Positions 1 to 64,000 of a stretch of DNA of 64,000 nucleotides are shown piece by piece. The stretch's first letter is position 1, and each line of letters opens with the position of its first letter. The position numbers were made by a program, and so were the translations under genes. This DNA is from an uncultured Actinomycetes bacterium (lineage in GTDB: Bacteria; Actinomycetota; Thermoleophilia; UBA2241). The DNA lies in assembly GCA_963725665.1 (NCBI GenBank), contig CAVRZA010000004.1, forward strand, positions 576,001 through 640,000. The letters are read 5' to 3'. The notes below the pieces were generated by a model that searched no databases, was not told where the DNA came from, and was given only the letters and a program-made list of their open reading frames with translations.

Positions 1-203
1 ACGACATTCACCACGATGATACGCCCCATACGTTGGCCACGTCGCCTCGACGGACCGGGATGAGCTGAACCGGTCAGCAGCTCTTTCCCTCCGCGGCGGG
101 AGTTGGTTGACTAGCGCTACCGACCACCGGCATGGAGCGTGCCCTGCGGCACGGACCGGAGGAACGCTCCACAGCATGTACGACCCGTGAGAAGGAGGCG
201 CGC

Positions 204-1670
204 GTGAAACGGAACCGCCACGCCGGGCGCAGGCGCAGCGGCGGCCTGGGCCTCGACGTCTTCACGCCCGAGGAGCTCGAGGACATCCACCTGAGCACAC
301 TGCAGGTCCTCGAGCACACGGGGGTGCTCGTCGACGACGACGAGGCGATGGACTACTTCGCGGCGGCCGGCTGCCACGTCGACCGCGACGAAAGGATCGT
401 CAAGATCTCGCCGCACGTGGTCGAGGAGGCGATCGCCTCGGCTCCGGCCAGCATCCTCCTCGCGGGGCGCGACCCGAAGAACGATGTCGTCCTCGAATCG
501 AACCGCGTCGGCTTCTGCACCTTCGGCGAGGGCATCATGATCGTCGATCCGTACAGCGGCGAGCTGCGGGAACCGCTCAAGAAGGACGTCGGCGACGCCG
601 CCAAGCTGGCCGACGCGCTGGACGATATCGACACGTTCGAGATCGCCATCGGCGCCAAGGACGCGCCTGGCGAGACGGCCTCTATCCACAACTTCGAGGC
701 TGCCCTCGCGAACACGACGAAGTGCATCGGCGCCGGCACGCTCTCGACGGAGGAGACGGAGGCCGTCATCGACATGGCCGCCGTGGTAGCCGGCGGGCGC
801 GAGAGCTTACGCGAGCGGCCGATCGTCTACTTGGGCGTCTGCCCGGTGAGCCCCCTCAAGCTCACCAAGGAGGTCTGCGAGGTCATCATCTCGGCCGCCA
901 AAGCCGGCCTGCCCGACAACATCCTCTCGATGGCGATGAGCGGCGGCTCGGCCCCGGCCAACCTCGCCGGCACGCTCGTCACGCACAACGCCGAGGTCTT
1001 GAGCGGCATCACTCTGGCGCAGCTTGTCCGCCGCGGCACGCCGGTGATCTACGGCAGCTCCACGACGGCCCTCGACCTGCGCTTCGCAACGGCCTCGGTC
1101 GGCTCACCGGAGTGCGCCATGGTCAACGCCGGCGTGGCCTGTCTCGCGCGTCAGTACCGGCTGCCGAGCTACGTTGCCGGTGCGTAGGGGGATGCGAAGC
1201 TCAGTGACGCCCAGACCGGTCACGAGAAGACACTGACCGGACTGCTACCGGCGTTGGCAGGCGCCAACCTCCTGTACGGTTCGGGGATGATCGAGTCGGG
1301 AGTCACCTTCGATTTCGGGCAGCTCGTTATGGACAACGAGTTCGCGCGCATGATCAAGTTCGTGGTCGGAGGCATCAGGGTCGACGACGAGACGCTGTCG
1401 GTCGACGTCATCGCGCAGGTAGGCGCCTTCGGGGACTTCCTGAGTCACGAGGACACCTACAAGAACATGCGCATCCAGTCGCAGAGCAAGCTGATCGACC
1501 GGCGCGTGCGCGAGGACTGGGAGCAGGCCGGCTCGACCGACCTCTACACGAGGGCCTGCGCCGAAGCGCGCCGGATCCTCGAGTCGCACGAGGTCGAGCG
1601 GCTCGCCGACGACGTCACCGCGGAGGTCCGCGAGATCGTCGCACGGGCCGACCGCGCGCTCACGGCGTAG
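204..1670 (+). CDS. mttB: Trimethylamine:corrinoid methyltransferase (MttB family), 488 aa if the in-frame TAG at 1185-1187 is read as pyrrolysine (residue 328)
   Basis: ORFs 132..1187 and 1254..1670 share a frame and join as SYVAGA-[TAG]-GDAKLSDAQTGHEKTLTGLLPALAGANLLYGSGM, matching the Pyl site of MttB. RBS AAGGAGG at 192-198 precedes GTG 204. Confidence 0.92.
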
Positions 1671-1808
1671 GAGGGAGAGCGTCAGCGGAGGGCAGAACGC
1701 CAGAAGGCCAAGGCGCTGACTGGGGCCCCATGGGCGTGAGCGGGGCGCAGCCCCAGGAGCTTGTGAGGCGGCGGGGCGGGTAAGCGCCGCGCTAGTCGAG
1801 GCTGAGGG

Positions 1809-2738
1809 CTAGTCGCCCGCCTCGACCAGCTTCACGAGGGCGCGCCGCGCGGCCGCGCGCACGTCGGAGACTTCGTCGTGCAAGACTCCGCGCAGCGCGC
1901 TCATGGCACTCCGGTCGCCGATCTCGCCCAAGGCAGCGGCAGCCTCACGGCGCACCAGTGCCTCGGCGCTGTCGAGGGCTTCGAGCAAGCCGGGCACGGC
2001 CGGTCGCCCCACCTGGATGAGTGCATAGGCCGCCCCCCGGCGCACCGTCTCGCGGCGCGAGGCGTCGAAGAGAAGGTCGAGCAGCGGGTCGACGGCTGCA
2101 TCGCCGATACGACCCAGGGCCCAGGCGGCGACCGAGACAGTCTGCTGGCCGCTGGCGAAGTCGCCTTGCAGAGCCTGATCGAGGGCGGCCACAAGGGGCG
2201 CGACCGACGCCTGGCCGATGTCGGCCAGCACCGCTGCCGCCACGAAGCCGACACCCGGGTCCCAGAGCGCGCCGGCGACGTGCCACGTCGCCGGCGCGCC
2301 GATCAGCTGGAGGAGCTGTGCCGCCCGGTCGCGCTGCCTGCCGTCGCTGAGGGCGCGCACCAGCGAGCGGCTGATCTGCTGCAGGGCGTCGAGGGCCAAT
2401 GGTGTCACGCTGGGGTTGGGGCCATGAAGCGCCTCGACAAGCGGCGACACCGCGGCGTCGCGGATGCGCACCAGAGCCGCGCAGGCGGCGACGCCGCCGC
2501 GGGGGAGACTGTCGACGAGCGGCTGCACGGCCTCTGGGCCGAGCGTGACGAGGGCGTCGACGGCGCGCCTGATCTCGGGCGTGGCGTCGATCATGGCCGT
2601 CAGCGGCCGCCGTTCGAGGAGCGCCACGAGCGCCCGCGCGTCGCCGAGACCGGCGGCGCCGTCTACCGCCGTGCCTACGCCGGCCGCGCCTTCGCGGGCC
2701 GCGCCCTCTCCGTCCGCTGCTGCCCGCCAGAGCTTCAC
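1809..2738 (-). CDS. HEAT/PBS-lyase-like repeat protein
   Basis: Repeated motifs such as VRREAAAALGEIGD, AAWALGRIGDAAVDPL and VRAAARRAL. Start placed at GTG 2738, 6 nt after a TATCAT -10 box. Confidence 0.8.
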   Translation of the reverse strand: MKLWRAAADGEGAAREGAAGVGTAVDGAAGLGDARALVALLERRPLTAMIDATPEIRRAVDALVTLGPEAVQPLVDSLPRGGVAACAALVRIRDAAVSPLVEALHGPNPSVTPLALDALQQISRSLVRALSDGRQRDRAAQLLQLIGAPATWHVAGALWDPGVGFVAAAVLADIGQASVAPLVAALDQALQGDFASGQQTVSVAAWALGRIGDAAVDPLLDLLFDASRRETVRRGAAYALIQVGRPAVPGLLEALDSAEALVRREAAAALGEIGDRSAMSALRGVLHDEVSDVRAAARRALVKLVEAGD

Positions 2739-3004
2739 GGTTCCATGATAGCCGCACAGCCGCGGTCGCATGCTTGCCTCGAGGTGCCGGCGACGGTAGC
2801 GACGCAGGCGGGCCGTCCCGACGCCGGCGGCGCGGCCGTCCCGCCGACCCCGCGCCCGCACTCTATCGGCGTCGCCGCCCCGGGGCCGCCGGTGCGGCCG
2901 CCCAGCACCGCCGCCACCGCGGTGCGCGACAGGATTCGTCGCCGCCGTGGTGAACTTGAGGCGCAAGGGTAAGGGATGCGCAAGAGGAGCCGGAAGCACC
3001 GGGA

Positions 3005-3499
3005 TTGGCTGGCGGAGAGACCCATCACGAGCGCGTCAACCGGGAGCTGATCGAGCTCCTCAACGAGCTGCGCGTCGTCCTTCCCGGAGTACAGGTCCTG
3101 TTCGCCTTCCTGCTCAGCCTGCCGTTCCTGACCCGCTTCGACCAGCTCACGACTACGCAGCGCGACGTCTACTTCGTCTCGTTCATCTGCGCCGCGGCGG
3201 CGATCGCGCTGCTCATCACGCCCTCGGCGTACCATCGCCTGCGCTTCCGCCAGCACGACAAGGAGCGCATGCTCTTCACCTCCAACCGCCTGGTGATCGC
3301 GGGGACGGTGTTCCTGGCGATCTCCCTGGTGGGGGCTATCTTCGTCGTCACCGACGTGCTCTACCGCTCGACGTTCGCCGCCGTGGTGACGGCTCTCATG
3401 AGCGGCTGGTTCGCTTGGTTCTGGTATGGGCTGCCGCTCTCTCGCCGTCTCATCGACGAGGATGCCGGGCGAGAGAAGCGAGACGACACGTCGTCCTGA
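3005..3499 (+). CDS. DUF6328-like actinobacterial membrane protein (start uncertain)
   Basis: ETHHERVNRELIELLNELRVVLPGVQVLFAFLL motif and four hydrophobic segments. Confidence 0.75.
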   Translation: MAGGETHHERVNRELIELLNELRVVLPGVQVLFAFLLSLPFLTRFDQLTTTQRDVYFVSFICAAAAIALLITPSAYHRLRFRQHDKERMLFTSNRLVIAGTVFLAISLVGAIFVVTDVLYRSTFAAVVTALMSGWFAWFWYGLPLSRRLIDEDAGREKRDDTSS

Positions 3500-3681
3500 G
3501 GCCGTCGCGCTGGTCGACGCATCGTCCCACGAGTGCTGCGCGTGACGGCGCATCCTTCAAGGTAGCCGCTTTGGACCCGTAGCCCTCTGTTGCGGCGGCG
3601 CTATAGTCTTGGCGCGAGGGACGCACGCCGAGTACTCTTGCCATCGCAGGGCCGCGAGTCTTGAAGCCGGGATAGGGGCGC

Positions 3682-4518
3682 ATGAGAGTGGAGCGTAGGG
3701 ACCACCGGAGGGGACGCCGTCGTCTCGCACCTGCTCTGCTGTTGTTCGCGCTTCTCTGCTTGCCCGCATCCGCATTCGCGGCCAGCCCCAGCGCCTCGCC
3801 AACGGCGGCTGGGGCCACATCGGTGACACCGACACCTTTCTCGACGCCCGTGGTTTCTGCCACGGTCATCCCGCCAGGGTCGGGAGCGGCAGTCTTCGCG
3901 CAGAACTGCTCCGGCTGCCACGGCACCCGCGGCGAAGGCAACTCGCGCGGCCCCTTCTACGGCCCGTCGCTGCAGGCCGCCGCCTTCCCCAGCCTCGTTG
4001 CTGAGATGGTCGAGCGTGGCAGGCAGGCGCCGACGCCCGCCCGCGTGCAGATGCCGGCCTTCGCCGGCGTGTTGAGCGGCGAGCAGATCGCTGCCGTGTC
4101 CGCATACGTGTCGGGGGTGCTCTCTGACCCCGCCGCGCGCAGCGCGCAGGCGGGCGAGGGGGGCGTGATCTTCCGCCTGTACTGTTCGGGCTGTCACAGC
4201 GCGGCGGGTCGGGGCGGCGCCATCGTGAACGGCGTCAACGCGCCAAACCTGCGGTTGCATCCTGCCGCGACGGCTCTTGCCGCCGTGATCATCGGGCCGG
4301 GCAACATGCCGGTCTTCGCGGGCAACACCCTCGATACCCGCCAGCAGGCCGCCGCCGCCCGCTACGTCGAGGCCCTCCTGACGACCCCTTCGCCGGGCGG
4401 GCGCGATCTAGGGTTCATCGGTCCCGTCGCGGAGGGCTTCGCGGCGGCGATCGCCCTTGCGGCGCTGGTCGCTTTCACAGTGTGGCTCGAGTGGGGCAAG
4501 GGCAGGGCCCGTGACTGA
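3682..4518 (+). CDS. qcrC: Diheme cytochrome c subunit of cytochrome bcc
   Basis: Two CSGCH heme motifs, MPAF and MPVF Met ligands, signal peptide and C-terminal TM; overlaps the Rieske gene. Confidence 0.88.
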   Translation: MRVERRDHRRGRRRLAPALLLFALLCLPASAFAASPSASPTAAGATSVTPTPFSTPVVSATVIPPGSGAAVFAQNCSGCHGTRGEGNSRGPFYGPSLQAAAFPSLVAEMVERGRQAPTPARVQMPAFAGVLSGEQIAAVSAYVSGVLSDPAARSAQAGEGGVIFRLYCSGCHSAAGRGGAIVNGVNAPNLRLHPAATALAAVIIGPGNMPVFAGNTLDTRQQAAAARYVEALLTTPSPGGRDLGFIGPVAEGFAAAIALAALVAFTVWLEWGKGRARD

Positions 4519-5425
4519 GCTGGAGGAGCGCGTGACCGAGGCCGCGGAGTCGGCGTTCGCCGGGGCGGGACCGCCGGCCGGCGAGCCGCAGCGCCCGCGG
4601 CCCGCGTGGCCGTCGGCGCTGGCGCTTCTCGCCGCCATGGCCGGCGGCGTCGGTTTCGCCTGGTCGTACGTCGTCGACGCCGGCAACGCCTGGCTCGGGG
4701 GCTTCCTTGCCCTGGGCCTCCTCGGCCTCGGCTTCGCGCTCGCCTACTGGGGGCGCGACCTCGCCGGCGACGATGAAGCCTTGGGGCGCTACCCGATCCC
4801 CTACGAGGATGCCGAGGCTCAAGTCGCCTTAGCGGCGGACGTGCAACGCGATGCGGAGGTGGTGACGCGCCGCGGCTTCCTCACCAAGCTTCTCATCGGC
4901 GGCGCGGCCGTCTTCGGTCTGAGCCAGCTCGCGCTCGTCGCCTCGCTGGGTCCGCGTCCGAGGAGCAGCTTCTACGAGGGCGCGTGGCGAGCCGGCTCCC
5001 GCCTGGTCACCTTCGACGGCCGCCCCGTGACCCGTGGCGCGCTGGCCGGCGGCGGTTTCCTCGTGGCGTTCCCGGAGGGCCACACCGACTCGGCGAACTC
5101 GCAAGTGGTGCTGCTGCGCCTGCCGACGGATCGCTTCACGCCACAGCCCGGGCGCGAGAGCTGGAGCCCCGAGGGGTTCGTCGCCTACTCGCGCGTCTGC
5201 ACGCACGCGGGCTGCGCCGTCGCGCAGTACGAGGACGAGGCTCAGGTCCTTCTCTGCCCGTGCCATCAATCGACCTTCGATGTGCTGAACGGGGCCAGGC
5301 CGATCGGCGGACCGGCGGCGCGGGCGCTGCCCCAGCTGCCCCTGGCGATCGATCCCGCCGGCGACCTCGTCGCCCAGGGTGACTTCACCGAGCCCGTCGG
5401 CCCCAAGTCCTGGACGATCCTGTGA
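4511..5425 (+). CDS. qcrA: Rieske Fe-S subunit, actinobacterial 3-TM type with internal twin-arginine motif
   Basis: CTHAGC and CPCHQS boxes; two N-terminal TMs, then TRRGFL before TM3. Confidence 0.92.
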   Translation: MTELEERVTEAAESAFAGAGPPAGEPQRPRPAWPSALALLAAMAGGVGFAWSYVVDAGNAWLGGFLALGLLGLGFALAYWGRDLAGDDEALGRYPIPYEDAEAQVALAADVQRDAEVVTRRGFLTKLLIGGAAVFGLSQLALVASLGPRPRSSFYEGAWRAGSRLVTFDGRPVTRGALAGGGFLVAFPEGHTDSANSQVVLLRLPTDRFTPQPGRESWSPEGFVAYSRVCTHAGCAVAQYEDEAQVLLCPCHQSTFDVLNGARPIGGPAARALPQLPLAIDPAGDLVAQGDFTEPVGPKSWTIL

Positions 5426-6792
5426 GTGAGCGGACGATCATCAAAGGGCTGGCCAAGGCCTTCAACGTGTCGCAGGCAAGGACGCGCGGCGCGGCGCGCT
5501 GGGTCGGCAGGAACGTCGGCGGTAGTAGCGTGCTGCGCGAGGAGCTGCGTCACATCTTCCCCGACCACTGGTCGTTCTTCTTCGGCGAGATCGCGCTCTA
5601 CTGCTTCATCATCCTGATCGTCACGGGCGTCTTCATGGCGCTGTTCTTCAGCGCCTCGGCGGCTGAGGTCGTCTACAACGGGAGCTACGAGCCGCTCAAG
5701 GGCGTCGTCATGTCCGACGCCTACCGATCGACGGTCAACCTGAGCCTCGACGTGAGGGCCGGTCTCCTTGTGCGGCAGGTCCACCACTGGGCCGCCCTGG
5801 TGTTCGCCGCGGCACTCGGTCTGCACCTCTTCCGCATGTTCTTCACCGGCGCCTATCGCAGACCGCGCATGATCAACTGGATGGTCGGCCTCATCCTGTT
5901 CTTGCTCGTCGTCCTGAACGGCATCTTCGGCTACTCGCTGCCCGACGACCTGCTCAGCGGCACCGGCCTGCGAATCGCCTACTCGATCACGGAGTCGATA
6001 CCGCTGGTCGGTCCCTGGCTGGCCTCTCTCATGTTCGGCGGCGCGTTCCCCAGCCAGGCTCTGATACCGCGCATCTACCCGGTGCACATCTTCCTGGTGC
6101 CGGGGGCGATCGGCGCGCTGCTGGGGGTCCACCTGGGAGTGCTCTGGCTGCAGCGTCACACGCAGTTCTCCGGCCCCGGCCGCGACGAGCGAACGGTGGT
6201 GGGGACTCCGCTCATACCCGCCTACGCGTTGCGCACCGTCGGCTTCTCGCTGATCGTCGCCGGCGCGCTGGCCGTGCTCGGCGGCTTCTTCCAGATCAAC
6301 CCGGTGTGGGTGTACGGCCCCTACAAGCCTTGGGACGCAACCACGCTGGCTCAGCCCGACTGGTACACGGGCTGGCTCGAGGGGTCCGTGCGTCTCTTCC
6401 CGTCGTGGGACATCGTCATCGGCGGCTTCAGGCTGCCGGGCCTGTTCTGGCCGGCCGTCGTCCTGCCCGGCCTCGTTCTCACTCCGCTTCTCGTCTGGCC
6501 GCTGGTTGAGCGCGTCGCCACGGGCGACAGCCGCTACCACAACCTCATCGACACGCCCTGTGTCCACCCGGGACGCAGCGCCATCGCCGCCGGCACCATG
6601 ACCTTCCTCTTCACGCTGTTGTTCGCCGGCGGCGACGACGTCTGGTCGGTGCTCTTCGGCTGGCCGATCGAGTCCCTGGTGCTGGGGTTCCGCATCGCCG
6701 TGATCGTCCTGCCGCCGATCGTCGCCTTGCTCACCTACTTCACCTGCCAGGCGGCTTCGGCCGCGCGTCGGACTTCGCTCGCCGGGCGCTGA
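5422..6792 (+). CDS. qcrB: Cytochrome b subunit of cytochrome bcc
   Basis: FPDHWSFFFGEIALY, RQVHHWAA, GYSLPDDLLSG and QPDWY motifs. Confidence 0.95.
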   Translation: MSERTIIKGLAKAFNVSQARTRGAARWVGRNVGGSSVLREELRHIFPDHWSFFFGEIALYCFIILIVTGVFMALFFSASAAEVVYNGSYEPLKGVVMSDAYRSTVNLSLDVRAGLLVRQVHHWAALVFAAALGLHLFRMFFTGAYRRPRMINWMVGLILFLLVVLNGIFGYSLPDDLLSGTGLRIAYSITESIPLVGPWLASLMFGGAFPSQALIPRIYPVHIFLVPGAIGALLGVHLGVLWLQRHTQFSGPGRDERTVVGTPLIPAYALRTVGFSLIVAGALAVLGGFFQINPVWVYGPYKPWDATTLAQPDWYTGWLEGSVRLFPSWDIVIGGFRLPGLFWPAVVLPGLVLTPLLVWPLVERVATGDSRYHNLIDTPCVHPGRSAIAAGTMTFLFTLLFAGGDDVWSVLFGWPIESLVLGFRIAVIVLPPIVALLTYFTCQAASAARRTSLAGR

Positions 6793-6845
6793 AGGCGCGC
6801 CGGCAGGCGGGCGGCGGCCGCCCGCCGCCGGCGCGCCTTCAGCGC
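6786..6845. terminator. Long GC inverted repeat between convergent qcrB and the heme o synthase gene (probable bidirectional terminator)
   Basis: GCGCTGAAGGCGCGCCGGC (6786-6804) pairs with 6827-6845, with an inner stem; the arms include both stop codons. Confidence 0.7.
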
Positions 6846-7678
6846 AGCCTGTCGACGACCAGCGCGACGATGATCGCCGCCAGGTAGGGTCCCGAGAACT
6901 TGAAGAAGACCCAGGCGCTGCGCGCCGTCCGGCGCCGGTAGAGCCGGATCGTCAGCACCCAGAGGAGCGCGCCCGCGGCCAGGGCGACGAGCGGGTAGAC
7001 GAGACCCGAGAGGCCCCACGCCAGTGGTGCCGCGGTCAGCGCGGTGAGCACGGCGACGAGCAGGAGGATCTGCCGGCAGGTCGTCCCCTCGCCGTAGGCG
7101 ACCGACGGCGTCGGGATACCCGACGAGGCGTAGTCGTCCTTGAGGGCCAACGAGAGTGCCCAGAAGTGCGGCGGCGACCACACGACGATCAGGGCACAGA
7201 CGAAGACGATGTCGTGCGACCAGCCTCCGCCTGCCGCCGTCCAGCCGATCAGAGCGGGAAAGATGCCGGCGATGCCGCCCGGCAGGGCGCTGAGCGGCGT
7301 GCGCGGCTTGAGAAGGAGCGTGTAGACGACCACGTAGTAGACGGCGCCGCAGAGCGCGCAGACGGCCGCGGGCGTCCCGGCGATGAGAAGCAGCCCGAGG
7401 ACGCCCGCGGCCATCGCGCTCAGGCTCACGGCGAGCGCCCGGCGAGGCGACACGGCGCCGGCCGCTATCGGCCGGCGCCGTGTCCGCTCCATGCGCCGGT
7501 CGAGGTCGCGCTCGAGGTAGTTGTTGAGCATCGCCGCGCCGGCGACCGTGAGCCCGGCGGCGGCGACCACGGCCACCAGGAGCGGCGCGCTCGGCGGCCC
7601 CGCGAGCAGCATCGCCGCAACGACGGTGAGCAGGAAGAGGGCGACGACGCGCGGCTGCGCGGCTTTGATGTAGTCCAT
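6839..7678 (-). CDS. ctaB: Protoheme IX farnesyltransferase (heme o synthase, CtaB/CyoE)
   Basis: NNYLERDLDRRMERTRRRP and WSPPHFWAL motifs; ATG 7678 lies 6 nt after CACAAT. Confidence 0.93.
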   Translation of the reverse strand: MDYIKAAQPRVVALFLLTVVAAMLLAGPPSAPLLVAVVAAAGLTVAGAAMLNNYLERDLDRRMERTRRRPIAAGAVSPRRALAVSLSAMAAGVLGLLLIAGTPAAVCALCGAVYYVVVYTLLLKPRTPLSALPGGIAGIFPALIGWTAAGGGWSHDIVFVCALIVVWSPPHFWALSLALKDDYASSGIPTPSVAYGEGTTCRQILLLVAVLTALTAAPLAWGLSGLVYPLVALAAGALLWVLTIRLYRRRTARSAWVFFKFSGPYLAAIIVALVVDRLR

Positions 7679-7927
7679 GACGCTATTGTGCCGCATGGCG
7701 CGGCGCGGCGCGCGGGTGGCGCGCGGCGGGCGCGTGTGGTCGCGCGAAACGCCGCCCACGTTGCGATTGCGCCGAGTTCGTGGATACACTCGCCTTGGGA
7801 GCGGCGCCGCCGCCGCCCCGCCACGGGCCGGCGGGGGAGGCGACGACGCCGCGGTCACGAAGGGAGCCGGAGTGGTCAGTGAGGTCCCCGCGGCCGGGCC
7901 AGGCGCCGAGACGGGGGTGTGCAGGGC

Positions 7928-8923
7928 GTGAGCAGACGCGCGCCTTTGCTCGCCGCCCTCATCCTGTTCCTCGTCCTGCTCTTGGCGGGATGCGCCAAGG
8001 ACTCCCCGACGATCCTTCGCCCTGGCTCTCCCGGCGGCACCGACATCAAGACGCTCACCATCCAGATACTGGCCATCTTGAGCGGCGTCGCCATCACCGT
8101 CTGGGTCATCCTGACGATCGTCATCATCCGCTACCGCAGGCGGCCAGAGTCGCAGGTCCGCCAGACGCGCGGCAACCTGACGATCGAGATCGTCTGGACG
8201 GCGATCCCTGCCGTCATCGTCGCCGTGCTCTTCTTCCTCACCATCCGCACGACCGGGGAGCTCGCCATCCCCGCCAGCACCCAGGTCCACTTCGCCGCGA
8301 CCGGCCACCAGTGGTGGTGGGAGTTCGAGTTCGCCGGCGGGACCTTCAAGACGGCCAACGAGATACACCTTCCGGTGGAGCAGACTGTGTCGGCCGACCT
8401 GCTCTCGACCGACGTCATCCACAGCTACTGGGTGCCGCAGCTGGGTGGCAAGGTCGACATGATACCTGGCCACATTAACCGCATCGCCTTCATCCCTGCC
8501 CAGACCGGCAGGTTCTTGGGGGAGTGCTCCGAGTACTGCGGCCATCAGCACGCCCACATGCGCTTCCTCGTGTTCGTCGTTTCATCGGCCGAGTTCGCGA
8601 CGTGGTTCGCGAACCAGCAGCTCCCGGCCCGCGCGCCGACGGGCGCACAGGCGATAGCCGGCAGTCAGTTCATCGCCACCATCGCCTGTGGCGGCTGCCA
8701 CGCCATCAGGGGGACCAGCCTGGCCGGCGTGAAGGGCCCGGATCTGACGCACTTCGGCAGCCGCACGAGCATCGCCGCCGTGACCCTGCCCAACACGCCC
8801 CAGAACCTCTCCCGCTGGATCGCCGATCCGCAGGCGGTGAAGCCCGAGACGCTCATGCCGCTCATCGCCATGCCGCCTGATCGCCTTGCGCAGGTCGTCG
8901 CCTACCTCGAGGAGCTGAAGTGA
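7928..8923 (+). CDS. ctaC: Cytochrome c oxidase subunit II lipoprotein with C-terminal cytochrome c domain (caa3-like)
   Basis: LLAGC lipobox, GHQWWWEF, CuA ligands DVIHSYW and CSEYCGHQHAHM, C-terminal CGGCH and TLMP. Confidence 0.93.
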   Translation: MSRRAPLLAALILFLVLLLAGCAKDSPTILRPGSPGGTDIKTLTIQILAILSGVAITVWVILTIVIIRYRRRPESQVRQTRGNLTIEIVWTAIPAVIVAVLFFLTIRTTGELAIPASTQVHFAATGHQWWWEFEFAGGTFKTANEIHLPVEQTVSADLLSTDVIHSYWVPQLGGKVDMIPGHINRIAFIPAQTGRFLGECSEYCGHQHAHMRFLVFVVSSAEFATWFANQQLPARAPTGAQAIAGSQFIATIACGGCHAIRGTSLAGVKGPDLTHFGSRTSIAAVTLPNTPQNLSRWIADPQAVKPETLMPLIAMPPDRLAQVVAYLEELK

Positions 8924-11358
8924 GCGCCCAGGCGGCCGTGCCGCTCAGCGCCTACGAGCCGGCCCAGCGGGCGAGCCTTCGCGATTGGCTCACCACGACC
9001 AACCACAAGCGGATCGGCATCCTCTACATCGCCACGGCGCTGATCTATTTCCTGGTCGCGGTGACCTTTGCGATGCTGATGCGCACGCAGCTCATCAGAC
9101 CCAACAACGACTTCCTCACGCCCGAGCAGTACAACCAGATCTTCTCCATGCACGGCACCACCATGATCTTCCTCTTCGGCATGCCGATCCTCATCGGCTT
9201 CGCCAACTACCTCGTGCCGCTGATGATCGGCGCCCGTGACATGGCTTTCCCGCGTCTCAACATGCTCAGCTACTGGCTGTTCCTGTTCGGCGGGATCCTG
9301 ATGTACAGCAGCTTTCTCTTCGGCGGCGCGCTCGACACCGGCTGGTTCAGCTACGCGCCGCTCACCGAGAAGGCGTACTCGCCCCACGACGGGGTGACGT
9401 TCTGGATCGTGTCTCTGGCCGTCCTCGGCGTCTCCTCCCTCGTGGGGGCCGTCAACTTCATCGTGACCATGCTGAGACTGCGCGCGCCGGGCATGACCTG
9501 GCTGCGCATGCCGCTCTTCGCTCAGGCGACCTACATCAACTCGTTCCTGATCTTGTTCGCCATCCCCAGCCTGTCGGCCGCCACGGCGCTCCTGTACCTC
9601 GACCGCCTGCACGGCACGACGTGGTTCAACGCCGCCACCGGCGGCGACCCCATCATCTGGCAGCACCTCTTCTGGTTCTTCGGTCACCCCGAGGTCTACA
9701 TCCTTATACTGCCGGCCTTCGGCATGATGAGTGAGGTGGTGCCGATCTTCTCGCGCAAGGTGCTGTTCGGCCGCACGACGATGATCATCATGCTGGCGGC
9801 CATCGGGTTCCTCGGCTTCATCGTGTGGGCGCACCACATGTTCGCCACGGGTCTGCCCACTTACTTCAACACCATCATGGCGGGAACCAGCATGCTGATC
9901 GCCATCCCGACCGGGGTGAAGATCTTCAACTGGTTGGCGACCATGTGGGGCGGTTCTTTGCGCTTCAAGACGCCACTGCTGTTCGCCTGCGGCCTGATCG
10001 CCCTCTTCACCATCGGCGGCATCACCGGCGTGATGCAGGCCGTAGTGCCGTTCGACTGGCAGGTGACCGACACGTTCTTCATCGTCGGCCACCTGCACAA
10101 CGTGCTCTTCGCGGGTACGATCTTCGGCGTCTTCGCCGGCTTCTACTACTGGTTCCCCAAGATCACCGGCCGGCTGCTCGACGACCGTCTCGGCAAATGG
10201 CACTTCTGGATCATGGTCGTGGGGTTCAGCCTGACGTTCCTGCCGATGTACGCGCTTGGTCTCATGGGCATGCCTCGGCGGGTCTACACCTACGCATCCA
10301 ACCTGGGCTGGAACGACCTCAACCTGGTCTCGTCGATCGGTGGCTACATCCTCGCCGTGTCGATTACCGTCTTCGTGGTCAACGTTGTGCGCAGCCTGCG
10401 ATCAGGCGAGGTGGCCGGCGACAACCCGTGGGACGCGTGGACGCTGGAGTGGGCCACCACGTCTCCGCCGCCGCCCGACAACTTCACCTCGCTACCGCCG
10501 ATCCACAGCGCGAGACCGCTCTGGGATCTCAAGCACCCCGAGGATCCTGATGAGCCCAGCTCCCACGATGCGGCGGTGGCGGTGGCACCTGAGGCGGGGG
10601 GAGACAGCGGAGGAGCCGACGGCTTTTTGGCCGAGTCCGGGCACTCGACACTCGTGCCTCTCTTCACCGGCGTGGCCATCCTCGTGATGGCGATCGGGCT
10701 GCTCACCTCGCTCCTTGTGTCTCTTGCCGGCATCCTGATGCTCTTCGTTGTGGCTGCCCAGTGGCTCTCATCGCCCTTCCCGCCTCCCGATGCGCCGGAC
10801 GAGCCCGGCGCTCGCTTCACGATCGCCGGCTTGGGCATGCTGGTCTTCCTCGGATCGGAGGTAGTCTTTTTCGGCTCGCTCATCGCCGCCGCCGTTCACC
10901 TGCGTATCCACACCAGCACGCTCGGCCCGTTCGGCCTGGGCCTCACTCTGCCCATCGTCAACACGGTCGTTCTCATCAGCAGCGGCATCGCCGCCCATTA
11001 CGCCCTCGTCAGCCTGCGGAAGGGCCGTAGCGGGTGGTTCGCCTTCCTGGTCGTTCTGACGATCGCGCTTGGAGCCACCTTCCTGGCCGGCCAGGCCTGG
11101 GAGTACACGCATGTCGGCTTCGGTCTCTCGAGCGGCGTGGAGGGATCGACCTTCTTCACCCTGACCGGGTTCCACGGCGCCCACGTCACCGCCGGCATCC
11201 TGGTGCTGCTGTACGTGTTCGTGCGCATCAGAAGGCAGAGGAGACTCGCTGCCGCGACGGGCGACGGCGGCACGGGCATCATGGAGGCCGGCACCTACTA
11301 CTGGCATTTCGTCGACGCCGTGTGGGTGGCCGTCTTCGTCGTCGTCTACCTGCTCTGA
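8920..11358 (+). CDS. ctaD: Heme-copper oxidase subunit I fused to subunit III (A1 type), 812 aa
   Basis: SMHGTTMIF, WFFGHPEVY, WAHHM, GHLHNV and GMPRR, followed in the same frame by subunit III motifs FLGSEVVFF, LTGFHGAHV and YWHFVDAVW. Confidence 0.93.
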   Translation: MSAQAAVPLSAYEPAQRASLRDWLTTTNHKRIGILYIATALIYFLVAVTFAMLMRTQLIRPNNDFLTPEQYNQIFSMHGTTMIFLFGMPILIGFANYLVPLMIGARDMAFPRLNMLSYWLFLFGGILMYSSFLFGGALDTGWFSYAPLTEKAYSPHDGVTFWIVSLAVLGVSSLVGAVNFIVTMLRLRAPGMTWLRMPLFAQATYINSFLILFAIPSLSAATALLYLDRLHGTTWFNAATGGDPIIWQHLFWFFGHPEVYILILPAFGMMSEVVPIFSRKVLFGRTTMIIMLAAIGFLGFIVWAHHMFATGLPTYFNTIMAGTSMLIAIPTGVKIFNWLATMWGGSLRFKTPLLFACGLIALFTIGGITGVMQAVVPFDWQVTDTFFIVGHLHNVLFAGTIFGVFAGFYYWFPKITGRLLDDRLGKWHFWIMVVGFSLTFLPMYALGLMGMPRRVYTYASNLGWNDLNLVSSIGGYILAVSITVFVVNVVRSLRSGEVAGDNPWDAWTLEWATTSPPPPDNFTSLPPIHSARPLWDLKHPEDPDEPSSHDAAVAVAPEAGGDSGGADGFLAESGHSTLVPLFTGVAILVMAIGLLTSLLVSLAGILMLFVVAAQWLSSPFPPPDAPDEPGARFTIAGLGMLVFLGSEVVFFGSLIAAAVHLRIHTSTLGPFGLGLTLPIVNTVVLISSGIAAHYALVSLRKGRSGWFAFLVVLTIALGATFLAGQAWEYTHVGFGLSSGVEGSTFFTLTGFHGAHVTAGILVLLYVFVRIRRQRRLAAATGDGGTGIMEAGTYYWHFVDAVWVAVFVVVYLL

Positions 11359-11427
11359 TCTGCAGTCGGACCCGTCGTGCCTCAATGGGGGTCTTCGGGG
11401 CCAGGCGTGGGCCCAGCCGTCGGCCGG

Positions 11428-13103
11428 TTATCCCGGTGCAGGCGACGGCGGCGGCAGCGCGCGGAAGGTCAGCGGCACGACGACCGCGTTGGCCGTTTCC
11501 TGGATGACGACCTCGATGTTCCAGTCCCCCGCGATCGACGGCTCGACGGCCGTACCTCGCCAGGCGCCGTTCGGACTTTGGCTGAGTGTCAGTGTCGATT
11601 GTCCTATGGACGGTCGCGCGGGGAGGGAGAGATTCAGCTGCACGGAGCTGACGTTGGCGAGCTGCTTGCCGGTGTCGTACTCACTGACCGTCAAGAGGAA
11701 CTCGTTCCGGCCGACAGTCCCCGGCGTGACTGTGAGACGCACCCGCACCGTTGTCGCGTAGTCGCTGCCCGACACCGTCACGCCAGGTCCGGAGGGACTC
11801 TGCCTCGGACTGTTGGCGAACGCTGGCGCGAGTCCGACGAGTACTGCGGTCACGGCGAGTATGCCGGTGGCAACTGCGACCTCGCTACCTGCCGCGCGCC
11901 TGAAGGGTTGGATTGCCTCGCTTCGGCTTGCCAGAGCCGGCACGAGCCGAAAGCGGTTGAGCGCGCCCAGCGAAGCGAGGACCACGACCAGTCCCACCTT
12001 GATCAGGAGCGCGTTGCCGTAGCTCGTGGTGAGGAGGTTGCCGATCGAGCTCACCTCGGTCATGGCTCGCAGAAGACCTGTGAGGAGCACCGCCGCTAGC
12101 GCGATGCCCGCGACGGTCGAATACCGAGCGACAGCCCGTCCGCGCTCGTGCTCGCCCTTCTCGTGAATGCCGAGCAAGAGCCACGCGAGGCCCCCGATCC
12201 ACGCGCCAACGGCGATCATATGCACCCACTGTTCGGTGAGGTTGAGCGGCCGCAAGGGCGCCGCTGCGTCGGCGTGACCGGCCAGCACGTGCACCAGCAT
12301 CGCGAGAGCCGCGGCCGCGCCGACGGCGGCGAGCGTCGATCGCCGGGGCATGAGGTCAGCGACGGCCACCGCGACCCCGCACACAAGAACGGCTACACCC
12401 TGGGCGAGGAGCAGATACCCCGCGCGCGTTTCAAAGAGCGGCAAGAGCGACGGAACCCCGACGCTGGCGCGTTCGGCCAGCGTCATTGCTGACAGGCCCA
12501 CCGCCGCCGACAGCACGGCGCCGCGGAGCAACGTCGTGCCCCCCGCGGGGAGTCTGCCGCTTCAGGGCGATGAGGCACGTCGTGGCGGCGCCGACGAGTA
12601 GCGCGAGCCCCCAGTAGAGCAGCCAGCGGCCGGCGGCCGAGGCCGCAGAGAGCGTCCACGACGTCGCCGGCCGCACGTCGGCCGCGGTCGGCGGCGGGAC
12701 TACTCCGACGCCGAACGCGAACGCTCCGACGACCACATGACCGTCGGTCGCTGACACCGAGCGCCAGTCGACGGTGTACGCACCGCGAGGAAGGGCTTGT
12801 GAGAGCGTGACGCGGAGGTCGGCCGGGTAGCCGGAGATCGACTCTACCGCTGGAGACTCCTGGAACAGGGTGTCCGGACGCATCCACCAGCTCGATGCGG
12901 GAAAGCGAGGGGTCGGGCCGCTCAGAGAACGTGAGAACGATCTGCTGCGGCGACCTGGAGAGTGACGCGTTGGCCGCCGGGTTCGAGCTGACCAGGGAGG
13001 CGTGGGCTCCGGCCGCTGGGGCCAGGACGGCGAGGCAGGCGACGGTGGTCAGTAGAGCGACGGCGCCCGTCGCCAACGCCCGGAGGGTCCGCGCGAGGCT
13101 CAT
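11428..13103 (-). CDS. CopC-CopD fusion copper uptake/resistance protein with a C-terminal extracellular domain; two frameshifts (near 12850 and 12540)
   Basis: AHASLVSSNP...LTFSE, then YTVDWRSVSATDGH (CopC), then LAGHA and WVHMIAVGAWIGGL...YGNALLIKV (CopD), spread over three consecutive frames. Confidence 0.82.
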
Positions 13104-13109
13104 TGCTGT

Positions 13110-13751
13110 CTAGGTCTTGCGACGCGCGACGGCGACACCGGCCACCACGAGGCCCAGCGCGCCGAGGGCGATGCCGATGAGGCCGAAGGTGCGCGCCGTC
13201 GACACTTGGTCCGCCGTGGCGAGGCGAGGCAGCTGAGCGTCGAGCCGCTGCGCGAGCTGCGTGCTGCTGGGAGCTTTCACGGGGAACTGGATGCTCGCGG
13301 GGTCCTCCACTGTGGCGAAAGTCGTCGGGGAGCTCGTGAAGCTCTCATCGACGCTCTGCGGGCCTATCTTGCCGGTGAAGTGAAAGGTGTAGTTGCCCGG
13401 CGCCGTGGGGATCAGCCACGCCCTGTAGTCGCCGGGAGTGCCGACCCCCGAATCGGGGTCGAAGGTGGGTTCGAGTGCGAGCGACATCTTCTGGGTGCCG
13501 AATTCCACCGTCACGCGGAACGCACTGCTGAGGTCGAGCACTGGCTTCGCCGTACCCCGAGAGGTGAGCACGAGCTGGACGCTGTTCAGTTGCCCGGCTA
13601 TGGCCGGCTCTGCGCCCCACCCGACCAGGAAATGATAGTTGCCGACCTCTCGCGCCACATGCGCCGAGGCCGGCGCGGCGCTGCACAGCAACAGAAGTCC
13701 ACCCAGCAGGGCCGCGCTTCCGATGCGTCTAACGAGGGCTCCTCGGTTCAC
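13110..13751 (-). CDS. Exported, C-terminally anchored protein with a predicted mature N-terminal His; putative copper-binding protein
   Basis: Signal peptide ending ASA-HVAREVGNYHFLVGWGAEP, C-terminal TM plus RRK; RBS GAGGAGG before GTG 13751; directly upstream of copCD. Confidence 0.7.
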   Translation of the reverse strand: MNRGALVRRIGSAALLGGLLLLCSAAPASAHVAREVGNYHFLVGWGAEPAIAGQLNSVQLVLTSRGTAKPVLDLSSAFRVTVEFGTQKMSLALEPTFDPDSGVGTPGDYRAWLIPTAPGNYTFHFTGKIGPQSVDESFTSSPTTFATVEDPASIQFPVKAPSSTQLAQRLDAQLPRLATADQVSTARTFGLIGIALGALGLVVAGVAVARRKT

Positions 13752-13784
13752 GAACCACCTCCTCAATTGACTCCGCTACGCATA

Positions 13785-13797
13785 TGCCCTGAGGGTA
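13785..13797. promoter_or_regulatory. Possible CsoR-type copper-repressor operator
   Basis: TGCCCT-G-AGGGTA is one mismatch from the palindrome TACCCT-N-AGGGTA and lies just upstream of the copper operon. Confidence 0.35.
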
Positions 13798-13889
13798 AGT
13801 CTCGCAGTCCCAAGGAGGGTACACGAGATTGACCAACCCTCGATCTACGGGAGTGTCGGGCCGCACGGCCGAGCGCCCACCGTGCGAGA

Positions 13890-14630
13890 CTACTCCCAGC
13901 GGAAGACGCGCAGCGACACCACCCCCGCGGCGGCGCCGTACAGGGCCGTGATCAAGAGCTGCTGCCAGTCCATGGCACCCGTGTTCCAGGGCTCCTGCAA
14001 CGCCTGGACGAGGTGGTACAGAGGTAGAACCTGGCCGACGCGCAGGAGCCAGGTGGGGAGGAGCTCGAGGGGACTGGCAGTGCCGGAGAGGAACATCATG
14101 GTGAACCAGAGGAGGAGCCCGGCGCCCTGCACGGCGCGCGCGCTCGGCAGCAGGCCGGCGAGCAGGATGCCGATGGCGGCGAACGTGGCCACGCCGACGA
14201 CGGCGGTGAGGAGTACGCGCACGACGGAGTCGGGCTGGTTGGCGTCGTAGACCAAGGCTCCCAGCAGGTAGACGAGGAGGCCGCCGACGACGGCGATGAG
14301 GACCGCCACGACCGTCTGCGAGCCGAAGTACGTGAGCTCCTTGAGCCCCGAAGCTCGCAAACGGCGGAGCACTCCGCGTTCGCGGTAGGTAGCCAGGTGT
14401 ACAGGTAGCGAGATCATGCCGATGGACGCGATCACCAGACCGATGTAACCCGGCACGTAGTAGTCCATCGCGAGGACGTCCCCGAAGTTCCCTCCAGTCA
14501 CCCGGTCATTGCGGAAGATCCCGCCCAGGACGAGCAGCACGAGCAGGGGGAAGGCGAACGTGAAGATCATCGTCACCGGCTCGCGAACGAGCAGCTTGAT
14601 CTCGGTCCAGGTGAGCTTCCAGAGGGCCAT
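13890..14630 (-). CDS. ABC-2 type exporter permease
   Basis: Six TMs; RERGVLRRLRAS and YYVPG motifs. Confidence 0.88.
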   Translation of the reverse strand: MALWKLTWTEIKLLVREPVTMIFTFAFPLLVLLVLGGIFRNDRVTGGNFGDVLAMDYYVPGYIGLVIASIGMISLPVHLATYRERGVLRRLRASGLKELTYFGSQTVVAVLIAVVGGLLVYLLGALVYDANQPDSVVRVLLTAVVGVATFAAIGILLAGLLPSARAVQGAGLLLWFTMMFLSGTASPLELLPTWLLRVGQVLPLYHLVQALQEPWNTGAMDWQQLLITALYGAAAGVVSLRVFRWE

Positions 14631-14636
14631 CGTCCG

Positions 14637-15608
14637 CTACTCCCGCAACGCGTGGCCGGTGAGCGCGAGGAAGACGTCCTCGAGCGAGGGTTGCTCGAGG
14701 CGCAGGTCGGCCGGCGCGATGCCGTGGTCGACGAGCTCGGCCGCGACGAGGGCCAGCACCGGTCCCGTGCCCCGCACGAGCACGCAGGTGCCCTCGTGGA
14801 CGAGCTCGTCGACGCAGGGGACGTCGCAGAGCCAGGAGAGGTCGGGCTCGTCGGTGGTGAAGGTCACGCGCACGCCGCCGGCGTAGCTCTCGACGAGGCC
14901 CCGCGGCGTGTCGCTGGCGACGATACGCCCGCCGTCCATGACGGCGATACGGTCGCAGAGGCGCTCGGCCTCCTCCATGAAGTGGGTGACGAGGACCACC
15001 GTGCTGCCGCGCTCGCGGATCTCACGGACGAGGTCCCAGGCGACGCGGCGCGCGGCGGGGTCGAGCCCGGTCGTCATCTCGTCGAGGAAGACGACCTCAG
15101 GGTGGTTGACGAGCGCCAGCGCGACGAAGAGACGCTGGCGCTGGCCGCCCGAGAGGCTGTGGAACGAGGCCTTGGCCTTGTCGGCGAGACCCCACCGCTC
15201 GAGGAGAAGACGCCAGTCGGAGTGGCCGGGGACGAACGACGAGAAGAGGTCGAGCGCCTCCCAGACGCGCATGTGGTCGGGGAGCGAGGACTGTTGAAGT
15301 TGGCAGCCGATGCGCGGACGGAGCTGCGCCGTCTGGTGCTGCGGGTCGAGACCGAGAACCCGCAGGCTGCCGCCGTCGCAGTGCCGCAGCCCCTGCAGGC
15401 ACTCGACGGTCGTCGTCTTGCCGGCGCCGTTGGGCCCGAGGAGGCCGAAGATCTCGCCGCGCAGGACCTCGAAGGTGGCCTCCTGCACCGCGACGACGTC
15501 GTGGTAGCGCTTCGTCAGGCCGTGCACGTCGATGACGATCTCGCGCCGATCGGCGTCACGCTGGTCCGCCTCGGGGCGTGCGGGTTCAGGGATGTCGGTG
15601 GCCATCAC
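14637..15608 (-). CDS. ABC exporter ATP-binding protein (DrrA-like)
   Basis: GPNGAGKTT, LSGGQ, VFLDE, VTH and C-terminal PSLEDVFL. Confidence 0.93.
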   Translation of the reverse strand: MMATDIPEPARPEADQRDADRREIVIDVHGLTKRYHDVVAVQEATFEVLRGEIFGLLGPNGAGKTTTVECLQGLRHCDGGSLRVLGLDPQHQTAQLRPRIGCQLQQSSLPDHMRVWEALDLFSSFVPGHSDWRLLLERWGLADKAKASFHSLSGGQRQRLFVALALVNHPEVVFLDEMTTGLDPAARRVAWDLVREIRERGSTVVLVTHFMEEAERLCDRIAVMDGGRIVASDTPRGLVESYAGGVRVTFTTDEPDLSWLCDVPCVDELVHEGTCVLVRGTGPVLALVAAELVDHGIAPADLRLEQPSLEDVFLALTGHALRE

Positions 15609-15712
15609 GAGACGTGGAGGAGTGTGGTCGAAGCTCGTACCATGCTACACCTTGGACGGTCGCAACACGGCGTCCCATCGCCGCGTGCCCGGGCTTGAGT
15701 CGCAGGCTCCTT

Positions 15713-16690
15713 CTAGCCGTCTCGCGGCGCGGCGACCTGCTCGTCGGCTGTCCCGACGGTGCGAGCGCCAGGTCCCGCCTCCGCGGCGCGCAGCGAGCCC
15801 ACCTCGATGAAGACCCGTGTGATCTCCGGGAAGCGCTCTCGGAGCCGTTCCTCGATGCGATCCACTGCGGCGCGGATCTCGTTCGCGGCCAGCCCGGGCT
15901 CGAACGCGACCTCCAGGTTGAGGAGCACATCCTCCGGCCCCAGGTGCATCGTCAGCACAGGTCCCAGCTCCGCCACCGCAGGGTCGGCCTGCACGATCTC
16001 CTTGATCTCGCGCACAACGTCGGGGCTCATGGCCTCGCCCAGCAAGAGGCCCCTGCTCTCGGCAGCGAGCAGGAAGGCCGCCGAGGCGAGCAGCAGGCCG
16101 ATGAGGATGGAGCCCACGCCGTCGATGTAGGGGTTGTCGAGCCGGTGGCCGAGGAAGACGACGAGGAAGGCGATCGCGAGGCCGACCAGCGCCAGGCTGT
16201 CCTCGACGACGACGGTGAAGATGCTCGGGTCCTTGCCCTCGCGGATGACTCGCAGCACCGGCGTCTCGGGATGCACCTTGCGGAGCTGCCGGTAGGCGAT
16301 CCACCACGAGGCGCCCTCGAAGATGGCCGCCGCGGCCAGGACGACGTAGTTCCAGGTCGGGTCCTCGAGTGGGGAGGGGTTGCGCAGGTGGATGATGCCC
16401 TCGTAGATCGACATGCCGCCGCCGATGCCGAAGATGGCGAGCGCCACGATGAGGCTCCAGAAGTAGAGCTCCTGCCCGTGACCGAAGGGGTGGGCCTCGT
16501 CGGCGGGCCTCTTGCTGCGCTGTAGCCCGAGGAGCAGCAGGCCGCCGTTGCCGGTGTCGACGAGGGAGTGGATGCCTTCGGCGAGCATGGCCGAGCTGCC
16601 GGTGACGCTCGCCGCCGCGAACTTGATGGTCGCGATCGCCGCGTTGCCGGCTATCGCCGCCAGTACCGCCTTCTTCGACTCGGCAGCCAT
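15713..16690 (-). CDS. Cation diffusion facilitator transporter
   Basis: SAMLAEGIHSLVDTGN and HPFGHGQE motifs; C-terminal RVFIE. Confidence 0.92.
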   Translation of the reverse strand: MAAESKKAVLAAIAGNAAIATIKFAAASVTGSSAMLAEGIHSLVDTGNGGLLLLGLQRSKRPADEAHPFGHGQELYFWSLIVALAIFGIGGGMSIYEGIIHLRNPSPLEDPTWNYVVLAAAAIFEGASWWIAYRQLRKVHPETPVLRVIREGKDPSIFTVVVEDSLALVGLAIAFLVVFLGHRLDNPYIDGVGSILIGLLLASAAFLLAAESRGLLLGEAMSPDVVREIKEIVQADPAVAELGPVLTMHLGPEDVLLNLEVAFEPGLAANEIRAAVDRIEERLRERFPEITRVFIEVGSLRAAEAGPGARTVGTADEQVAAPRDG

Positions 16691-16757
16691 CGTGTCTCCT
16701 GGTGCCGGGGCGAGGCCGGCGCCGCGAGAGGGTCCTCTCGCGGCGCCGGCCTCGCCC

Positions 16758-17576
16758 TCACTCGACGTCGCTCGGGTCCCAGGCGATGCGCAGACCCTCG
16801 TGGAGGCCGTCGAGCCGCGCCATCTCGTCTGCCGAGAGTTCGAAGTCGAAGACGTCGCGGTTCTCCGCGATGCGCCCGCGGTGCACCGATTTGGGGATGA
16901 CGACGAGCTCGTGCTGCAGGCTCCAGCGGATGAGCACCTGGGCCGGGGTCTTGTCGTGCTGCCGGGCGATGACCGTGAGGCGTGCGTCCGAGAGGCGGCG
17001 GCCACGCGTCAGCGGACTGTACGCCTCGACCTGTATCCCGTGCCGGCGGCAGACGTCGAGCAGCTCGCGCTGGTAGAGGAAGGGGGAGAGCTCGACCTGG
17101 TTGACGGCCGGGACGACATCGGCCGCGCCCAGCAGGTGTTCGAGGTGTGCGCCGGTGAAGTTGCTCACCCCGATCGCCCTGCATCTGCCCTCGGCGAGCA
17201 GCGTCTCCATGGCCCGCCAGCTCTCGAGCCGCTTGCCCGTCACCGGCCAGTGCATCAGGTAGAGGTCGACGTAGTCGATGCCGAGGTCGCGCAGACTCGT
17301 GTCCAAGGCGCGCCGCGTCTTGTCGAAGCCCTGGTCGGCGTTCCAGAGCTTCGTCACGATGAACAGCTCTTCGCGCGCCAGTCCCGAGGCCCTCACCGCG
17401 GCGCCGACGTCGGCCTCGTTGCGATAGATGCGCGCCGTGTCGATGTGGCGGTAGCCGTCCTCGAGCGCCCAGCGCACGGCGTCCCGCGTCTCACGCCCCG
17501 GCCTCGCCTTGAACACTCCGAGGCCGAGGACCGGCATGGCGACGCCGTTGTTGAGTCTCGTCGAGGGGATGCCCAC
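16758..17576 (-). CDS. Aldo/keto reductase (AKR5-like)
   Basis: GYRHIDTARIY, TKLW, DLYLMHWP, GVSNF and IPKS motifs. Confidence 0.95.
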   Translation of the reverse strand: MGIPSTRLNNGVAMPVLGLGVFKARPGRETRDAVRWALEDGYRHIDTARIYRNEADVGAAVRASGLAREELFIVTKLWNADQGFDKTRRALDTSLRDLGIDYVDLYLMHWPVTGKRLESWRAMETLLAEGRCRAIGVSNFTGAHLEHLLGAADVVPAVNQVELSPFLYQRELLDVCRRHGIQVEAYSPLTRGRRLSDARLTVIARQHDKTPAQVLIRWSLQHELVVIPKSVHRGRIAENRDVFDFELSADEMARLDGLHEGLRIAWDPSDVE

Positions 17577-17735
17577 CCATTCTCCTTCCCGGGGTCCCTA
17601 GGATGTCAGTCTGCCCGGCGTTGCGTCGGTCCGAACCCTGTGGTAGGTTGCCAGCTTGTCTTCTCCGCGCCGTTCCCAGGGCGCGGCCTCGGGACCGCCA
17701 CGGGCGAGTCGGCGGTCGCCGGAAGGGGCGATGCG

Positions 17736-18761
17736 ATGCGACGACGAGTCAGGGTTGCCGAGCGCCGAACGAGTCCCAGCGTCTGTCGCGCCGCGTTCGT
17801 CGTCCCCGCGACCCCGATCGTCACCATCACCTTCGCCTGCCTCGCCGCCCTCGTCGCGGTGTTCCTCTTCGCCGTCGTCATCGTCCCTCAGGCGGCCGCA
17901 GCGTCGCAGAGCGGTCGTGCGGCCACCGTCAGCGCCCAGATAGGCGATCTCGACGCACAGCTCGATGCGGTCGTCGCTCGCTACGGGGTCACCTCCCAAC
18001 GCCTGGTCGATCTGCGCGCGAGCATGCGCGCCAACAGGACCAAGCTGCGTCAGGCCGAGTTCGACCTGCTCCTGGCCAAGGCCGAGCTGCTGCGCCGCGT
18101 CGTGGCCATGTACAAGGAGCGACCCGTCGACCTGCTCGACGTCGTCATGGGCTCGGCGAGCTTCGAGGAGCTCCTCGGCAAGCTGACCATGATGCGGCGG
18201 CTCAGCGACGGCGACGCCCGGCTCGTGTCCTCGACCGTGCGCATGGAGCGCGAGCTGCTCAACGAGCGCCGCACTCTGGCGGAGTCGGTCGGCCGACTGC
18301 GGACGAGCCTCGCCGACATGACTCGCGAGCGCTCCAGCCTCGAGGCCATGCTGGCGCAGCGGCGCCACCTGGTCATCGAGCTGCGCAAGGCCGCTGTCGC
18401 CAAGGCCAAGGCGGCGGCGCGGCCCAGACCGACGCCGGCTCCCAGCTCCTCCGGCACGGTCTCAGGTGGGGGTCCCTGGTGGCCGGCAGTCCAGGCTGCT
18501 GCCGCTGCCAACGGCATCGCGGCGCGCGGTCTCTACAAGCTGATGCTCGTCGAGTCGGGAGGAGTCGCCACGGTGCGCAACGGCTCCTACTGCGGGCTCT
18601 TCCAGTACAGCAACGCGACCTGGCGGGGCGCCTGGAACCCCTGGCGCGGGGCGAGCATCTTCGACGGCGCGGCGCAGATCAAGGCCAGCGCCAGGGCCGT
18701 CAAGCTCGGCCTCGGGCCTGGCTTCTGGCCCAACACGTACGGGTACGCGTTCTCCGACTGA
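17736..18761 (+). CDS. Cell-wall hydrolase: TM/signal, PcsB/CwlO-like coiled coil and a lysozyme-like (SLT/Rpf-like) domain; start uncertain
   Basis: RVVAMYK...LDVVMGSASFEELL coiled-coil motif; C-terminal VESGG...GLFQY...TW. Confidence 0.75.
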   Translation: MRRRVRVAERRTSPSVCRAAFVVPATPIVTITFACLAALVAVFLFAVVIVPQAAAASQSGRAATVSAQIGDLDAQLDAVVARYGVTSQRLVDLRASMRANRTKLRQAEFDLLLAKAELLRRVVAMYKERPVDLLDVVMGSASFEELLGKLTMMRRLSDGDARLVSSTVRMERELLNERRTLAESVGRLRTSLADMTRERSSLEAMLAQRRHLVIELRKAAVAKAKAAARPRPTPAPSSSGTVSGGGPWWPAVQAAAAANGIAARGLYKLMLVESGGVATVRNGSYCGLFQYSNATWRGAWNPWRGASIFDGAAQIKASARAVKLGLGPGFWPNTYGYAFSD

Positions 18762-18795
18762 CGTCGCGCCGGTCGTAGGCCGCGCCGAGGCGCGG

Positions 18796-19983
18796 TCACC
18801 CTTTCCAGCGCAGGATCGCAGCCACCCCATCGAGATCGGCCAGCGGGGCCGCGGCGTCTTGCTCGACCGGCGTGACGGTCGCTCCCCTCGCCAGCGCCTG
18901 CTCGATCATGCGCTCGGCCAGGAAAGGTTCGGGCACCAGCTCACCCGAGGGGACGTCGCCGGGGTGTGTGCCCTCGGGCCACAGCCGGCCGTCGGGCTCT
19001 ATGAGGCCGCTCCACTCGCGCGAGCCGTCGAGGAGCAGCGTGTGCACACGCCCCTCGAAGAGCGCCGCGAGAACGTCGGTCAGGCCGAGCGCGCCCGCGC
19101 CGCCTGCCAGGGCGGCGTCGCGGGCGCGCTCGACGAGCCGCCCCTCGCGGCGCCGCGTCGCGGCGCGCATCTCGTCCACCACCGCCTGGCTCAGCGCGTG
19201 CCTGTCGAGGTCCTCGAGCAGGCGTTCGCTCGACACGAGCTCGCGGCGCCCGTCCTTGGGGAGCGCCTGGGCGAAGGCTTCGGTCATGCGGGGGTCGCCG
19301 GCCAGGAGCAGCCTCTCCCAGGAGCGGCCCGTGGCGATGCCGTCGAGCGCATGCGCGACCGGTACGAAGAAGCGCCGCCTCGCCTCGTCGAGGCGGCGTT
19401 CGAACCGGTCGCGCTCGAGCGCGATCTGCTGTCCCGGACTGGGCGACCGCGACGGCTTGGCCTTCGCCTCGCGCCACTCCTCGGTCTCGGGCTCGAACCT
19501 CCAGCGCGCCAGCTCGTCGGCCACGCCGATCTTCCACTCGCAGAGGCGGACGCCGGAGCGCGAGACCATGATGATGCCGGCGGGGCGTGCCTCATCGAGC
19601 ACGGCAAGCAGCGGCCGCACGTAAGCGGTGCGCTCGAACACGACGCGGTTCGGCAGCGGCAGTTGCACGGCGAGGCGCTCTACGACGCCGTCGCTGACGG
19701 CGGCGTAGAGCGCCCTACCGCGACCGCTCTCCTTGGGATCGAGCAGCCGCTCGAAGTCGGGCGCGAGCGCCTCGAGACGGGCGAAGAGCGCGCGCCACGT
19801 CTCGTGCGGCTCTTCGCTCTTGACGCGCTCGCGCAGCGCCTCGAGCTCGTTCTTGATCACGACTTCCCACGCCGGCCGCTCGCTGGTCCGCTCACTCGGG
19901 TCGGCGTCGACGTAGACGCTCAAGACGCCGTAGGGATCGCGGATGCGCATGACTGACACCAGCGTCTGTTGGTTCACGTCCAC
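18796..19983 (-). CDS. Bacterial aeRF1-type release-factor homologue (baeRF family)
   Basis: N-terminal VLSVYVDADP, GRGRALY, central LLLAGD, C-terminal GRVHTLLL...GVAAILRW as in eRF1/pelota domain 3; no GGQ. Confidence 0.78.
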   Translation of the reverse strand: MDVNQQTLVSVMRIRDPYGVLSVYVDADPSERTSERPAWEVVIKNELEALRERVKSEEPHETWRALFARLEALAPDFERLLDPKESGRGRALYAAVSDGVVERLAVQLPLPNRVVFERTAYVRPLLAVLDEARPAGIIMVSRSGVRLCEWKIGVADELARWRFEPETEEWREAKAKPSRSPSPGQQIALERDRFERRLDEARRRFFVPVAHALDGIATGRSWERLLLAGDPRMTEAFAQALPKDGRRELVSSERLLEDLDRHALSQAVVDEMRAATRRREGRLVERARDAALAGGAGALGLTDVLAALFEGRVHTLLLDGSREWSGLIEPDGRLWPEGTHPGDVPSGELVPEPFLAERMIEQALARGATVTPVEQDAAAPLADLDGVAAILRWKG

Positions 19984-20153
19984 CGGAGGCGCCTCCTTTG
20001 CGGGTCATCCCGGGGCATACGGCCGCACAGTGATGCTACCCCGTGGCGGCCGTTACCGAGCATCGCCGTCAGGGTATGAGCAGACGGAGAAAGGCGCCTC
20101 TCTCGCCGCATGAGAGTCTCCGCATATCCCCCGACCACCCGGAGGCAACGATA

Positions 20154-21725
20154 GTGTTCGCCCACGACCGCCGCACGAAACTGCTCACCCTGTTCACGAT
20201 GTGCTTCGCCTTGTTCATGGCGATGCTCGACAACACCGTCGTCAATGTCGCCCTGCCGAAGATCCAGGACCAGTTCGGTTCCGGGGTGTCGGGTCTCGCG
20301 TGGATCATCGACGGCTACACGCTGATGTTCGCGGCCTTCATGCTGACGGGGGGCACCCTCGGCGATCTCTACGGGCGCAAGCGGATCTTTCTCGGCGGAC
20401 TGGTGATCTTCACGGTCGGCTCGCTGGCTGCCGGTCTCGCTCCCAGCATGTCGTTCCTGATCGCCGCTCGCGGTCTGCAGGGTCTCGGTGCTGCGGCGCT
20501 GCTGCCGGGCACGTTGTCGATCCTCGCGCAGACGTTTCCCGATCCGCGCGAACGCGCCCAGGCCATCGGCATCTGGGCCGGCGTCTCGGGCATGGCCCTC
20601 GCCGCCGGCCCCGTGGTCGGTGGCGCGCTGGTCGACAGCCTCGGGTGGCAGAGCGTGTTCTTCCTCAACGTGCCCATCGGTGTGGTCGCCTTCATCGTGG
20701 CGCTGCGGGTGGTGCGCGAGTCGAAGAATCCTGAGGGGCGCCATCTTGACCTGGCCGGTCAGCTACTGGCGATCACGGCGCTGGGATCAGTGACGTACGC
20801 CCTCATCGAGGCGAACAACTACGGCTGGACCTCACCGCTCATCCTCTCCCTGTTCGCCGTGGCCGTCGTCGCCCAGGCGCTCTTCGTCTGGGTCGAACTG
20901 CACAGCACGAGCCCCATGCTGCCGCTGCGCTTCTTCAGGAACCGGACCTTCACCGCGGGGGTCACAGTAGCCGGCCTCGTGAGCTTCGGCATGTTCGGCA
21001 TCTTCTTCTTCCTCACCCTGTTCTTCCAGAATGTGCAGGCGTACTCCGCCTTCGGCATGGGTCTGCGCGTGCTGCCGCTGACGGCCGCCATCATCGTCGT
21101 GGCGCCGCTCGCCGGCCAGATCGCCGGCCGAATCGGCTCACGCGTGCCCATGACCATAGGCATGACCATCATCAGCGCCGGCATGCTGCTGATGGTGCGC
21201 ATCGAGCCCGGCATGCCCTACTCCGCACTGTGGTGGAACCTCGCCTTGCTCGGCGTCGGGATGGGCTTGGTGATGACCCCCATGACGGCCGCGGTCATGT
21301 CCAGCGTGCCTCGCGCTCGTGCCGGCATGGCGTCGGCCACCTCGAACGCGAGCCGCGAGATCGGCGGCGTCTTCGGCATCGCGCTCCTCGGGGCCATCGT
21401 GACCCACTGGTTCGCCAGCGACCTGGCCTCCAGGCTGACGACGTTTCCGCTTCCGCCCGCCGTCAAAGGGCACGTCGTGGGTCTGGCGAGCCACGGTGGA
21501 GCGCAGGCCGCGGCGGGTCTGCCTGCGGGAACGGCGGCCCGCCTGCACGTCCTGGTGGACTCCGCCTTCGTCTCCGGTCTCCACGTCGGGTTCCTCGTCA
21601 GCGCCGCCTCGCTGGCCGTGGGGGCTATCGTCTCGGTGGTGTTCGTGAAGGGCGGCAGGCCGACTACCGAGACCATCGTGCCGGCCGGCGAGCTGGTCGT
21701 GGTCGAGGAGGGCGACGCGGCGTAG
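20154..21725 (+). CDS. DHA2 (EmrB/QacA) MFS efflux transporter
   Basis: MLDNTVVNVALP, GTLGDLYGRKR, many TMs; GGAGG RBS. Confidence 0.93.
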   Translation: MFAHDRRTKLLTLFTMCFALFMAMLDNTVVNVALPKIQDQFGSGVSGLAWIIDGYTLMFAAFMLTGGTLGDLYGRKRIFLGGLVIFTVGSLAAGLAPSMSFLIAARGLQGLGAAALLPGTLSILAQTFPDPRERAQAIGIWAGVSGMALAAGPVVGGALVDSLGWQSVFFLNVPIGVVAFIVALRVVRESKNPEGRHLDLAGQLLAITALGSVTYALIEANNYGWTSPLILSLFAVAVVAQALFVWVELHSTSPMLPLRFFRNRTFTAGVTVAGLVSFGMFGIFFFLTLFFQNVQAYSAFGMGLRVLPLTAAIIVVAPLAGQIAGRIGSRVPMTIGMTIISAGMLLMVRIEPGMPYSALWWNLALLGVGMGLVMTPMTAAVMSSVPRARAGMASATSNASREIGGVFGIALLGAIVTHWFASDLASRLTTFPLPPAVKGHVVGLASHGGAQAAAGLPAGTAARLHVLVDSAFVSGLHVGFLVSAASLAVGAIVSVVFVKGGRPTTETIVPAGELVVVEEGDAA

Positions 21726-21789
21726 TGGTGGTGGCGGGCGGCGAGGGCTCGAAGGAACCGGCGAGATTTGCACCGTCGTCACCCCATGA

Positions 21790-22763
21790 AAGAACAAGCC
21801 GCCGATCGTCGGCACCGGCCCCTTCCAGGTCGTCGACTTCAACAAGCAGAACCACTTCGTGCGCATGGTCGCCAACAAGGACTACTGGCGCGGCGCCCCG
21901 CTCATCGACGAGGTCGTCTTCACCGCGTACCTGAACCCTGACGCCATGGTGCAGGACCTGCGGAGCGGCGCCATCGACGCCTGCTGGGGCGTGCCCGAGG
22001 GCCAGTTCGCGCCGCTCGGCCAAACGGCCGGATTCAAGGCGGTCTCCTACGTTGTGAAGGGCTTCGACGAGCTCGGTTTCAACTGCTACACCGGCCCCTC
22101 GCTGGGCAACCCCCTCGTCAAAGACTGGCGCTTCCGTCAGGCCCTCAACTGGGCCATCGACAAGCAGCAGCTCGTGAAGATCGCCTACGCAGGTTACGCA
22201 GTGCCGGGCGACACCCTCATCGTGTCCGACTTCTACACGAACCCCGACTGGCACTGGCAGCCGCCACCCGACCAGCTCTATGGCTACGACCCGGCCAAGG
22301 CGACGCAGCTACTGGCCGATGCCGGCTACAAGACGGTGGGCGGGAAGCTCCTCGACAAGCAGGGCAAGCCCATCACGCTGCGTCTCCTGGCCTGCGACGG
22401 GCCGCCGCAGGGCCAGAAGATCGGCAAGCTGCTGACCGCCTGGCTGCAGGCCATCGGCATCAAGGTCAAGTTCGCCTACATGACCGCGAGCAGAACCCGT
22501 ACATCGTGCTTGCCTATCCCAAGGGGCTTGAGGCTCTCGACGCGGCGCACTGGGAGGGTTGGGTGCAGTCGCCTACCGGCACGGGCTCGGCGATCTACTC
22601 GGTCGACAACATCGACAGCTACCTCTATGTGCACCCCATGGAGGCGGCTGCGAAGGGGAACTCGCCGTCGCTCCTCATCGCCGCTTTCGTGGGCGCGGTG
22701 GTGGTCGCCGGTGTGGTCGTCTGGCTTCTGGCCAGGCGGCGGCCGAGGGCGCTTGAGGAGTAG
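21790..22763 (+). pseudogene. Remnant of a family 5 (peptide/nickel) ABC substrate-binding protein with a C-terminal TM anchor
   Basis: Begins abruptly at PIVGTGPF with no N-terminal half; contains FRQALNWAID and YDPAKA; jumps from KFAYM to PYIVLAY in another frame near 22485. Confidence 0.75.
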
Positions 22764-23017
22764 CCGCAGGCGGCCCACGGGAGGCCTTGCGGACCGCAGG
22801 GCGCTAGTGCACTAGCGCGAGCCGCTCGCGCGAGGTTCGCCCGACGAGCTCGCGAGCCGACGGGCACGGGCCATCGGGTGGCTCAGGTGCTGGGGGGTGA
22901 GGACGAGCACCCGTCCTGGTGCCGCGCGCCGCCCACGGCAGCGTCATCTACCAGGCGCTCCATGAGGCGGAGTAGGCCGCGGTACCCTCCCGCGTTGGCG
23001 GCAGTCCGGGCCTGGGG

Positions 23018-24176
23018 TCAGGCGCAGAAGATCTCGGCGAGGCGCACGTAGACGCGGGCGCTCGTCTCGACCGAGGCGAGGTCGACCCACTCGTCTGCCG
23101 TGTGTTCACGCCCACCCGTGGGGCCGAAGATGACACAGGGCACGCCGCCCTCCACGAGGATGCCCGAGTCCATCCAGCCCAGGTCGCCGCGCACCGTCAC
23201 GGGTCGGTCGAGCTCGGCGCGCGAGGCCGCGATGAGGGCGGTGACCACAGGCTCGTCGGGGTCGAGGCGCACCGGGTCGCGGCCGACGACGGTGCGCGCC
23301 GAACCCTTGAACCGCGGGTCCGTCCGCGCGGCGGCTTCGAGGATCGACCCCAGCTCGGCCTCGGCGTCGCTCACCGTCTCTCCGGGAATCAGACAGCGCT
23401 CAACGCCCAGGGTACAGGTCGCGGGGTAGGCCGGGTAGGTGATGCCGCCGGCGATGGTCGAGGCGTGCACGTTGGGGCGTCCGTAGGCGGCCGGCGTCTT
23501 CTGCGCGAGGACCTTGTCGAGGCGGCGCACGCCGTCGAGCACGGGGCCGAGAAGGGCGATGGCGTCGACCCCGTGGGCGGCGTCGAGGCCGGCGGCCTCG
23601 ACGCCGCGACTCTCGATCTCGAACCACGCGAAGCCGCCGTGCTCGGTGATGACGTCGAGGTCGCTCTGTTCGGCGAGCACGGCCGCGTGTGGCCGGTAGC
23701 GGTCGAGCAGCGCCGTGGCGCCGAGGCTCTCCCACTCCTCGTCGATGATGCCGGCGATGAGAAGATCGCCGCGGAGCGGCTGGCCGCCCGCCGTTCCGCG
23801 GGCGGCCAGCCGCTCCGCGGCCGCGACCATCGCCGCGAGGCCGCTCTTCATGTCGATCGTGCCGCGTCCGTACATGCGCCCTTCTCGCACGACGGGCTCG
23901 GAAGAGCTCGGGGTCGGCGCCGACCACGTCGAGGTGGCCGACCAGCATCAGCGAGCGCCCGCCGCCCGATCCGGCGAGGCGGGCGACGATGTTCGGTCGT
24001 CCCGGAGCGGCGTCCCAGGTGTCGACGGTGAGACCCGCCGTCGCGAGGCGCCCGGCGAGGAAGCGCGTGAGCACTCCCTCGCCGGGCGCTCCCGGCACCA
24101 GGCTCGGGTTCGTCGTGTCGATCGCGACGAGCTCCGCGAGCAGCGCGGTCAGCTCGGTGGCGGCGACATCGCTCAC
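23018..24176 (-). CDS. M20 family ArgE/DapE-like deacylase or peptidase; one frameshift near 23900
   Basis: GHLDVV, then YGRGTIDMKSG, DEE and GGREHTADEWV in the next frame; GTGA overlap with the LacI-family gene. Confidence 0.85.
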
Positions 24177-25273
24177 GAGGGCTCCTGTCCTTCTGCTGGC
24201 GTGTCGCCGCCGGGGTCTGAGCCTTCGCTCGCGGTGGCGGCGGCGGTGGCGGCGAGCGTAGACGCATCGCCGCGCTCGCCGCACGAGGCGCGCACGATGA
24301 GTTGGGTCGCAAGACGGATGCGGCGCGCTGCGCCGGCGTCGCCGGCGCAGCGCGCCAGCAGCCGCTCACCCGCCGTGCGCCCGAGCTCGTAGACGGGCTG
24401 CGCGACGACGGTCAGGGGCGGCGCGACGATCGTCGTCCAGTCAGTGTCGTCGAAGCCGATCAGGGCGACGTCGTCGGGCACGCGCAGGCACAGGTCGCGC
24501 AGGGCGCGGACGGTGCCGAGCGTCATGAAGTTGTTGGCCGTGAAGAGCGCCGTCGGCCGGTCAGGGCGCTCGAGCAGCAACCGGGCCGTCCGGTAGCCGT
24601 CGTGGGCTGAGGGGCCGCCCACGGAGACGAGGTGCGGGTCCACCGCGAGGCCGGCCTCGCGCAGGGCCTTGCGGTAGCCGCGCAGGCGCTCGGCCGTCGA
24701 GCCGATCTCGGGCGAGTCGCTGATCACGCCGATGCGCCGGTGGCCGAGGGCGATCAGGTGACGCACGGCCGCCGCCGCGCCGCCGGCGTTGTCGGCCGTC
24801 ACCGTGTCGACGCGCAGGCCGCGCAGCGGACGGTCGAGCACGACGAGCGGTGTGCCGTCGGCGGCGATGGGGGAGAGGTGAGCGAGGCTCTCCGGCGACG
24901 TCGGCGCCACCGCGAGACCGTCGACGCGCCGCGCCAGCAGTGCTTCGACCGCGCGTCGCTCCTCGTCGAGGTCTTCGTCGGAGTTGGCCAGAAGGAGTGT
25001 GTAGTCCTGCTCGCCGGCGGCGTCCGCCATGCCCCGCGCGACGAGGGAAAAGAAGGGATTCTCGATGTCGCCGACAACGAGGCCGAGCGTGCGCGTGGAG
25101 CCCGAGACGAGAGCACGCGCCACGGCATGGGGGCGGTAGCCGAGGCGCTGCGCGGCGGCGAGGACCCGGTTGCGCGCGCGCTCGCTGGCGTAGCCGTAGC
25201 CGGCGAGCGCGCGCGCTGCCGTCGCCTGCGAGACGCCCGCTTCGCGAGCTACATCCTTGATCGTCGCACTCAT
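24173..25273 (-). CDS. LacI family transcriptional regulator
   Basis: TIKDVAREAGVSQATAARAL HTH; NPFF and VPDDVALIGFDD. Confidence 0.95.
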   Translation of the reverse strand: MSATIKDVAREAGVSQATAARALAGYGYASERARNRVLAAAQRLGYRPHAVARALVSGSTRTLGLVVGDIENPFFSLVARGMADAAGEQDYTLLLANSDEDLDEERRAVEALLARRVDGLAVAPTSPESLAHLSPIAADGTPLVVLDRPLRGLRVDTVTADNAGGAAAAVRHLIALGHRRIGVISDSPEIGSTAERLRGYRKALREAGLAVDPHLVSVGGPSAHDGYRTARLLLERPDRPTALFTANNFMTLGTVRALRDLCLRVPDDVALIGFDDTDWTTIVAPPLTVVAQPVYELGRTAGERLLARCAGDAGAARRIRLATQLIVRASCGERGDASTLAATAAATASEGSDPGGDTPAEGQEPS

Positions 25274-25307
25274 GGCGCCCGGATGATACCATCTGGCGTT
25301 GAGGATG

Positions 25308-25321
25308 TGATAACGTTCTCA
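25308..25321. promoter_or_regulatory. LacI-type operator
   Basis: Near-perfect palindrome TGAtAACGTTcTCA with a central CG, between the divergent LacI-family and SBP genes. Confidence 0.75.
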
Positions 25322-25357
25322 GTCGTCCCTCGCGGGGGCGGGGGAGAAAGGAGCACC

Positions 25358-27085
25358 ATGGACCGTTCGCCCAGCGCGAAGCCCACTGTCCAGCGCCTCT
25401 TCATTTCGGCCATCGCGCTGCTCGCCGTCGTTCTCGCAACGGCTCTTGTCGGCGCTTGCGGCAGCTCAGGCGGCGGAGCCGGTGGCGCGAGCCCCGGGGC
25501 GTCGGCCGCGCCCGTCAAGGGCGGCACGATGGTCGTCGCCTACCAGTCCGACCCGCAGGCCCTCGACCCGGCCGTCGACTGGGAAGGCAACGGCTGGTCG
25601 ATCGAGCACTGCCTGTACAACACCTTCCTTACGTATGCGAGCGCCACCGGAACGGCCGGCACGAAGCTCGTGCCCGACATCGCCACGGAGGTGCCGACGG
25701 TCGAGAACGGCGGCATCAGCAACGGCGGCAAGACCTACACCTTCCACATCCGGCCCGGCATCAAGTTCGCGCCGCCCGTGAACCGCGAGGTCACGGCTCA
25801 GGATTTCAAGTACTCCTTCGAGCGCATGATGGACCCTACGACGAGGCCGAATCCGCCCGGCACGGGCTTCTACTTGAGCATCATCGGCGCCGAGGCATTC
25901 AACACAGGCAAGGCGAAGACGATCGCCGGCTTCAAGGCCGTCGACAAGTACACCGTCCAGATCGACCTCAAGAACCCCGATGCGACACTGCTGGCCGCAC
26001 TCTCGATGCCCTTCACCGCGGTCGTCCCCAAGGAGTGGGTGCAGAAGTGGGGCAGGCAGTTCGTTCGCCATCCGCTCGGCACAGGCCCCTACATGATGGA
26101 CCACTGGACCTCGGGGCAGGAGCTCGTGCTCGTGCGCAACCCGAACTGGCACTACTGGCGCGACGACGGCGGCGACAAGGCCTGGGTCGACGGTTTCACG
26201 TTCCGATTCTCCGTTACCCAGACGAGGGCGCTCCTGTTGCTCAAGAGAGGGCAAAACGACGTGCTGGGCAGCTACATCGCGTCGTCCGACTACGTCTCGG
26301 TGACCACCGACCCGGTATGGAAGAAGCAGGTCGCCGAGCAGCCGGCCATCGCTATCGACTACCTCTTCATGAACGTGCTGATGAAGCCGTTCGACAACCT
26401 GAAGGTGCGTCAGGCGGTGGCCTGGGCCGTCAACCGCGAGAAGCTCCTCAAGCTGATCAGCGGCGCCGGCAGTCCCTTGAACCAGATCTTCCCTGCCGGC
26501 CTTCCCGGGCACGTCGACGGGTCGGCGGGCGACTTCTACGGCTACGACCCCGCCAAAGCCAAGCAGCTCCTGGCTGAAGCGGGGTATCCCAACGGCTTCT
26601 CGACGATGCTCTACTCGCACAACGTCGACCCCTGGCCCAAGGTCATCCAGTCGATCCAGAACGACCTCGCGCAGGTCGGCATCAAGGCCGGCGTCAAGCT
26701 CCTTGCGATGGACACGTACTGGACGCTCATCGGCATCCCGAAGAAGGCGCCCATGGGGTTGCAGGATTGGTGGCAGGACTTCCCCGACCCGTCTGACTTC
26801 GTCCTGCCCCTCTTCAGCAAGAGCAACGCCATCGAAAACGGCGCCAACCCGAGCTACTGGTGGGATCCGACGGTCGAGGCGCAGTTGACGCAGAGCTTCG
26901 CCATGACCGACACGGCGCAGCGCCTGACTCTCTTCCAGACGATGCAGAAGGAGGTCATGGACCAGGCCCCGGCCGTTCCCCTCTTCCAGCCCAACGTGAA
27001 CTCCGTGTTCTCCAAGCGCATGCGCGGCTGGTACCTGCCGCCGATCTGGATCTTCGACTTCCTCGACTACTGGATCCAGCCGTGA
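25358..27085 (+). CDS. ABC substrate-binding lipoprotein, family 5 (OppA/DppA-like)
   Basis: LVGAC lipobox, LDPA, TYTFHIRPGIKF, GTGPY and VRQAVAWAVNR. Confidence 0.93.
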   Translation: MDRSPSAKPTVQRLFISAIALLAVVLATALVGACGSSGGGAGGASPGASAAPVKGGTMVVAYQSDPQALDPAVDWEGNGWSIEHCLYNTFLTYASATGTAGTKLVPDIATEVPTVENGGISNGGKTYTFHIRPGIKFAPPVNREVTAQDFKYSFERMMDPTTRPNPPGTGFYLSIIGAEAFNTGKAKTIAGFKAVDKYTVQIDLKNPDATLLAALSMPFTAVVPKEWVQKWGRQFVRHPLGTGPYMMDHWTSGQELVLVRNPNWHYWRDDGGDKAWVDGFTFRFSVTQTRALLLLKRGQNDVLGSYIASSDYVSVTTDPVWKKQVAEQPAIAIDYLFMNVLMKPFDNLKVRQAVAWAVNREKLLKLISGAGSPLNQIFPAGLPGHVDGSAGDFYGYDPAKAKQLLAEAGYPNGFSTMLYSHNVDPWPKVIQSIQNDLAQVGIKAGVKLLAMDTYWTLIGIPKKAPMGLQDWWQDFPDPSDFVLPLFSKSNAIENGANPSYWWDPTVEAQLTQSFAMTDTAQRLTLFQTMQKEVMDQAPAVPLFQPNVNSVFSKRMRGWYLPPIWIFDFLDYWIQP

Positions 27086-27142
27086 GTCCGAGTCCGGCTA
27101 CGAGCCCGAGTCCGACCAGGGGCCCGAGTCTGGCAACGAGCC
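27084..27142 (+). repeat. Degenerate 18-bp tandem repeat, about 3.3 copies
   Basis: GAGTCCGAGTCCGGCTAC / GAGCCCGAGTCCGACCAG / GGGCCCGAGTCTGGCAAC / GAGCC. Confidence 0.6.
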
Positions 27143-27167
27143 TGGACGCAGCCGCGAGGAGGGACAC

Positions 27168-28247
27168 GTGACTCGACCTTCCCTCGACGAGCTCGTCGCC
27201 AAAGCCGAGCACTCGGAGCTCTTCACCGCGCCACGTCTCGAAGCCGACGTGGCGCGCTTCCTGGGCGAGCACGGCGAAAGGGTGAGCGCGCTGGCGCGCG
27301 AGGCGCGCCAGCGCGCCTACGAGAGCGTGTACTTCGTCGGTAGCGGCGGCTCCTGGTCGGCGATGTACTCGGGCAAGTACCTGGCCGACCGCTTCATCAC
27401 GCTGCCGTCTGAGCTCGTCTATTCCTACGAGCTCTGCTGGCGCGCGCCGCGACGCTTGGGGCCGAAAGCTCTGGTCTTCCTCGCCTCCTACTCCGGCAAG
27501 ACCGAGGACACGCTCGCAGCTCTCGACTGCGCCAGGCGCGTCGGCGCGCACACGGTGGCGCTGGTCAAGAGCGCCGACACGCCGCTCGCCCAAGGGGCCG
27601 ACGAGGTCGTCGCTTACGGCTCGTCGGCCCTCTACACGTTGCCGGCGCTCGCGGCTTCGCTCTTCGTCATCGAGTTCGCGCACGCCGGCGACCTCGACGC
27701 GCCGACCGCGCGCGCGATCGACGAGCTGCGTGCCGGTGTCGAGGCGCTGCCGGCGATCATCGGACGCGCCTACCGCGATGAGAAGGCGCGCTGCGAAGAG
27801 CTTGCGCGCGCCTTCCTGCCCTCGGACCTGCTCTACTGCGTCGGCGCCGGGCCGAACTACGGCCTCGCCTACAAGTTCGCCCTCACCGTCTTCATGGAGA
27901 ACATCCGCACGCACGGCTCGGTGGTCGAGAGCGCCGAGTTCCGCCACGGTCCCGCCGAGATGCTCGAGCGGCAACGTGCCGACATGGTCTTTCTGCTGGG
28001 CAGCGACGAGTCGCGGGCGATGACCGAGCGCTCGCTCGCCTTCGCTGGCGAACGCGGCGCGCGCACGATCGTGTTCGACGCCGCCGGCTACGAAGGCCTG
28101 CACCCGCTGCTCGCGCCCTACGTGCTCAAGGTCCCGCTGCAGTGGTTCGTCGTCTACTCGGCACTGCTGCGCGGTATCCTCGACCTCGACGAACGGGTGT
28201 ACATGGGCCATCGTGTGCTCTCCGACGGGCAGGCTGGGTGGCCGTGA
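27168..28247 (+). CDS. frlB: SIS-domain fructosamine-6-phosphate deglycase (FrlB-like)
   Basis: YFVGSGGS, SYSGKTED and EFRHGPAE motifs; adjacent to an FrlD-like kinase. Confidence 0.75.
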   Translation: MTRPSLDELVAKAEHSELFTAPRLEADVARFLGEHGERVSALAREARQRAYESVYFVGSGGSWSAMYSGKYLADRFITLPSELVYSYELCWRAPRRLGPKALVFLASYSGKTEDTLAALDCARRVGAHTVALVKSADTPLAQGADEVVAYGSSALYTLPALAASLFVIEFAHAGDLDAPTARAIDELRAGVEALPAIIGRAYRDEKARCEELARAFLPSDLLYCVGAGPNYGLAYKFALTVFMENIRTHGSVVESAEFRHGPAEMLERQRADMVFLLGSDESRAMTERSLAFAGERGARTIVFDAAGYEGLHPLLAPYVLKVPLQWFVVYSALLRGILDLDERVYMGHRVLSDGQAGWP

Positions 28248-29122
28248 ACCTCGCTCGGGCTGCAGGAACAGCGGCGGATGCCGTCCGCACCCGCGGCGAG
28301 AGCGGTCTCAAGGTTGCCAGCGTGGGCGACAACTGCGTCGACCGCTACGTTGGCGCCGTCACCGGCAGGTACGCCGGCGGCAACGCCCTCAACGTGGCCG
28401 TGCGCCTGGCGCTGGCCGGCTACTCGAGCGCCTATCTCGGGGCCGTCGGCGACGATGAGGACGGGCGCTTCATCCTGGCGGCGCTGGGTGAGGCCGGCGT
28501 CGACGGGAGCCACGTGGAGGTGCGCAGTGGACCGAGCGGCGTGACGGTGGTCCGGGTCGAGCTCGGCGAGCGCACGTTCGTCTCCGAGGAGTACGGGGTG
28601 GCCGGCAGCTACTGCTTCGTGCCCGCCAGCCTGGGGTTCCTCGAGGACCGGGCGTGGGTGCACGCCGCCCGCCTCTCGGGCGCGTCGCGAGCCCTGGCGC
28701 TGCTGGCCGACCGCGGCGTGCCGCTCTCCTACGATTTCACCGACCACTGGGACCAGGCCGCGGCGATAGAGCTCTGCCCTCGGCTCCAGGCGGCGTTCTT
28801 CTCCGGCTCGGCTCTCGGCGAGGACGGCGCGCGCCGGCTCGCGGAGCAAGCCGTCGCACGCGGGGCGCGCGCTGGCGTCGTGACGCGGGGCGCGCACGGT
28901 GTGGTGGCCTGCGTCGGCGAACGTCTCGTGATGCGCCCCGCTGAAGCGGTCACCGTGGTTGACACCCTGGGCGCCGGCGACGCCTTCATCGCCGGCTACG
29001 TGCGCGCCACGCTCCAGGGAGCGGACGTCGATGAGGCTCTCGGCAGCGGAGCGCGGGAGGCGGCTGAGAGCTGTTCTCACGTGGGCGCCTGGCGGCTGCC
29101 CGAGGAGGTCGCGGATCCATGA
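28244..29122 (+). CDS. frlD: PfkB family fructosamine kinase (FrlD-like)
   Basis: VGDNCVDRY...GGNALNVAV N-terminus typical of FrlD; DTLGAGDAF. Confidence 0.78.
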   Translation: MNLARAAGTAADAVRTRGESGLKVASVGDNCVDRYVGAVTGRYAGGNALNVAVRLALAGYSSAYLGAVGDDEDGRFILAALGEAGVDGSHVEVRSGPSGVTVVRVELGERTFVSEEYGVAGSYCFVPASLGFLEDRAWVHAARLSGASRALALLADRGVPLSYDFTDHWDQAAAIELCPRLQAAFFSGSALGEDGARRLAEQAVARGARAGVVTRGAHGVVACVGERLVMRPAEAVTVVDTLGAGDAFIAGYVRATLQGADVDEALGSGAREAAESCSHVGAWRLPEEVADP

Positions 29123-30546
29123 ACGAGACGGGGAAGGACGGCCCAACCGGGGAGGCCCGGCGTCAGGACGCAAGCGGCTCGCCGACGCCGGGGCTGACGC
29201 GTGGGCAGGAGCTCTTCGCTGACGCCGCGCGGCACCTTGTGGGGGGCGTCGGCTCGGGCACACGCTCGCCGCGCTCCGGCTGGCAGCCGTACCCGATCTT
29301 CGTCGAGTCGGCGCGCGGCGCCCACGTGATCGACGTAGACGGCAACGAGTACATCGACTACGCCATGGGGCTTGGGCCGCTGATCCTCGGTCACCGGCCG
29401 CGGGCCGTCATCGAGGCGGTCACGCGCGTGATCAACGAACGCGGCTCCATGTTTGCTCTCGCCCACGACCTCGAGGGCCGCGCGGCGGCCGTCGTCGCTG
29501 AGCGCGTGCCTTCGATGGAGCTCGTGCGCTTCGGCAACTCCGGCACCGAGTGCTGCCACTACGCCATCCGCTTCGCGCGCGCCTTCACCGGACGCCAGCT
29601 CGTGGTGCGCTTCGAGGGTCACTACCACGGCTGGTCCGACGTCATCCATTGGTCGGCCCACCCCGCCCTCGCGAAGGCCGGGCCGGAGGCGGCGCCGGCC
29701 GTCGTGCCGGAGACGACGGGCATGACGGCCGGCGCCGCCTCCGGCCTGCTCGTCCTCGGCTGGAACGACCCCGAAGCACTTGAGCAAGTCTTCGCGGAGC
29801 GCGGCGACGAGATCGCCGCCGTGATCACCGAACCCATCGACGGCAACAGCGGCGCCATCATGCCCGAACCCAGCTACCTCGAGACGATGCGTCGGCTCAC
29901 CGAGCGACATGGCGCCCTGCTCATCTTCGATGAGGTGCTGACCGGCCTTCGTGTGCACCCCGCCGGCGCGCAGGGCCTCTTCGGGATGAGCCCCGACCTC
30001 ACCGTGCTGGCGAAGGCGCTCGGCGGCGGCTTCCCCGTGGCCGCCTTCGGCGGTCGCCGCGACGTGATGGAGATGGCGGCCGACGGGCGCACGATGCACG
30101 GCGGTACCTACAACTCGAGCCCGCTGGTCTGTGCCGCCGTGCTTGCCACGATGGCCGAGACGGGCAAGGCGGGCTTCTACGAGCGCCTCGGTGAGCTCGG
30201 CTCGCGTCTGCGCAACGGTCTGCTTGCCGCCGCCCACGATGCTGGCCTCGGGGCCTGCTGGAGCGGCCCGCCGCAGATGGGGCAGCTGTGGTTCGCGACG
30301 CGTCCGCCGCGTACCTACCGCGAGGCGATGAAGGTCGCCGCGGTGAGCCCCTACTTCACGCTCTACCGTGAGCTGCGCGAGCGCGGCGTCATCATCCAGC
30401 CGCCGCAGGAGGGCCTGCTCTTCGTGTCGGGTGGTCACACCGACGCCGACATCGAGCGCACGGTCGAGATCGCCTGGGAGGTGATGCCGCTCGTGGCGCG
30501 GGCCGCGGCCGAAGGTCGGGTCGGCCCGCGCGGCGGCGTGCGCTGA
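29119..30546 (+). CDS. Class III PLP aminotransferase (GSA-aminomutase-like)
   Basis: DVDGNEYIDY, NSGTE, YHG, IFDEVLTG, AKALGGGFP and GGTYN. Confidence 0.9.
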   Translation: MNETGKDGPTGEARRQDASGSPTPGLTRGQELFADAARHLVGGVGSGTRSPRSGWQPYPIFVESARGAHVIDVDGNEYIDYAMGLGPLILGHRPRAVIEAVTRVINERGSMFALAHDLEGRAAAVVAERVPSMELVRFGNSGTECCHYAIRFARAFTGRQLVVRFEGHYHGWSDVIHWSAHPALAKAGPEAAPAVVPETTGMTAGAASGLLVLGWNDPEALEQVFAERGDEIAAVITEPIDGNSGAIMPEPSYLETMRRLTERHGALLIFDEVLTGLRVHPAGAQGLFGMSPDLTVLAKALGGGFPVAAFGGRRDVMEMAADGRTMHGGTYNSSPLVCAAVLATMAETGKAGFYERLGELGSRLRNGLLAAAHDAGLGACWSGPPQMGQLWFATRPPRTYREAMKVAAVSPYFTLYRELRERGVIIQPPQEGLLFVSGGHTDADIERTVEIAWEVMPLVARAAAEGRVGPRGGVR

Positions 30547-30627
30547 TCCCGGTCGACCCTGGCGCCGTGCACAGTCTTGACAGCGCCGATTTGCTGCGGA
30601 AGAGCGGCAATGCGCTACTCTGGTGAC

Positions 30628-31257
30628 GTGAGCACGATCAGCACAGAGGTGAGAGCGCCCGTCGCGGTCGGCACGCTTGAGGGGGCGTCGGCTCGGATCG
30701 TGGCCCTCCCGTTCGGTCGCTTCAAGTTGCGCGTGCGCGATGGCCTGCTCGCGGCCAGCGTGGGAGAGGCGTGGGTCAGGGTCGAGGGCGCCGTCGTCCG
30801 GCTGAGCGCGAGACGTCCGCCCCGCTGGTCGACCGTGGTCGGCTTGTTCGTTCCGCTCGGCTTCGCCGCCGCCGCCGTGTTGCTCTTGCTCGGCACGCCC
30901 CGGCTGGCACTCCTCGCGAGCGGCGTCACGCTGGCCTCCATGGCCGTCGTTGAGACTCTGCAAAGGTCTCTGGCCATGCGCGAAGAGGCGGCGGTGTACG
31001 CCGCCGACACCTACGTGGTCGACGTCAGGCGTCCACTGGGGCTCGACAGGATCGCGTGGCTGCTCGGTACGGTGGAGTGGCTGCTTCCTCGCCCGCTGGC
31101 CGACCTCATCGGTCGCCGTGTGGTCGTGGTCGAGGCGTCCTTCGGCCCCGACCGCCTTTCGATCCAGCGGCGCGCCTTCGTGGCACGAAGGGTAGTCACC
31201 GCAGAGGAGCTGGTGCGGTCCCTGAGGGCGGCGCGCCTCCCTCGCCTCAGGACCTAG
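30628..31257 (+). CDS. Hypothetical membrane protein
   Basis: Fills the gap, two hydrophobic segments, GTG 6 nt after TACTCT. Confidence 0.6.
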   Translation: MSTISTEVRAPVAVGTLEGASARIVALPFGRFKLRVRDGLLAASVGEAWVRVEGAVVRLSARRPPRWSTVVGLFVPLGFAAAAVLLLLGTPRLALLASGVTLASMAVVETLQRSLAMREEAAVYAADTYVVDVRRPLGLDRIAWLLGTVEWLLPRPLADLIGRRVVVVEASFGPDRLSIQRRAFVARRVVTAEELVRSLRAARLPRLRT

Positions 31258-31258
31258 G

Positions 31259-33316
31259 TCACGCGCGGGCCGGCGCCGGGACGCGCGGCGCCACGAAGAG
31301 GACCGCCACGTCGTCGGCGAGCGGCGCGCCGTTGGCCACTCTCACCTCGTCGACAAGCCGCACGAGGCCGGCGTGGTCGATGTCGTCGGCGGAGCCGTTC
31401 TTCTCCAGGAGTCCGACAAGGCGCCGCAAGCCCAGCCTCTCGCTCGAGCCGGCCTGGGCGCGACCCTCCACGAGGCCGTCCGTGTAGAAGAGCAGCGCCC
31501 AGTCGTCGGGAAGCTTGACCTCGGCCGGGCGCCAGCGTTCTCCCGGGAACATGCCGAGAGCCGGGCCATAGGGGATGTCGATCTCACGGACGCCGTCGTC
31601 GAGGAGCAGCGGCCTATGGTGGCCGCCCAGCACGACTCTCAAGCGTGAGCCACGGGAGTCAAGCCAGGCGCAGCAGACGGTGGCGAACTCGGCGTCGTCG
31701 GGGCGGTCGCGCTCTAACACCTGTTCGAGGCCCGCCATCACCTCGGCCGGCTCGAGGCCGGCCATCGCCATGGCGCGCCACGACGCGCGCAGCGTCGCGC
31801 CTAGTGCCGCCGAGTCGGGCCCGTGACCCGAGACGTCTCCGATGACGAGGGCCAGCTCGCCGCTCGGCGTCTCGACGGCGCCCAGGAAGTCACCGCCGAT
31901 GCGCATCTTCTCCTCGCCGGCGACGTAGTGGTAGTCGACACGCAGCTGCGGCGTGCCGAGGTGGGGGCGCGGGAGGAGGCTCTGCTCGAGGCGTTTGAGG
32001 AGGCGCGCCGTCTCTTCCTCGGCGGCCAGGCGCTGCCGTTGCTGCTGCAGGCTCCTGGCTCGCTCGACCGCGATGGCCAACTCGTCGGCGAGGCGGCGCG
32101 CCACGACGAGGAGCTCGTCGGTGGGATAATCGACGTGCTCGTGCCAGGCGAGGAAGAGCAGCGCTCCCACGACGTCGCCGTACGAGATGGGCAGGCCGAG
32201 GAGCGAACGGTAGCCCTCTCCCTTGAAGTAGGCCTCCAGGCGCGCGTGCGATCCGCCCGAGAAGTGCTCCTGCACGTCGTAGATGAAGACGGGTTCGCGC
32301 GCGTCGATCAGCCGGCGCAGGTCGGCGATCTGCTCCAGCCTCCACATGCCGACGGGTGGCGGGCCGGGGATGCGCGCGACGATGTCGATCTCGTCCCCCT
32401 GGATGCTCCAGAAAGAGGCTGTCTCGCAGCCGAATAGCTCGGTGGCGATACGGCAGGCCGTGTCGGCGACCTCGCGCGGCGTCTGGCCGACGTGCAGCTC
32501 CTGCGTGAGAGCGAGGAGCCGCTCGAGGGCGTGCCGCGCTTGCAGTGACGACGTCACGTCGATCATGGTGACGAAGAGCGTCGGCTCGGGCGCCTCCTTG
32601 CGGCAGCGCGCCGAGACCGAGTAGGTTCGTCCCACCGCGGGCACGAAGACCTCGCTCACCTGCATCGAGGACTGGTAGCCGACGACACAAGCCTGCAGCT
32701 CTCCCGCGACTGGCGGTGGTAGTCCGGGAATGAGCTCGGCGAGCGGTCGGTCGACCCAGTCCTCGTGCGCGAAGAGGGAGCGGAGCCGCGCATTGGCGTT
32801 GCGGCAGCGCAGGTCGGGCCCGGTGAAGAGGCCCACCGCCGCCGTGGCCGCCTCCAGCGTGCCGCGTATCCGCTCGTCGCGTGTTTCGACCTCCTTGAAG
32901 AGGTGGTCGAGTCGCGAACGCAGATGGTCTGCCACGAAGCCGGCGACGAGGGCGACGACCATCCAGATCACCGCGGTCGCGTACGTCGACTCTCCGTGGA
33001 AATGATGCGCGGGATCGGCGACGAAGAGGATGAAGAAGGCGCCGGCGACGCCGGCGACGATAACGCCCGGCAGCGGTCCGGCGGCGATGGCGACGGCGAT
33101 CGCGACTCCCGTCGCCAGGGCGCCCGGCATGCCGTAGTAAGGAATCGGGTTGACGAGCGCGAAGGGGATAAGCACGGCGATGACTGCCACCACCCCGATG
33201 ATCGTGGTCAGCCGGGGACGCACGGTGAAGTAGCCCACCCAGCTCAGGGCCTTGAGAAGCGCAGTGTCATCGAGAGGCGGCGGCCCGGGCGGGTCTCGAC
33301 GCTGGTCGCGAGCCAT
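31259..33316 (-). CDS. Membrane sensor PP2C/SpoIIE phosphatase with PAS-like and GAF domains
   Basis: IGGDF, IGDVSGHG, FYTDGL and DDVAV; N-terminal TMs; ATG 33316 lies 6 nt after TACTAT. Confidence 0.9.
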   Translation of the reverse strand: MARDQRRDPPGPPPLDDTALLKALSWVGYFTVRPRLTTIIGVVAVIAVLIPFALVNPIPYYGMPGALATGVAIAVAIAAGPLPGVIVAGVAGAFFILFVADPAHHFHGESTYATAVIWMVVALVAGFVADHLRSRLDHLFKEVETRDERIRGTLEAATAAVGLFTGPDLRCRNANARLRSLFAHEDWVDRPLAELIPGLPPPVAGELQACVVGYQSSMQVSEVFVPAVGRTYSVSARCRKEAPEPTLFVTMIDVTSSLQARHALERLLALTQELHVGQTPREVADTACRIATELFGCETASFWSIQGDEIDIVARIPGPPPVGMWRLEQIADLRRLIDAREPVFIYDVQEHFSGGSHARLEAYFKGEGYRSLLGLPISYGDVVGALLFLAWHEHVDYPTDELLVVARRLADELAIAVERARSLQQQRQRLAAEEETARLLKRLEQSLLPRPHLGTPQLRVDYHYVAGEEKMRIGGDFLGAVETPSGELALVIGDVSGHGPDSAALGATLRASWRAMAMAGLEPAEVMAGLEQVLERDRPDDAEFATVCCAWLDSRGSRLRVVLGGHHRPLLLDDGVREIDIPYGPALGMFPGERWRPAEVKLPDDWALLFYTDGLVEGRAQAGSSERLGLRRLVGLLEKNGSADDIDHAGLVRLVDEVRVANGAPLADDVAVLFVAPRVPAPARA

Positions 33317-33454
33317 GCCGACATAGTACCCCCAGCGCTCAGGCAAAACTAGGACAAGAATGGTCGGCTTTTCAAACGGTGGGGATGAGCGACGTAGACG
33401 AGGCGTTCGGCCAGTGTCCGAGACCAAGGACGCTCAGCCGGAAGGGACGGGGCG

Positions 33455-33736
33455 ATGAAGGATCTCGACTACTACGAGGGCCTGCCGTATCGGGCCGTCT
33501 GGGAGCACGCGGCGTCGGCCGATGGCGACTGGTACTGGCGGGTCCACCTGCAGGAGATCCCGGCCGTCGCGGGTCTTGGAACGACGGAGGAGGAGGCCCT
33601 CGAGCAGCTACGCGAGCGGTTCGAGGAGTATGTCCGCTTTCATGTCGACGAAGGGCTCGACATCCCGGAGCCGAGGCCCTCTGCGAAGCCCTCGGTGGCC
33701 GACGCTCCGCCCGTGCCCGAAACCGAGAAGCCCTGA
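33455..33736 (+). CDS. HicB-like protein (N-terminal domain only)
   Basis: LDYY..LPY...EIP...GTTEEEAL...G.DIPEP pattern. Confidence 0.7.
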   Translation: MKDLDYYEGLPYRAVWEHAASADGDWYWRVHLQEIPAVAGLGTTEEEALEQLRERFEEYVRFHVDEGLDIPEPRPSAKPSVADAPPVPETEKP

Positions 33737-33760
33737 CGGAGGCTTCCTGTTAGTTGCGCT

Positions 33761-34444
33761 CTACCGGCGCGCCAGCGAGACGAAGTAGAGGAGCTGCAGG
33801 ATCGCCGTCACCGCGGCCCCGAGGTAGGTGAGCCCGGCGGCCGTCAGGACCTTCTTGGCCCCGGTGCGGTCATCGTCGGTCTGCATGAAGCCTGCCTCGG
33901 CCAGCAGACGCAGGCCGCGCTGGCTGGCGTCGATCTCGACCGGCAGCGTCACCAGGCAGAAGACGACCATGAGGCCGAAGAAGAAGACGCCCAGCCAGAG
34001 AAGGCCGGTCATCTGCAGGATCAGCCCGAAGAAGATCATGAAGTAGGCGACGTTGGGGCTGATGACGACCGCCGGCACGAGGAAGTTGCGCATCGCCATG
34101 AGCGCCGAGCGCTGCTGGTGCTGCTGCACATGGCCGAGCTCGTGGGCGACGATAGCCATCGAGGCCACCGAGGGTTGGGTGGCGACCGCCTGCGACAGGT
34201 TCACGACGCCGGTGCGCGGGTCGAAGTTGTCGCCGAGCTCGCCTTGGGCTTGCCGGAACGGTATCGCCTTGAGCGAGGTGCGCGCGAACAGCGCGTCGCC
34301 GACCTGAGCCCCCGTCGCACCGGAGCTGTTGCGTACCTGGCGCCACTTCGCGTAGGTGCTCTTCAGGTACAGTTGCACGCTGCCTGAGATGATCAGGGTG
34401 GGGATCAGCACGTAGAGCACGTAGTGCCAATCGAAGATGAACAT
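33761..34444 (-). CDS. Putative neutral zinc metallopeptidase (YugP-like)
   Basis: AHELGHVQQH, TLPVEIDAS and VLTAAGLTY. Confidence 0.9.
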   Translation of the reverse strand: MFIFDWHYVLYVLIPTLIISGSVQLYLKSTYAKWRQVRNSSGATGAQVGDALFARTSLKAIPFRQAQGELGDNFDPRTGVVNLSQAVATQPSVASMAIVAHELGHVQQHQQRSALMAMRNFLVPAVVISPNVAYFMIFFGLILQMTGLLWLGVFFFGLMVVFCLVTLPVEIDASQRGLRLLAEAGFMQTDDDRTGAKKVLTAAGLTYLGAAVTAILQLLYFVSLARR

Positions 34445-34689
34445 CCGTTCTCCTCGCGTCTCGCCGCCGGGCACGCGACGGCCGGTCGTGGCCGTCGAGT
34501 ACGTCGTGAAGTCTTCCCCGAGGACGGGCCTCCGTCAATCTTAGGAGGGCCGCTGTTGCGGTCGGGTGCGTCCGGGGCGGCGTGCCGATTTCGGGGCGCC
34601 GGGTCGGCCCTGCGCAGCGGCGTGCCGATCCGGCGCCCTCTTTGTCGGGGCGCAGCGGCAAGGTAGCATCGCCGCGACAGGGAGGGAGT

Positions 34690-36312
34690 GTGCCCGGCAA
34701 GGTCATCGTCTGCTTGTGTCACGACGTCACCGAGGACGACGTGCGCCGCGCCGTCGCCGAGGGCTACGACGATATCGAGACCGTCAAGCGCTTCACGGGC
34801 GCCATGATGGGCCCCTGCCAGGGCAAGACGTGCGCGTGCGCCCTGCGGGACCTGGTGGCGCGACTCACGGGGCGCGGCGCTGAGGAACAGGCGCTGCCGG
34901 CGCGGCGGCCGCCGGCCTACGCCGCCCGTCTCGGGGCTTTGAGCGGCGGCATCGACGAGGAGACGTCGACGGCGGCCGCCGCGCAGGGCAGCGCCGGACC
35001 TGAGGCGCCGCGCTCGGAGGTGTCGCGTTCGGGTGTGCCACGCCCGACCGCAGCGCGTCCGGTCGCCAGAGCGGCCCATCGCCGAGAGCTTCCTCGGCAC
35101 GGCGTCCCCGGCACGACGACGAGCGAGCTGCGCAAGGCCTACGACGTCGTGGTGATCGGCGCCGGCATCCAGGGGCTCGCCCTGGCCTACGAGCTCGCGA
35201 AGCTCGGCGCCGGGCGCATCGCCGTGCTCGAGCGCGGCTACCCGGGATGCGGCGCCAGCGGCCGCAACGGCGAGATGATCCGTTCGGCCTTCGCCTCTCC
35301 CGAGTGGATCCGCTTCTTCGACGAGAGCCTGCGCCGCTGGCAGACCCTCTCCGCGGAGCTCGAGTTCAACGTCCTCTTCACGCCGGCGGGCTACCTCGTC
35401 CTGGCCTCGACGCCAGAGCTGGCGGAGGCCCAGCGCCGCTACGTCCACCGCCAGCACGAGCTCGGTCTGCACACGGAGATACTCAGTGCGGCACAGGTGC
35501 GCGACCTTTGCCCCGCGCTGAACCCCGACCTGGTCGCCGGCGGCATCCTGCAGCGCGACGGCGGCTTCGCGCACCACGACGCCTGCGTGTGGGGCTACGC
35601 GCAAGCGGCCGCCCGCCGGGGCGTCGAGATCCACCCCTACACCACGGTGACCGGCGTGTACGTCGCCGCCGGCAGAGTCCGCGGCGTGAGCGCGCTGAAG
35701 GCGTCGGCGGCGAGGGACAGCGCCGTCACGGTGGCCACCCCCCTCGTCGTCGACGCCGCCGGGGGGCACGCGGCCGACGTCGCGGCCATGGCGGGTGTCG
35801 AGGTCCCCGTGAAGACGTTCCGCCTGGAGATGATGGCGACGGAGTCGCTGGCGCCCTTCTTGAGGCCTGCCGTCAGCGCCCCCGCGATCATGGGCTACTG
35901 CCACCAGACGACGCGCGGGGAGTTCGTCGGCGGCACCGAGCCCGGCGGCACCGAGCCCTCGACCAGCCTGCGATCGACCGTCTCTGCGGTGCGTCACGCG
36001 GCCGACCGCTTCGCGCGCCTCCTACCGGCGCTGGCCGGCGCGCGCATGCTGCGCCAGTGGACCGGACTCGTCACCGAGACTGCCGACGTTGCCCCCGTGC
36101 TCGGACCGGTGCCCGAGGTCCAGGGGTTCATCCTCGACTGCGGCTGGGTGTACGGCTTCATGGGCGCTCCGGGCGCCGCCGCGCTGCTCGCCGAACACAT
36201 CGCGACCGGGGTGATGCCGGAGGTGCTGGCGCCGTTCGGGGTCGAGCGTCTGCGTGCGGGTCGTCTCATCCCCGAGACGTCGCTGGTCGTGAGCGCGGAG
36301 GCGCGGGGATGA
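34690..36312 (+). CDS. BFD-like [2Fe-2S] domain fused to a sarcosine-oxidase-beta/proline-dehydrogenase-like FAD oxidoreductase
   Basis: CLCHDV...GPCQGKTC, then VVIGAGIQG, GASGRNG and RQWTG. Confidence 0.85.
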   Translation: MPGKVIVCLCHDVTEDDVRRAVAEGYDDIETVKRFTGAMMGPCQGKTCACALRDLVARLTGRGAEEQALPARRPPAYAARLGALSGGIDEETSTAAAAQGSAGPEAPRSEVSRSGVPRPTAARPVARAAHRRELPRHGVPGTTTSELRKAYDVVVIGAGIQGLALAYELAKLGAGRIAVLERGYPGCGASGRNGEMIRSAFASPEWIRFFDESLRRWQTLSAELEFNVLFTPAGYLVLASTPELAEAQRRYVHRQHELGLHTEILSAAQVRDLCPALNPDLVAGGILQRDGGFAHHDACVWGYAQAAARRGVEIHPYTTVTGVYVAAGRVRGVSALKASAARDSAVTVATPLVVDAAGGHAADVAAMAGVEVPVKTFRLEMMATESLAPFLRPAVSAPAIMGYCHQTTRGEFVGGTEPGGTEPSTSLRSTVSAVRHAADRFARLLPALAGARMLRQWTGLVTETADVAPVLGPVPEVQGFILDCGWVYGFMGAPGAAALLAEHIATGVMPEVLAPFGVERLRAGRLIPETSLVVSAEARG

Positions 36313-38031
36313 GCCGCGGCGAAGGCCTCATACCGCCGCCACGTGTCGAGGCGATGCGGCGGCTCATCGCTTCGCGTCGCGAGAGGAAGCAAGCCCCGTC
36401 GGGTCTGCGCATGGGGGCCCACCCGTGTCTGCCGCCGCGCGAGAAGCGACCTGTCGTCTTCCTCTTCGAAGGGCGGCAGGTCGAGGCGTATGAGGGCGAG
36501 AGCGTCGCCGCGGCGCTCTTGGCCGCCGGCGTCCAAGGGTTGAGCAGGAGCTTCAAGTATCACCGTCCGCGCGGGGTGCTGTGCGGCAGTGGCTGGTGCC
36601 CTGCGTGCAGCATGCGCGTCGACGGGCTCCCCGGGGTGCGCACGTGCGTGACGCCGGTGCGGCAGGGCGCGGTCGTCGAGCGCGACCGTCCGTGGGGAAC
36701 CGGCGAGCACGACGCGCTACGCGCGCTCGAGCTCGCCGGTCCCTTCGCCGGGGCCGGCTTCTACTACCGCTATTTCACAGACCGGCCGCGCACCTACCGC
36801 GTGTGGGAGCGCCTGCTGGCCAACCTAGCGGCGGGGGGCCGCCTGCCCGACGCGGCGGCGGCCCGCCTCTGCCGCTCGGCCGGCGTGCAGGTGCGGGAGG
36901 TCGACGTGTGCGTGGTCGGAGGTGGCGCGGCCGGCGTGGCCGCGGCGCTTGCCGCGGCGCGCGCCGGCCGCGCCACCCTCCTCGTCGAGCGCGACGCCGA
37001 GATCGGCGGCGCCCTGCTGGCCGAGACGCGGACGCTGACCGAGCTCGATGCCGTCGACGTGCCTCCGGTGGCGCGAGTGGGGCAGGGGAGCGAGGACGAA
37101 GCCGCGCTCGGGGAGGCACGCTCGTCGGCGGCTGTCCTGCGTGAGCTGGTCGGGGGTGACGTGCCTCCCGACTTGCGCGGCTTCGCCCTCGCCGCTCACC
37201 TGGCCGAGACCGCGGCGGCGCCAGGACGGCCTCGAGGTCCTGGCGGGCGCCACTGCCCAGGCGTGGGGCGATGAAGGCGTCTTGCTCGTCGAGACGCCGT
37301 CCGGACCGCTGCTGGTGACGACGAGCACGCTGGTCGTCGCCGCCGGCACGCGCGACCGCAAGGTCGCGTTCCCCGGCGGCGACCTGCCCGGTGTGATGCT
37401 CGCCCGGGGTGTGCAGCGGCTCCTGCACCGTGACCGCGTGCGCCCAGGCCGGCGGGCGGTCGTGGCCGGCGACGGCGCCATCGGCTACGCGGTGGCGCGC
37501 CAGCTTCTGGACGCCGGCGTCGAGGTCGCGGCGCTCGCCGACGTGAGTGTCGCGGCAGCGCCGGACCTGCCGGAGTCATCTGGCGTCAGCCCTGTGGCGT
37601 CTTCCGCCGCCATGCGGCAGCCGCTGCCGGAAAGCGTGCGCGTCCTGCACCTTCATGCGGTCAAGGCGGCGCACGGCTTCGGGCGCCTGCGCGGCGTGAC
37701 GCTCACCCCGGCCGACGGGCACGCGGCCAGAGGAGCGGGCCGGCGTGACGTGCGCCTCGAATGCGACACGCTCTGCCTGGCCCTCGGTGAGGAGCCGGCC
37801 GACGAGCTCGTGGCGCAGTTCGTGGCTCACGGCAGTCACAGCCTCAGCGGGCCGCGCTGGCGAAGCGAGCCGGCGCCCGACCGCCCTGGCGCGGAGATGA
37901 TCGCGCCTAGCCCTGCCCCGGGTCTCTGGCTGGCCGGCTCCCTAGCCGGTCCGTGCTCTCTCGCCACGGCGCTGGCGCAGGGCGTGTCGGCAGGCGAGCG
38001 GGCCGCCCAAGCCTCGTCAGCATCGGCCTGA
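36309..38031 (+). CDS. Sarcosine-oxidase-alpha-like subunit (2Fe-2S plus FAD/NAD domain); frameshift near 37221
   Basis: SRSFKYHRPRG..CGSGWCPAC...C, VVGGGAAG, then FPGGDLPGVM in the next frame. Confidence 0.8.
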
Positions 38032-38407
38032 TCCGGGATTGCGTCTGACTACAGACCCAAGCGGGCGATCCGTTCACTGAGGCGCGGCACGATCGAGCCG
38101 CAAAAGGGCTGCCGCCTGCTCGAGGCTGACGGCGCCGCGTTGCAGCAACGCCAGGTGCTCAGGCGGGTCTGCCGACGAGGAGGTCGGCCGCGGGGGTGCT
38201 CCGTCGGAGTGCCCCCACGCGGCCGGCCGCATCCTCCCCTGGGGAGAGGGCTCTCCTGTCCTTTGCCCCGCGCGATCGAGGACACACCCCCCGAATCTCC
38301 TCCTCCGGAGAAGACCAAGATGCCCCACCGGGGCGACGACTCCCGCGGCGCCTGCCACTAGCCTGTGAGACAGACGGTAAGTGAATCGCGGAGCGACGGA
38401 GGGAGTC

Positions 38408-38587
38408 ATGTTCAACCTCACGACAATGGACACCAAGACGGACTGGCGCGGTGGCCCGCGCACCAGCCGCAGGGGTCGTCGGGGCGCCCGCCGCATCGAC
38501 TACAACGCACTTGCGGCCGTCGAGTACCGCCGCGCCCTACGCTCTGCGCTCGCAGCGCACGCTGAGACCCGCTTGCGCGTGTTCTGA
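38408..38587 (+). CDS. Small hypothetical basic protein, 59 aa
   Basis: GGAGGGAG RBS before ATG 38408; GC3-rich codons. Confidence 0.5.
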   Translation: MFNLTTMDTKTDWRGGPRTSRRGRRGARRIDYNALAAVEYRRALRSALAAHAETRLRVF

Positions 38588-38901
38588 ATCTCAACGCCCC
38601 TTCTCTCGGTAGCGAGCGGGCGCCGGGAGGCCAGAATGGCCTCCCGGCGCCGGCCGACTTTGTGCGGATGTGCCACCAAGTCGCGCGCGAAATCACGCAC
38701 GATTGTGCAAGAATGTGCGTGGTTCGTGACATCTGCGTTCGGGCGGCCCGTGGGGGCTCCCGTCGGCGCCAAAGGCGGTCGCCGCGAGGCGGCCGGCGGA
38801 TCACAACCACTCAGCGACGTTCCTGTCGCGCTCACTTAAGGCGTCCACGCCGGCCGCTTCACGCTACCCGGCGCCAATCGACCAGTGGAGGGTTGCAGTC
38901 T

Positions 38902-40203
38902 ATGAAGATTCTCGTCATCGGTACCGGAGGCGTGGGGGAGAGCGCGGCGACCATCGCCAAACGGCGCGATCCCAAGGGAGACTGGCTGCAGCTCTGCGTC
39001 ATGGCCGACTACAACCTCGAGCGTGCGCAGCGGTTCTCTCAGAAGCTTGGCGACGACCGCTTCCCGGCGGAGCAGGTCAACGCCGCCGACGTCGACCAGA
39101 TGGTCGCGCTGGCCAAGAAGTACGACGTCGACCTCATCTTCAACGCGGTCGCCCCGAACTTCAACCAGGCTATCCTGGGCGCGGCTCTCAAGGCCGAGAC
39201 CAACTACATGGACACGGCGATGACGCTCTCGGAGCCGCATCCGAGCGACCCCTTCAACCAGTGCGGCCTGAAGCTCGGTGACGAGGAGTTCCCTCTGAGT
39301 CCCGAGTTCGACAGGATCGGCAAGCTCGTCATGGCTGGCTGCGGCGTCGAGCCCGGCATGGCCGACCTCTTCGCCCGCTACGGGGCCGATCACTTCTTCG
39401 ACCAGGTCGAGGAGATCGGCATCCGCGACGGCTCCAACCTCGAGATCCCGGGTTTCAGCGGCATCAGCTTCGGTTTCTCCATCTGGACCACCATCGAGGA
39501 GTGCACCAACCCGGCGATCGTCTGGGAGTCCGGTAAGGGCTGGCACACCGTGCAGCCGTTCTCCGATCCCGAGCCGTTCTGGCTTCCCGAGGGCATCGGC
39601 ACGGTCGAGGTGGCTCACGTCGAGCACGAAGAGGTCATCTGCATCGGCCGCGCCGCGCCCCTGCTCAAGGGCGTCAAGAAGGCGACCTTCAAGTACGCGT
39701 TGGGCGACGAGTTCATCAACGCCATTGAGGTCTTCAAGGCCGTCAACATCGACAAGAAGGAGAAGATCAAGGTCGGCGACTGCATGGTGAGCCCGCGCGA
39801 CGTCGTCGCCGCGGCGGCCCCCGATCCCCTCGAGATCGGCAAGCGCTATGTCGGCAAGACGGCGGCCGGTACCTGGATCCGCGGCAAGAAAGACGGTCTC
39901 ACGCGCGAGGTCTACCTCTACCAGGTGGCCGACAACCAGGAGTGCGTCGAGAAGTACGACCAGCAGGTCGTGCAGGCCCAGACGGCCTTCACGCCGGTCG
40001 TCCTCTGGGAGCTCATGGCCGCCGGCAAGTGGGCCGGCTACAAGGGCAACCCCGCCAGCGGCGTGCACGTGCCCGAGGAGTTCGACGCCGACGACTACGT
40101 CGCGCTCATGCCGGCGTATGAGTTTCCCGGCGGACTGCTCGAGATGGAGTCTGAGTACAAGATCGCCCAGGACCGCGGCGCCCTCTTGGCGCCGGCCAGG
40201 TAA
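38902..40203 (+). CDS. Saccharopine-dehydrogenase-like NAD(P) oxidoreductase (carboxy(nor)spermidine dehydrogenase-like)
   Basis: MKILVIGTGGVG, NYMDTA, GVEPG, FSIWTTIEEC and VEHEEV; GGAGG RBS. Confidence 0.88.
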   Translation: MKILVIGTGGVGESAATIAKRRDPKGDWLQLCVMADYNLERAQRFSQKLGDDRFPAEQVNAADVDQMVALAKKYDVDLIFNAVAPNFNQAILGAALKAETNYMDTAMTLSEPHPSDPFNQCGLKLGDEEFPLSPEFDRIGKLVMAGCGVEPGMADLFARYGADHFFDQVEEIGIRDGSNLEIPGFSGISFGFSIWTTIEECTNPAIVWESGKGWHTVQPFSDPEPFWLPEGIGTVEVAHVEHEEVICIGRAAPLLKGVKKATFKYALGDEFINAIEVFKAVNIDKKEKIKVGDCMVSPRDVVAAAAPDPLEIGKRYVGKTAAGTWIRGKKDGLTREVYLYQVADNQECVEKYDQQVVQAQTAFTPVVLWELMAAGKWAGYKGNPASGVHVPEEFDADDYVALMPAYEFPGGLLEMESEYKIAQDRGALLAPAR

Positions 40204-40222
40204 GCAGATGTGAACGGGGTGG

Positions 40223-40252
40223 GGGAGCGAGGCCGGGACAGGCCTCGCTCCC
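40223..40252 (+). terminator. 12-bp GC hairpin after the dehydrogenase gene
   Basis: GGGAGCGAGGCC-gggaca-GGCCTCGCTCCC. Confidence 0.55.
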
Positions 40253-40329
40253 ACGCCCAGGTGAAGGGAGTCGGTCCGGCGCGTCCACGCGCCGGGTGTC
40301 GAGCCGGTGAGAACCGGCTGTGAAGGAAG

Positions 40330-41909
40330 GTGGAAGGTTGGAAAGCTCTGAGTTCGTATGCCGGCAGCGACGGCATAACAGCCGGCAAAGCACGGCCGGC
40401 CGCGGGGCAGGCGGGCCAGACACCGTCCGGGGCGAGCGCCAAAGGGCTTCGACTCGGGCGCTCTCGAGCCTCTTCGGCAGCGTCACCTTCGGCGTCGCGT
40501 CGGTGGCGCCCGCCTACAGTCTGGCGGCCACCATCGGCCTGATCGCTGCTGTGGTCGGCCTGGCGGTCGCCGTTCGTCATGCTGGTCGCATTCATCCCCA
40601 TGGTCTGGTCTCGGCCGGCTTCTACTACATGAACCGCGCCGATCCCGACTGCGGTCAGTCGTTCATCTGGACGTCGCGCGCCATGGGGCCGCAGGTCGGC
40701 TGGATGTCGGCTTCGCCGCCGTGGCCGCCTCGACGATCGTGATGGCGAACCTCGTGCAGATCGCCTCGCAGTACATGTTCCTCTTCTTCGGCCTCGATGG
40801 GCTGGCGAGCTCGACGTTCTGGGTGACGGTCGGCGGCGTGTGCTGGATCCTCTTCGTGGCCATCTTCGTGGCCATCGGCATCCAGGTCTCAGCCAAGGTG
40901 CAGTACGTGCTCATGGCGATGCAGATCGGCGCCCTCGTATTGTTCACGGTCTGGGCCATCGTCAAGGCGATCGCTGTGCACCCGGAGGGATACGCACCGC
41001 TGCGCCTGTCGCACCTGTTCTCGACCCACCTCACCGCGAGCCAGCTCTCCGCCGGTGTGCTGCTGGCCATCTTCCTCTACTGGGGCTGGGACTCGGTGAC
41101 CAGCGTCAACGAGGAGTCAGCAGGACTCGAGCAGGATGCCCGGGATCTCGGCCATCCTCAGCACGATCCTGCTGGTCATCGTCTACATGACCGTGACCGT
41201 CGCCGCGCAGATGTACCACGGCGCGCAGTTCCTGGTCGACAACCCCGACGATACCTTCGGGCCGCTGGCGAAGGACGTGCTCGGCAGTCCTCTCGACAAG
41301 CTCGTTCTGTTGTCGGTCTTCACGTCAGGCGCGGCCTCGGCTCTGACCACCCTGCTGCCGTTGACGAGAAGCACCCTCTCGATGGCGTCGCACAAGGCCT
41401 TCCCCAGGGTGTTCGGCAAGGTCGACCCCAAGTACCAGACGCCCTTCTGGGGCACGGTCATCCTCACCGTCATCTCGATCGCCTGGTACGTGCTCATGAC
41501 GGCTGTCAATGTGAACGCCCTCTATGACGCCATCGGCGGGCTCGGGTTCATGATCTGCCTGACCTACGGCTTCGTCGGTTTCGCGTCGGCTATCTACTAC
41601 CGCAAGGAGCTCCTCAAGAGTGTCAAGAACTTGGTGCTCATGGGGATCGTGCCGGCGGCCGGCGGCGTCATCATGATGCTCGTCTTCTACAAGTCGGCCG
41701 TCGACTACTGGAACCCCGACAACTCGTACGCCGGCGCCTGGTTCGGCATCGGCTCCACGTTCGTGATCGGCATCGGCACGATCCTGCTGGGCGTGGTCTT
41801 GATGTTCGTCATGTGGGCGGTGAGGCCGGAGTTCTTCCGGCGCAAGCCCGAGACGTGGCCCGGCGAAGGGCAGCCGATCCCATACGCCGACGAGCGCGTA
41901 GAAGGCTGA
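40330..41909 (+). pseudogene. APC family amino-acid/polyamine permease broken by about five indels (pseudogene or sequencing errors)
   Basis: GVASVAPAYSLAAT, PDCG, IFLYWGWDS..SVNEE and TPFW motifs across frames; shifts near 40459, 40565, 40603, 40710 and 41120. Confidence 0.7.
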
Positions 41910-41927
41910 TCGACAGCGAGTCAGGCG

Positions 41928-42016
41928 CGGGCGGGGCGCCGGGCCGGACGGCCCGGCGCCCCGCCCGTCTATGTGAGAGGGCGGCGAGGCCGTGCACGGC
42001 CTCGCCGCCCTCTCAC
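41928..42016. terminator. Tandem long perfect inverted repeats after the permease
   Basis: 19-bp stem 41928-41967 and 44-bp perfect palindrome 41973-42016. Confidence 0.65.
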
Positions 42017-42262
42017 GGTCAGACTCGGCTGTCGCCCTTAGGGCCTCCGCCTGATTGAAGCTCCACCGTCAAGCGAGTAGAAGCATGGATGCTGAGCATC
42101 TCCAGGCCCGGACGCCGGTCCATATGGGCTGGCATGGCGGGAGACGCGGGGGGCGAGGACGGTTGAGAAAGACACCGCCATGCTCAGAGCGCGTGGCGAC
42201 GAGGGCATGGTCGAGCAGGTAGCCCGGTGCGCGCCGCGCCGCGCGCGGCGGGTAGGTGCTCG

Positions 42263-42802
42263 GTGACGGTTGCTCCCGACGCCGGACGGCCGAGCGGGCC
42301 GTCCGCGTCGTCCCGGTCGGTCGACCCCCTGGCTCAGCTTCTGCACGAGTCCAATGGGAAGCGCTCTGACCTGGTTCCGGTGCTGCAGCGGACGCAGGAG
42401 ACGCTCGGCTACCTCTCGCCCGACGCCATCGGACGCATCGCCCGCCGGCTCAGGCTCTCGGAGAGCGAGGTCTTCGGCGTGGCCAGCTTCTACGCCCAGT
42501 TCCGCTTCACCCCGCCCGGCCGCCACCGGCTGCGCGTCTGCCTCGGCACCGCCTGCCACGTGAAGGGCGGCGTCCAGATGCTGGAGACCGTCGAGCGCCG
42601 CTTGGGCGTCGGTGCCGGAGAGACGACGGCCGACGGCGAGTACGATGTCGAGCGCGTGGCGTGTCTGGGCTGCTGCGCGCTGGCTCCCGTCATCACGCTG
42701 GACGACGCCGTCTACGGACAGATGAGCGTTCTCCAGCTGCAGGAGCTCATCGACGCGGACGCCGCGCACGGGAGCCGTTCGAGCGAGGGCGACGAGGGCT
42801 GA
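42263..42802 (+). CDS. NuoE/HydC-like [2Fe-2S] subunit
   Basis: VASFYAQF, CLGTACH and CLGCCALAP. Confidence 0.92.
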   Translation: MTVAPDAGRPSGPSASSRSVDPLAQLLHESNGKRSDLVPVLQRTQETLGYLSPDAIGRIARRLRLSESEVFGVASFYAQFRFTPPGRHRLRVCLGTACHVKGGVQMLETVERRLGVGAGETTADGEYDVERVACLGCCALAPVITLDDAVYGQMSVLQLQELIDADAAHGSRSSEGDEG

Positions 42803-42803
42803 C

Positions 42804-44711
42804 GTGGCCACGCTCGTGACGAGCATCTCGGAGGCCCTGGCGAGAGCGCGGGACCCGGATGCCTACGTCACCGACGAGGGCAACGCCGAGATCCGCATCT
42901 GCGGCGGCAGCGCGTGCCACTCGTCGGGTCGCCTGGCGGTGACGGCCGCATTCAACGAGGAGCTTGCCTCGCGTGGGCTGGCCGAGGCCGTGCACGTCGT
43001 CGAGACAGGCTGCCACGGGTTCTGCGAGCAGGGACCGATCGTGACGCTCTGGCCGCGGGGGACCTTCTACCCGCACGTGAGACCCGACGACGTCGCCAGG
43101 ATCGTCGAGGCGAGCGTCGTCGGCGACGGTGTCTACGAGAAGCGCCTCTACAAGGACCCCGCTACCAAGAAGCGCATCGCGTTGGAGAAGGACATTCCCT
43201 TCTACCGGGAGCAGGGTCGCCGCGTGCTCGAGCTCAACGGCCGCATCGACCCCTACTCCATCGACGACTACCTCGCGCGCGGCGGCTACCGCGCCCTGGC
43301 CAAGGTGCTCGCCGACGATGAGCCCGACGACGTCATCGAGCTCGTCGAGGACTCGGGTCTGCGCGGGCGCGGCGGCGCCGGCTTCTCGACGGGCACCAAG
43401 TGGCGCCTGGCGCGCCAGGCGCCGGGCGCGCTCAAGTACGTCATCTGCAACGCCGACGAGGGCGACCCCGGCGCCTTCATGGACCGCTCCGTCTTGGAGG
43501 GCAACCCGCACTCGGTGGTCGAGGGGGTCATCATCGCCGCCTTCGCGATAGGGGCCGGGGTCGCCCCCGTCGTGGGCTACGTGTACGTGCGGGCGGAGTA
43601 TCAGTTCGCGGTGGAGCGCCTCCGTCACGCCATCGTCCAGGCGCGCGAGCGCGGTCTGCTTGGCGACGACATCCTCGGTTCCGGCTTCGCCTTCGACGTG
43701 CACATCAGCCAGGGCGCCGGCGCCTTCGTCTGCGGCGAGGAGACCGCGCTCATGGCCTCCATCGAGGGCCGCCGCGGCATGCCGCGCACGAGGCCGCCCT
43801 ACCCCGCCCTGAAAGGGCTCTTCGGCAAGCCGACCAACATCAACAACGTCGAGACCTACGCCAACGTGCCCTGGATTGTCAACAACGGCGCCGACGCGTT
43901 CGCCGAGAAGGGGACGGCCACCTCCAGGGGCACCAAGATCTTCTCCCTGACCGGCAAGGTGGCCAACGGCGGCCTCGTCGAGGTGCCCATGGGCGCCACG
44001 CTGCGCCACGTGATCTTCGATATCGGTGGCGGCATGCTGCCGGGACGTGAGTTCAAGGCGGTGCAGCTCGGTGGGCCCTCCGGCGGCTGCCTCCCCAAGA
44101 GCCTTCTCGACCAGCCGATCGACTTCGAGAGTCTCGTCGCGGCGGGATCGATGATGGGCTCCGGTGGCATGGTGGTGGTCGACGACTCCACCTGCATGGT
44201 CGACTTCGCGAGGTTCTTCCTGCAGTTCACGGCTGAAGAGAGCTGCGGCAAGTGCGTCCCGTGCCGCGTGGGCATCGGCCACCTCGTGTCGATGCTGGAC
44301 GCGATCTGTGCCGGCAGGGGAGAGCTGGCCGATCTCGAACGCCTCGAGCGACTGGCCCACGTGATCAAGAACGGCTCCCTCTGCGGCCTCGGGCAGACGG
44401 CGCCCAACCCGGTGCTCTCCTCCCTGAGGTACTTCCGCGCCGAGTTCGTGGAGCACATCGTGGAGAGGCGCTGCCGGGCCGTCGTCTGTCGCGACCTGGT
44501 CGTCTACCGCATCATCCCGGGCAAATGCACCGGGTGCCAGCGCTGCGTGCAGGTCTGCCCGACCGGAGCGATCACGGGTCCGCGAGCGGAGACGCACAAC
44601 CTCGACCCGGACAAGTGCATCAAGTGCCGCTCGTGCTATGAAGCCTGCCGCTTCGAAGCCATCGCCGGAGACGCGATCGTGATCGAGTCGCGAGGGCGGC
44701 ATGTGGACTGA
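42804..44711 (+). CDS. NuoF/HydB-like FMN/NAD subunit, long form typical of electron-bifurcating enzymes
   Basis: N-terminal CGGSAC...CHGFC, GLRGRGGAGF, NADEGDPGAFMDR, GAFVCGEE, GGPSG, CGKCVPC and C-terminal 2x[4Fe-4S]. Confidence 0.93.
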   Translation: MATLVTSISEALARARDPDAYVTDEGNAEIRICGGSACHSSGRLAVTAAFNEELASRGLAEAVHVVETGCHGFCEQGPIVTLWPRGTFYPHVRPDDVARIVEASVVGDGVYEKRLYKDPATKKRIALEKDIPFYREQGRRVLELNGRIDPYSIDDYLARGGYRALAKVLADDEPDDVIELVEDSGLRGRGGAGFSTGTKWRLARQAPGALKYVICNADEGDPGAFMDRSVLEGNPHSVVEGVIIAAFAIGAGVAPVVGYVYVRAEYQFAVERLRHAIVQARERGLLGDDILGSGFAFDVHISQGAGAFVCGEETALMASIEGRRGMPRTRPPYPALKGLFGKPTNINNVETYANVPWIVNNGADAFAEKGTATSRGTKIFSLTGKVANGGLVEVPMGATLRHVIFDIGGGMLPGREFKAVQLGGPSGGCLPKSLLDQPIDFESLVAAGSMMGSGGMVVVDDSTCMVDFARFFLQFTAEESCGKCVPCRVGIGHLVSMLDAICAGRGELADLERLERLAHVIKNGSLCGLGQTAPNPVLSSLRYFRAEFVEHIVERRCRAVVCRDLVVYRIIPGKCTGCQRCVQVCPTGAITGPRAETHNLDPDKCIKCRSCYEACRFEAIAGDAIVIESRGRHVD

Positions 44712-47367
44712 ACCGCTGCCCCGCCACGGTGCCCGCCTGCTGCGTGTAGCCGTCGACCGGCGCCCGGTCACCGTGCCGCAGGGAACGACCGTCCTGCGTG
44801 CCGCGGAGCTCGCCGGCGTCTACGTCCCTTCGCTGTGCGCGCACAAGGAGCTCTCGCCCTTCGGCGGGTGCCGGTTATGCGTGGTCGAGATCCCCGGGAT
44901 GCGCGGCCTTCCGCTGGCTTGCAGCACGCCCGTCGATGACGCCATGGAAGTCACGACCGACAGTGAGACGTTGCGCGAGATGCGGCGCGAGACCCTCCAG
45001 CTCATCCTCTCGCAGCACCCCTCGAGCTGTCTCGTCTGCGAGGAGAAGGAGGAGTGCCGTCGCAGCCAGACGACGATCCGCAAGGCCGGAGTCTCGACCG
45101 GCTGTCGAAGCTGTCCGAACGACGGCGCCTGCGAGTTGCAGCGTGTGGTGGAGCAGGTCGGGGTCACCGAGATCGGCTACCCGGTCGCCTACCGCGGGCT
45201 CGAGGCCGAGCACGACGACCCGTTCTTCGACCGCGACTACAACCTCTGCATCCTGTGTGGTCGCTGCGTGCGCATGTGCGACGAGGTCCGTGGGGCCTCT
45301 GTGCTCGCCTTCAAGTACCGCGGGCGTAAGACACTCGTCGGCCCGGCGTTCGGCAACTCACACGTGCAGGCCGGCTGCGAGTTCTGCGGCGCCTGCGTGT
45401 CGGTCTGTCCGACGGGGGCACTGGCCGACAAGGTCTCGAAGTGGGACGGCCGTCCAGACGGGGTGGAGGAGTCGACGTGTCCCTTCTGCTGCCTGGGGTG
45501 TCGGCTCGAACTGGCGCACACCGCCGGCGCGCTCTCCTTCGCGCGCGGCGCCCACGACGCCGAGATCAACGACGGCCAGCTCTGCGTGCGCGGCCGCTTC
45601 TGTCTGCCCGAGACGACCCGCCACTACGCTCGCGCTCGCAGGCCGATGGTCCGCAGGGGCGAGTACTTCCGCGTCGCGAGCTGGGACGAGGCGCTGGGCG
45701 AGGTGGCCGAGCGGCTGCGCCAGGTCGCGCCGGACGAGCTGCTCATGCTCGTCTCGAGCGACCTGGCGAACGAGGGCCTCTTCGCCGCCCAGCGCCTCTT
45801 CCGTTCGGGACTGAGCTCGAACGGCATCGACTCCACGGCCCGCGCCTCTCTGCCCGGCGGTTCCGCGCTGTGGTCGCGCCTCTTCTCACTGCCCATCTCG
45901 CTGCGAGAGCTCGGCGAAGCCGATGCGGTGATCGTCGCCGGGCTCGACACGCGCTTCTCCTTCTCGGTGGTCGGGGTGCAGATCCGGCGCTCCCTGCGTC
46001 GCGGGGCGAGGTTGGTGGCGGTCGACGCCCGCGAGTCGAACCTGGCGCGGGTGGCCGACCACTGGCTGCGGGCGCGCCCTGGCGAGGAGGCCCGGGTGCT
46101 CGCCGCGCTGGTGCGCTCTCTCGACGGCGGCGGCGAGCCGGCTGCGGAGGCGGCGCGGGGCGCCGTCGCCGAGGGCTCGCTCGCCGCCGCCGTGCGACAC
46201 GTAGACCGCGCACCTGCGCTCGCCGTCGTGATGGGGCCGCGCGTCTTCGACTGTCCCGGGGCGAGTGACCTGGTCTCCGATCTCGAAGCCTTGGCCAGGC
46301 ACGAGGGAACCACGTTCTTGCCCCTGGCCCACGGCGCCAACGTGCGCGGCGCGCTGGAGCTCGGGGCGCTCTGGGAGGTGCTCCCCGGTCCGCGCCCTGC
46401 CGGTCCCCAGCGCGCCGAATCTCGAGGTGCGGGCCTTGCCGACATCGGTCGCGGCTGGCGACCCAAGGTGCTGCACCTCGTCGGCGAGGCGCCCTTCACC
46501 GCCCGGCCGGACTGTGACTTCGTGATCGCCCAGGACCTCTATCTGCCGCCCTTCGCCGTGGATGTGTTCCTGCCGGCGGCCTCGTTCACCGAGGCCGAAG
46601 GCACTCTCACGAACATCGAGGGCCGGGTGCAGGAGTTGCGCCGGGTCGAACACGCGCCGGCGGGCGTGGCGCCCGGGCAGGCCCTCGCCGACTGGCAGAT
46701 CTTCTCGGACATCGCCGGCAGACTCGGGCGCGCGGACCTGCAGTATGCGGACGCCGGCGCTGTGAGGGCGGCGATTCGCGCTGAGGTGCCCGGCTTCTCC
46801 GGCGAGCTCGACCGGTCGCCGCGACGGATGTGGCCGATGACCGTCGACGCCGAAGAGGCGTCGGGCGATGGAGCAGGCGCGGTGGGGGCGTCGCCGTCCG
46901 GGGCAGCGGGTGAACCGCCCGCGGACAAGGGTCGCTTCTTGCTCGTGCCGGAGCAGTCATCCTTCCGCCACCGCGGCATCGATCTCGCGGCCGTCGTCGA
47001 GGGACTCGGTGAGCTCCACCTCGAGGAGGGGCTGCGCATGAATCCCGACGACATCGCGCGTCTCGGGGTCGTCGCCGGAGAGGCAGTGACGGTCACCCTG
47101 CGGGGCACCGACCTAGTCTTCCCTGCCCGGTCCGACCCTGAGTGCCCGCGCGGCGCCGCCTATGTCTCGTGGTCCGGGGCGTGGGGTCGGCCGGAGGACG
47201 CAGCCGCCCGGTCCGCTCCCGAGCTCCTCGCCGGGCTGCCCATGCGACCGGTGCGCGTGCGCATCAGTGCCGGCGACCGATCGCGCCCGTCGGGGTCGCC
47301 GAGGGCGTCGGGCGACGGGCGCGATCGGACCAAAGCGCGAGGGGGTGGCCATGGTCCCCGTGGTTGA
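44701..47367 (+). CDS. NuoG/FdhA-like multi-Fe-S subunit with a molybdopterin-oxidoreductase fold, lacking the FDH Cys/Sec-His
   Basis: GGCRLC, HPSSCLVC, CILCGRCVRMC, CEFCGACVSVCP, CPFCCLGC and DVFLPAASFTEAEGTLTNIEGRVQ; NGIDSTARASL at the ligand site. Confidence 0.85.
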   Translation: MWTEPLPRHGARLLRVAVDRRPVTVPQGTTVLRAAELAGVYVPSLCAHKELSPFGGCRLCVVEIPGMRGLPLACSTPVDDAMEVTTDSETLREMRRETLQLILSQHPSSCLVCEEKEECRRSQTTIRKAGVSTGCRSCPNDGACELQRVVEQVGVTEIGYPVAYRGLEAEHDDPFFDRDYNLCILCGRCVRMCDEVRGASVLAFKYRGRKTLVGPAFGNSHVQAGCEFCGACVSVCPTGALADKVSKWDGRPDGVEESTCPFCCLGCRLELAHTAGALSFARGAHDAEINDGQLCVRGRFCLPETTRHYARARRPMVRRGEYFRVASWDEALGEVAERLRQVAPDELLMLVSSDLANEGLFAAQRLFRSGLSSNGIDSTARASLPGGSALWSRLFSLPISLRELGEADAVIVAGLDTRFSFSVVGVQIRRSLRRGARLVAVDARESNLARVADHWLRARPGEEARVLAALVRSLDGGGEPAAEAARGAVAEGSLAAAVRHVDRAPALAVVMGPRVFDCPGASDLVSDLEALARHEGTTFLPLAHGANVRGALELGALWEVLPGPRPAGPQRAESRGAGLADIGRGWRPKVLHLVGEAPFTARPDCDFVIAQDLYLPPFAVDVFLPAASFTEAEGTLTNIEGRVQELRRVEHAPAGVAPGQALADWQIFSDIAGRLGRADLQYADAGAVRAAIRAEVPGFSGELDRSPRRMWPMTVDAEEASGDGAGAVGASPSGAAGEPPADKGRFLLVPEQSSFRHRGIDLAAVVEGLGELHLEEGLRMNPDDIARLGVVAGEAVTVTLRGTDLVFPARSDPECPRGAAYVSWSGAWGRPEDAAARSAPELLAGLPMRPVRVRISAGDRSRPSGSPRASGDGRDRTKARGGGHGPRG

Positions 47368-48184
47368 GCGGCGCATGATCGTCCCCAACCTCCATGTGCT
47401 CACCGTTGAGGCGCCCGAGGTAGCCGAGGCCGCTCGCCCGGGCAACTTCGTGATCCTGCGCCCCGATGAGCAAGGTGAGCGCATCCCGCTCACGCTCGCC
47501 GACTGGGACACCGCCGCGGGCACGGCCACCTCAGTCTTCGTGCAGGTCGGCGCCTCGACGGCGAAGCTCGCGCGGCTCAGGCCAGGCGACACGATCCCCT
47601 CGTACGCGGGCCCGCTCGGCAACGAGACCGAGATCGGGGAGTTCGGCACCGTGCTGCTGATCGGCGGCTGCTACGGGATCGGCAGCATCCGCCCGATCGC
47701 GCGAGCGTTGCGGGCGGCCGGCAATCGCGTCGTTGCGCTCGTCGAGGCGCGCAGCTCCTACCTTCTCTATTGGGAGGATCGGCTGCGCGAGGTGTGCGAC
47801 CGGGTGATCGTCGTCACGCGCGACGGCAGCCGTGGCTACAAGGGGCACGTGACACGGCTGGGCGAGATCCTCGACCTGGAGGGGATCAGGCCGGAGCGCA
47901 TCATCGCCCACGGCTGCACCTATCAGATGATGGAGGTCTCGCGCCAGAGCCGGCCGCTCGACATCAAGACGATCGTCAGCATGAACCCCATCATGATCGA
48001 CGGCACCGGCATGTGCGGCGTGTGTCGTCTGACCGTCGCCGGCAAGACCAAGTTCGCCTGCGTCGACGGCCCCGAGTTCGACGGCCACGAGGTGGACTGG
48101 GAGGAGTTCCTCGCGCGGCGCGAGAGCTACAACGCCGAAGAAGTCGAGCCGCTTCACCGCAGCGGCTGCGCGTCTCATTTCTAG
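47351..48184 (+). CDS. nfnA: NfnA/SudB-like small subunit
   Basis: GERIPLTLAD, GPLG and MIDGTGMCGVCR...CVDGPEFD. Confidence 0.9.
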   Translation: MVPVVERRMIVPNLHVLTVEAPEVAEAARPGNFVILRPDEQGERIPLTLADWDTAAGTATSVFVQVGASTAKLARLRPGDTIPSYAGPLGNETEIGEFGTVLLIGGCYGIGSIRPIARALRAAGNRVVALVEARSSYLLYWEDRLREVCDRVIVVTRDGSRGYKGHVTRLGEILDLEGIRPERIIAHGCTYQMMEVSRQSRPLDIKTIVSMNPIMIDGTGMCGVCRLTVAGKTKFACVDGPEFDGHEVDWEEFLARRESYNAEEVEPLHRSGCASHF

Positions 48185-48204
48185 CAAGGGGAGCTGAGGG
48201 ACAC

Positions 48205-49595
48205 GTGGGCAAGGTCGACTACGTGAGACGGGCGATGCCGAAGCAGGAGCCCTTCGAGCGTGTGCGCAACTTCGACGAGGTGGCCCTGGGCTACACCGCC
48301 GATCTGGCCGTGGAGGAGGCTCGCGCTGCCTTGCCTGCAAGAAGCCCGGCTGCGTGGACGGCTGTCCGGTCGGCATCGACATCCCGGCCTTCATCGGCCA
48401 CATCGCCGCGGGCGACTTCGCCGCCGGTATCCGCACAGTCAAGCAGACCAACGCGCTGCCCGCCGTGTGCGGACGGGTCTGTCCGCAGGAGGAGCAGTGC
48501 GAAAGCAACTGCGTGCTGGGCAAGAAGGGCGATCCGCTGGCGATCGGCCGGCTCGAGCGCTTCGTGGCCGACTGGGAGGCCGGGGAGGGGGCGGGAGAGG
48601 CTCCGCCTCTCCCGCCCCTCAACGGCCACCAAGTGGCCGTCGTCGGCTCCGGGCCGGCGGGCATCACCGTGGCCGCCGACTTGGCCCTGCTCGGCTACGA
48701 GGTGACCATGTTCGAGGCCCTGCACGAGGCCGGCGGCGTGCTCACCTACGGCATCCCCGAGTTCCGCCTGCCGAAGGCCATCGTGAGGCGCGAGGTGGCG
48801 TACGTGCGCAGCCTCGGCGTCAAACTGCACCTCGACTACATCGTCGGCAAGACGCGCACCATCGACCGCCTGCTCGGCGCCTTCGATGCCATCTTCGTGG
48901 GAGCCGGAGCCGGGCTGCCGTGGTTCCTCGAGATCCCGGGCGAGAACCTGAACGGCGTCTACTCGGCCAACGAGTACCTGACGCGCTGCAACCTCATGCA
49001 TGGCTTTCGCTTCCCGGCCTACGACACCCCCTTGAAGCGGCCCGCCAGGGTGGCCGTCTTCGGCGGCGGGAACGTGGCCATGGACTCGGCGCGCACCGCG
49101 CTCCGGCTCGGGGCCGATGAGGTGCACATCGTCTACCGCCGCAGCCGGGCGGAGCTTCCCGCCCGTGCCGAGGAGGTGGAGAACGCCGAGGAGGAGGGGG
49201 TCATCTTCGACTTTCTCACCCTGCCGGTACGGATCATCGGCGACGATCGCGGCTGGCTCTCTGAGATCGAGTGCCGGCGCATGGAACTGGGCGAGCCCGA
49301 TGCCTCCGGACGTCGGCGCCCCATCGAGGTCCCGGGCTCGGAGTTCCGTCTGCGGATGGATGCCTCGGTGTGCGCCATCGGCAACAGCCCGAACCCCTTG
49401 ATCTCCATGACGACGCCCGGTCTCGAGGTGGGCAAGCGCGGCAACATCGTGGCCGCCGATGAGACGGGCCGGACCTCACGCGACCGCGTCTGGGCCGGCG
49501 GCGACGTGGTCACCGGAGCTGCCACGGTGATCAGCGCCATGGGAGCGGGCCGCAGAGCGGCCCGCTCGATGCACGAGACGCTCTCAGCCGGCTGA
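48205..49595 (+). CDS. nfnB: NfnB/SudA (GltD-like) large subunit; one-base deletion near 48323
   Basis: RVRNFDEVALGY, then CLACKKPGCVDGCPV, CGRVCPQEEQC, GSGPAG, GGGNVAMD and VYRRS. Confidence 0.9.
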
Positions 49596-49653
49596 CGCGG
49601 AGCGCGCGACCGGCGGCAACGTCAGACCAACGGCCGTCCGACCGCGGAGGTCG

Positions 49654-50481
49654 TCAGGCCAGCCAGTCGCGCAGGGCGCTCAGGTACTCCTCTGGCCGCT
49701 CGGCGAAGGGAAAGTGCCCGGCGTCGTCGATGATGGCCGCTGTCCCCTGGGGCGCCAGGCGGGCGATCTCCTCGCTTGCCTCGGGGGGGATCGAGCGGTC
49801 CAGCGCTCCGCCGATGGCCAGGACCGGCGTGCGGCTGCGCGCCAGCTCGGCCCGCACGTCGAAGGTCTCGTCGGGCCCCTCGGTGGTGTAGATGGCCGGC
49901 TGGAAGACGACGCGCTCGAGCGCCGCCGTGAGGCGCTCGAGCGCGTCCCCCCGAGGGTCGGCCACGAAGAACGGCATCTCGTCGGCCCACACGCGGCGGC
50001 AGTCGTCGGGCGTCCGCACCTTGGATTCGCGGTCGAAGGCCGCCTGTACCTGCCCGCGGAGCGCGGCAGGCTCGAAGCCCGCCAGCCTGTCGCGCATCGT
50101 GTGCAGCCAGGTCTCTGAGGCGGCGCCGCACGAGGCTACGACGCGCGCCGCCGCCCCCGGGTGGCGTGCAAGGTGAGTCAGCGCCACGAAGGAGCCGAAG
50201 GAATGCCCGAGGAGCGTGTACTCCCGGAGCTCCAGAGCACTCGCGAAGGCAGCGACGGTGTCCGCGTAGCTCGTCAGGGTCCAGTCGCTCGGTTGACCTT
50301 GGTCGGAGCGTCCGTTGCCGGGCAGATCGAGGGCGATCAACCTGTGGCGCTCGCCGAGCGGCTCAAGGAAGGGAAAGAAGATGCTCCCGTCGAGCCCGGG
50401 TCCGGGGTGCAACAGCACGAGCGGCTTGCCCGAACCGGCTTCGCGCCAGTGCAGGCGCAGGCCGTTTACGACGACCTCCAT
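49654..50481 (-). CDS. Alpha/beta hydrolase (proline-iminopeptidase-like)
   Basis: LHPGPG, GHSFG nucleophile elbow and AGHFPFAE. Confidence 0.9.
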   Translation of the reverse strand: MEVVVNGLRLHWREAGSGKPLVLLHPGPGLDGSIFFPFLEPLGERHRLIALDLPGNGRSDQGQPSDWTLTSYADTVAAFASALELREYTLLGHSFGSFVALTHLARHPGAAARVVASCGAASETWLHTMRDRLAGFEPAALRGQVQAAFDRESKVRTPDDCRRVWADEMPFFVADPRGDALERLTAALERVVFQPAIYTTEGPDETFDVRAELARSRTPVLAIGGALDRSIPPEASEEIARLAPQGTAAIIDDAGHFPFAERPEEYLSALRDWLA

Positions 50482-50660
50482 AGTGGCTGTATGGGCGCCG
50501 AGGCTCCATGCGAAACGCGACACCCGCCGGCCAGGCATACGCCGACACCTCACGAAGGAGCTGCCGCCCGCGCGGGCACCACGGGCGGGCGCAGCTCCGC
50601 CACCGCGGCTTGAGTACTAAGTCCCCGCCCATGCCAGTGCCCGTATGGTAGAGTGCGCCC

Positions 50661-51155
50661 ATGGCTCTCGGGGATCGCATTACGGCATCCGTGGCCGACG
50701 TTCGTGCCCACGCGCAGCGGCTGGTGCAATTGAACGTCGAGTTGCTCAAGGCCGAGATGCAGAAGAAGGGACAGCAGTACGGCACTGCGGTGGGCCTTCT
50801 CGTCGCTGCCGCTGTGCTCGCTCTTTATGCGCTGGGCTTCCTTCTGGCCACGATCGTCGCCGCGCTCGACCTTGTGTTGCCGCTCTGGCTCGCGCTCCTG
50901 ATCGTGACGCTGGCCTTGTTCGTCATCGTCGCGATTCTCATAGCTGTTGGAAGGAGCAAACTGAGGCAGGCGAAGACACCGGCGCCGCAGGGCGCCATCG
51001 GCGAAGCGCAGAACACGGTCGGCCAGCTGCGCAGCGGCATGAAGAAGACCCTGGACAGCGTCGGCGCTGGCGCCACGAAGGAGCAGACGACGGCGACCAC
51101 CACAACGGCGCCGCCGCCATCGGCAGCAGGCCCATCGCCGAGGGAGGGCTCCTGA
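50661..51155 (+). CDS. YqjE/holin-X family two-TM membrane protein
   Basis: LVQLNVELLKAEM motif, two TMs, PLWLALLIV; TGG-TAGAGT extended -10 box 6 nt upstream. Confidence 0.8.
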   Translation: MALGDRITASVADVRAHAQRLVQLNVELLKAEMQKKGQQYGTAVGLLVAAAVLALYALGFLLATIVAALDLVLPLWLALLIVTLALFVIVAILIAVGRSKLRQAKTPAPQGAIGEAQNTVGQLRSGMKKTLDSVGAGATKEQTTATTTTAPPPSAAGPSPREGS

Positions 51156-51448
51156 TGGCAGAGGACACCCGGCTGCCGACGGGCGACGCTCAGTCACGGG
51201 GTGGGTCCACTTCCAGCCGCAGCGTCGACCAGATCTCACGCGACATCAAGGGAGAGCGAGCCGCGCTCGAGAAGTCATTCGCCGATCTGCAGCGAGACGT
51301 CGAGCAGGCCGTCGTGCAGATCAGGCATCAGGTGACCAGCGCTGGGCGCAAGGCGCTCGTCATCGCCCCTGTGATCGGCGTCGCCGCAGGGGGGCTCGTA
51401 GCCGGGGTCGTCCTGTTGGGCCGTCGCCGCCGCGACAAGGGCGACTGA
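51155..51448 (+). CDS. DUF3618-like small protein with a C-terminal TM
   Basis: RSVDQISRDIKGERAAL motif; TGATG coupling to the holin-X gene. Confidence 0.65.
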   Translation: MAEDTRLPTGDAQSRGGSTSSRSVDQISRDIKGERAALEKSFADLQRDVEQAVVQIRHQVTSAGRKALVIAPVIGVAAGGLVAGVVLLGRRRRDKGD

Positions 51449-51756
51449 CGTCAAGTCCGCGGCCGTGCCGCGGTCGGTGTCCCTTGTTCTTCATGTTCTC
51501 GCGAGCACGCTCACCAGCGCGCTGACTCCGGCCGTGCGAACTAGGCCATCCTGAGGATTGGAGTCCCTACAACGGCGAAACCCCTCTTTTCATCGTACCG
51601 ACTTCGCCATATGCTCATCCCTTACTCATCTCCTGCGGCTGGAGGGGGAGGGTCTCCGGCCACAGGGGCCCGCAGGGGGGCGTTCGATGTCGCACTTGCC
51701 CGTCTGGCCGTCATCATCTCGACGGCTTCCCGCTAGGGCCCACTACTGATACCTCA

Positions 51757-51823
51757 CGCGACCCCAACCCCCCGGGGTCGCGACGATGGGCGGGGGCAGG
51801 CCACGCATGCGTGGCCTGCCCCC
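51757..51823. repeat. 9-bp hairpin followed by a 32-bp perfect palindrome
   Basis: CGCGACCCC/GGGGTCGCG (51757-51782); GGGGGCAGGCCACGCATGCGTGGCCTGCCCCC (51792-51823). Confidence 0.8.
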
Positions 51824-52025
51824 CGCCACGCAAGGCAGCGGTCGGCGGCCTGGGCTCCACGCACCTTCCGATTCCGACAAAAAACAGCGCGCTGTGTTAG
51901 CTACGCGCCGCAGGGGGGAGAACCGCGCGAAAGGGGAGAGCTTTTGTCTTGATTGTGCGGAACGTGCGTGTACGCGCGCCTGAGTCTCTCCGACACGGTC
52001 ACCGACTCATCACGGGGGTAGTGCC

Positions 52026-54287
52026 ATGAGGTCCATCTTCTCGACTGGAGGGCTCGCGCGCGCCAGTGCTCGTCATCCCTGGCTCGTCTTGGGCGTGTGG
52101 GTGCTCGCGGTCGTCGCGGCGGCAGGTTTGATCGCGACGTTGTTCGGCAGCGCCTTTGTCGCCACCAATACCTTCGTGGGCAATCCCGATTCCAAGAAGG
52201 GTCAGACCTTGCTCGAGCAACGTTTGACCGGTCCGGAGAAGGCCACCGAGCTCGTCATCGTGCAGTCGTCGGCTCTCACCGTGCGCGATCCCGCCTTCAA
52301 ACAGTTCGTTCAGGACCTCTACGGCCGGATCGGCTCGCTCGGTAAGTCGGTCGTGGCCGGGGGCACGACCTTCTATCAGACGGGCGACAAGGGCCTCGTG
52401 TCCAAAGACGGTCGCGCCACGCTGATCCCCATCACGATGTCGGGCTCGCTAAATACCGCCCAGGACAACGTGCCCAAGCTCAACGACATCGTGGCTCAGG
52501 CCGACGGGCAAGGCGGCTTCACGACTCTCGTGACGGGCCAGGCGAGCGTGCAGCACGACTTCTCGAACGTTGCCGGCACCGACCTGCGGCGCGGTGAGTC
52601 GATCGGCGCGCCCATCGCCCTCATCGTGCTGCTGATCGTCTTCGGCGCCGTCGTGGCCGCCACGATCCCGCTCGGCCTGTCGCTGGTGGCGATCACGCTG
52701 GCCATGGCGCTCACGGCCGTCATCGGGTCGATCAGCAACCTGTCAGTGTTCGCCATCAACATCATCAGCATGATGGGCCTCGCGGTCGGCATCGACTACT
52801 CGCTCTTCGTGGTGTCGCGCTTCCGGGAGGAGCGCCTGGGAGGGCGCGACAAGATCGAAGCCATCGGCGTGGCCGGCGATACCGCCACCCGCGCGGTCTT
52901 CTTCAGCGGCATGACCGTCGTCTTCGCGCTGCTGGGCGTGCTCATCGTGCCGACGTCGATCTTCATCAGCCTGGCGGTCGGCGCCATCAGCGTCGTCGTC
53001 ATGGCCGTTCTGGCAGCCCTGACCCTCCTTCCAGCCGTGTTGAGCATTCTCGGCGATCGGATCAACCGGCTGCGGCTGCCGTTCCTTAGCACGGCGCAGA
53101 CCGGCGGGCCGGGCGAGGAGGAGCGCGAGCGCTTCTGGGCGCGCTTCTCGCACCGCATCATGCGCCGGCCGCGCCTGGCGCTGGTGGTGGCCGTCGGTGT
53201 CCTGCTCGCGCTCGCCTCGCCCGTGTTGACCATGCACACGGGCGCCACGGGTGTGGGCTCGCTGCCCAACAACCTCGAGTCGAAGCAGGGTTTCCTGGCG
53301 CTGAACCGCAACTTCATCGCGGGGGCTCTCAACCCAGTGCAGATCGTGGTCGACGGCAACGTCAACTCGGCGGCGGTCAAGGGAGCCATAGCCGGCCTCG
53401 AGACGCGACTCGCAAGCCGGCCGGTCTTCGGCCCGCTGCAGGTGCAGCCTTCTCCACGCGGAGACCTGACGCTCATCCAGACGCCCCTGACAGTCGATCC
53501 TTCGGGTACGGCCGCCACCGCGGCGGTGAAGGACCTGCGTGAGACCCTGATCCCGGCGGCGTTCGCCGGCGTGCCGGCCAACGTCTACGTGACCGGACAG
53601 ACGGCGCTGAACGTCGACTATGTGGGTATCGTGAACACCTACCTGCCGTGGGTGTTCGCCCTGGTGCTCGGCCTCAGCTTCATCCTCCTCATGGTGGCCT
53701 TCCGCTCCCTGGTCGTGCCGGCCACAGCGATCGTGATGAACCTGCTCAGCGTGGGGGCGGCTTACGGCCTGCTGGTGCTGGTCTTCCAGCACGGTGTCGG
53801 GGCGCGCTTGTTCGGCTTCCAGACCGTCCCCTTCATCGAGGCCTGGGTGCCGCTGATGCTCTTCAGTGTCCTGTTCGGCCTCTCCATGGACTACCAGGTC
53901 TTCCTGCTGAGCCGCATCCGGGAGCGCTACGACCACACGGGGGACACGCGGGACGCCGTGGCGCAGGGGATCGGACGTACGGCGGGCCTCATCACGGGTG
54001 CCGCCTTGATCATGGTGGCCGTCTTCGGCGGCGTCGCCACCGGCAACCTGGTCATGTTCCAGCAGATCGGCTTCGGTCTCGCCGTCAGCATCCTCCTAGA
54101 CGCGACGCTGATCCGCGTCGTGCTCGTGCCGTCGGCGATGAGCCTGCTCGGGCGGGCGAACTGGTACCTGCCGCGCTGGCTCGGCTGGCTGCCGCGCGTG
54201 ACGGTGGAGGGGCCTCAGCCGGTGCCCTCGGGCGTTGCCGCCGCGGCGCCGGTCGCCGGCGAGTCCGACGACAAGGCGGCCGCGTAG
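52026..54287 (+). CDS. MMPL family transporter
   Basis: GLAVGIDYSLF...RFREE and FGLSMDYQVFLLSRIRE. Confidence 0.95.
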   Translation: MRSIFSTGGLARASARHPWLVLGVWVLAVVAAAGLIATLFGSAFVATNTFVGNPDSKKGQTLLEQRLTGPEKATELVIVQSSALTVRDPAFKQFVQDLYGRIGSLGKSVVAGGTTFYQTGDKGLVSKDGRATLIPITMSGSLNTAQDNVPKLNDIVAQADGQGGFTTLVTGQASVQHDFSNVAGTDLRRGESIGAPIALIVLLIVFGAVVAATIPLGLSLVAITLAMALTAVIGSISNLSVFAINIISMMGLAVGIDYSLFVVSRFREERLGGRDKIEAIGVAGDTATRAVFFSGMTVVFALLGVLIVPTSIFISLAVGAISVVVMAVLAALTLLPAVLSILGDRINRLRLPFLSTAQTGGPGEEERERFWARFSHRIMRRPRLALVVAVGVLLALASPVLTMHTGATGVGSLPNNLESKQGFLALNRNFIAGALNPVQIVVDGNVNSAAVKGAIAGLETRLASRPVFGPLQVQPSPRGDLTLIQTPLTVDPSGTAATAAVKDLRETLIPAAFAGVPANVYVTGQTALNVDYVGIVNTYLPWVFALVLGLSFILLMVAFRSLVVPATAIVMNLLSVGAAYGLLVLVFQHGVGARLFGFQTVPFIEAWVPLMLFSVLFGLSMDYQVFLLSRIRERYDHTGDTRDAVAQGIGRTAGLITGAALIMVAVFGGVATGNLVMFQQIGFGLAVSILLDATLIRVVLVPSAMSLLGRANWYLPRWLGWLPRVTVEGPQPVPSGVAAAAPVAGESDDKAAA

Positions 54288-54296
54288 CCGGGATGA

Positions 54297-55712
54297 TTAG
54301 CGCTGCAGTTTCGCCAGCGCCATGTCGGACCCGGTGACGGCGTCGACGACGGTGCCCGTGACGAACACGGCGCCCGGCGCCAGGGCGAGGCTGACCGCCT
54401 CATTTGCGCTGCCGTTGGCCGTGCCCTTGTACGTGGTGAGCCAGAGTCGCTGGGAGAGGTTTCGCGGGTACTGCGCGACCACGGCGGAAGTGACGCCCGT
54501 GCCGCTCGTAGTGAAACCCCCGACGAACACGTCGCCCGCCGCATCGCAGGCGATGGTGCCGAAGGCGTCGGCCAGGTAGCCGCCGCCGTCGTAGCTCGCC
54601 AAGCTGCGAGACAGACCGTTCGGTGCGACGCTCATGACGAGGCCGTCGGGGTGCGTACCCAGGGCGACCGTTCTGCCGGCGGCATGCACCCAGCCGCCGC
54701 CGTCGACGGCGACGTCGGCGATCTCGTCGCGTCCGGCCTTCCCGGTGACGACCCACCTCCACCCTTCGGCCCCCGCGGCCGAGTACTTCACCATGAGGGC
54801 GTCAACGCCGGAGCCTTGGTATCTCGTGTGGCCGCCGGCGAACACAGCGCCGTTCGCGCCGAGCGCGACAGAGGTCAGAGCGTCACCGTGCGTGCCGCCG
54901 CTCTGCCGCCGGACCCAGAGCAACTCGCCGGAGGCCGAGTACTTGAGCAGGAGCCCGGCCGTCTGAGAGTTGCGCGCGAGGGCGGTCGAGCCGACGACGA
55001 CCGCACTCCCGTTGCGGTCGACGGCGACATCGGCGCCCCTGTCGGCGCGGTGGGCGGCGCCGTCCCACGTGCGCAGCCAGAGCCGCTTGCCCGCGGGCGT
55101 GTACTTGGCGAGCGCCGCGTTGGCGCCGCTGCCGCGCCTGGAGTTCCAGCCGGCGACGAGCACGTTGCCGGAACGGTCGAGGACCAGGGCGCTGGCCTTG
55201 TCTGGCCCCGAGGCGCCGCCGATGAAGCGCTGCCAGAGGAGCTCGCCGGTGGAGCTGAACTTGAGAACGACGAGGTCGCGGCTGCCTGCACGAGTGGTCT
55301 GGCCGGCCACGTAGACGGCGCCGGCCGGGCTCACGTCGACGCTCGTTGCGGCGTCGGGCCCGTGACCCGGTCCGTCGTATGGTGTCGCCCAGAGTGATCC
55401 GTCGGTGGCGCGTGCGACAAGGACGATGTCCGAACCGCCTCGGCCAGCCCGGAGCGTGCCGGCGGCGTACACCGTGCCGTTCTCGCCGACCGCCACGGCG
55501 CTGCCGCGGTCGACACCCGAGCCGACGGGCGGATAGGCCCGGAGCCAGAGTAGCTCGCCGGGGGCGATAGCCAGCGCCGCGAGGGGCGCGGCGAGCGCAG
55601 CGAGGCCGGCCAGCGTCAGCAGGGCCACGAGACACAGAGCGCTCCGTGTTGCCGAGAACCTGCGCGCAGCCGCGCGCTGCGATGAGCGTCGAAACGCTCT
55701 GTTACCGAGCAT
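54297..55712 (-). CDS. Secreted beta-propeller repeat protein (SBBP-like)
   Basis: Signal peptide and about seven repeats of VAVD..G.V.VAG...D....KY...G..LW. Confidence 0.8.
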   Translation of the reverse strand: MLGNRAFRRSSQRAAARRFSATRSALCLVALLTLAGLAALAAPLAALAIAPGELLWLRAYPPVGSGVDRGSAVAVGENGTVYAAGTLRAGRGGSDIVLVARATDGSLWATPYDGPGHGPDAATSVDVSPAGAVYVAGQTTRAGSRDLVVLKFSSTGELLWQRFIGGASGPDKASALVLDRSGNVLVAGWNSRRGSGANAALAKYTPAGKRLWLRTWDGAAHRADRGADVAVDRNGSAVVVGSTALARNSQTAGLLLKYSASGELLWVRRQSGGTHGDALTSVALGANGAVFAGGHTRYQGSGVDALMVKYSAAGAEGWRWVVTGKAGRDEIADVAVDGGGWVHAAGRTVALGTHPDGLVMSVAPNGLSRSLASYDGGGYLADAFGTIACDAAGDVFVGGFTTSGTGVTSAVVAQYPRNLSQRLWLTTYKGTANGSANEAVSLALAPGAVFVTGTVVDAVTGSDMALAKLQR

Positions 55713-55986
55713 GATGGACACCTTCCTTCGCGCCGTTCGAGCACGACAAGTATAGGACCGCTGGTGACGCAGAGTCCGGGCAACCGTCGTCCGGCCAGAC
55801 AACGAGCTCCACTGCCCCGCTTCTTCGACGCCGAAGTCCTCCCGCGACGTCGAGGGCTCCGGCGGGCCATTTCCTATCATTGCTGTCAGATTAGCAACCT
55901 TACGACCGGGGTACCGGTAGACCGTGCTGTGGAACGGGCCACTCGAGACCGCGTCTCTCGTGGACCGACCGACGGAAGGGGGATCC

Positions 55987-56436
55987 ATGGCCACCGTAGA
56001 GCAGTCGATCGAGGTCGACGTACCGCTCGTGAGCGTGCAGGAGGGTTGGGAGCGATTCGCCGAGTGGGTCCTCATCGGCAACTACCGCCTCGTCTGCGAC
56101 GCCTTGAGCTGCGAGCGATTGACGGACGGGGAGACGGTGAGCTTCACCGGGCTCGGCAGTAGTCGCTCGCGGATCACCGTCCACTTCGACTTCGATGATG
56201 CGTCGTCTCCCGACCCCGCCGAGAAGCTGCGCCACATCAGCACGCGGCTCGCCCAGGACCTAATGTACTTCCGGGAGTACCTGGACACGGACCTCACCGG
56301 GCGCTATCGCGAGACTCGCGAGCAGAGGGGCGGGACCGCCCGCGACGACCGTGCGGGCCGCTCGCGTCTGACGCCGGATTCCTTGATCGAGCGCGATGAC
56401 GAGGACACGTTCGGAAGCCCGCACTACCAGGCGTGA
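55987..56436 (+). CDS. Short SRPBCC/polyketide-cyclase-like protein
   Basis: MATVEQSIEVDVP...W N-terminus and C-terminal DL..FREYL. Confidence 0.6.
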   Translation: MATVEQSIEVDVPLVSVQEGWERFAEWVLIGNYRLVCDALSCERLTDGETVSFTGLGSSRSRITVHFDFDDASSPDPAEKLRHISTRLAQDLMYFREYLDTDLTGRYRETREQRGGTARDDRAGRSRLTPDSLIERDDEDTFGSPHYQA

Positions 56437-56441
56437 ACTTC

Positions 56442-56481
56442 AGAGCCGCGCGCGAGGCTCTCGAGCCTCGCGCGCGGCTCT
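56442..56481. terminator. 19-bp inverted repeat between convergent genes
   Basis: AGAGCCGCGCGCGAGGCTC-tc-GAGCCTCGCGCGCGGCTCT. Confidence 0.7.
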
Positions 56482-58172
56482 CACCGCGACGGAGGCGTCT
56501 CTGTCCGCAGCGTCACCGGCCGGCGGGCTGCTTCGTCGCCCGCGAACTGACCCAGCCTCGTCCCCGTGAAGAGCGCCGGGACGACGGCGATGAAGGCCGC
56601 CAGCGCTGCGGCGTAGAACGGCCAGCGGAACGAACCCGCGATGTTGTCCTTGTAGATGGCCGCGATGTGGCTCGAGAGTTGCTGCTGCATCTGCGCCTGG
56701 GGTGATCCGGCCGGATACTGCGGTGCTCCTGCCAGAGGGTCCTTCAGCCGCGCGCCGGCCTCGCCGCCCGCCTTCATCTTGGCCGCGCTGGTGACGATGT
56801 CGCCGGCGATCTGCTTTCGCGCCGCCGCGGGGATCTGCTGCTGCGCGGCGACGTAGGCGACGGCTTGCCGCGTCGCCGTGGCCGCGGTCGTGGCCACGGT
56901 GTGCGTGAAGATCGAGACGAGGATCGCTACACCCAGCACGAAGCCTATCTGGCGCACCATATTGAGCGAGCCCGAGCCGACTCCCCGTGACTGCATCGGC
57001 AACGAGCTGACTGAAGCGGCCGACAAGGTCGGCATCGCGAAGCCCATGCCGGCGCCCAGGAAGACGACGCGCCACATGGCGTCGGGCAGCGTCGTGGATG
57101 CGTCCATCTGCGCCAGGAGCACAAGCCCGACCCCCATGCTCACGGCGCCGATAGCCGCGGGGAAGCGCGGTCCGATGCGGTCGACCAGGCGGCCCGAGTT
57201 GGGGGCGATGACGAGGGCGACGAGCGGCATGATCGTCAGCGCCAGGGCGGCGTTCAGCTCGCTGTATCCGAGCACGTTCACGAGGAAGATGACGAGGAGG
57301 AGAAAGGCGCCCCCCATGGCTGTGGCGAAGGCGAGCATGGCCGAGTTGGCGGCGGTGAACGAGCGGATGCGCAGGAGTCTGAAGTCGAACATGGGGAAGC
57401 GGGCTCCGCGCAGCTCCCAGATCACGAAGAGAGGGTAGCTCACGACTGCCAGGACGAGCAGCGTGACGATGCGCGCCGAGCTCCAGCCCCAGCTGTTGCC
57501 CTCGATCAGGCCGAGGGTGAGACAGAAGAGACCGAACGCAGCGATGCCCATGCCGACGAAGTCGATGCCTTCGCTGGTGAGCCTCTCGGTGTGCTTCGCC
57601 TCGGGGATGACGCTGAGCGCGAACAGGAACGCGGCGATGCCGATGGGGATGTTGACGAAGAAGATCCAGTGCCAGCTGAAGTACTCGACCAGGACGCCCC
57701 CCAGGCTCGGTCCCACGGCTGCGGCCGCGGTGCCGAGGGCGCCCCAGATGCCCACGGCCATGCCTTGCTGCTCGCGTGGGAACACGCCCAGGAGGATGGC
57801 GAGGGAGACGGGCGCCATCGCGGCGCCGCCCACAGCCTGTCCGACGCGGAAAGCGATCAGCCACTCGATGTTGGGCGCCAGGCCACAGAAGAGCGAGAAG
57901 AGGGTGAACATGGCCAAGCCGAACAGGAAGATGCGCTTCTGCCCCCAGCGGTCGGCGAGCACGCCCATGGAGAGGAACAGCACCGCCAGCGTGAGGTTGT
58001 AGGCGTTCAGCACCCACGAGACCTTCGTCACTGTCGTCCCTAGGTCGCTGATGATCGCCGGCACGGCGATGTTGACGATGGTCACGTCGAGGAGGGCCAT
58101 GAACATGCCCAGCGAGACGGCGGCGAGAATCCACCAGCGCCTCGGGTCCACGGTCACGGCGGCATCACTCAT
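56481..58172 (-). CDS. DHA2 MFS efflux transporter
   Basis: LLDVTIVNIAVP, LADRWGQKR and WIFFVNIPIG. Confidence 0.93.
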   Translation of the reverse strand: MSDAAVTVDPRRWWILAAVSLGMFMALLDVTIVNIAVPAIISDLGTTVTKVSWVLNAYNLTLAVLFLSMGVLADRWGQKRIFLFGLAMFTLFSLFCGLAPNIEWLIAFRVGQAVGGAAMAPVSLAILLGVFPREQQGMAVGIWGALGTAAAAVGPSLGGVLVEYFSWHWIFFVNIPIGIAAFLFALSVIPEAKHTERLTSEGIDFVGMGIAAFGLFCLTLGLIEGNSWGWSSARIVTLLVLAVVSYPLFVIWELRGARFPMFDFRLLRIRSFTAANSAMLAFATAMGGAFLLLVIFLVNVLGYSELNAALALTIMPLVALVIAPNSGRLVDRIGPRFPAAIGAVSMGVGLVLLAQMDASTTLPDAMWRVVFLGAGMGFAMPTLSAASVSSLPMQSRGVGSGSLNMVRQIGFVLGVAILVSIFTHTVATTAATATRQAVAYVAAQQQIPAAARKQIAGDIVTSAAKMKAGGEAGARLKDPLAGAPQYPAGSPQAQMQQQLSSHIAAIYKDNIAGSFRWPFYAAALAAFIAVVPALFTGTRLGQFAGDEAARRPVTLRTETPPSR

Positions 58173-58218
58173 CAGTTCTCCTTGTCGTCCGGGCAGCCGC
58201 CCGCCTACGAGACACCGA

Positions 58219-59784
58219 CTAGAGCAGCTCGGACAGTCCCGCCTTCTGCTTGCCGCGCAGGGCGTCGGGCGCCGGCAGGCGCCCGACGCGCATGAGCGCG
58301 GCGAAGGCGCCGGTCTCTGCGCTCTGCGTGCCGCACGCCGCCACGAGCCTGCCGCCCTTCGCGTAGAAGGCGGTGAAGTCGCGCTTCTCGATGTCGCCGC
58401 AGACGATGAGGTCGTCGAAGCCCTGACCCGCGCCGACGTAGTCGAAGGCGCGGGTGAACTGCTGCGTCCAGAAGAACGGCACGCCGGTGAACGGCCGGCC
58501 TCTGCCGGCCATGGACGCCGCAGCCGCCCGCCCGAGCTGTTCGGCGAGGCGCCAGTGCTCGATGCGCACGCGCTCGCCGGTGTGGGCCTCTGGGTAGCGC
58601 GCGACGTCGCCGGCGGCCCACACGCCGGGCGCCAGGCGCAGCTCCTCGTCGACCGGCAGGCCGCCGTCCGCGTCGCGCGGCACGCCCCGCACGAACGCCG
58701 TGTTAGGCACGACGCCGACGCCGACGACGACGACGTCGGCGGGGAGCGTCGAGCCGTCGTCGAGCTCGACCGCGGCGACCGTGCCCTCACCGGTGAACCG
58801 CGCCACATTGCGGCCGAGGCTAAACCGCGTGCCCTTCTTCTCGTGCAGGTCCATGATCGTGCGCCCGACGGGCTCGCCCAGGACGCGCGCGAAGGGCACG
58901 GCGTCGGGTCCCACCACCGTCACCGACAGACCTCGCGCCAGCAGGCTGGTGGCGACCTCCATGCCGATGAAGCTCGAGCCGACGACGACGGCGTTCGTGG
59001 CGCCGTCGAGAGCCGCGATGATGGCCTCGCAGTCGTCCCAGGAGCGCAAGGTGAAGACCCCATCGAGGTCGGCGCCCGGGATCTCCAGGAGGCGCGGCGA
59101 GGAGCCGGTGGCCACCAGAACGGCATCGGCGGAGAGGCCGGTACCGTCCGCGAGGGTGACCGTGCGCGTGGGCACATCGAGAGCGGTGATCCGTCCTGCT
59201 ATGCGCTGGACGCCGCGTTTCTCGTAGAAGCCGGGGGAACGCAGCGGCAGCCAGTCGGCCTTCATCTCGCCGGCCAGGTAGTCCTTGCTCAGGTTCGGCC
59301 GGTCGTAGGGCCAGCGGTCCTCCTGGGTGATGACCAGGATGCGCCCCTCGTAGCCCTCCTCGCGTAGGGCTTCGACGGCCGTCGCCGCGGCGGCACCGCC
59401 GCCCAGGATGGCGAAGGTGCGTGGGTCGCGCGATGTGTCGCAGGTAGAGTGGGGCATCGGGCGCTGCGACTTGGCGTCGTCGGGACGGTCGACGTAGATG
59501 TCGCTGCCCTCGACGCGCACTGTGAAGCTCGGGATGGCGTCGAGCGGCGGCGGTTCGAGCAGGTCGCCGGTGCGCACGTCGAAGGTCCCCTGATGGTAGG
59601 GACAGGTGATGCGACCGTCATGGAGAGTGCCCTCGGGCAGCGGGCCGCCGTAGTGCGGGCAGCGCGCGCCGGTGGCGTGATGGGCGCCGTCGACCTTGGC
59701 CAGCAAGACCTTCTTGCCGCCCACCTCGACCTGCTTCATCTGCCCGTCCTGGAGCTCCTCGGTGCTTGCCACGCGCTCTTCCAT
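58219..59784 (-). CDS. Rieske ferredoxin fused to an FAD-dependent reductase (AIF3-like)
   Basis: CPHYGG and CPYHQG; PYDRPNLSK, AAGDVA, RIEHW and VPFFWT. Confidence 0.92.
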   Translation of the reverse strand: MEERVASTEELQDGQMKQVEVGGKKVLLAKVDGAHHATGARCPHYGGPLPEGTLHDGRITCPYHQGTFDVRTGDLLEPPPLDAIPSFTVRVEGSDIYVDRPDDAKSQRPMPHSTCDTSRDPRTFAILGGGAAAATAVEALREEGYEGRILVITQEDRWPYDRPNLSKDYLAGEMKADWLPLRSPGFYEKRGVQRIAGRITALDVPTRTVTLADGTGLSADAVLVATGSSPRLLEIPGADLDGVFTLRSWDDCEAIIAALDGATNAVVVGSSFIGMEVATSLLARGLSVTVVGPDAVPFARVLGEPVGRTIMDLHEKKGTRFSLGRNVARFTGEGTVAAVELDDGSTLPADVVVVGVGVVPNTAFVRGVPRDADGGLPVDEELRLAPGVWAAGDVARYPEAHTGERVRIEHWRLAEQLGRAAAASMAGRGRPFTGVPFFWTQQFTRAFDYVGAGQGFDDLIVCGDIEKRDFTAFYAKGGRLVAACGTQSAETGAFAALMRVGRLPAPDALRGKQKAGLSELL

Positions 59785-59918
59785 GCCTTCGTCTCCCGGT
59801 CGTCAGGACGGCCGCGCGGCCCGGCGCCGCGCGTGTCGTTGCGCCGCGCGGCGCCGGGCCGCGCGGCGGACCCAAGCCTACTACAGACCGTTGCGGCGCA
59901 GTCCGCGGCTGTCCGGCG

Positions 59919-60272
59919 CTAGTCGGTGTCGAGCGGCGCGCCGCGCTGGCGCTTCTTCTGCGCGCGGCGCGCCTTCTCGACGAGGCGCCGCTCGACGGCT
60001 GCCGTAGAGGGTCGCGTCGGCCGCCTGGGCGGCGCCTCGTAGGCCAGAGTCTCGAGGCGTTCGCGCAGGCGGCGCAGGCAGGTGGTCTTGTTCTGGAGCT
60101 GGCTCCGCCGGGCGCGGCAGGTGACGACGATGCCAGTGGGGCGGTGGCGCAGGCGGACGCCGCTGTCGGTCACGTTCTGGTGCTGGCCTCCTGGTCCGCC
60201 GGAGCGAAACGTCTCGACGTCACACTGCGCCAGGAGCTCGTCGTCGGACTCGGATATCTCTTCCGCAGTCAT
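59919..60272 (-). CDS. Stand-alone GGQ peptidyl-tRNA hydrolase, ArfB-like ribosome rescue factor (117 aa)
   Basis: RSGGPGGQHQN, RSQLQNK and the basic tail RRPTRPS...ERRLVEK...KK..R. Confidence 0.85.
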   Translation of the reverse strand: MTAEEISESDDELLAQCDVETFRSGGPGGQHQNVTDSGVRLRHRPTGIVVTCRARRSQLQNKTTCLRRLRERLETLAYEAPPRRPTRPSTAAVERRLVEKARRAQKKRQRGAPLDTD

Positions 60273-60354
60273 CCTGCCTCGGAGTCTTCCACCCACCGTC
60301 GAGGCCCGCAAGCACGCCACCCTTGAGCTGGGTGCACTGCGCGCTCCTTGGGGG

Positions 60355-60360
60355 TACACT
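60355..60360 (+). promoter_or_regulatory. -10 element TACACT predicting a TSS at 60367
   Basis: TANNNT box followed by 6 nt and then the first base of the hairpin; same spacing as five leaderless starts in this window. Confidence 0.6.
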
Positions 60361-60366
60361 TGCGGC

Positions 60367-60417
60367 GGACCCGCGAGCGAGGAAGGCCCTTCGGGGCTGT
60401 AAAGCTCACGGGTCTTT
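60367..60417 (+). ncRNA. Candidate small RNA mimicking 16S rRNA helix 16
   Basis: GGACCCG-C-GAGC-GAGGAA-GGCCC-TTCG-GGGCT-GTAAA-GCTC-A-CGGGTCT-TT: the h16 internal loop and cUUCGg cap on a non-rRNA closing stem. Confidence 0.65.
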
Positions 60418-60512
60418 GTCGTTCGCTGAAAGTCCTCTCCGTTCCACGACGGGCTCCCAGGTGCGCCGGCCGGTCCTCACCGTTCGCCCGCCGACGCTCG
60501 TCGCCTGGCCGC

Positions 60513-60586
60513 CACCGAGTCATCGGGGCGGGCCCTCGTCAGTCGCCGTCACCGACTCATCGGAACGAGCCCTCGTCAGCCGGCCT
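60513..60586. repeat. Imperfect 37-bp tandem duplication over the NAD-kinase stop codon
   Basis: CACCGAGTCATCGGGGCGGGCCCTCGTCAGTCGCCGT vs CACCGACTCATCGGAACGAGCCCTCGTCAGCCGGCCT. Confidence 0.7.
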
Positions 60587-61748
60587 CGGTCGAGACGGGG
60601 TAGATGGTGCTCTCGTTGAGGTTCGTCACGACCCTGCGATAGCCGCACAGCTCGGCGTTGAGATCGTCGTCCCCGGTGTCGACCAGGAGTGGGCGCTCCT
60701 CGAGCGCGAGCAGCTTCTGATGGGTCGCTACGACCACGATGTTGTCCAGGCCGACCTGGCGCAGCACGCGCGGGCTGATCTGCTGGTTGCCGCGTCCGAA
60801 GATGTGACCCTGGCCGCCGATGGCCGTCACGACGACGGTCGCCGGCCGCTCGGCCGTGAGCCGCAAGAGGTCGTTCTCGCTGACGTCGCTCGCGACCACC
60901 GCGCGCTCGCCCACCACGTCGACGCCTAGCAACGTGTTGGGCAGCTCCAGGATGCGCATGATGCCGCGCGTCGTCGTGCCGGGTCCGATGACATAGAGCC
61001 GGCCCGGCTGCATGCCGTTGACGACCTCGCTGGCGATACCCTCCAGGGCTACGGCGTCGCTTCCGCCGGCGCCGGCCTTGGCGCTCTGCAGGAGGTTGCG
61101 CTGGTAGGGCACGCGCAGGTAGCCGTAGAGGCGCGCCGAGACCCGATCCTCTCTGAAGGCCTCCTCATCGATGTCCATGACCTCGGCCTCACGCAGCTCT
61201 ACGCCGCGCGCCTCAGGCCTGAAGAAGAGAGCGGCGAGGTCGCCGGCCGCCGCCGGCGTGGTCGCATAGACGGCGGAGTGGATCTTGACCCCCGCCGGGA
61301 TGCCCAGCGTGGCGATCTCTGTGCCGATGGCGTCGTAGATGTTGCGCGCGGTGCCGTCGCCGCCGGCGAAGAGCAGCAGGTCGACACCGATGTCGCGCAT
61401 CGCGCGGGCCGCGTTGACGGTGTCCTCGGCGGTCGTGGCCGGCGCGCCGTCGGGCAGCGGAGCGCCCCACGGCGCGCCGATGACGCTGTCGAGGACGCGG
61501 GGCGTGAAGCCGGCAGCGACGGCCTCGTCGGCGCCCATCTCGCCGGGGCAGGTCACGAGGTCGATGTCGCCGGCCAGGCCGGCGAGGCGCGCGAGGGCCT
61601 GCTGGGCGCGGCGCGGGCTCTCCCGCGCCGCGCCCAGCTCGAGCGCGCGCCGCAAGATCTCGATGCCGTCGCTTCCCTTGAGCCCGACGCGGCCGCCGAC
61701 CCCCGCTACGGGGTTGACTATCAGGCCCAGCGTCTTGCGTTGCGTCAT
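60576..61748 (-). CDS. ATP-NAD kinase family protein (AcoX-related)
   Basis: IVNPVAGVGGRVGLKGSDG, GGDGTAR, GVKIHS and GRGNQQ. Confidence 0.9.
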   Translation of the reverse strand: MTQRKTLGLIVNPVAGVGGRVGLKGSDGIEILRRALELGAARESPRRAQQALARLAGLAGDIDLVTCPGEMGADEAVAAGFTPRVLDSVIGAPWGAPLPDGAPATTAEDTVNAARAMRDIGVDLLLFAGGDGTARNIYDAIGTEIATLGIPAGVKIHSAVYATTPAAAGDLAALFFRPEARGVELREAEVMDIDEEAFREDRVSARLYGYLRVPYQRNLLQSAKAGAGGSDAVALEGIASEVVNGMQPGRLYVIGPGTTTRGIMRILELPNTLLGVDVVGERAVVASDVSENDLLRLTAERPATVVVTAIGGQGHIFGRGNQQISPRVLRQVGLDNIVVVATHQKLLALEERPLLVDTGDDDLNAELCGYRRVVTNLNESTIYPVSTEAG

Positions 61749-61800
61749 CTCTGCTTCAGGGTCGTGGCGTCTCGGAGTAGCAGGGCGGGCGCAAGGCGGG

Positions 61801-62400
61801 CTAGTGCCGCTTGCGCCCGCCCTTGCGCTGCCTGCTCTTCGGATTCGACTGCGCGCGCTCGCGGTTGGGCTTCGACGGAGGTCGCGATGCGCGCGTCTGC
61901 GCGCGCCCCGCTCGCGCCGCCGCACGCTGCCGGTTGCGCTCCCGCGCCTTTTCCTCCTGCTTGGCGAGGTAGGCGGGCGAGAACAGAGTGAGGATGCCGT
62001 ACGCGGCCGCGCCGGGCAGCACCAGCGATGCCAGGGCTGCGGCAAAGCGGGCGTCGCCGACGAGCGCGAGGCCAAACGCCGCGGCCGCCGTCGCCGCGAG
62101 CACGACGTAGGCCGCCCGCATCCGCTCGCGAGGCACCAGCCGGTCGCGCAGGAAGGAGGCGTTCAGCCCCAGCACGAGCATCTCGGCGCAGACGAGGGTG
62201 GCCAACACCAGCGCCGCCAGCGCAAGGGGCTTCGCGACACTGCTCGTCCAAGTCCTGGCCACGACCAGGCTGACCGTGGCGTAGCCCGTGTAGAGGGTCG
62301 TGAAGACGAGCGCGGCCACGAGCACGCCACGGGCCAGGGTGCCCGTCCGACGCTGCGAGCCGCGGCCGGTCCCGCTCGGTTGCTGCTCCGTGGGTGTCAC
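61801..62400 (-). CDS. Hypothetical membrane protein (4-5 TMs, basic tail)
   Basis: Hydrophobic segments; GTG 62400 overlaps the stop codon of the upstream small ORF. Confidence 0.65.
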   Translation of the reverse strand: MTPTEQQPSGTGRGSQRRTGTLARGVLVAALVFTTLYTGYATVSLVVARTWTSSVAKPLALAALVLATLVCAEMLVLGLNASFLRDRLVPRERMRAAYVVLAATAAAAFGLALVGDARFAAALASLVLPGAAAYGILTLFSPAYLAKQEEKARERNRQRAAARAGRAQTRASRPPSKPNRERAQSNPKSRQRKGGRKRH

Positions 62401-62495
62401 GTCGGCTTGGTGAACCTCCTGGCGAGCCACCACACGGCCACGCCGAGAGCCACCGAGACGGTGGCAAAGAGCAGCGTCTTGATCAAGAAGCGCAT
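62397..62495 (-). CDS. 32-aa single-TM peptide MRFLIKTLLFATVSVALGVAVWWLARRFTKPT (below the ORF-track cutoff)
   Basis: GGAGAGGA RBS inside the gcvPB 3' end, GTG/ATG start right after the gcvPB stop, GTGA coupling to the next gene. Confidence 0.6.
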   Translation of the reverse strand: MRFLIKTLLFATVSVALGVAVWWLARRFTKPT

Positions 62496-62499
62496 CACG

Positions 62500-64000
62500 T
62501 CAATCCTCTCCCTTGATCTTGCGCCTGTAGGCGCGGTAGGTCATGGCCCACTTGGCCGGGTCCTCGACCGCCTCGATGCCCTTCATGCGCGCGATGGGTT
62601 GGCTGTGCGGTGCCGTCTTCACCGTCTGCGGGTCCTCGTAGGCTTCCTTCGACACCCGGCGGGCGGTCTCGCACCAGTAGTCCAGGTCCTCCTTCGAGTA
62701 CGTCTCGCACGGCTCGGGGGTGAACGGCTCGGGCACGATGACGGGGTGATGGCTGAGCCACACGCTCTGCACGCCGAAGTCGACCTGGCGATCCTGGAAG
62801 TCGTGGCAGGTGACGCCGGTCTCCTCGGTCATCTGCTCGATACTGTAGCGCACCTGGTCGAGACGCCGCTTCTCGGTGTACGGCATGGAGACGCCGCGCA
62901 CGGCGAGCAGTTGCTTCATCATGTAGTTGTTGTTGAGCACCGACACCTCGGACGCCTCGCGGAGGCCCCGAGGGCCCAGCGAGAGGCACCAGGCCCAGGA
63001 GCGCAGGATCACCGGCAGGTTGCCGTAGAACTCGCGCACCCGGCCGATGCTCTGCGGGCGCTCGTAGTCGAGGTGGTAGGCCGCCCCGTCGAACGTCACC
63101 ACCGGTACGGGCAGGAACGGCGCCAGCCGGTCGCTGCAGCAGTAGGCGCCCGTGGCCGGGCCGGCGCAGGCGTGCGGGCTCGAGAACGTCTTGTGCAGGT
63201 TGAAGTGGCAGCCGTCGAAGCCGGCGTCGCGCGCCCGCGCGATGCCCAGGACGGCGTTGGCGTTGGCTTGGTCGGTGAAGGCGAGCCCGCCGGCGTCGTG
63301 CACGACCTCGACGAACTTGTCGATGTTCGGGTTGTAGATGCCGGTGTCCTCGGGGTTGGTGATCATGATGCCGGCCGTGCGCTCGCCGACCGCGGCCTTC
63401 AGGGCGTCGAGGGGCGGATAGCCCTTCTCGTCGGGACGCAGGGTGACGACCTTGAAGCCGGCGGTCGCGGGCGCGGCGGCATCACAGGGGTGCGAGAAGA
63501 TCGTCGTGATCATCTCGTCACGCTGGGCCAGCTCGCCGCGGGCGGCGTGGTAGGCGCGCACCACGCAGGCGTTGGTGTAGGCGGCCTGCGCGCCGCCGCC
63601 GCCCTGCAGCGTGACCTCGTCCATGCCCGAGATGGCGCACAGCATGCTGCGAAACTCGTAGTAGACCTGCAGGGCGCCTTGCAGGGTCTCCTCGTCCTGC
63701 AACGGGTGCACCTCCGCCATCTGCGGCATCCGGCAGAGGTCCTCGTGCGCCTTGGGGCTGTACTTCATCGTGCACGTGCCCTCGCTGATGTCGCTGCCGA
63801 GGTCCATGCCCATGGTCTGCTGCGAGAGGCGCAGGTAGTGTCGCAGGGCCTGGTGCTGGCTGATCTCGGGGAGGGCGGGGGTGTCGGCGCGGCGCGCCGA
63901 CTCGGGCACGAAGGCGGCCGAGTCGGCGCCCACGGCCGCCTCGACCTCGTCTTCGGCGAGCGGCACGAAGATGCCACGCTCGCCGGGCACGGTCATGTCC
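62500..64000 (-). CDS. gcvPB: Glycine cleavage P-protein subunit 2 (5' end outside the window)
   Basis: GTCTMKYSPK, HPLQ, ITNPEDTG, DQANAN, PLP-lysine motif HFNLHKTFSSPH and EPCET. Confidence 0.9.
   Translation of the reverse strand, partial: DMTVPGERGIFVPLAEDEVEAAVGADSAAFVPESARRADTPALPEISQHQALRHYLRLSQQTMGMDLGSDISEGTCTMKYSPKAHEDLCRMPQMAEVHPLQDEETLQGALQVYYEFRSMLCAISGMDEVTLQGGGGAQAAYTNACVVRAYHAARGELAQRDEMITTIFSHPCDAAAPATAGFKVVTLRPDEKGYPPLDALKAAVGERTAGIMITNPEDTGIYNPNIDKFVEVVHDAGGLAFTDQANANAVLGIARARDAGFDGCHFNLHKTFSSPHACAGPATGAYCCSDRLAPFLPVPVVTFDGAAYHLDYERPQSIGRVREFYGNLPVILRSWAWCLSLGPRGLREASEVSVLNNNYMMKQLLAVRGVSMPYTEKRRLDQVRYSIEQMTEETGVTCHDFQDRQVDFGVQSVWLSHHPVIVPEPFTPEPCETYSKEDLDYWCETARRVSKEAYEDPQTVKTAPHSQPIARMKGIEAVEDPAKWAMTYRAYRRKIKGED

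Follow-up and report, generated by a model that had tools for sequence, protein, structure and literature searches.

Judged by its sequence, the reading frame at positions 204 to 1670 of the window (the whole stretch of DNA analysed, 64,000 nucleotides long) is a genuine pyrrolysine (Pyl)-type mttB gene, and its product is predicted to demethylate trimethylamine. It is probably an intact Pyl-dependent MttB gene of a Thermoleophilia-like actinobacterium, in which UAG codon 328 would be read by a tRNA-Pyl encoded elsewhere in the genome. The results below establish the identity of the gene, the position and conservation of its TAG, the conservation of the part downstream of it and the taxon.

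The earlier note on this DNA had described one TAG interrupting an otherwise continuous MttB frame, and translation of the 488 codons confirmed it at the same coordinates, codon 328 being the sole internal stop of the frame (Table 1). Positions 1182-1199 read gcg TAG ggg gat gcg aag, and the peptide LPSYVAGA-O-GDAK, as the note had read it, matches the translation. Codon usage is normal on both sides of the TAG, again as had been claimed, with a GC3 of 0.91 upstream and 0.90 downstream in the same frame, and no further stop or frameshift occurs in the 160 codons past it. The GTG start is backed by the Shine-Dalgarno-like motif upstream as well as by the N-termini of homologues. A promoter and terminator scan of window positions 1-2000 gave nothing useful.

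Table 1. Features of the window, with positions counted from its first letter.
Feature	Position	Strand	Remarks
mttB, Pyl-type trimethylamine:corrinoid methyltransferase	204..1670	+	488 codons, GTG start
Shine-Dalgarno-like GAAGGAGG	191..198	+	5 bases 5' of the start codon; direct reading
In-frame TAG, codon 328	1185..1187	+	Putative Pyl readout; on Pyl334 (X) of 7xcl
mttB C-terminal 160 codons, 3' of TAG	1188..1667	+	Holds Tyr358 and Gly366; GC3 0.90
Terminal stop, again TAG	1668..1670	+	Direct reading and translation
Possible 22-codon extension to TGA 1737-1739	1671..1739	+	Conjectural; would need read-through of the terminal TAG
Match to Rfam RF02510 PYLIS_3 ("pyrrolysine insertion sequence mttB")	1185..1284	+	67 bits, gathering threshold 38
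Aerobic respiratory block	3676-11355		Dihaem cytochrome c (QcrC-like), Rieske (QcrA-like), cytochrome b (QcrB-like), UbiA/CtaB-like, COX2, COX1-COX3
ABC ATPase and ABC-2 permease, two genes in one frame	13893-15644	-	Separated by TAG 14637-14639 and three codons

Every feature of a Pyl-type MttB that can be tested at the level of sequence was found in the gene. The translation scored 708.5 bits against TIGR02369, the NCBIfam equivalog model of Pyl-type MttB (cut-off 525), with residues 16-483 placed end to end on profile positions 2-469 of 469, and 307.8 bits (1.1e-91) against Pfam MTTB (PF06253). The best solved structure was the MttB of Methanosarcina barkeri, matched over residues 2-486 by 7xcm (E 7e-120) and 7xcl (E 4e-119). 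In this alignment, which the earlier note had proposed, the match is full-length and the pyrrolysine X (Pyl334) of 7xcl falls exactly on the window TAG. Gly110, Met249, Tyr364 and Gly372 of M. barkeri correspond to Gly108, Met243, Tyr358 and Gly366 of the window protein, while Thr111 is replaced by Glu109. In the excerpted description of the M. barkeri enzyme (PMC9842639), Pyl is the catalytic group, Gly110 and Tyr364 are fully conserved in Pyl-type MttB, Met249 and Gly372 are active-site or corrinoid contacts, and the contacts given for Thr111 are of its backbone only.

The likeness to M. barkeri MttB (7XCL, 7XCM, 7XCN; PMC9842639) consists of the full-length match at an E-value of about 1e-119, the UAG on the Pyl334 column and the four residues kept. 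In contrast to that system, the window host is bacterial, with 70% GC and genes of an aerobic respiratory chain on the contig of mttB, and its gene has Glu for Thr111 and no adjacent mttC on the visible side; coenzyme M is an unlikely methyl acceptor downstream. The same TIM-barrel family also holds the non-Pyl MttB superfamily, for example glycine betaine methyltransferase (2qne, 9yce; E 4e-69), for which the excerpts of PMC8604678 give quaternary amine substrates. Non-Pyl members such as MtgB, MtcB and the like carry a sense codon at the Pyl column, whereas the window gene has TAG there and passes the Pyl-type equivalog model. The assignment of the gene to the Pyl type, made in the earlier note from the letters of the sequence, is borne out by this model, by the TAG on the 7xcl Pyl column and by the TAG of all 80 related loci described below.

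Relatives were taken as the best 120 database matches to the window MttB, of which 75 were short and 45 longer. All 75 short relatives (323-329 aa, 61-94% identity) finish at the position that aligns with residue 327 of the window protein, and they are gene calls cut at the same stop. That gene callers would split such genes had been predicted, and these 75 proteins, each ending right before the TAG column, are cases of it. The 45 longer relatives among the best 120 matches are all at most 58% identical to the window MttB, and their Pyl column is occupied by a sense residue in 44 (L 15, W 12, A 6, S 5, others 6) and by a gap in one. It had also been considered that the closest homologues might be non-Pyl proteins with a sense codon here; the comparison gave the opposite, since the relatives at 61-94% identity stop at 327 and those with sense codons reach 58% at most.

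A scan of species-representative genomes (genome_contigs) yielded 80 related loci with identities to the window MttB of up to 67%. In every one of them the best match carries TAG at the Pyl column, and the 80 loci hold 96 TAG-type genes in total, while the more distant paralogues in these loci (at most 51% identity) have sense codons there. The TAG is more than a chance interruption: it lies on the X of 7xcl, all 75 short relatives end at 327, and TAG recurs in every one of the 80 loci. A sequencing or assembly error that hides a true sense codon is a practically negligible explanation given the same TAG column in all 80 loci and all 75 short proteins. Nothing specific speaks for such an error beyond the frameshifts seen in some related PylSc entries of public assemblies.

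The part 3' of the TAG is no less conserved than the part 5' of it, as far as aligned identities indicate. Mean identity to the window was 0.644 after and 0.614 before the TAG in actinobacterial genes (n=43), and 0.610 after and 0.543 before in the other genes (n=45), with 9 of the 96 locus genes omitted from the comparison as too short or of odd length. The region that begins with the TAG also matches the Rfam family PYLIS_3 (Table 1). Its score comes mainly from sequence, because three of the eight model pairs are non-standard in the window, and the model matches every TAG-type mttB in seven test loci (nine genes). The match probably reflects the coding sequence around the TAG and does not prove an RNA element.

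The GC content of the window is about 70% throughout. In a database search, the fused COX1-COX3 protein of the respiratory block had its best matches at 89-81% identity, and those with an organism name (up to 81% identity) came from Thermoleophilia in nine cases and Actinobacteria in one, with none from any other group. The actinobacterial host supposed in the earlier note is thereby upheld, and the named COX1-COX3 matches place it in the class Thermoleophilia. Among the 80 related loci, 40 come from MAGs of Thermoleophilia, Actinomycetes or Actinomycetota, as labelled by their submitters.

The MttB tree comprised 104 rows, namely 87 TAG-type genes, 11 sense-codon relatives and six N-terminal fragments; ten of 97 TAG-type genes (window counted) were dropped for length, and the tree was built by a quick search without bootstraps. 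In it the window MttB falls into a clade of 47 rows (SH-aLRT 100), which contains only Actinomycetota-labelled loci and fragments without an organism label. Inside this clade, the window and four fragments at 75-94% identity to it (P0002, P0004, P0008 and P0028) form a third subclade of their own. Three operons from Thermoleophilia/Actinomycetota (L011, L012, L026) belong to the same TAG-type clade (SH-aLRT 100) and share 60-66% identity, a high GC content and the TAG column with the window gene, which differs from them by its third subclade, by the lack of mtbB and mttC on its visible side and by its TAG end instead of TGA. The Pyl clusters of Desulfobacterota (L074, and also L036 of the Olavius Delta 1 symbiont, PMC1976440) carry TAG-type MttB at 55-61% identity to the window. 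In these clusters, the pyl genes and tRNA-Pyl adjoin the methyltransferase genes, unlike in the actinobacterial loci and the window.

One locus labelled Deltaproteobacteria (L015) has 69% GC, the actinobacterial motif and the MttB closest to the window of all loci (67%); it is probably a mis-binned actinobacterial contig. A further set of full-length MttB relatives (P0009-P0090) shows 44-58% identity and Leu, Trp, Ala or Ser at the Pyl column. Some of these nest among TAG-type genes in the quick tree, and a group named Actinomycetes/Thermoleophilia makes up a clade apart, a pattern which suggests that replacement of Pyl by a sense codon may have happened repeatedly.

The Pyl-type mttB lies about 2-10 kb from genes of a bc complex and a haem-copper oxidase on the same contig. 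The UbiA/CtaB-like prenyltransferase gene of this block is on the opposite strand to the rest, COX2 has a C-terminal cytochrome c domain, and the fused COX1-COX3 measures about 812 residues, the fusion being common to all Thermoleophilia matches listed. Of the window neighbours compared with the related loci for synteny (HEAT-repeat gene, DUF6328, qcrCAB, ctaB and COX genes), only CopD was recovered, in two loci (L026 and L018). An amine/C1-related cluster was found at 34510-49592 and 62503-63999 (-). It includes a sarcosine-oxidase-like FAD protein with BFD and SO_alpha_A3 domains, a saccharopine dehydrogenase, a GltD-like protein and an NAD-linked formate-dehydrogenase-like set (2Fe-2S thioredoxin-like, Nuo51-like and molybdopterin subunits), with a glycine dehydrogenase subunit at the window end. 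The cluster is a possible candidate sink for methyl-group oxidation.

The 64 kb window contains no tRNA genes at all. PylS, PylB, PylC and PylD were not found in it by Pfam or by searches with the L074 proteins, tblastn with the MttC of L074 and L011 gave no match to MttC, no B12-binding domain was detected by Pfam, and no MtbB or MtbA-like gene was found in the window. The earlier note had called the gene detached from its usual partners, which stands in so far as the window holds no pyl, tRNA-Pyl or corrinoid gene; it needs a caveat because mttB begins 203 bases from the window edge, and the upstream side is visible only that far.

For comparison, a Desulfosarcinaceae cluster (L074) has the order mttB(TAG)-mttC-tRNA-Pyl-pylSc-pylB-pylC-pylD-pylSn, each protein scoring above its NCBIfam cut-off. 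Among the 80 loci, queries with the L074 proteins found pyl genes in non-actinobacterial loci only, and ARAGORN found tRNA-Pyl in eight, all of them non-actinobacterial; no pyl gene or tRNA-Pyl lies within 10 kb in any of the 40 actinobacterial loci. Two of the tRNA-Pyl genes (L074 12242-12315 and L010 10020-10093) were detected by ARAGORN and not by the Rfam tRNA model at its gathering threshold, so that Rfam-based tRNA screens would miss such genes.

Actinobacterial loci typically have the order tetR-mtbB-mttB-mttC. In 33 of the 40, the dimethylamine methyltransferase gene mtbB, itself of TAG type, is found no more than 10 kb from mttB; both halves of mtbB were recovered in 55 loci, and the junction codon at its Pyl position is TAG in 54 of these. 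Examples of the operon tetR-mtbB(TAG)-mttB(TAG)-mttC from Thermoleophilia are L011 8579-12137, L012 8502-12766 and L026 8454-13813; the second of these has two corrinoid protein genes, and the third an extra non-Pyl MttB-family paralogue directly 3' of mttC.

The synthetase is also present in the class. A profile of six PylSc sequences retrieved 303 representatives, some of them high-GC, and one high-GC PylSc (P0131) led to at least 120 clusters at 63-78% identity, in a clade which holds "pyrrolysine--tRNA(Pyl) ligase large subunit" entries from Thermoleophilia and Actinobacteria MAGs. PylSc and COX1-COX3 clusters were each reported on contigs of equal size (1,137,818 and 506,942 bases), as were clusters of MttB N-terminal fragments and COX1-COX3 (1,242,590 and 1,978,625 bases), which suggests that the oxidase shares a chromosome with the synthetase in some cases and with the TAG gene in others. 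The link between PylSc and TAG-type mttB stands at the level of the class and not on one contig. Together, the TAG-type mtbB, the PylSc clade and the equal-size contigs point to the Thermoleophilia relatives of the window as Pyl users. Four of the high-GC PylSc sequences (P0150, P0156, P0165 and P0200) turn partway into unrelated Arg/Pro/Ala-rich stretches and look like frameshifted gene calls in public assemblies.

UAG328 might also be read through with a canonical amino acid, by a near-cognate or suppressor tRNA, instead of pyrrolysine. MttB-family relatives at 44-58% identity with L, W, A or S at the column, and the lack of pyl genes in the window, would fit such a readout, but the codons at the column in those relatives are sense codons, all 80 loci retain the TAG, which is accompanied by a TAG-type mtbB, and PylSc occurs in the class. 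Pyl is moreover the catalytic group of the enzyme in the excerpted account of M. barkeri MttB (PMC9842639), and we regard canonical readout as very improbable.

A small but real share of probability goes to the gene being an inactive relic, left by a lineage that once used Pyl, in which a detached paralogue is no longer read through and yields a product of 327 residues, if any. The missing mttC, mtbB and pyl genes of the 64 kb, the unusual terminal TAG and the separate subclade, for which the species-representative genomes gave no member, are what a relic might look like. Against it stand the 160 codons past the TAG with neither stop nor frameshift at a GC3 of 0.90, a C-terminal part as conserved as the N-terminal part with the catalytic Tyr358 and Gly366 kept, and the four subclade fellows (75-94% identity), whose stop has not moved.

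For the intact Pyl-dependent gene, we infer how this genome would decode Pyl, which partners MttB would have and where the methyl group would go. A tRNA-Pyl(CUA), from a gene elsewhere in the genome, would receive pyrrolysine, the product of PylBCD, from a split PylSc/PylSn synthetase. The charged tRNA would compete with release factor at UAG328, giving the full enzyme of 488 residues, in which the pyrroline ring of Pyl328, aided by Tyr358 and the carbonyl of Gly108, would bind and activate trimethylamine. The methyl group would then pass to the Co(I) corrinoid of an MttC, likewise encoded elsewhere, and from there onward, probably to tetrahydrofolate.

TAG is also an ordinary stop codon in this genome, being used by 11 of 39 Pfam-backed window ORFs (28%) next to TGA in 26 and TAA in two. 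The stops of 46 actinobacterial TAG-type mttB genes were TGA in 42, TAA in two and TAG in one, with one gene running off its contig end. The window mttB, unlike the 42 with TGA, ends in TAG, and read-through there would add 22 residues (Table 1). No signal of backup stops after TAG-ended genes or of TAG avoidance was found in the window (median 50 versus 43 codons, p 0.87), and the backup-stop difference in the actinobacterial loci ran in the opposite direction and was confounded by the Pyl codons themselves. With TAG a common stop and no enrichment of backup stops, any Pyl decoding would therefore have to be ambiguous or regulated. Both kinds of decoding are known in other Pyl users, including a regulated bacterial case. 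These counts raise the question of how a tRNA that reads UAG is tolerated when TAG terminates 28% of the checked genes. A second in-frame TAG at 14637-14639 (-) was considered as a recoding site and rejected; it ends an ABC ATPase gene, and the ATG of an ABC-2 permease gene in the same frame follows three codons later.

As a natural expansion of the genetic code, pyrrolysine decoding is rare. According to PMC11764691 and PMC9630628, PylRS occurs in 81 bacterial genomes, of which two are Actinobacteria, and the hosts of Pyl are described there as anaerobes. The supplement of Guo et al. 2022 (PMC9630628) lists one PylSc of a "Thermoleophilia bacterium" and one of an "Actinobacteria bacterium", and the survey count and supplement list of that paper are the sole printed trace of Pyl in Thermoleophilia that was found in the material covered. 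A literature search found no paper describing Pyl methyltransferase genes of Thermoleophilia or Actinomycetota or their aerobic context. The rarity attributed to such a gene in the earlier note was nevertheless overstated in view of the 40 actinobacterial MAGs among the 80 loci, the at least 120 PylSc clusters and the Thermoleophilia PylSc of Guo et al. 2022. Public data already contain many genes like the window mttB, which reveals no new mechanism.

Three points are of modest interest: how widely the trait occurs in Thermoleophilia, where TAG-type mttB and mtbB are common in MAGs according to the related loci, the contig shared with an aerobic chain, and the detached, TAG-terminated paralogue. 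We tentatively propose, at somewhat less than even confidence, that soil and wetland Thermoleophilia with a bc complex and a caa3-type oxidase may decode UAG as Pyl and demethylate tri- and dimethylamine for an aerobic or facultative metabolism, with the window mttB as a third paralogue lineage. If so, the 22nd amino acid would leave the strictly anaerobic niches assigned to it by reviews, with a bearing on methylamine cycling in soils and wetlands. For annotation, such genes sit as two fragments in most databases.

Further observations in the window concern release-factor-like proteins and split frames. An ORF at 18799-20004 (-) has domains of bacterial archaeo-eukaryotic release factors (baeRF_family10, 5e-25, and also families 5, 2 and 3), and such a release-factor-like protein is noteworthy where UAG recoding is suspected. 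At 59922-60476 (-) lies the gene of a small protein with an RF-1 domain (1.6e-23), a putative ArfB-like peptidyl-tRNA hydrolase. In-frame high-GC3 stretches are separated by TGA at 30544-30546 (+), where an aminotransferase III is followed by a 236-codon ORF without a family, and at 62500-62502 (-), where a GcvP subunit is followed by a 232-codon ORF without a family; both pairs are likely adjacent genes.

What the first reader, a model, noticed from the sequence alone, without database searches (positions are those of the whole stretch)
60355..60420. Free-standing small RNA that mimics 16S rRNA helix 16, divergent from a ribosome-rescue gene
Seen: GAGC-GAGGAA-GGCCC-UUCG-GGGCU-GUAAA-GCUC (60375-60407), closed by GGACCCG/CGGGUCU and followed by UU. 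A TACACT -10 box sits exactly 6 nt before the first paired base, the spacing found at five leaderless starts here. Established: 16S h16 (E. coli 406-436, recalled as GUAU-GAAGAA-GGCC-UUCG-GGUU-GUAAA-GUAC) has this internal loop and tetraloop, is contacted by uS4 and lies near the mRNA entry channel. The loops are conserved while the stems differ compensatorily, with one extra C-G pair, and the flanks are not rRNA. This fits selected mimicry better than a stray rRNA fragment. rRNA mimics are normally cis leaders of r-protein genes, but no rpsD or other credible + strand gene follows; the next gene is convergent. Inference: a trans-acting ~50-nt decoy for uS4 or another h16 binder, possibly coupled to the arfB-like gene; alternatively an orphaned S4 leader.
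Basis: partly seen in the sequence, partly recalled or inferred. Interest (0 to 1): 0.88.

Follow-up and report, generated by a model that had tools for sequence, protein, structure and literature searches.

The report
Stand-alone copy of 16S helix 16
A 49-base hairpin between two ordinary genes copies one arm (helix 16) of the cell's own 16S ribosomal RNA, and related bacteria carry a larger stand-alone RNA that copies the whole docking site of ribosomal protein S4, so this looks like a cut-down relative of a previously undescribed kind of ribosome-mimicking small RNA.

Summary
Window 60367-60415 (+) folds into a hairpin whose core (60375-60407) copies 16S helix 16. A model built only from true 16S h16 segments finds it as the only non-rRNA match in the 3.7-Mb genome (28.8 bits; next best 15.6).

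Two corrections. The outer stem is identical to the host's own 16S, not compensatory. Both neighbouring genes lie on the minus strand.

The element is a singleton. No homologue turned up in about 300 relatives, 80 metagenome loci or 185,579 species genomes. One contig from a strain about 97.6% identical in the adjacent gene appears to lack the 5' half.

The same model found a about 140-nt free-standing RNA in 10 of 88 sister genomes. It has a closing helix, h16, a stub of h17 and h18, with 13 compensatory pairs, much like the laboratory-minimised uS4 binding site. All 10 carry a GGGTA(Y) box 10-11 nt before the first pair, and so does this element (10 nt; chance about 8e-4).

Best reading: a trimmed, possibly decaying, h16-only offshoot of that uS4-site-mimic lineage with a stress-sigma-type promoter. 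No link to arfB was found. Transcription and binding are untested.

The parts
60352..60357 (+). GGGTAC box.
   Evidence: It is the only GGGTA and the only TANNNT on either strand of the 302-nt spacer. GGGTA occurs at 3.8e-4 per strand position genome-wide. It lies 10 nt before the first paired base. All 10 sister RNAs carry the same box 10-11 nt before their closing helix. The SigB-type -10 consensus GGG(A/T)A(A/T) comes from passages of PMC8346170.
60367..60373 (+). 5' strand of the closing helix (7 pairs with 60409-60415).
   Evidence: The G60367-U60415 pair would be an A-C mismatch on the minus strand.
60375..60407 (+). Copy of 16S helix 16: outer stem 60375-78 with 60404-07, loop GAGGAA 60379-84, inner stem 60385-89 with 60394-98, tetraloop 60390-93, loop GTAAA 60399-403.
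   Evidence: R1, built from true 16S only, scores it 28.8 bits. It is the sole non-rRNA hit in the genome. The outer stem is identical to the own and family 16S. The GAGGAA loop variant also occurs in one true 16S of the class (L050).
60409..60415 (+). 3' strand of the closing helix.
60416..60427 (+). T-rich tail after the hairpin, a possible termination signal.
   Evidence: Read. The simple terminator scan did not call it, because the stem is interrupted by internal loops.
60416..60474 (+). Possible faint relic of the h18 arm and 3' closing strand of the full-length sister RNA.
   Evidence: R2 aligns 60357-60474 at only 14.2 bits, E 0.08 over the window plus two loci. This is not significant and is suggestive only.
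59919..60273 (-). arfB-like gene (RF-1 domain with a GGQ motif), divergent from the + strand element.
   Evidence: Pfam RF-1, E 4.9e-24. Orthologues are present in 56 of 56 family genomes searched.
60576..61751 (-). NAD-kinase-family gene. Its 3' end faces the element.
   Evidence: Pfam NAD_kinase N-terminal and C-terminal domains.

Best explanation
The hairpin is a genuine copy of the h16 arm of the family's own 16S rRNA. It sits behind a GGGTAC stress-sigma-type -10 box, is closed by a helix of its own, and is followed by a U-rich tail. That makes a tiny free-standing + strand unit of about 50-60 nt.

It has the same build as the about 140-nt 'mini-16S' RNAs of sister genera. Those copy the uS4 docking junction of 16S: a closing helix in place of h3/h4, a full h16, a truncated h17, and h18.

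I read the window's element as a trimmed-down, h16-only offshoot of that lineage. If it is transcribed, it would present the h16 internal loop and tetraloop as a partial, low-affinity decoy for the h16-binding face of uS4. It may already be on the way to loss.

**Shown:** the likeness to h16, the shared box and its spacing, the structure of the sister RNAs, and the absence of homologues.

**Inferred:** transcription, the sigma factor, uS4 binding, and descent from the sister lineage rather than a separate copy of the 16S.
For: - **Likeness to h16.** R1, built from 16S only, gives 28.8 bits. The element is the only non-rRNA hit in the genome.
- **Strand.** Two G-U pairs and 7.7 kcal/mol favour the + strand.
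- **Sister RNAs exist.** R1 and R2 found free-standing 16S-like RNAs in 10 of 88 family relatives: 8 of 12 genomes in genus g2, 1 of 1 in g11 and 1 of 54 in g10.
- **They are not rRNA genes.** No Rfam family reaches gathering in the 8 g2 loci. The Rfam SSU model aligns only over its positions 401-535.
- **Their structure is supported.** 97.7% of cells pair. 13 pairs have changes on both sides, against 5.6 +/- 1.7 in shuffles (0 of 500 reach it) and 1-3 in slid controls. RNAalifold on the 8 g2 sequences gives 11 compensatory pairs.
- **Shared box.** GGGTA(Y) lies 10-11 nt before the closing helix in 10 of 10 sister RNAs and 10 nt before it in the window. The chance of that in the window is about 2 x 3.8e-4.
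- **Published uS4 requirements.** S4 needs h3, h4, h16 and the junction. It tolerates truncation of h17 at 446-487 and loss of the 530 loop (PMC2665224, abstract and passages). This is the pattern kept in the sister RNAs.
- **Precedent for partial mimicry.** A GUAA sequence of the Firmicutes S4 leader imitates the rRNA (PMC7247131, section 10). That this GUAA corresponds to the h16 loop is my inference.
Against: - R2 scores the element only 14.2 bits (E 0.08). It has no h17 or h18 arm, and its closing helix shares no sequence with the sister RNAs.
- Its outer h16 stem matches the present family 16S (GAGC/GCTC), not the sister RNAs (GCGG/CCGC). It may therefore be a separate, younger copy of the 16S.
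- It has C and A at the equivalents of 16S 405 and 437. Single substitutions at those positions abolished detectable S4 binding in vitro, and deleting h3 or h4 was 'disastrous'.
- One low-depth contig (2.67x) comes from a strain with 8 differences in 331 nt of the adjacent gene. It keeps 60390-60422, skips 60423-60505, and left of 60390 reads different letters that end in GGGTA. By eye this is a deletion of about 33 nt that removes the 5' half.
- No homologue was found in 60 relatives by BLASTN, in 301 class genomes by pattern, in 80 metagenome loci or in genome contigs.
- There is no expression data.
Confidence: 0.45

Rival explanations
1. Functionless relic. The element is either a decaying remnant of a mini-16S RNA gene or a short rDNA-derived patch fixed at a rearranged spacer. 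It is not under selection and may not be transcribed.
For: - It is a singleton among all collections searched.
- The close-strain contig appears to lack its 5' half and a further 83 nt of the spacer.
- The spacer is a rearrangement point. The NAD-kinase-like gene and arfB are convergent in genus g7 but tandem here.
- Key uS4 contact positions are changed.
- Similarity to the rest of the sister RNA downstream is only faint.
Against: - All three changes in the inner stem keep or improve pairing, including a matched C and G insertion.
- Both loops are intact apart from one A>G change, which also occurs in a true 16S.
- A new 7-pair closing helix, the GGGTAC box at the family spacing and a U-rich tail are all present together. 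That is unexpected for neutral decay.
Confidence: 0.3
2. It works through the minus strand or as a cis-antisense RNA. The hairpin lies in the spacer of a likely NAD-kinase-arfB co-transcript. It could act there as a processing or stability stem, or the + strand RNA could pair with that transcript to tune arfB.
For: - Both genes are on the minus strand, 302 nt apart.
- The minus strand has no TANNNT or GGGTA in the spacer, so arfB probably depends on read-through. The absence is shown; the dependence is my inference.
- The minus strand also folds well: -28.4 kcal/mol, z -3.3.
Against: - On the minus strand the likeness to h16 is lost, two G-U pairs become mismatches, and no U-tract follows.
- By eye, none of the 28 relatives' arfB upstream regions read shows such an element.
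- The sister RNAs are not antisense to any conserved partner.
Confidence: 0.12
3. One reading: a trans-acting decoy functionally coupled to the arfB-like ribosome-rescue gene, or an orphaned S4 leader.
For: It is adjacent and divergent to arfB in this genome. h16 lies at the uS4 site (PMC2665224).
Against: - The arfB adjacency is unique to this genome.
- rpsD sits in the rpsM-rpsK-rpsD-rpoA row with a 13-nt gap before it.
- No Rfam S4 leader or any other family matches, even at E up to 10.
Confidence: 0.06
4. A chance hairpin in G+C-rich DNA.
For: Sequence similarity alone is modest, E 0.012.
Against: - R1 gives 28.8 bits against 15.6 bits for the best background hit in 7.4 Mb of both strands.
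- The loop pattern gave about nine non-16S matches in 301 genomes. None has pairing stems. Three I read with flanks and the rest I judged by eye.
Confidence: 0.01

Closest known systems
Laboratory-minimised uS4 binding site of 16S rRNA (the '5WJ RNA' of Bellur and Woodson 2009, PMC2665224; abstract and passages read)
   Same: The sister RNAs keep the parts that work found necessary: full h16, the junction, and a helix closing the junction. They shorten what it found dispensable: distal h17, and in genus g2 the 530 loop. The window's element keeps the h16 arm.
   Different: The 5WJ RNA is an artificial construct of about 200 nt with separate h3 and h4. The natural RNAs are about 140 nt with a single closing helix. 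The window's element has h16 only and differs at the 405 and 437 equivalents.
Autoregulatory r-protein leaders that imitate rRNA, for example the Firmicutes and Fusobacteria S4 leaders (PMC7247131, section 10 and passages read)
   Same: They imitate the rRNA site of a ribosomal protein. A GUAA sequence is the imitated feature in the Firmicutes S4 leader.
   Different: Those are cis leaders of rpsD or the alpha operon. Here no co-directional gene follows, rpsD is elsewhere, and no Rfam leader model matches.
Protein-titrating small RNAs such as CsrB/RsmZ and 6S RNA
   Same: A free-standing RNA that mimics the natural nucleic-acid target of a protein and could act in trans.
   Different: Those have shown binding and phenotypes. 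Here binding and even transcription are untested.
The host's own 16S rRNA helix 16 (G000:C4:390660-392209, L001)
   Same: The outer stem is identical, and so are the tetraloop and the 3' loop. The 5' loop matches at 5 of 6 positions.
   Different: The inner stem has one more pair. The flanks are not rRNA. The element lies 245 kb from the rRNA gene on the same contig.

Membership tests
16S rRNA gene or gene fragment | Sequence and structure of a 16S segment | tested here: met
   R1, a 16S-only h16 model, gives 28.8 bits, E about 0.0016 genome-wide.
16S rRNA gene or gene fragment | Similarity continues into neighbouring 16S helices, or the element lies in an rRNA operon | tested here: not met
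   No Rfam SSU match at E up to 10 in 60200-60650. The BLASTN match stops after 33 nt. The flanks form a helix of their own.
S4 autoregulatory leader (cis) | Lies upstream of and co-directional with rpsD or the alpha operon | tested here: not met
   The single rpsD is at G000:C2, inside an rpsM-rpsK-rpsD-rpoA row. No credible + strand gene follows the element.
S4 autoregulatory leader (cis) | Matches a described S4 leader model | tested here: not met
   Rfam release 15 gives nothing at gathering over the window and nothing at E up to 10 at the locus.
S4 autoregulatory leader (cis) | Binds uS4 | not testable with these tools
   This needs a binding assay. Complex prediction takes proteins only.
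Mini-16S junction RNA of sister genera (model R2, defined here) | GGGTA(Y) box 10-11 nt before the closing helix | tested here: met
   10 of 10 sister RNAs have it, and the window has it at 10 nt. Background frequency is 3.8e-4 per position.
Mini-16S junction RNA of sister genera (model R2, defined here) | h16 arm flanked by the G-U-G (404-406) and U (437) equivalents | tested here: not met
   The h16 arm is present. But the window reads G-C-G before the arm and A after it, whereas the sister RNAs keep GUG and U in 10 of 10.
Mini-16S junction RNA of sister genera (model R2, defined here) | h17 stub, h18 arm and long closing helix; significant R2 score | tested here: not met
   14.2 bits, E 0.08 (alignment). 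Members score 79.7-157.5 bits.
Intrinsic terminator | G+C-rich hairpin directly followed by a U-tract | tested here: inconclusive
   The scan called none at the element. The tail after the closing helix has 5 T in its first 8 bases. Nothing upstream on the + strand needs terminating.
Trans-acting small RNA | A discrete transcript exists | not testable with these tools
   The one RNA run laid is kept as contigs. It covers only 60569-60823 and 61038-61074, not the element.

The most novel reading that the evidence does not exclude
This bacterial family carries a previously undescribed class of free-standing small RNAs driven by a stress sigma factor. They are miniature copies of the 16S five-way junction and act in trans on ribosomal protein uS4. 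By titrating or storing uS4 under stress, they would tune alpha-operon translation, rRNA antitermination or 30S assembly. The window's 49-nt hairpin would be the minimal, h16-only member that is still active.
Probability: 0.25. Interest if true: 0.9.

Novelty: new variant of a known kind. Interest (0 to 1): 0.75.

Why it matters
Imitation of rRNA by regulatory RNA is known almost only as cis leaders in front of ribosomal-protein genes. Here, natural stand-alone RNAs reproduce the uS4 docking junction of 16S rRNA. They shorten it in nearly the same way that biochemists did to find the minimal binding site. They sit behind a stress-type promoter box and are far from any ribosomal gene.

If they bind uS4 in trans, that would be a new way to buffer a primary assembly protein that also regulates its own operon. 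It could be tested directly with a 140-nt RNA and one protein.

The window's element shows how far such a mimic can be reduced, or how it decays.

There is also a practical point. One sister RNA passes Rfam's 16S threshold over model positions 401-535 only. Annotation pipelines may therefore label these genes as partial 16S rRNA.

Tried and rejected
**Homologue searches that found nothing**
- Rfam at gathering over the window gave only PYLIS_3 at 1185-1284. At E up to 10 on 60200-60650 it gave nothing.
- The promoter and terminator scan called nothing at the element.
- BLASTN of 60340-60440 against 60 relatives gave only short chance matches, 33.7 bits or less.
- The loop pattern over 301 class genomes gave 16S hits and about nine unpaired chance hits. 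It also gave two hits that I first took for 16S (G025, G019). later showed these to be sister RNAs.
- Genome contigs was scanned for the 19-nt inner stem plus loop. There were 4 hits. None is 16S and none has the 5' loop. So no foreign 16S with this stem was found as a source.
- Metagenome contigs was searched with the NAD-kinase-like protein. Of 497 confirmed stretches, 80 loci were kept, the best at 69% identity. None has the element.
- Viral contigs was scanned for the sister-RNA h16 core, with 0 hits.

**Synteny and distribution**
- The g2 RNA's neighbour genes exist in G000 on two different contigs, with no relic beside either.
- R2 over 151 class genomes found no member outside family f1.
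- R2 over 151 phylum genomes found hits in family f19, six genomes at about 41 bits. The three loci I checked are true 16S.
- Four 16S-like pattern hits with a GGGTC inner stem are true 16S by their flanks.
- Two weak R1 hits of about 21 bits (G007, G025:C5) lie in coding-looking DNA by eye.

**Sequencing runs**
- The best holders share 0.25 of the sampled words or less.
- After laying X1, X2, X3 and X20, only one X1 contig touches the element. X2, X3 and the RNA run X20 do not cover it.
- This says nothing about expression.

**Tools and steps not available**
- Supplements of the papers were not opened. Table S2 of PMC2665224 and the supplementary comparison of S4 leaders in PMC7247131 may bear on which h16 bases matter.
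- Literature searches listed no title describing a free-standing 16S-junction mimic. I read listings only, apart from the papers named. This is not proof of absence.
- I did not fold or search with the loose-end letters of the X1 contig. They are neither window nor locus sequence. The deletion reading is by eye.

Full report
**What is there.** A 7-pair closing helix (60367-60373 with 60409-60415) encloses single unpaired C60374 and A60408. Inside lie a 4-pair outer stem, an internal loop of GAGGAA opposite GTAAA, a 5-pair inner stem and a TTCG tetraloop. A T-rich tail follows. As RNA the + strand folds to -36.1 kcal/mol (z -3.7). The minus strand gives -28.4 kcal/mol. Two G-U pairs exist only on the + strand.

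The neighbours are an RF-1-domain arfB-like gene (59919-60273) and a NAD-kinase-family gene (60576-61751). Both are on the minus strand. The hairpin therefore sits in a 302-nt spacer between two co-directional genes and reads against them.

**Is it really h16, and is it chance?** The genome has one 16S gene, on the same contig 245 kb away. Its h16 has the same outer stem, the same tetraloop and the same 3' loop. It differs by one A>G in the 5' loop, one added C-G pair, and one G-U changed to G-C in the inner stem. Against the host, only the inner stem differs, and all its changes keep or improve pairing.

I built a covariance model, R1, from 11 distinct true 16S h16 segments of the class, leaving the element out. 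Over the whole genome it finds the 16S (59.5 bits), the element (28.8 bits, E about 0.0016), and then nothing above 15.6 bits. Plain BLASTN gives only 33 nt at 88%, E 0.012. Similarity does not extend convincingly into the flanks, and Rfam finds nothing at the locus. It is a real look-alike of exactly one rRNA helix, outside any rRNA gene.

**Homologues of the element itself.** None were found.
- BLASTN in 60 relatives.
- A loop pattern in 301 genomes of the class.
- An exact scan of 185,579 species genomes for the inner stem plus loop: 4 chance hits, none 16S.
- 80 metagenome loci around NAD-kinase homologues, best 69% identity.
- arfB orthologues are present in 56 of 56 family genomes. By eye, the 28 upstream regions I could read show different neighbours and no such hairpin.
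- In genus g7 the NAD-kinase gene and arfB are convergent, so this spacer is a rearrangement point.

One related strain could be seen. It is a 431-nt, 2.67x contig of run X1. It matches 60506-60836 with 8 differences, skips 60423-60505, and matches 60390-60422 with 1 difference. It then runs on for 67 letters unlike the window, the last five of which are GGGTA. By eye this is the same locus with about 33 nt (60357-60389) deleted, which removes the 5' half of the hairpin. It is a single low-depth contig and I could not test it further.

**The unexpected relatives.** I ran R1 over the 88 other genomes of the family. It gave extra hits of 41-55 bits that are not in 16S genes. The 8 loci fetched from genus g2 hold no Rfam family at gathering.

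Aligned, they form a conserved RNA of about 140 nt. RNAalifold folds it as a four-way junction (45 pairs, 11 with compensatory changes):
- a 17-pair closing helix;
- an invariant h16 arm;
- a short hairpin in place of h17;
- an arm in place of h18.

The Rfam bacterial SSU model aligns to one of them over model positions 401-535, with the distal parts of h17 and h18 deleted (18.1 bits).

A model of the whole RNA, R2, recovers the 8 seeds at 120-158 bits. It adds one member in genus g11 (94.8 bits) and one in g10 (79.7 bits). True 16S genes score only 19-30 bits. The g10 and g11 versions keep a nearly complete h18. The g11 copy even passes Rfam's 16S threshold, again only over 401-535.

On the 10-sequence alignment:
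- 97.7% of cells pair;
- 13 pairs change on both sides, against 5.6 +/- 1.7 in shuffles (0 of 500 reach it);
- slid controls give 1-3 such pairs.

That alignment was fitted to the model, so it leans towards it.

The neighbours of these RNAs are not ribosomal:
- in g2, an ABC-2 transporter and a convergent gene with no Pfam family;
- in g10, a methyltransferase and a HAD hydrolase;
- in g11, a phosphoesterase and a hemerythrin-domain gene.

Three g2 members are followed by a canonical terminator hairpin. No member was found in 125 class genomes outside the family. In 150 phylum genomes the only hits were family f19 loci, and the three checked are true 16S.

**What the sister RNAs look like.** Bellur and Woodson (PMC2665224; abstract and passages) showed the following about S4:
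- It binds a minimal RNA made of h3, h4, h16, h17 and h18.
- Truncating h17 (446-487) or removing the 530 loop is tolerated.
- Truncating h16 or deleting h3 or h4 is 'disastrous'.
- Bases 404-406 and 437 are contacted directly.

The natural RNAs keep h16 whole with the G-U-G before it and the U after it (10 of 10). They shorten h17. In g2 they also shorten h18. They close the junction with a helix. That they bind uS4 is an inference from this likeness. It was not tested.

**The link to the window's element.** All 10 sister RNAs have an invariant GGGTA, read as GGGTA(T/C/G), 10-11 nt before the first pair of the closing helix. The window has GGGTAC at 60352-60357, 10 nt before G60367. It is the only GGGTA and the only TANNNT on either strand of the spacer. 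GGGTA occurs at 3.8e-4 per position in this genome, so the match in spacing has a chance of about 8e-4.

This box fits the -10 consensus of SigB-type stress sigma factors, GGG(A/T)A(A/T), with a weakly conserved -35 (passages of PMC8346170). Four of the 10 sister boxes lack the final T of a housekeeping TANNNT. Which sigma factor acts is untested.

The element thus shares the promoter-like box, the closing-helix plan, the h16 arm and a U-rich end with the sister RNAs. It has no h17 or h18 arm, and R2 gives it only 14.2 bits (E 0.08). Its outer h16 stem is that of the present family 16S, whereas the sister RNAs have GCGG/CCGC. That second stem type also occurs in 16S genes of other families of the class. 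Descent by truncation, patching from the 16S, or a separate younger copy all remain possible.

**How it most likely works.** I put about 45% on a small + strand unit of the same kind as the sister RNAs, reduced to the h16 arm. Published S4 leaders imitate a GUAA of the rRNA (PMC7247131, section 10), so an h16-only RNA could keep some affinity. However, it has C and A at the 405 and 437 equivalents and no junction, which argues for weak binding at best. The X1 contig argues that it is dispensable.

The other readings are:
- a functionless relic, about 30%;
- action through the minus-strand co-transcript or as a cis-antisense RNA on arfB, about 12%;
- chance, about 1%.

**Novelty and verdict.** The element itself is a lone, reduced and possibly decaying case. 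Its value is that it led to a structurally well-supported family of free-standing 16S-junction mimics that no Rfam model describes. Three literature searches did not list such an RNA either (listings only). I rate it a new variant of a known kind: rRNA imitation for a ribosomal protein, but stand-alone rather than a leader. Interest is 0.75. That score rests mostly on the sister RNAs and on how directly uS4 binding can be tested.

Noticed in passing
L204-L211 (about 1880-2190 in each), L222 1501-1654, L223 1501-1660: Free-standing 'mini-16S' RNA of about 140 nt in 10 of 88 sister genomes (genera g2, g10, g11). It has a closing helix, h16, an h17 stub and h18, with a GGGTA(Y) box upstream. 13 pairs show compensatory changes. 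No Rfam family describes it.
   Followed up: yes
L222 1525-1629: The g11 copy of that RNA passes Rfam's bacterial SSU gathering score (65.6 bits), but only over model positions 401-535. Annotation pipelines may call it a partial 16S rRNA.
   Followed up: partly
window 132-1739 (+), Rfam hit 1185-1284: An open frame with an in-frame TAG, immediately followed by a PYLIS_3 match (67 bits). I read it, without a family search, as a trimethylamine-methyltransferase-like (mttB-type) gene, probably pyrrolysine-containing, in this 68% G+C genome.
   Followed up: partly
window 60515-60542 and 60553-60580: A 28-nt imperfect direct repeat. The second copy overlaps the stop codon of the NAD-kinase-like gene. 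Seen by eye only.
   Followed up: no
window 60423-60505: An 83-nt stretch of the spacer is absent from the one related-strain contig (run X1, joint 60422 to 60506). The spacer varies by indels between close strains.
   Followed up: partly
L074, L077, L078 against window 59919-61751: The NAD-kinase-like gene and arfB are neighbours in genus g7 too, but convergent (3' end to 3' end). In the window they are tandem. arfB has been inverted relative to its neighbour in one of the lineages.
   Followed up: partly
L075, L081, L084, L085, L087-L089, L091 (upstream of arfB): In genus g10, arfB is divergent from a membrane-protein gene whose ATG lies a few bases after a TAGCCT box. This looks like a leaderless start. 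Seen by eye in the printed upstream regions.
   Followed up: no
L207 (G019), tail after the RNA: The 3' closing-strand motif of the sister RNA recurs about 30 nt further on in this genome. Seen by eye.
   Followed up: no
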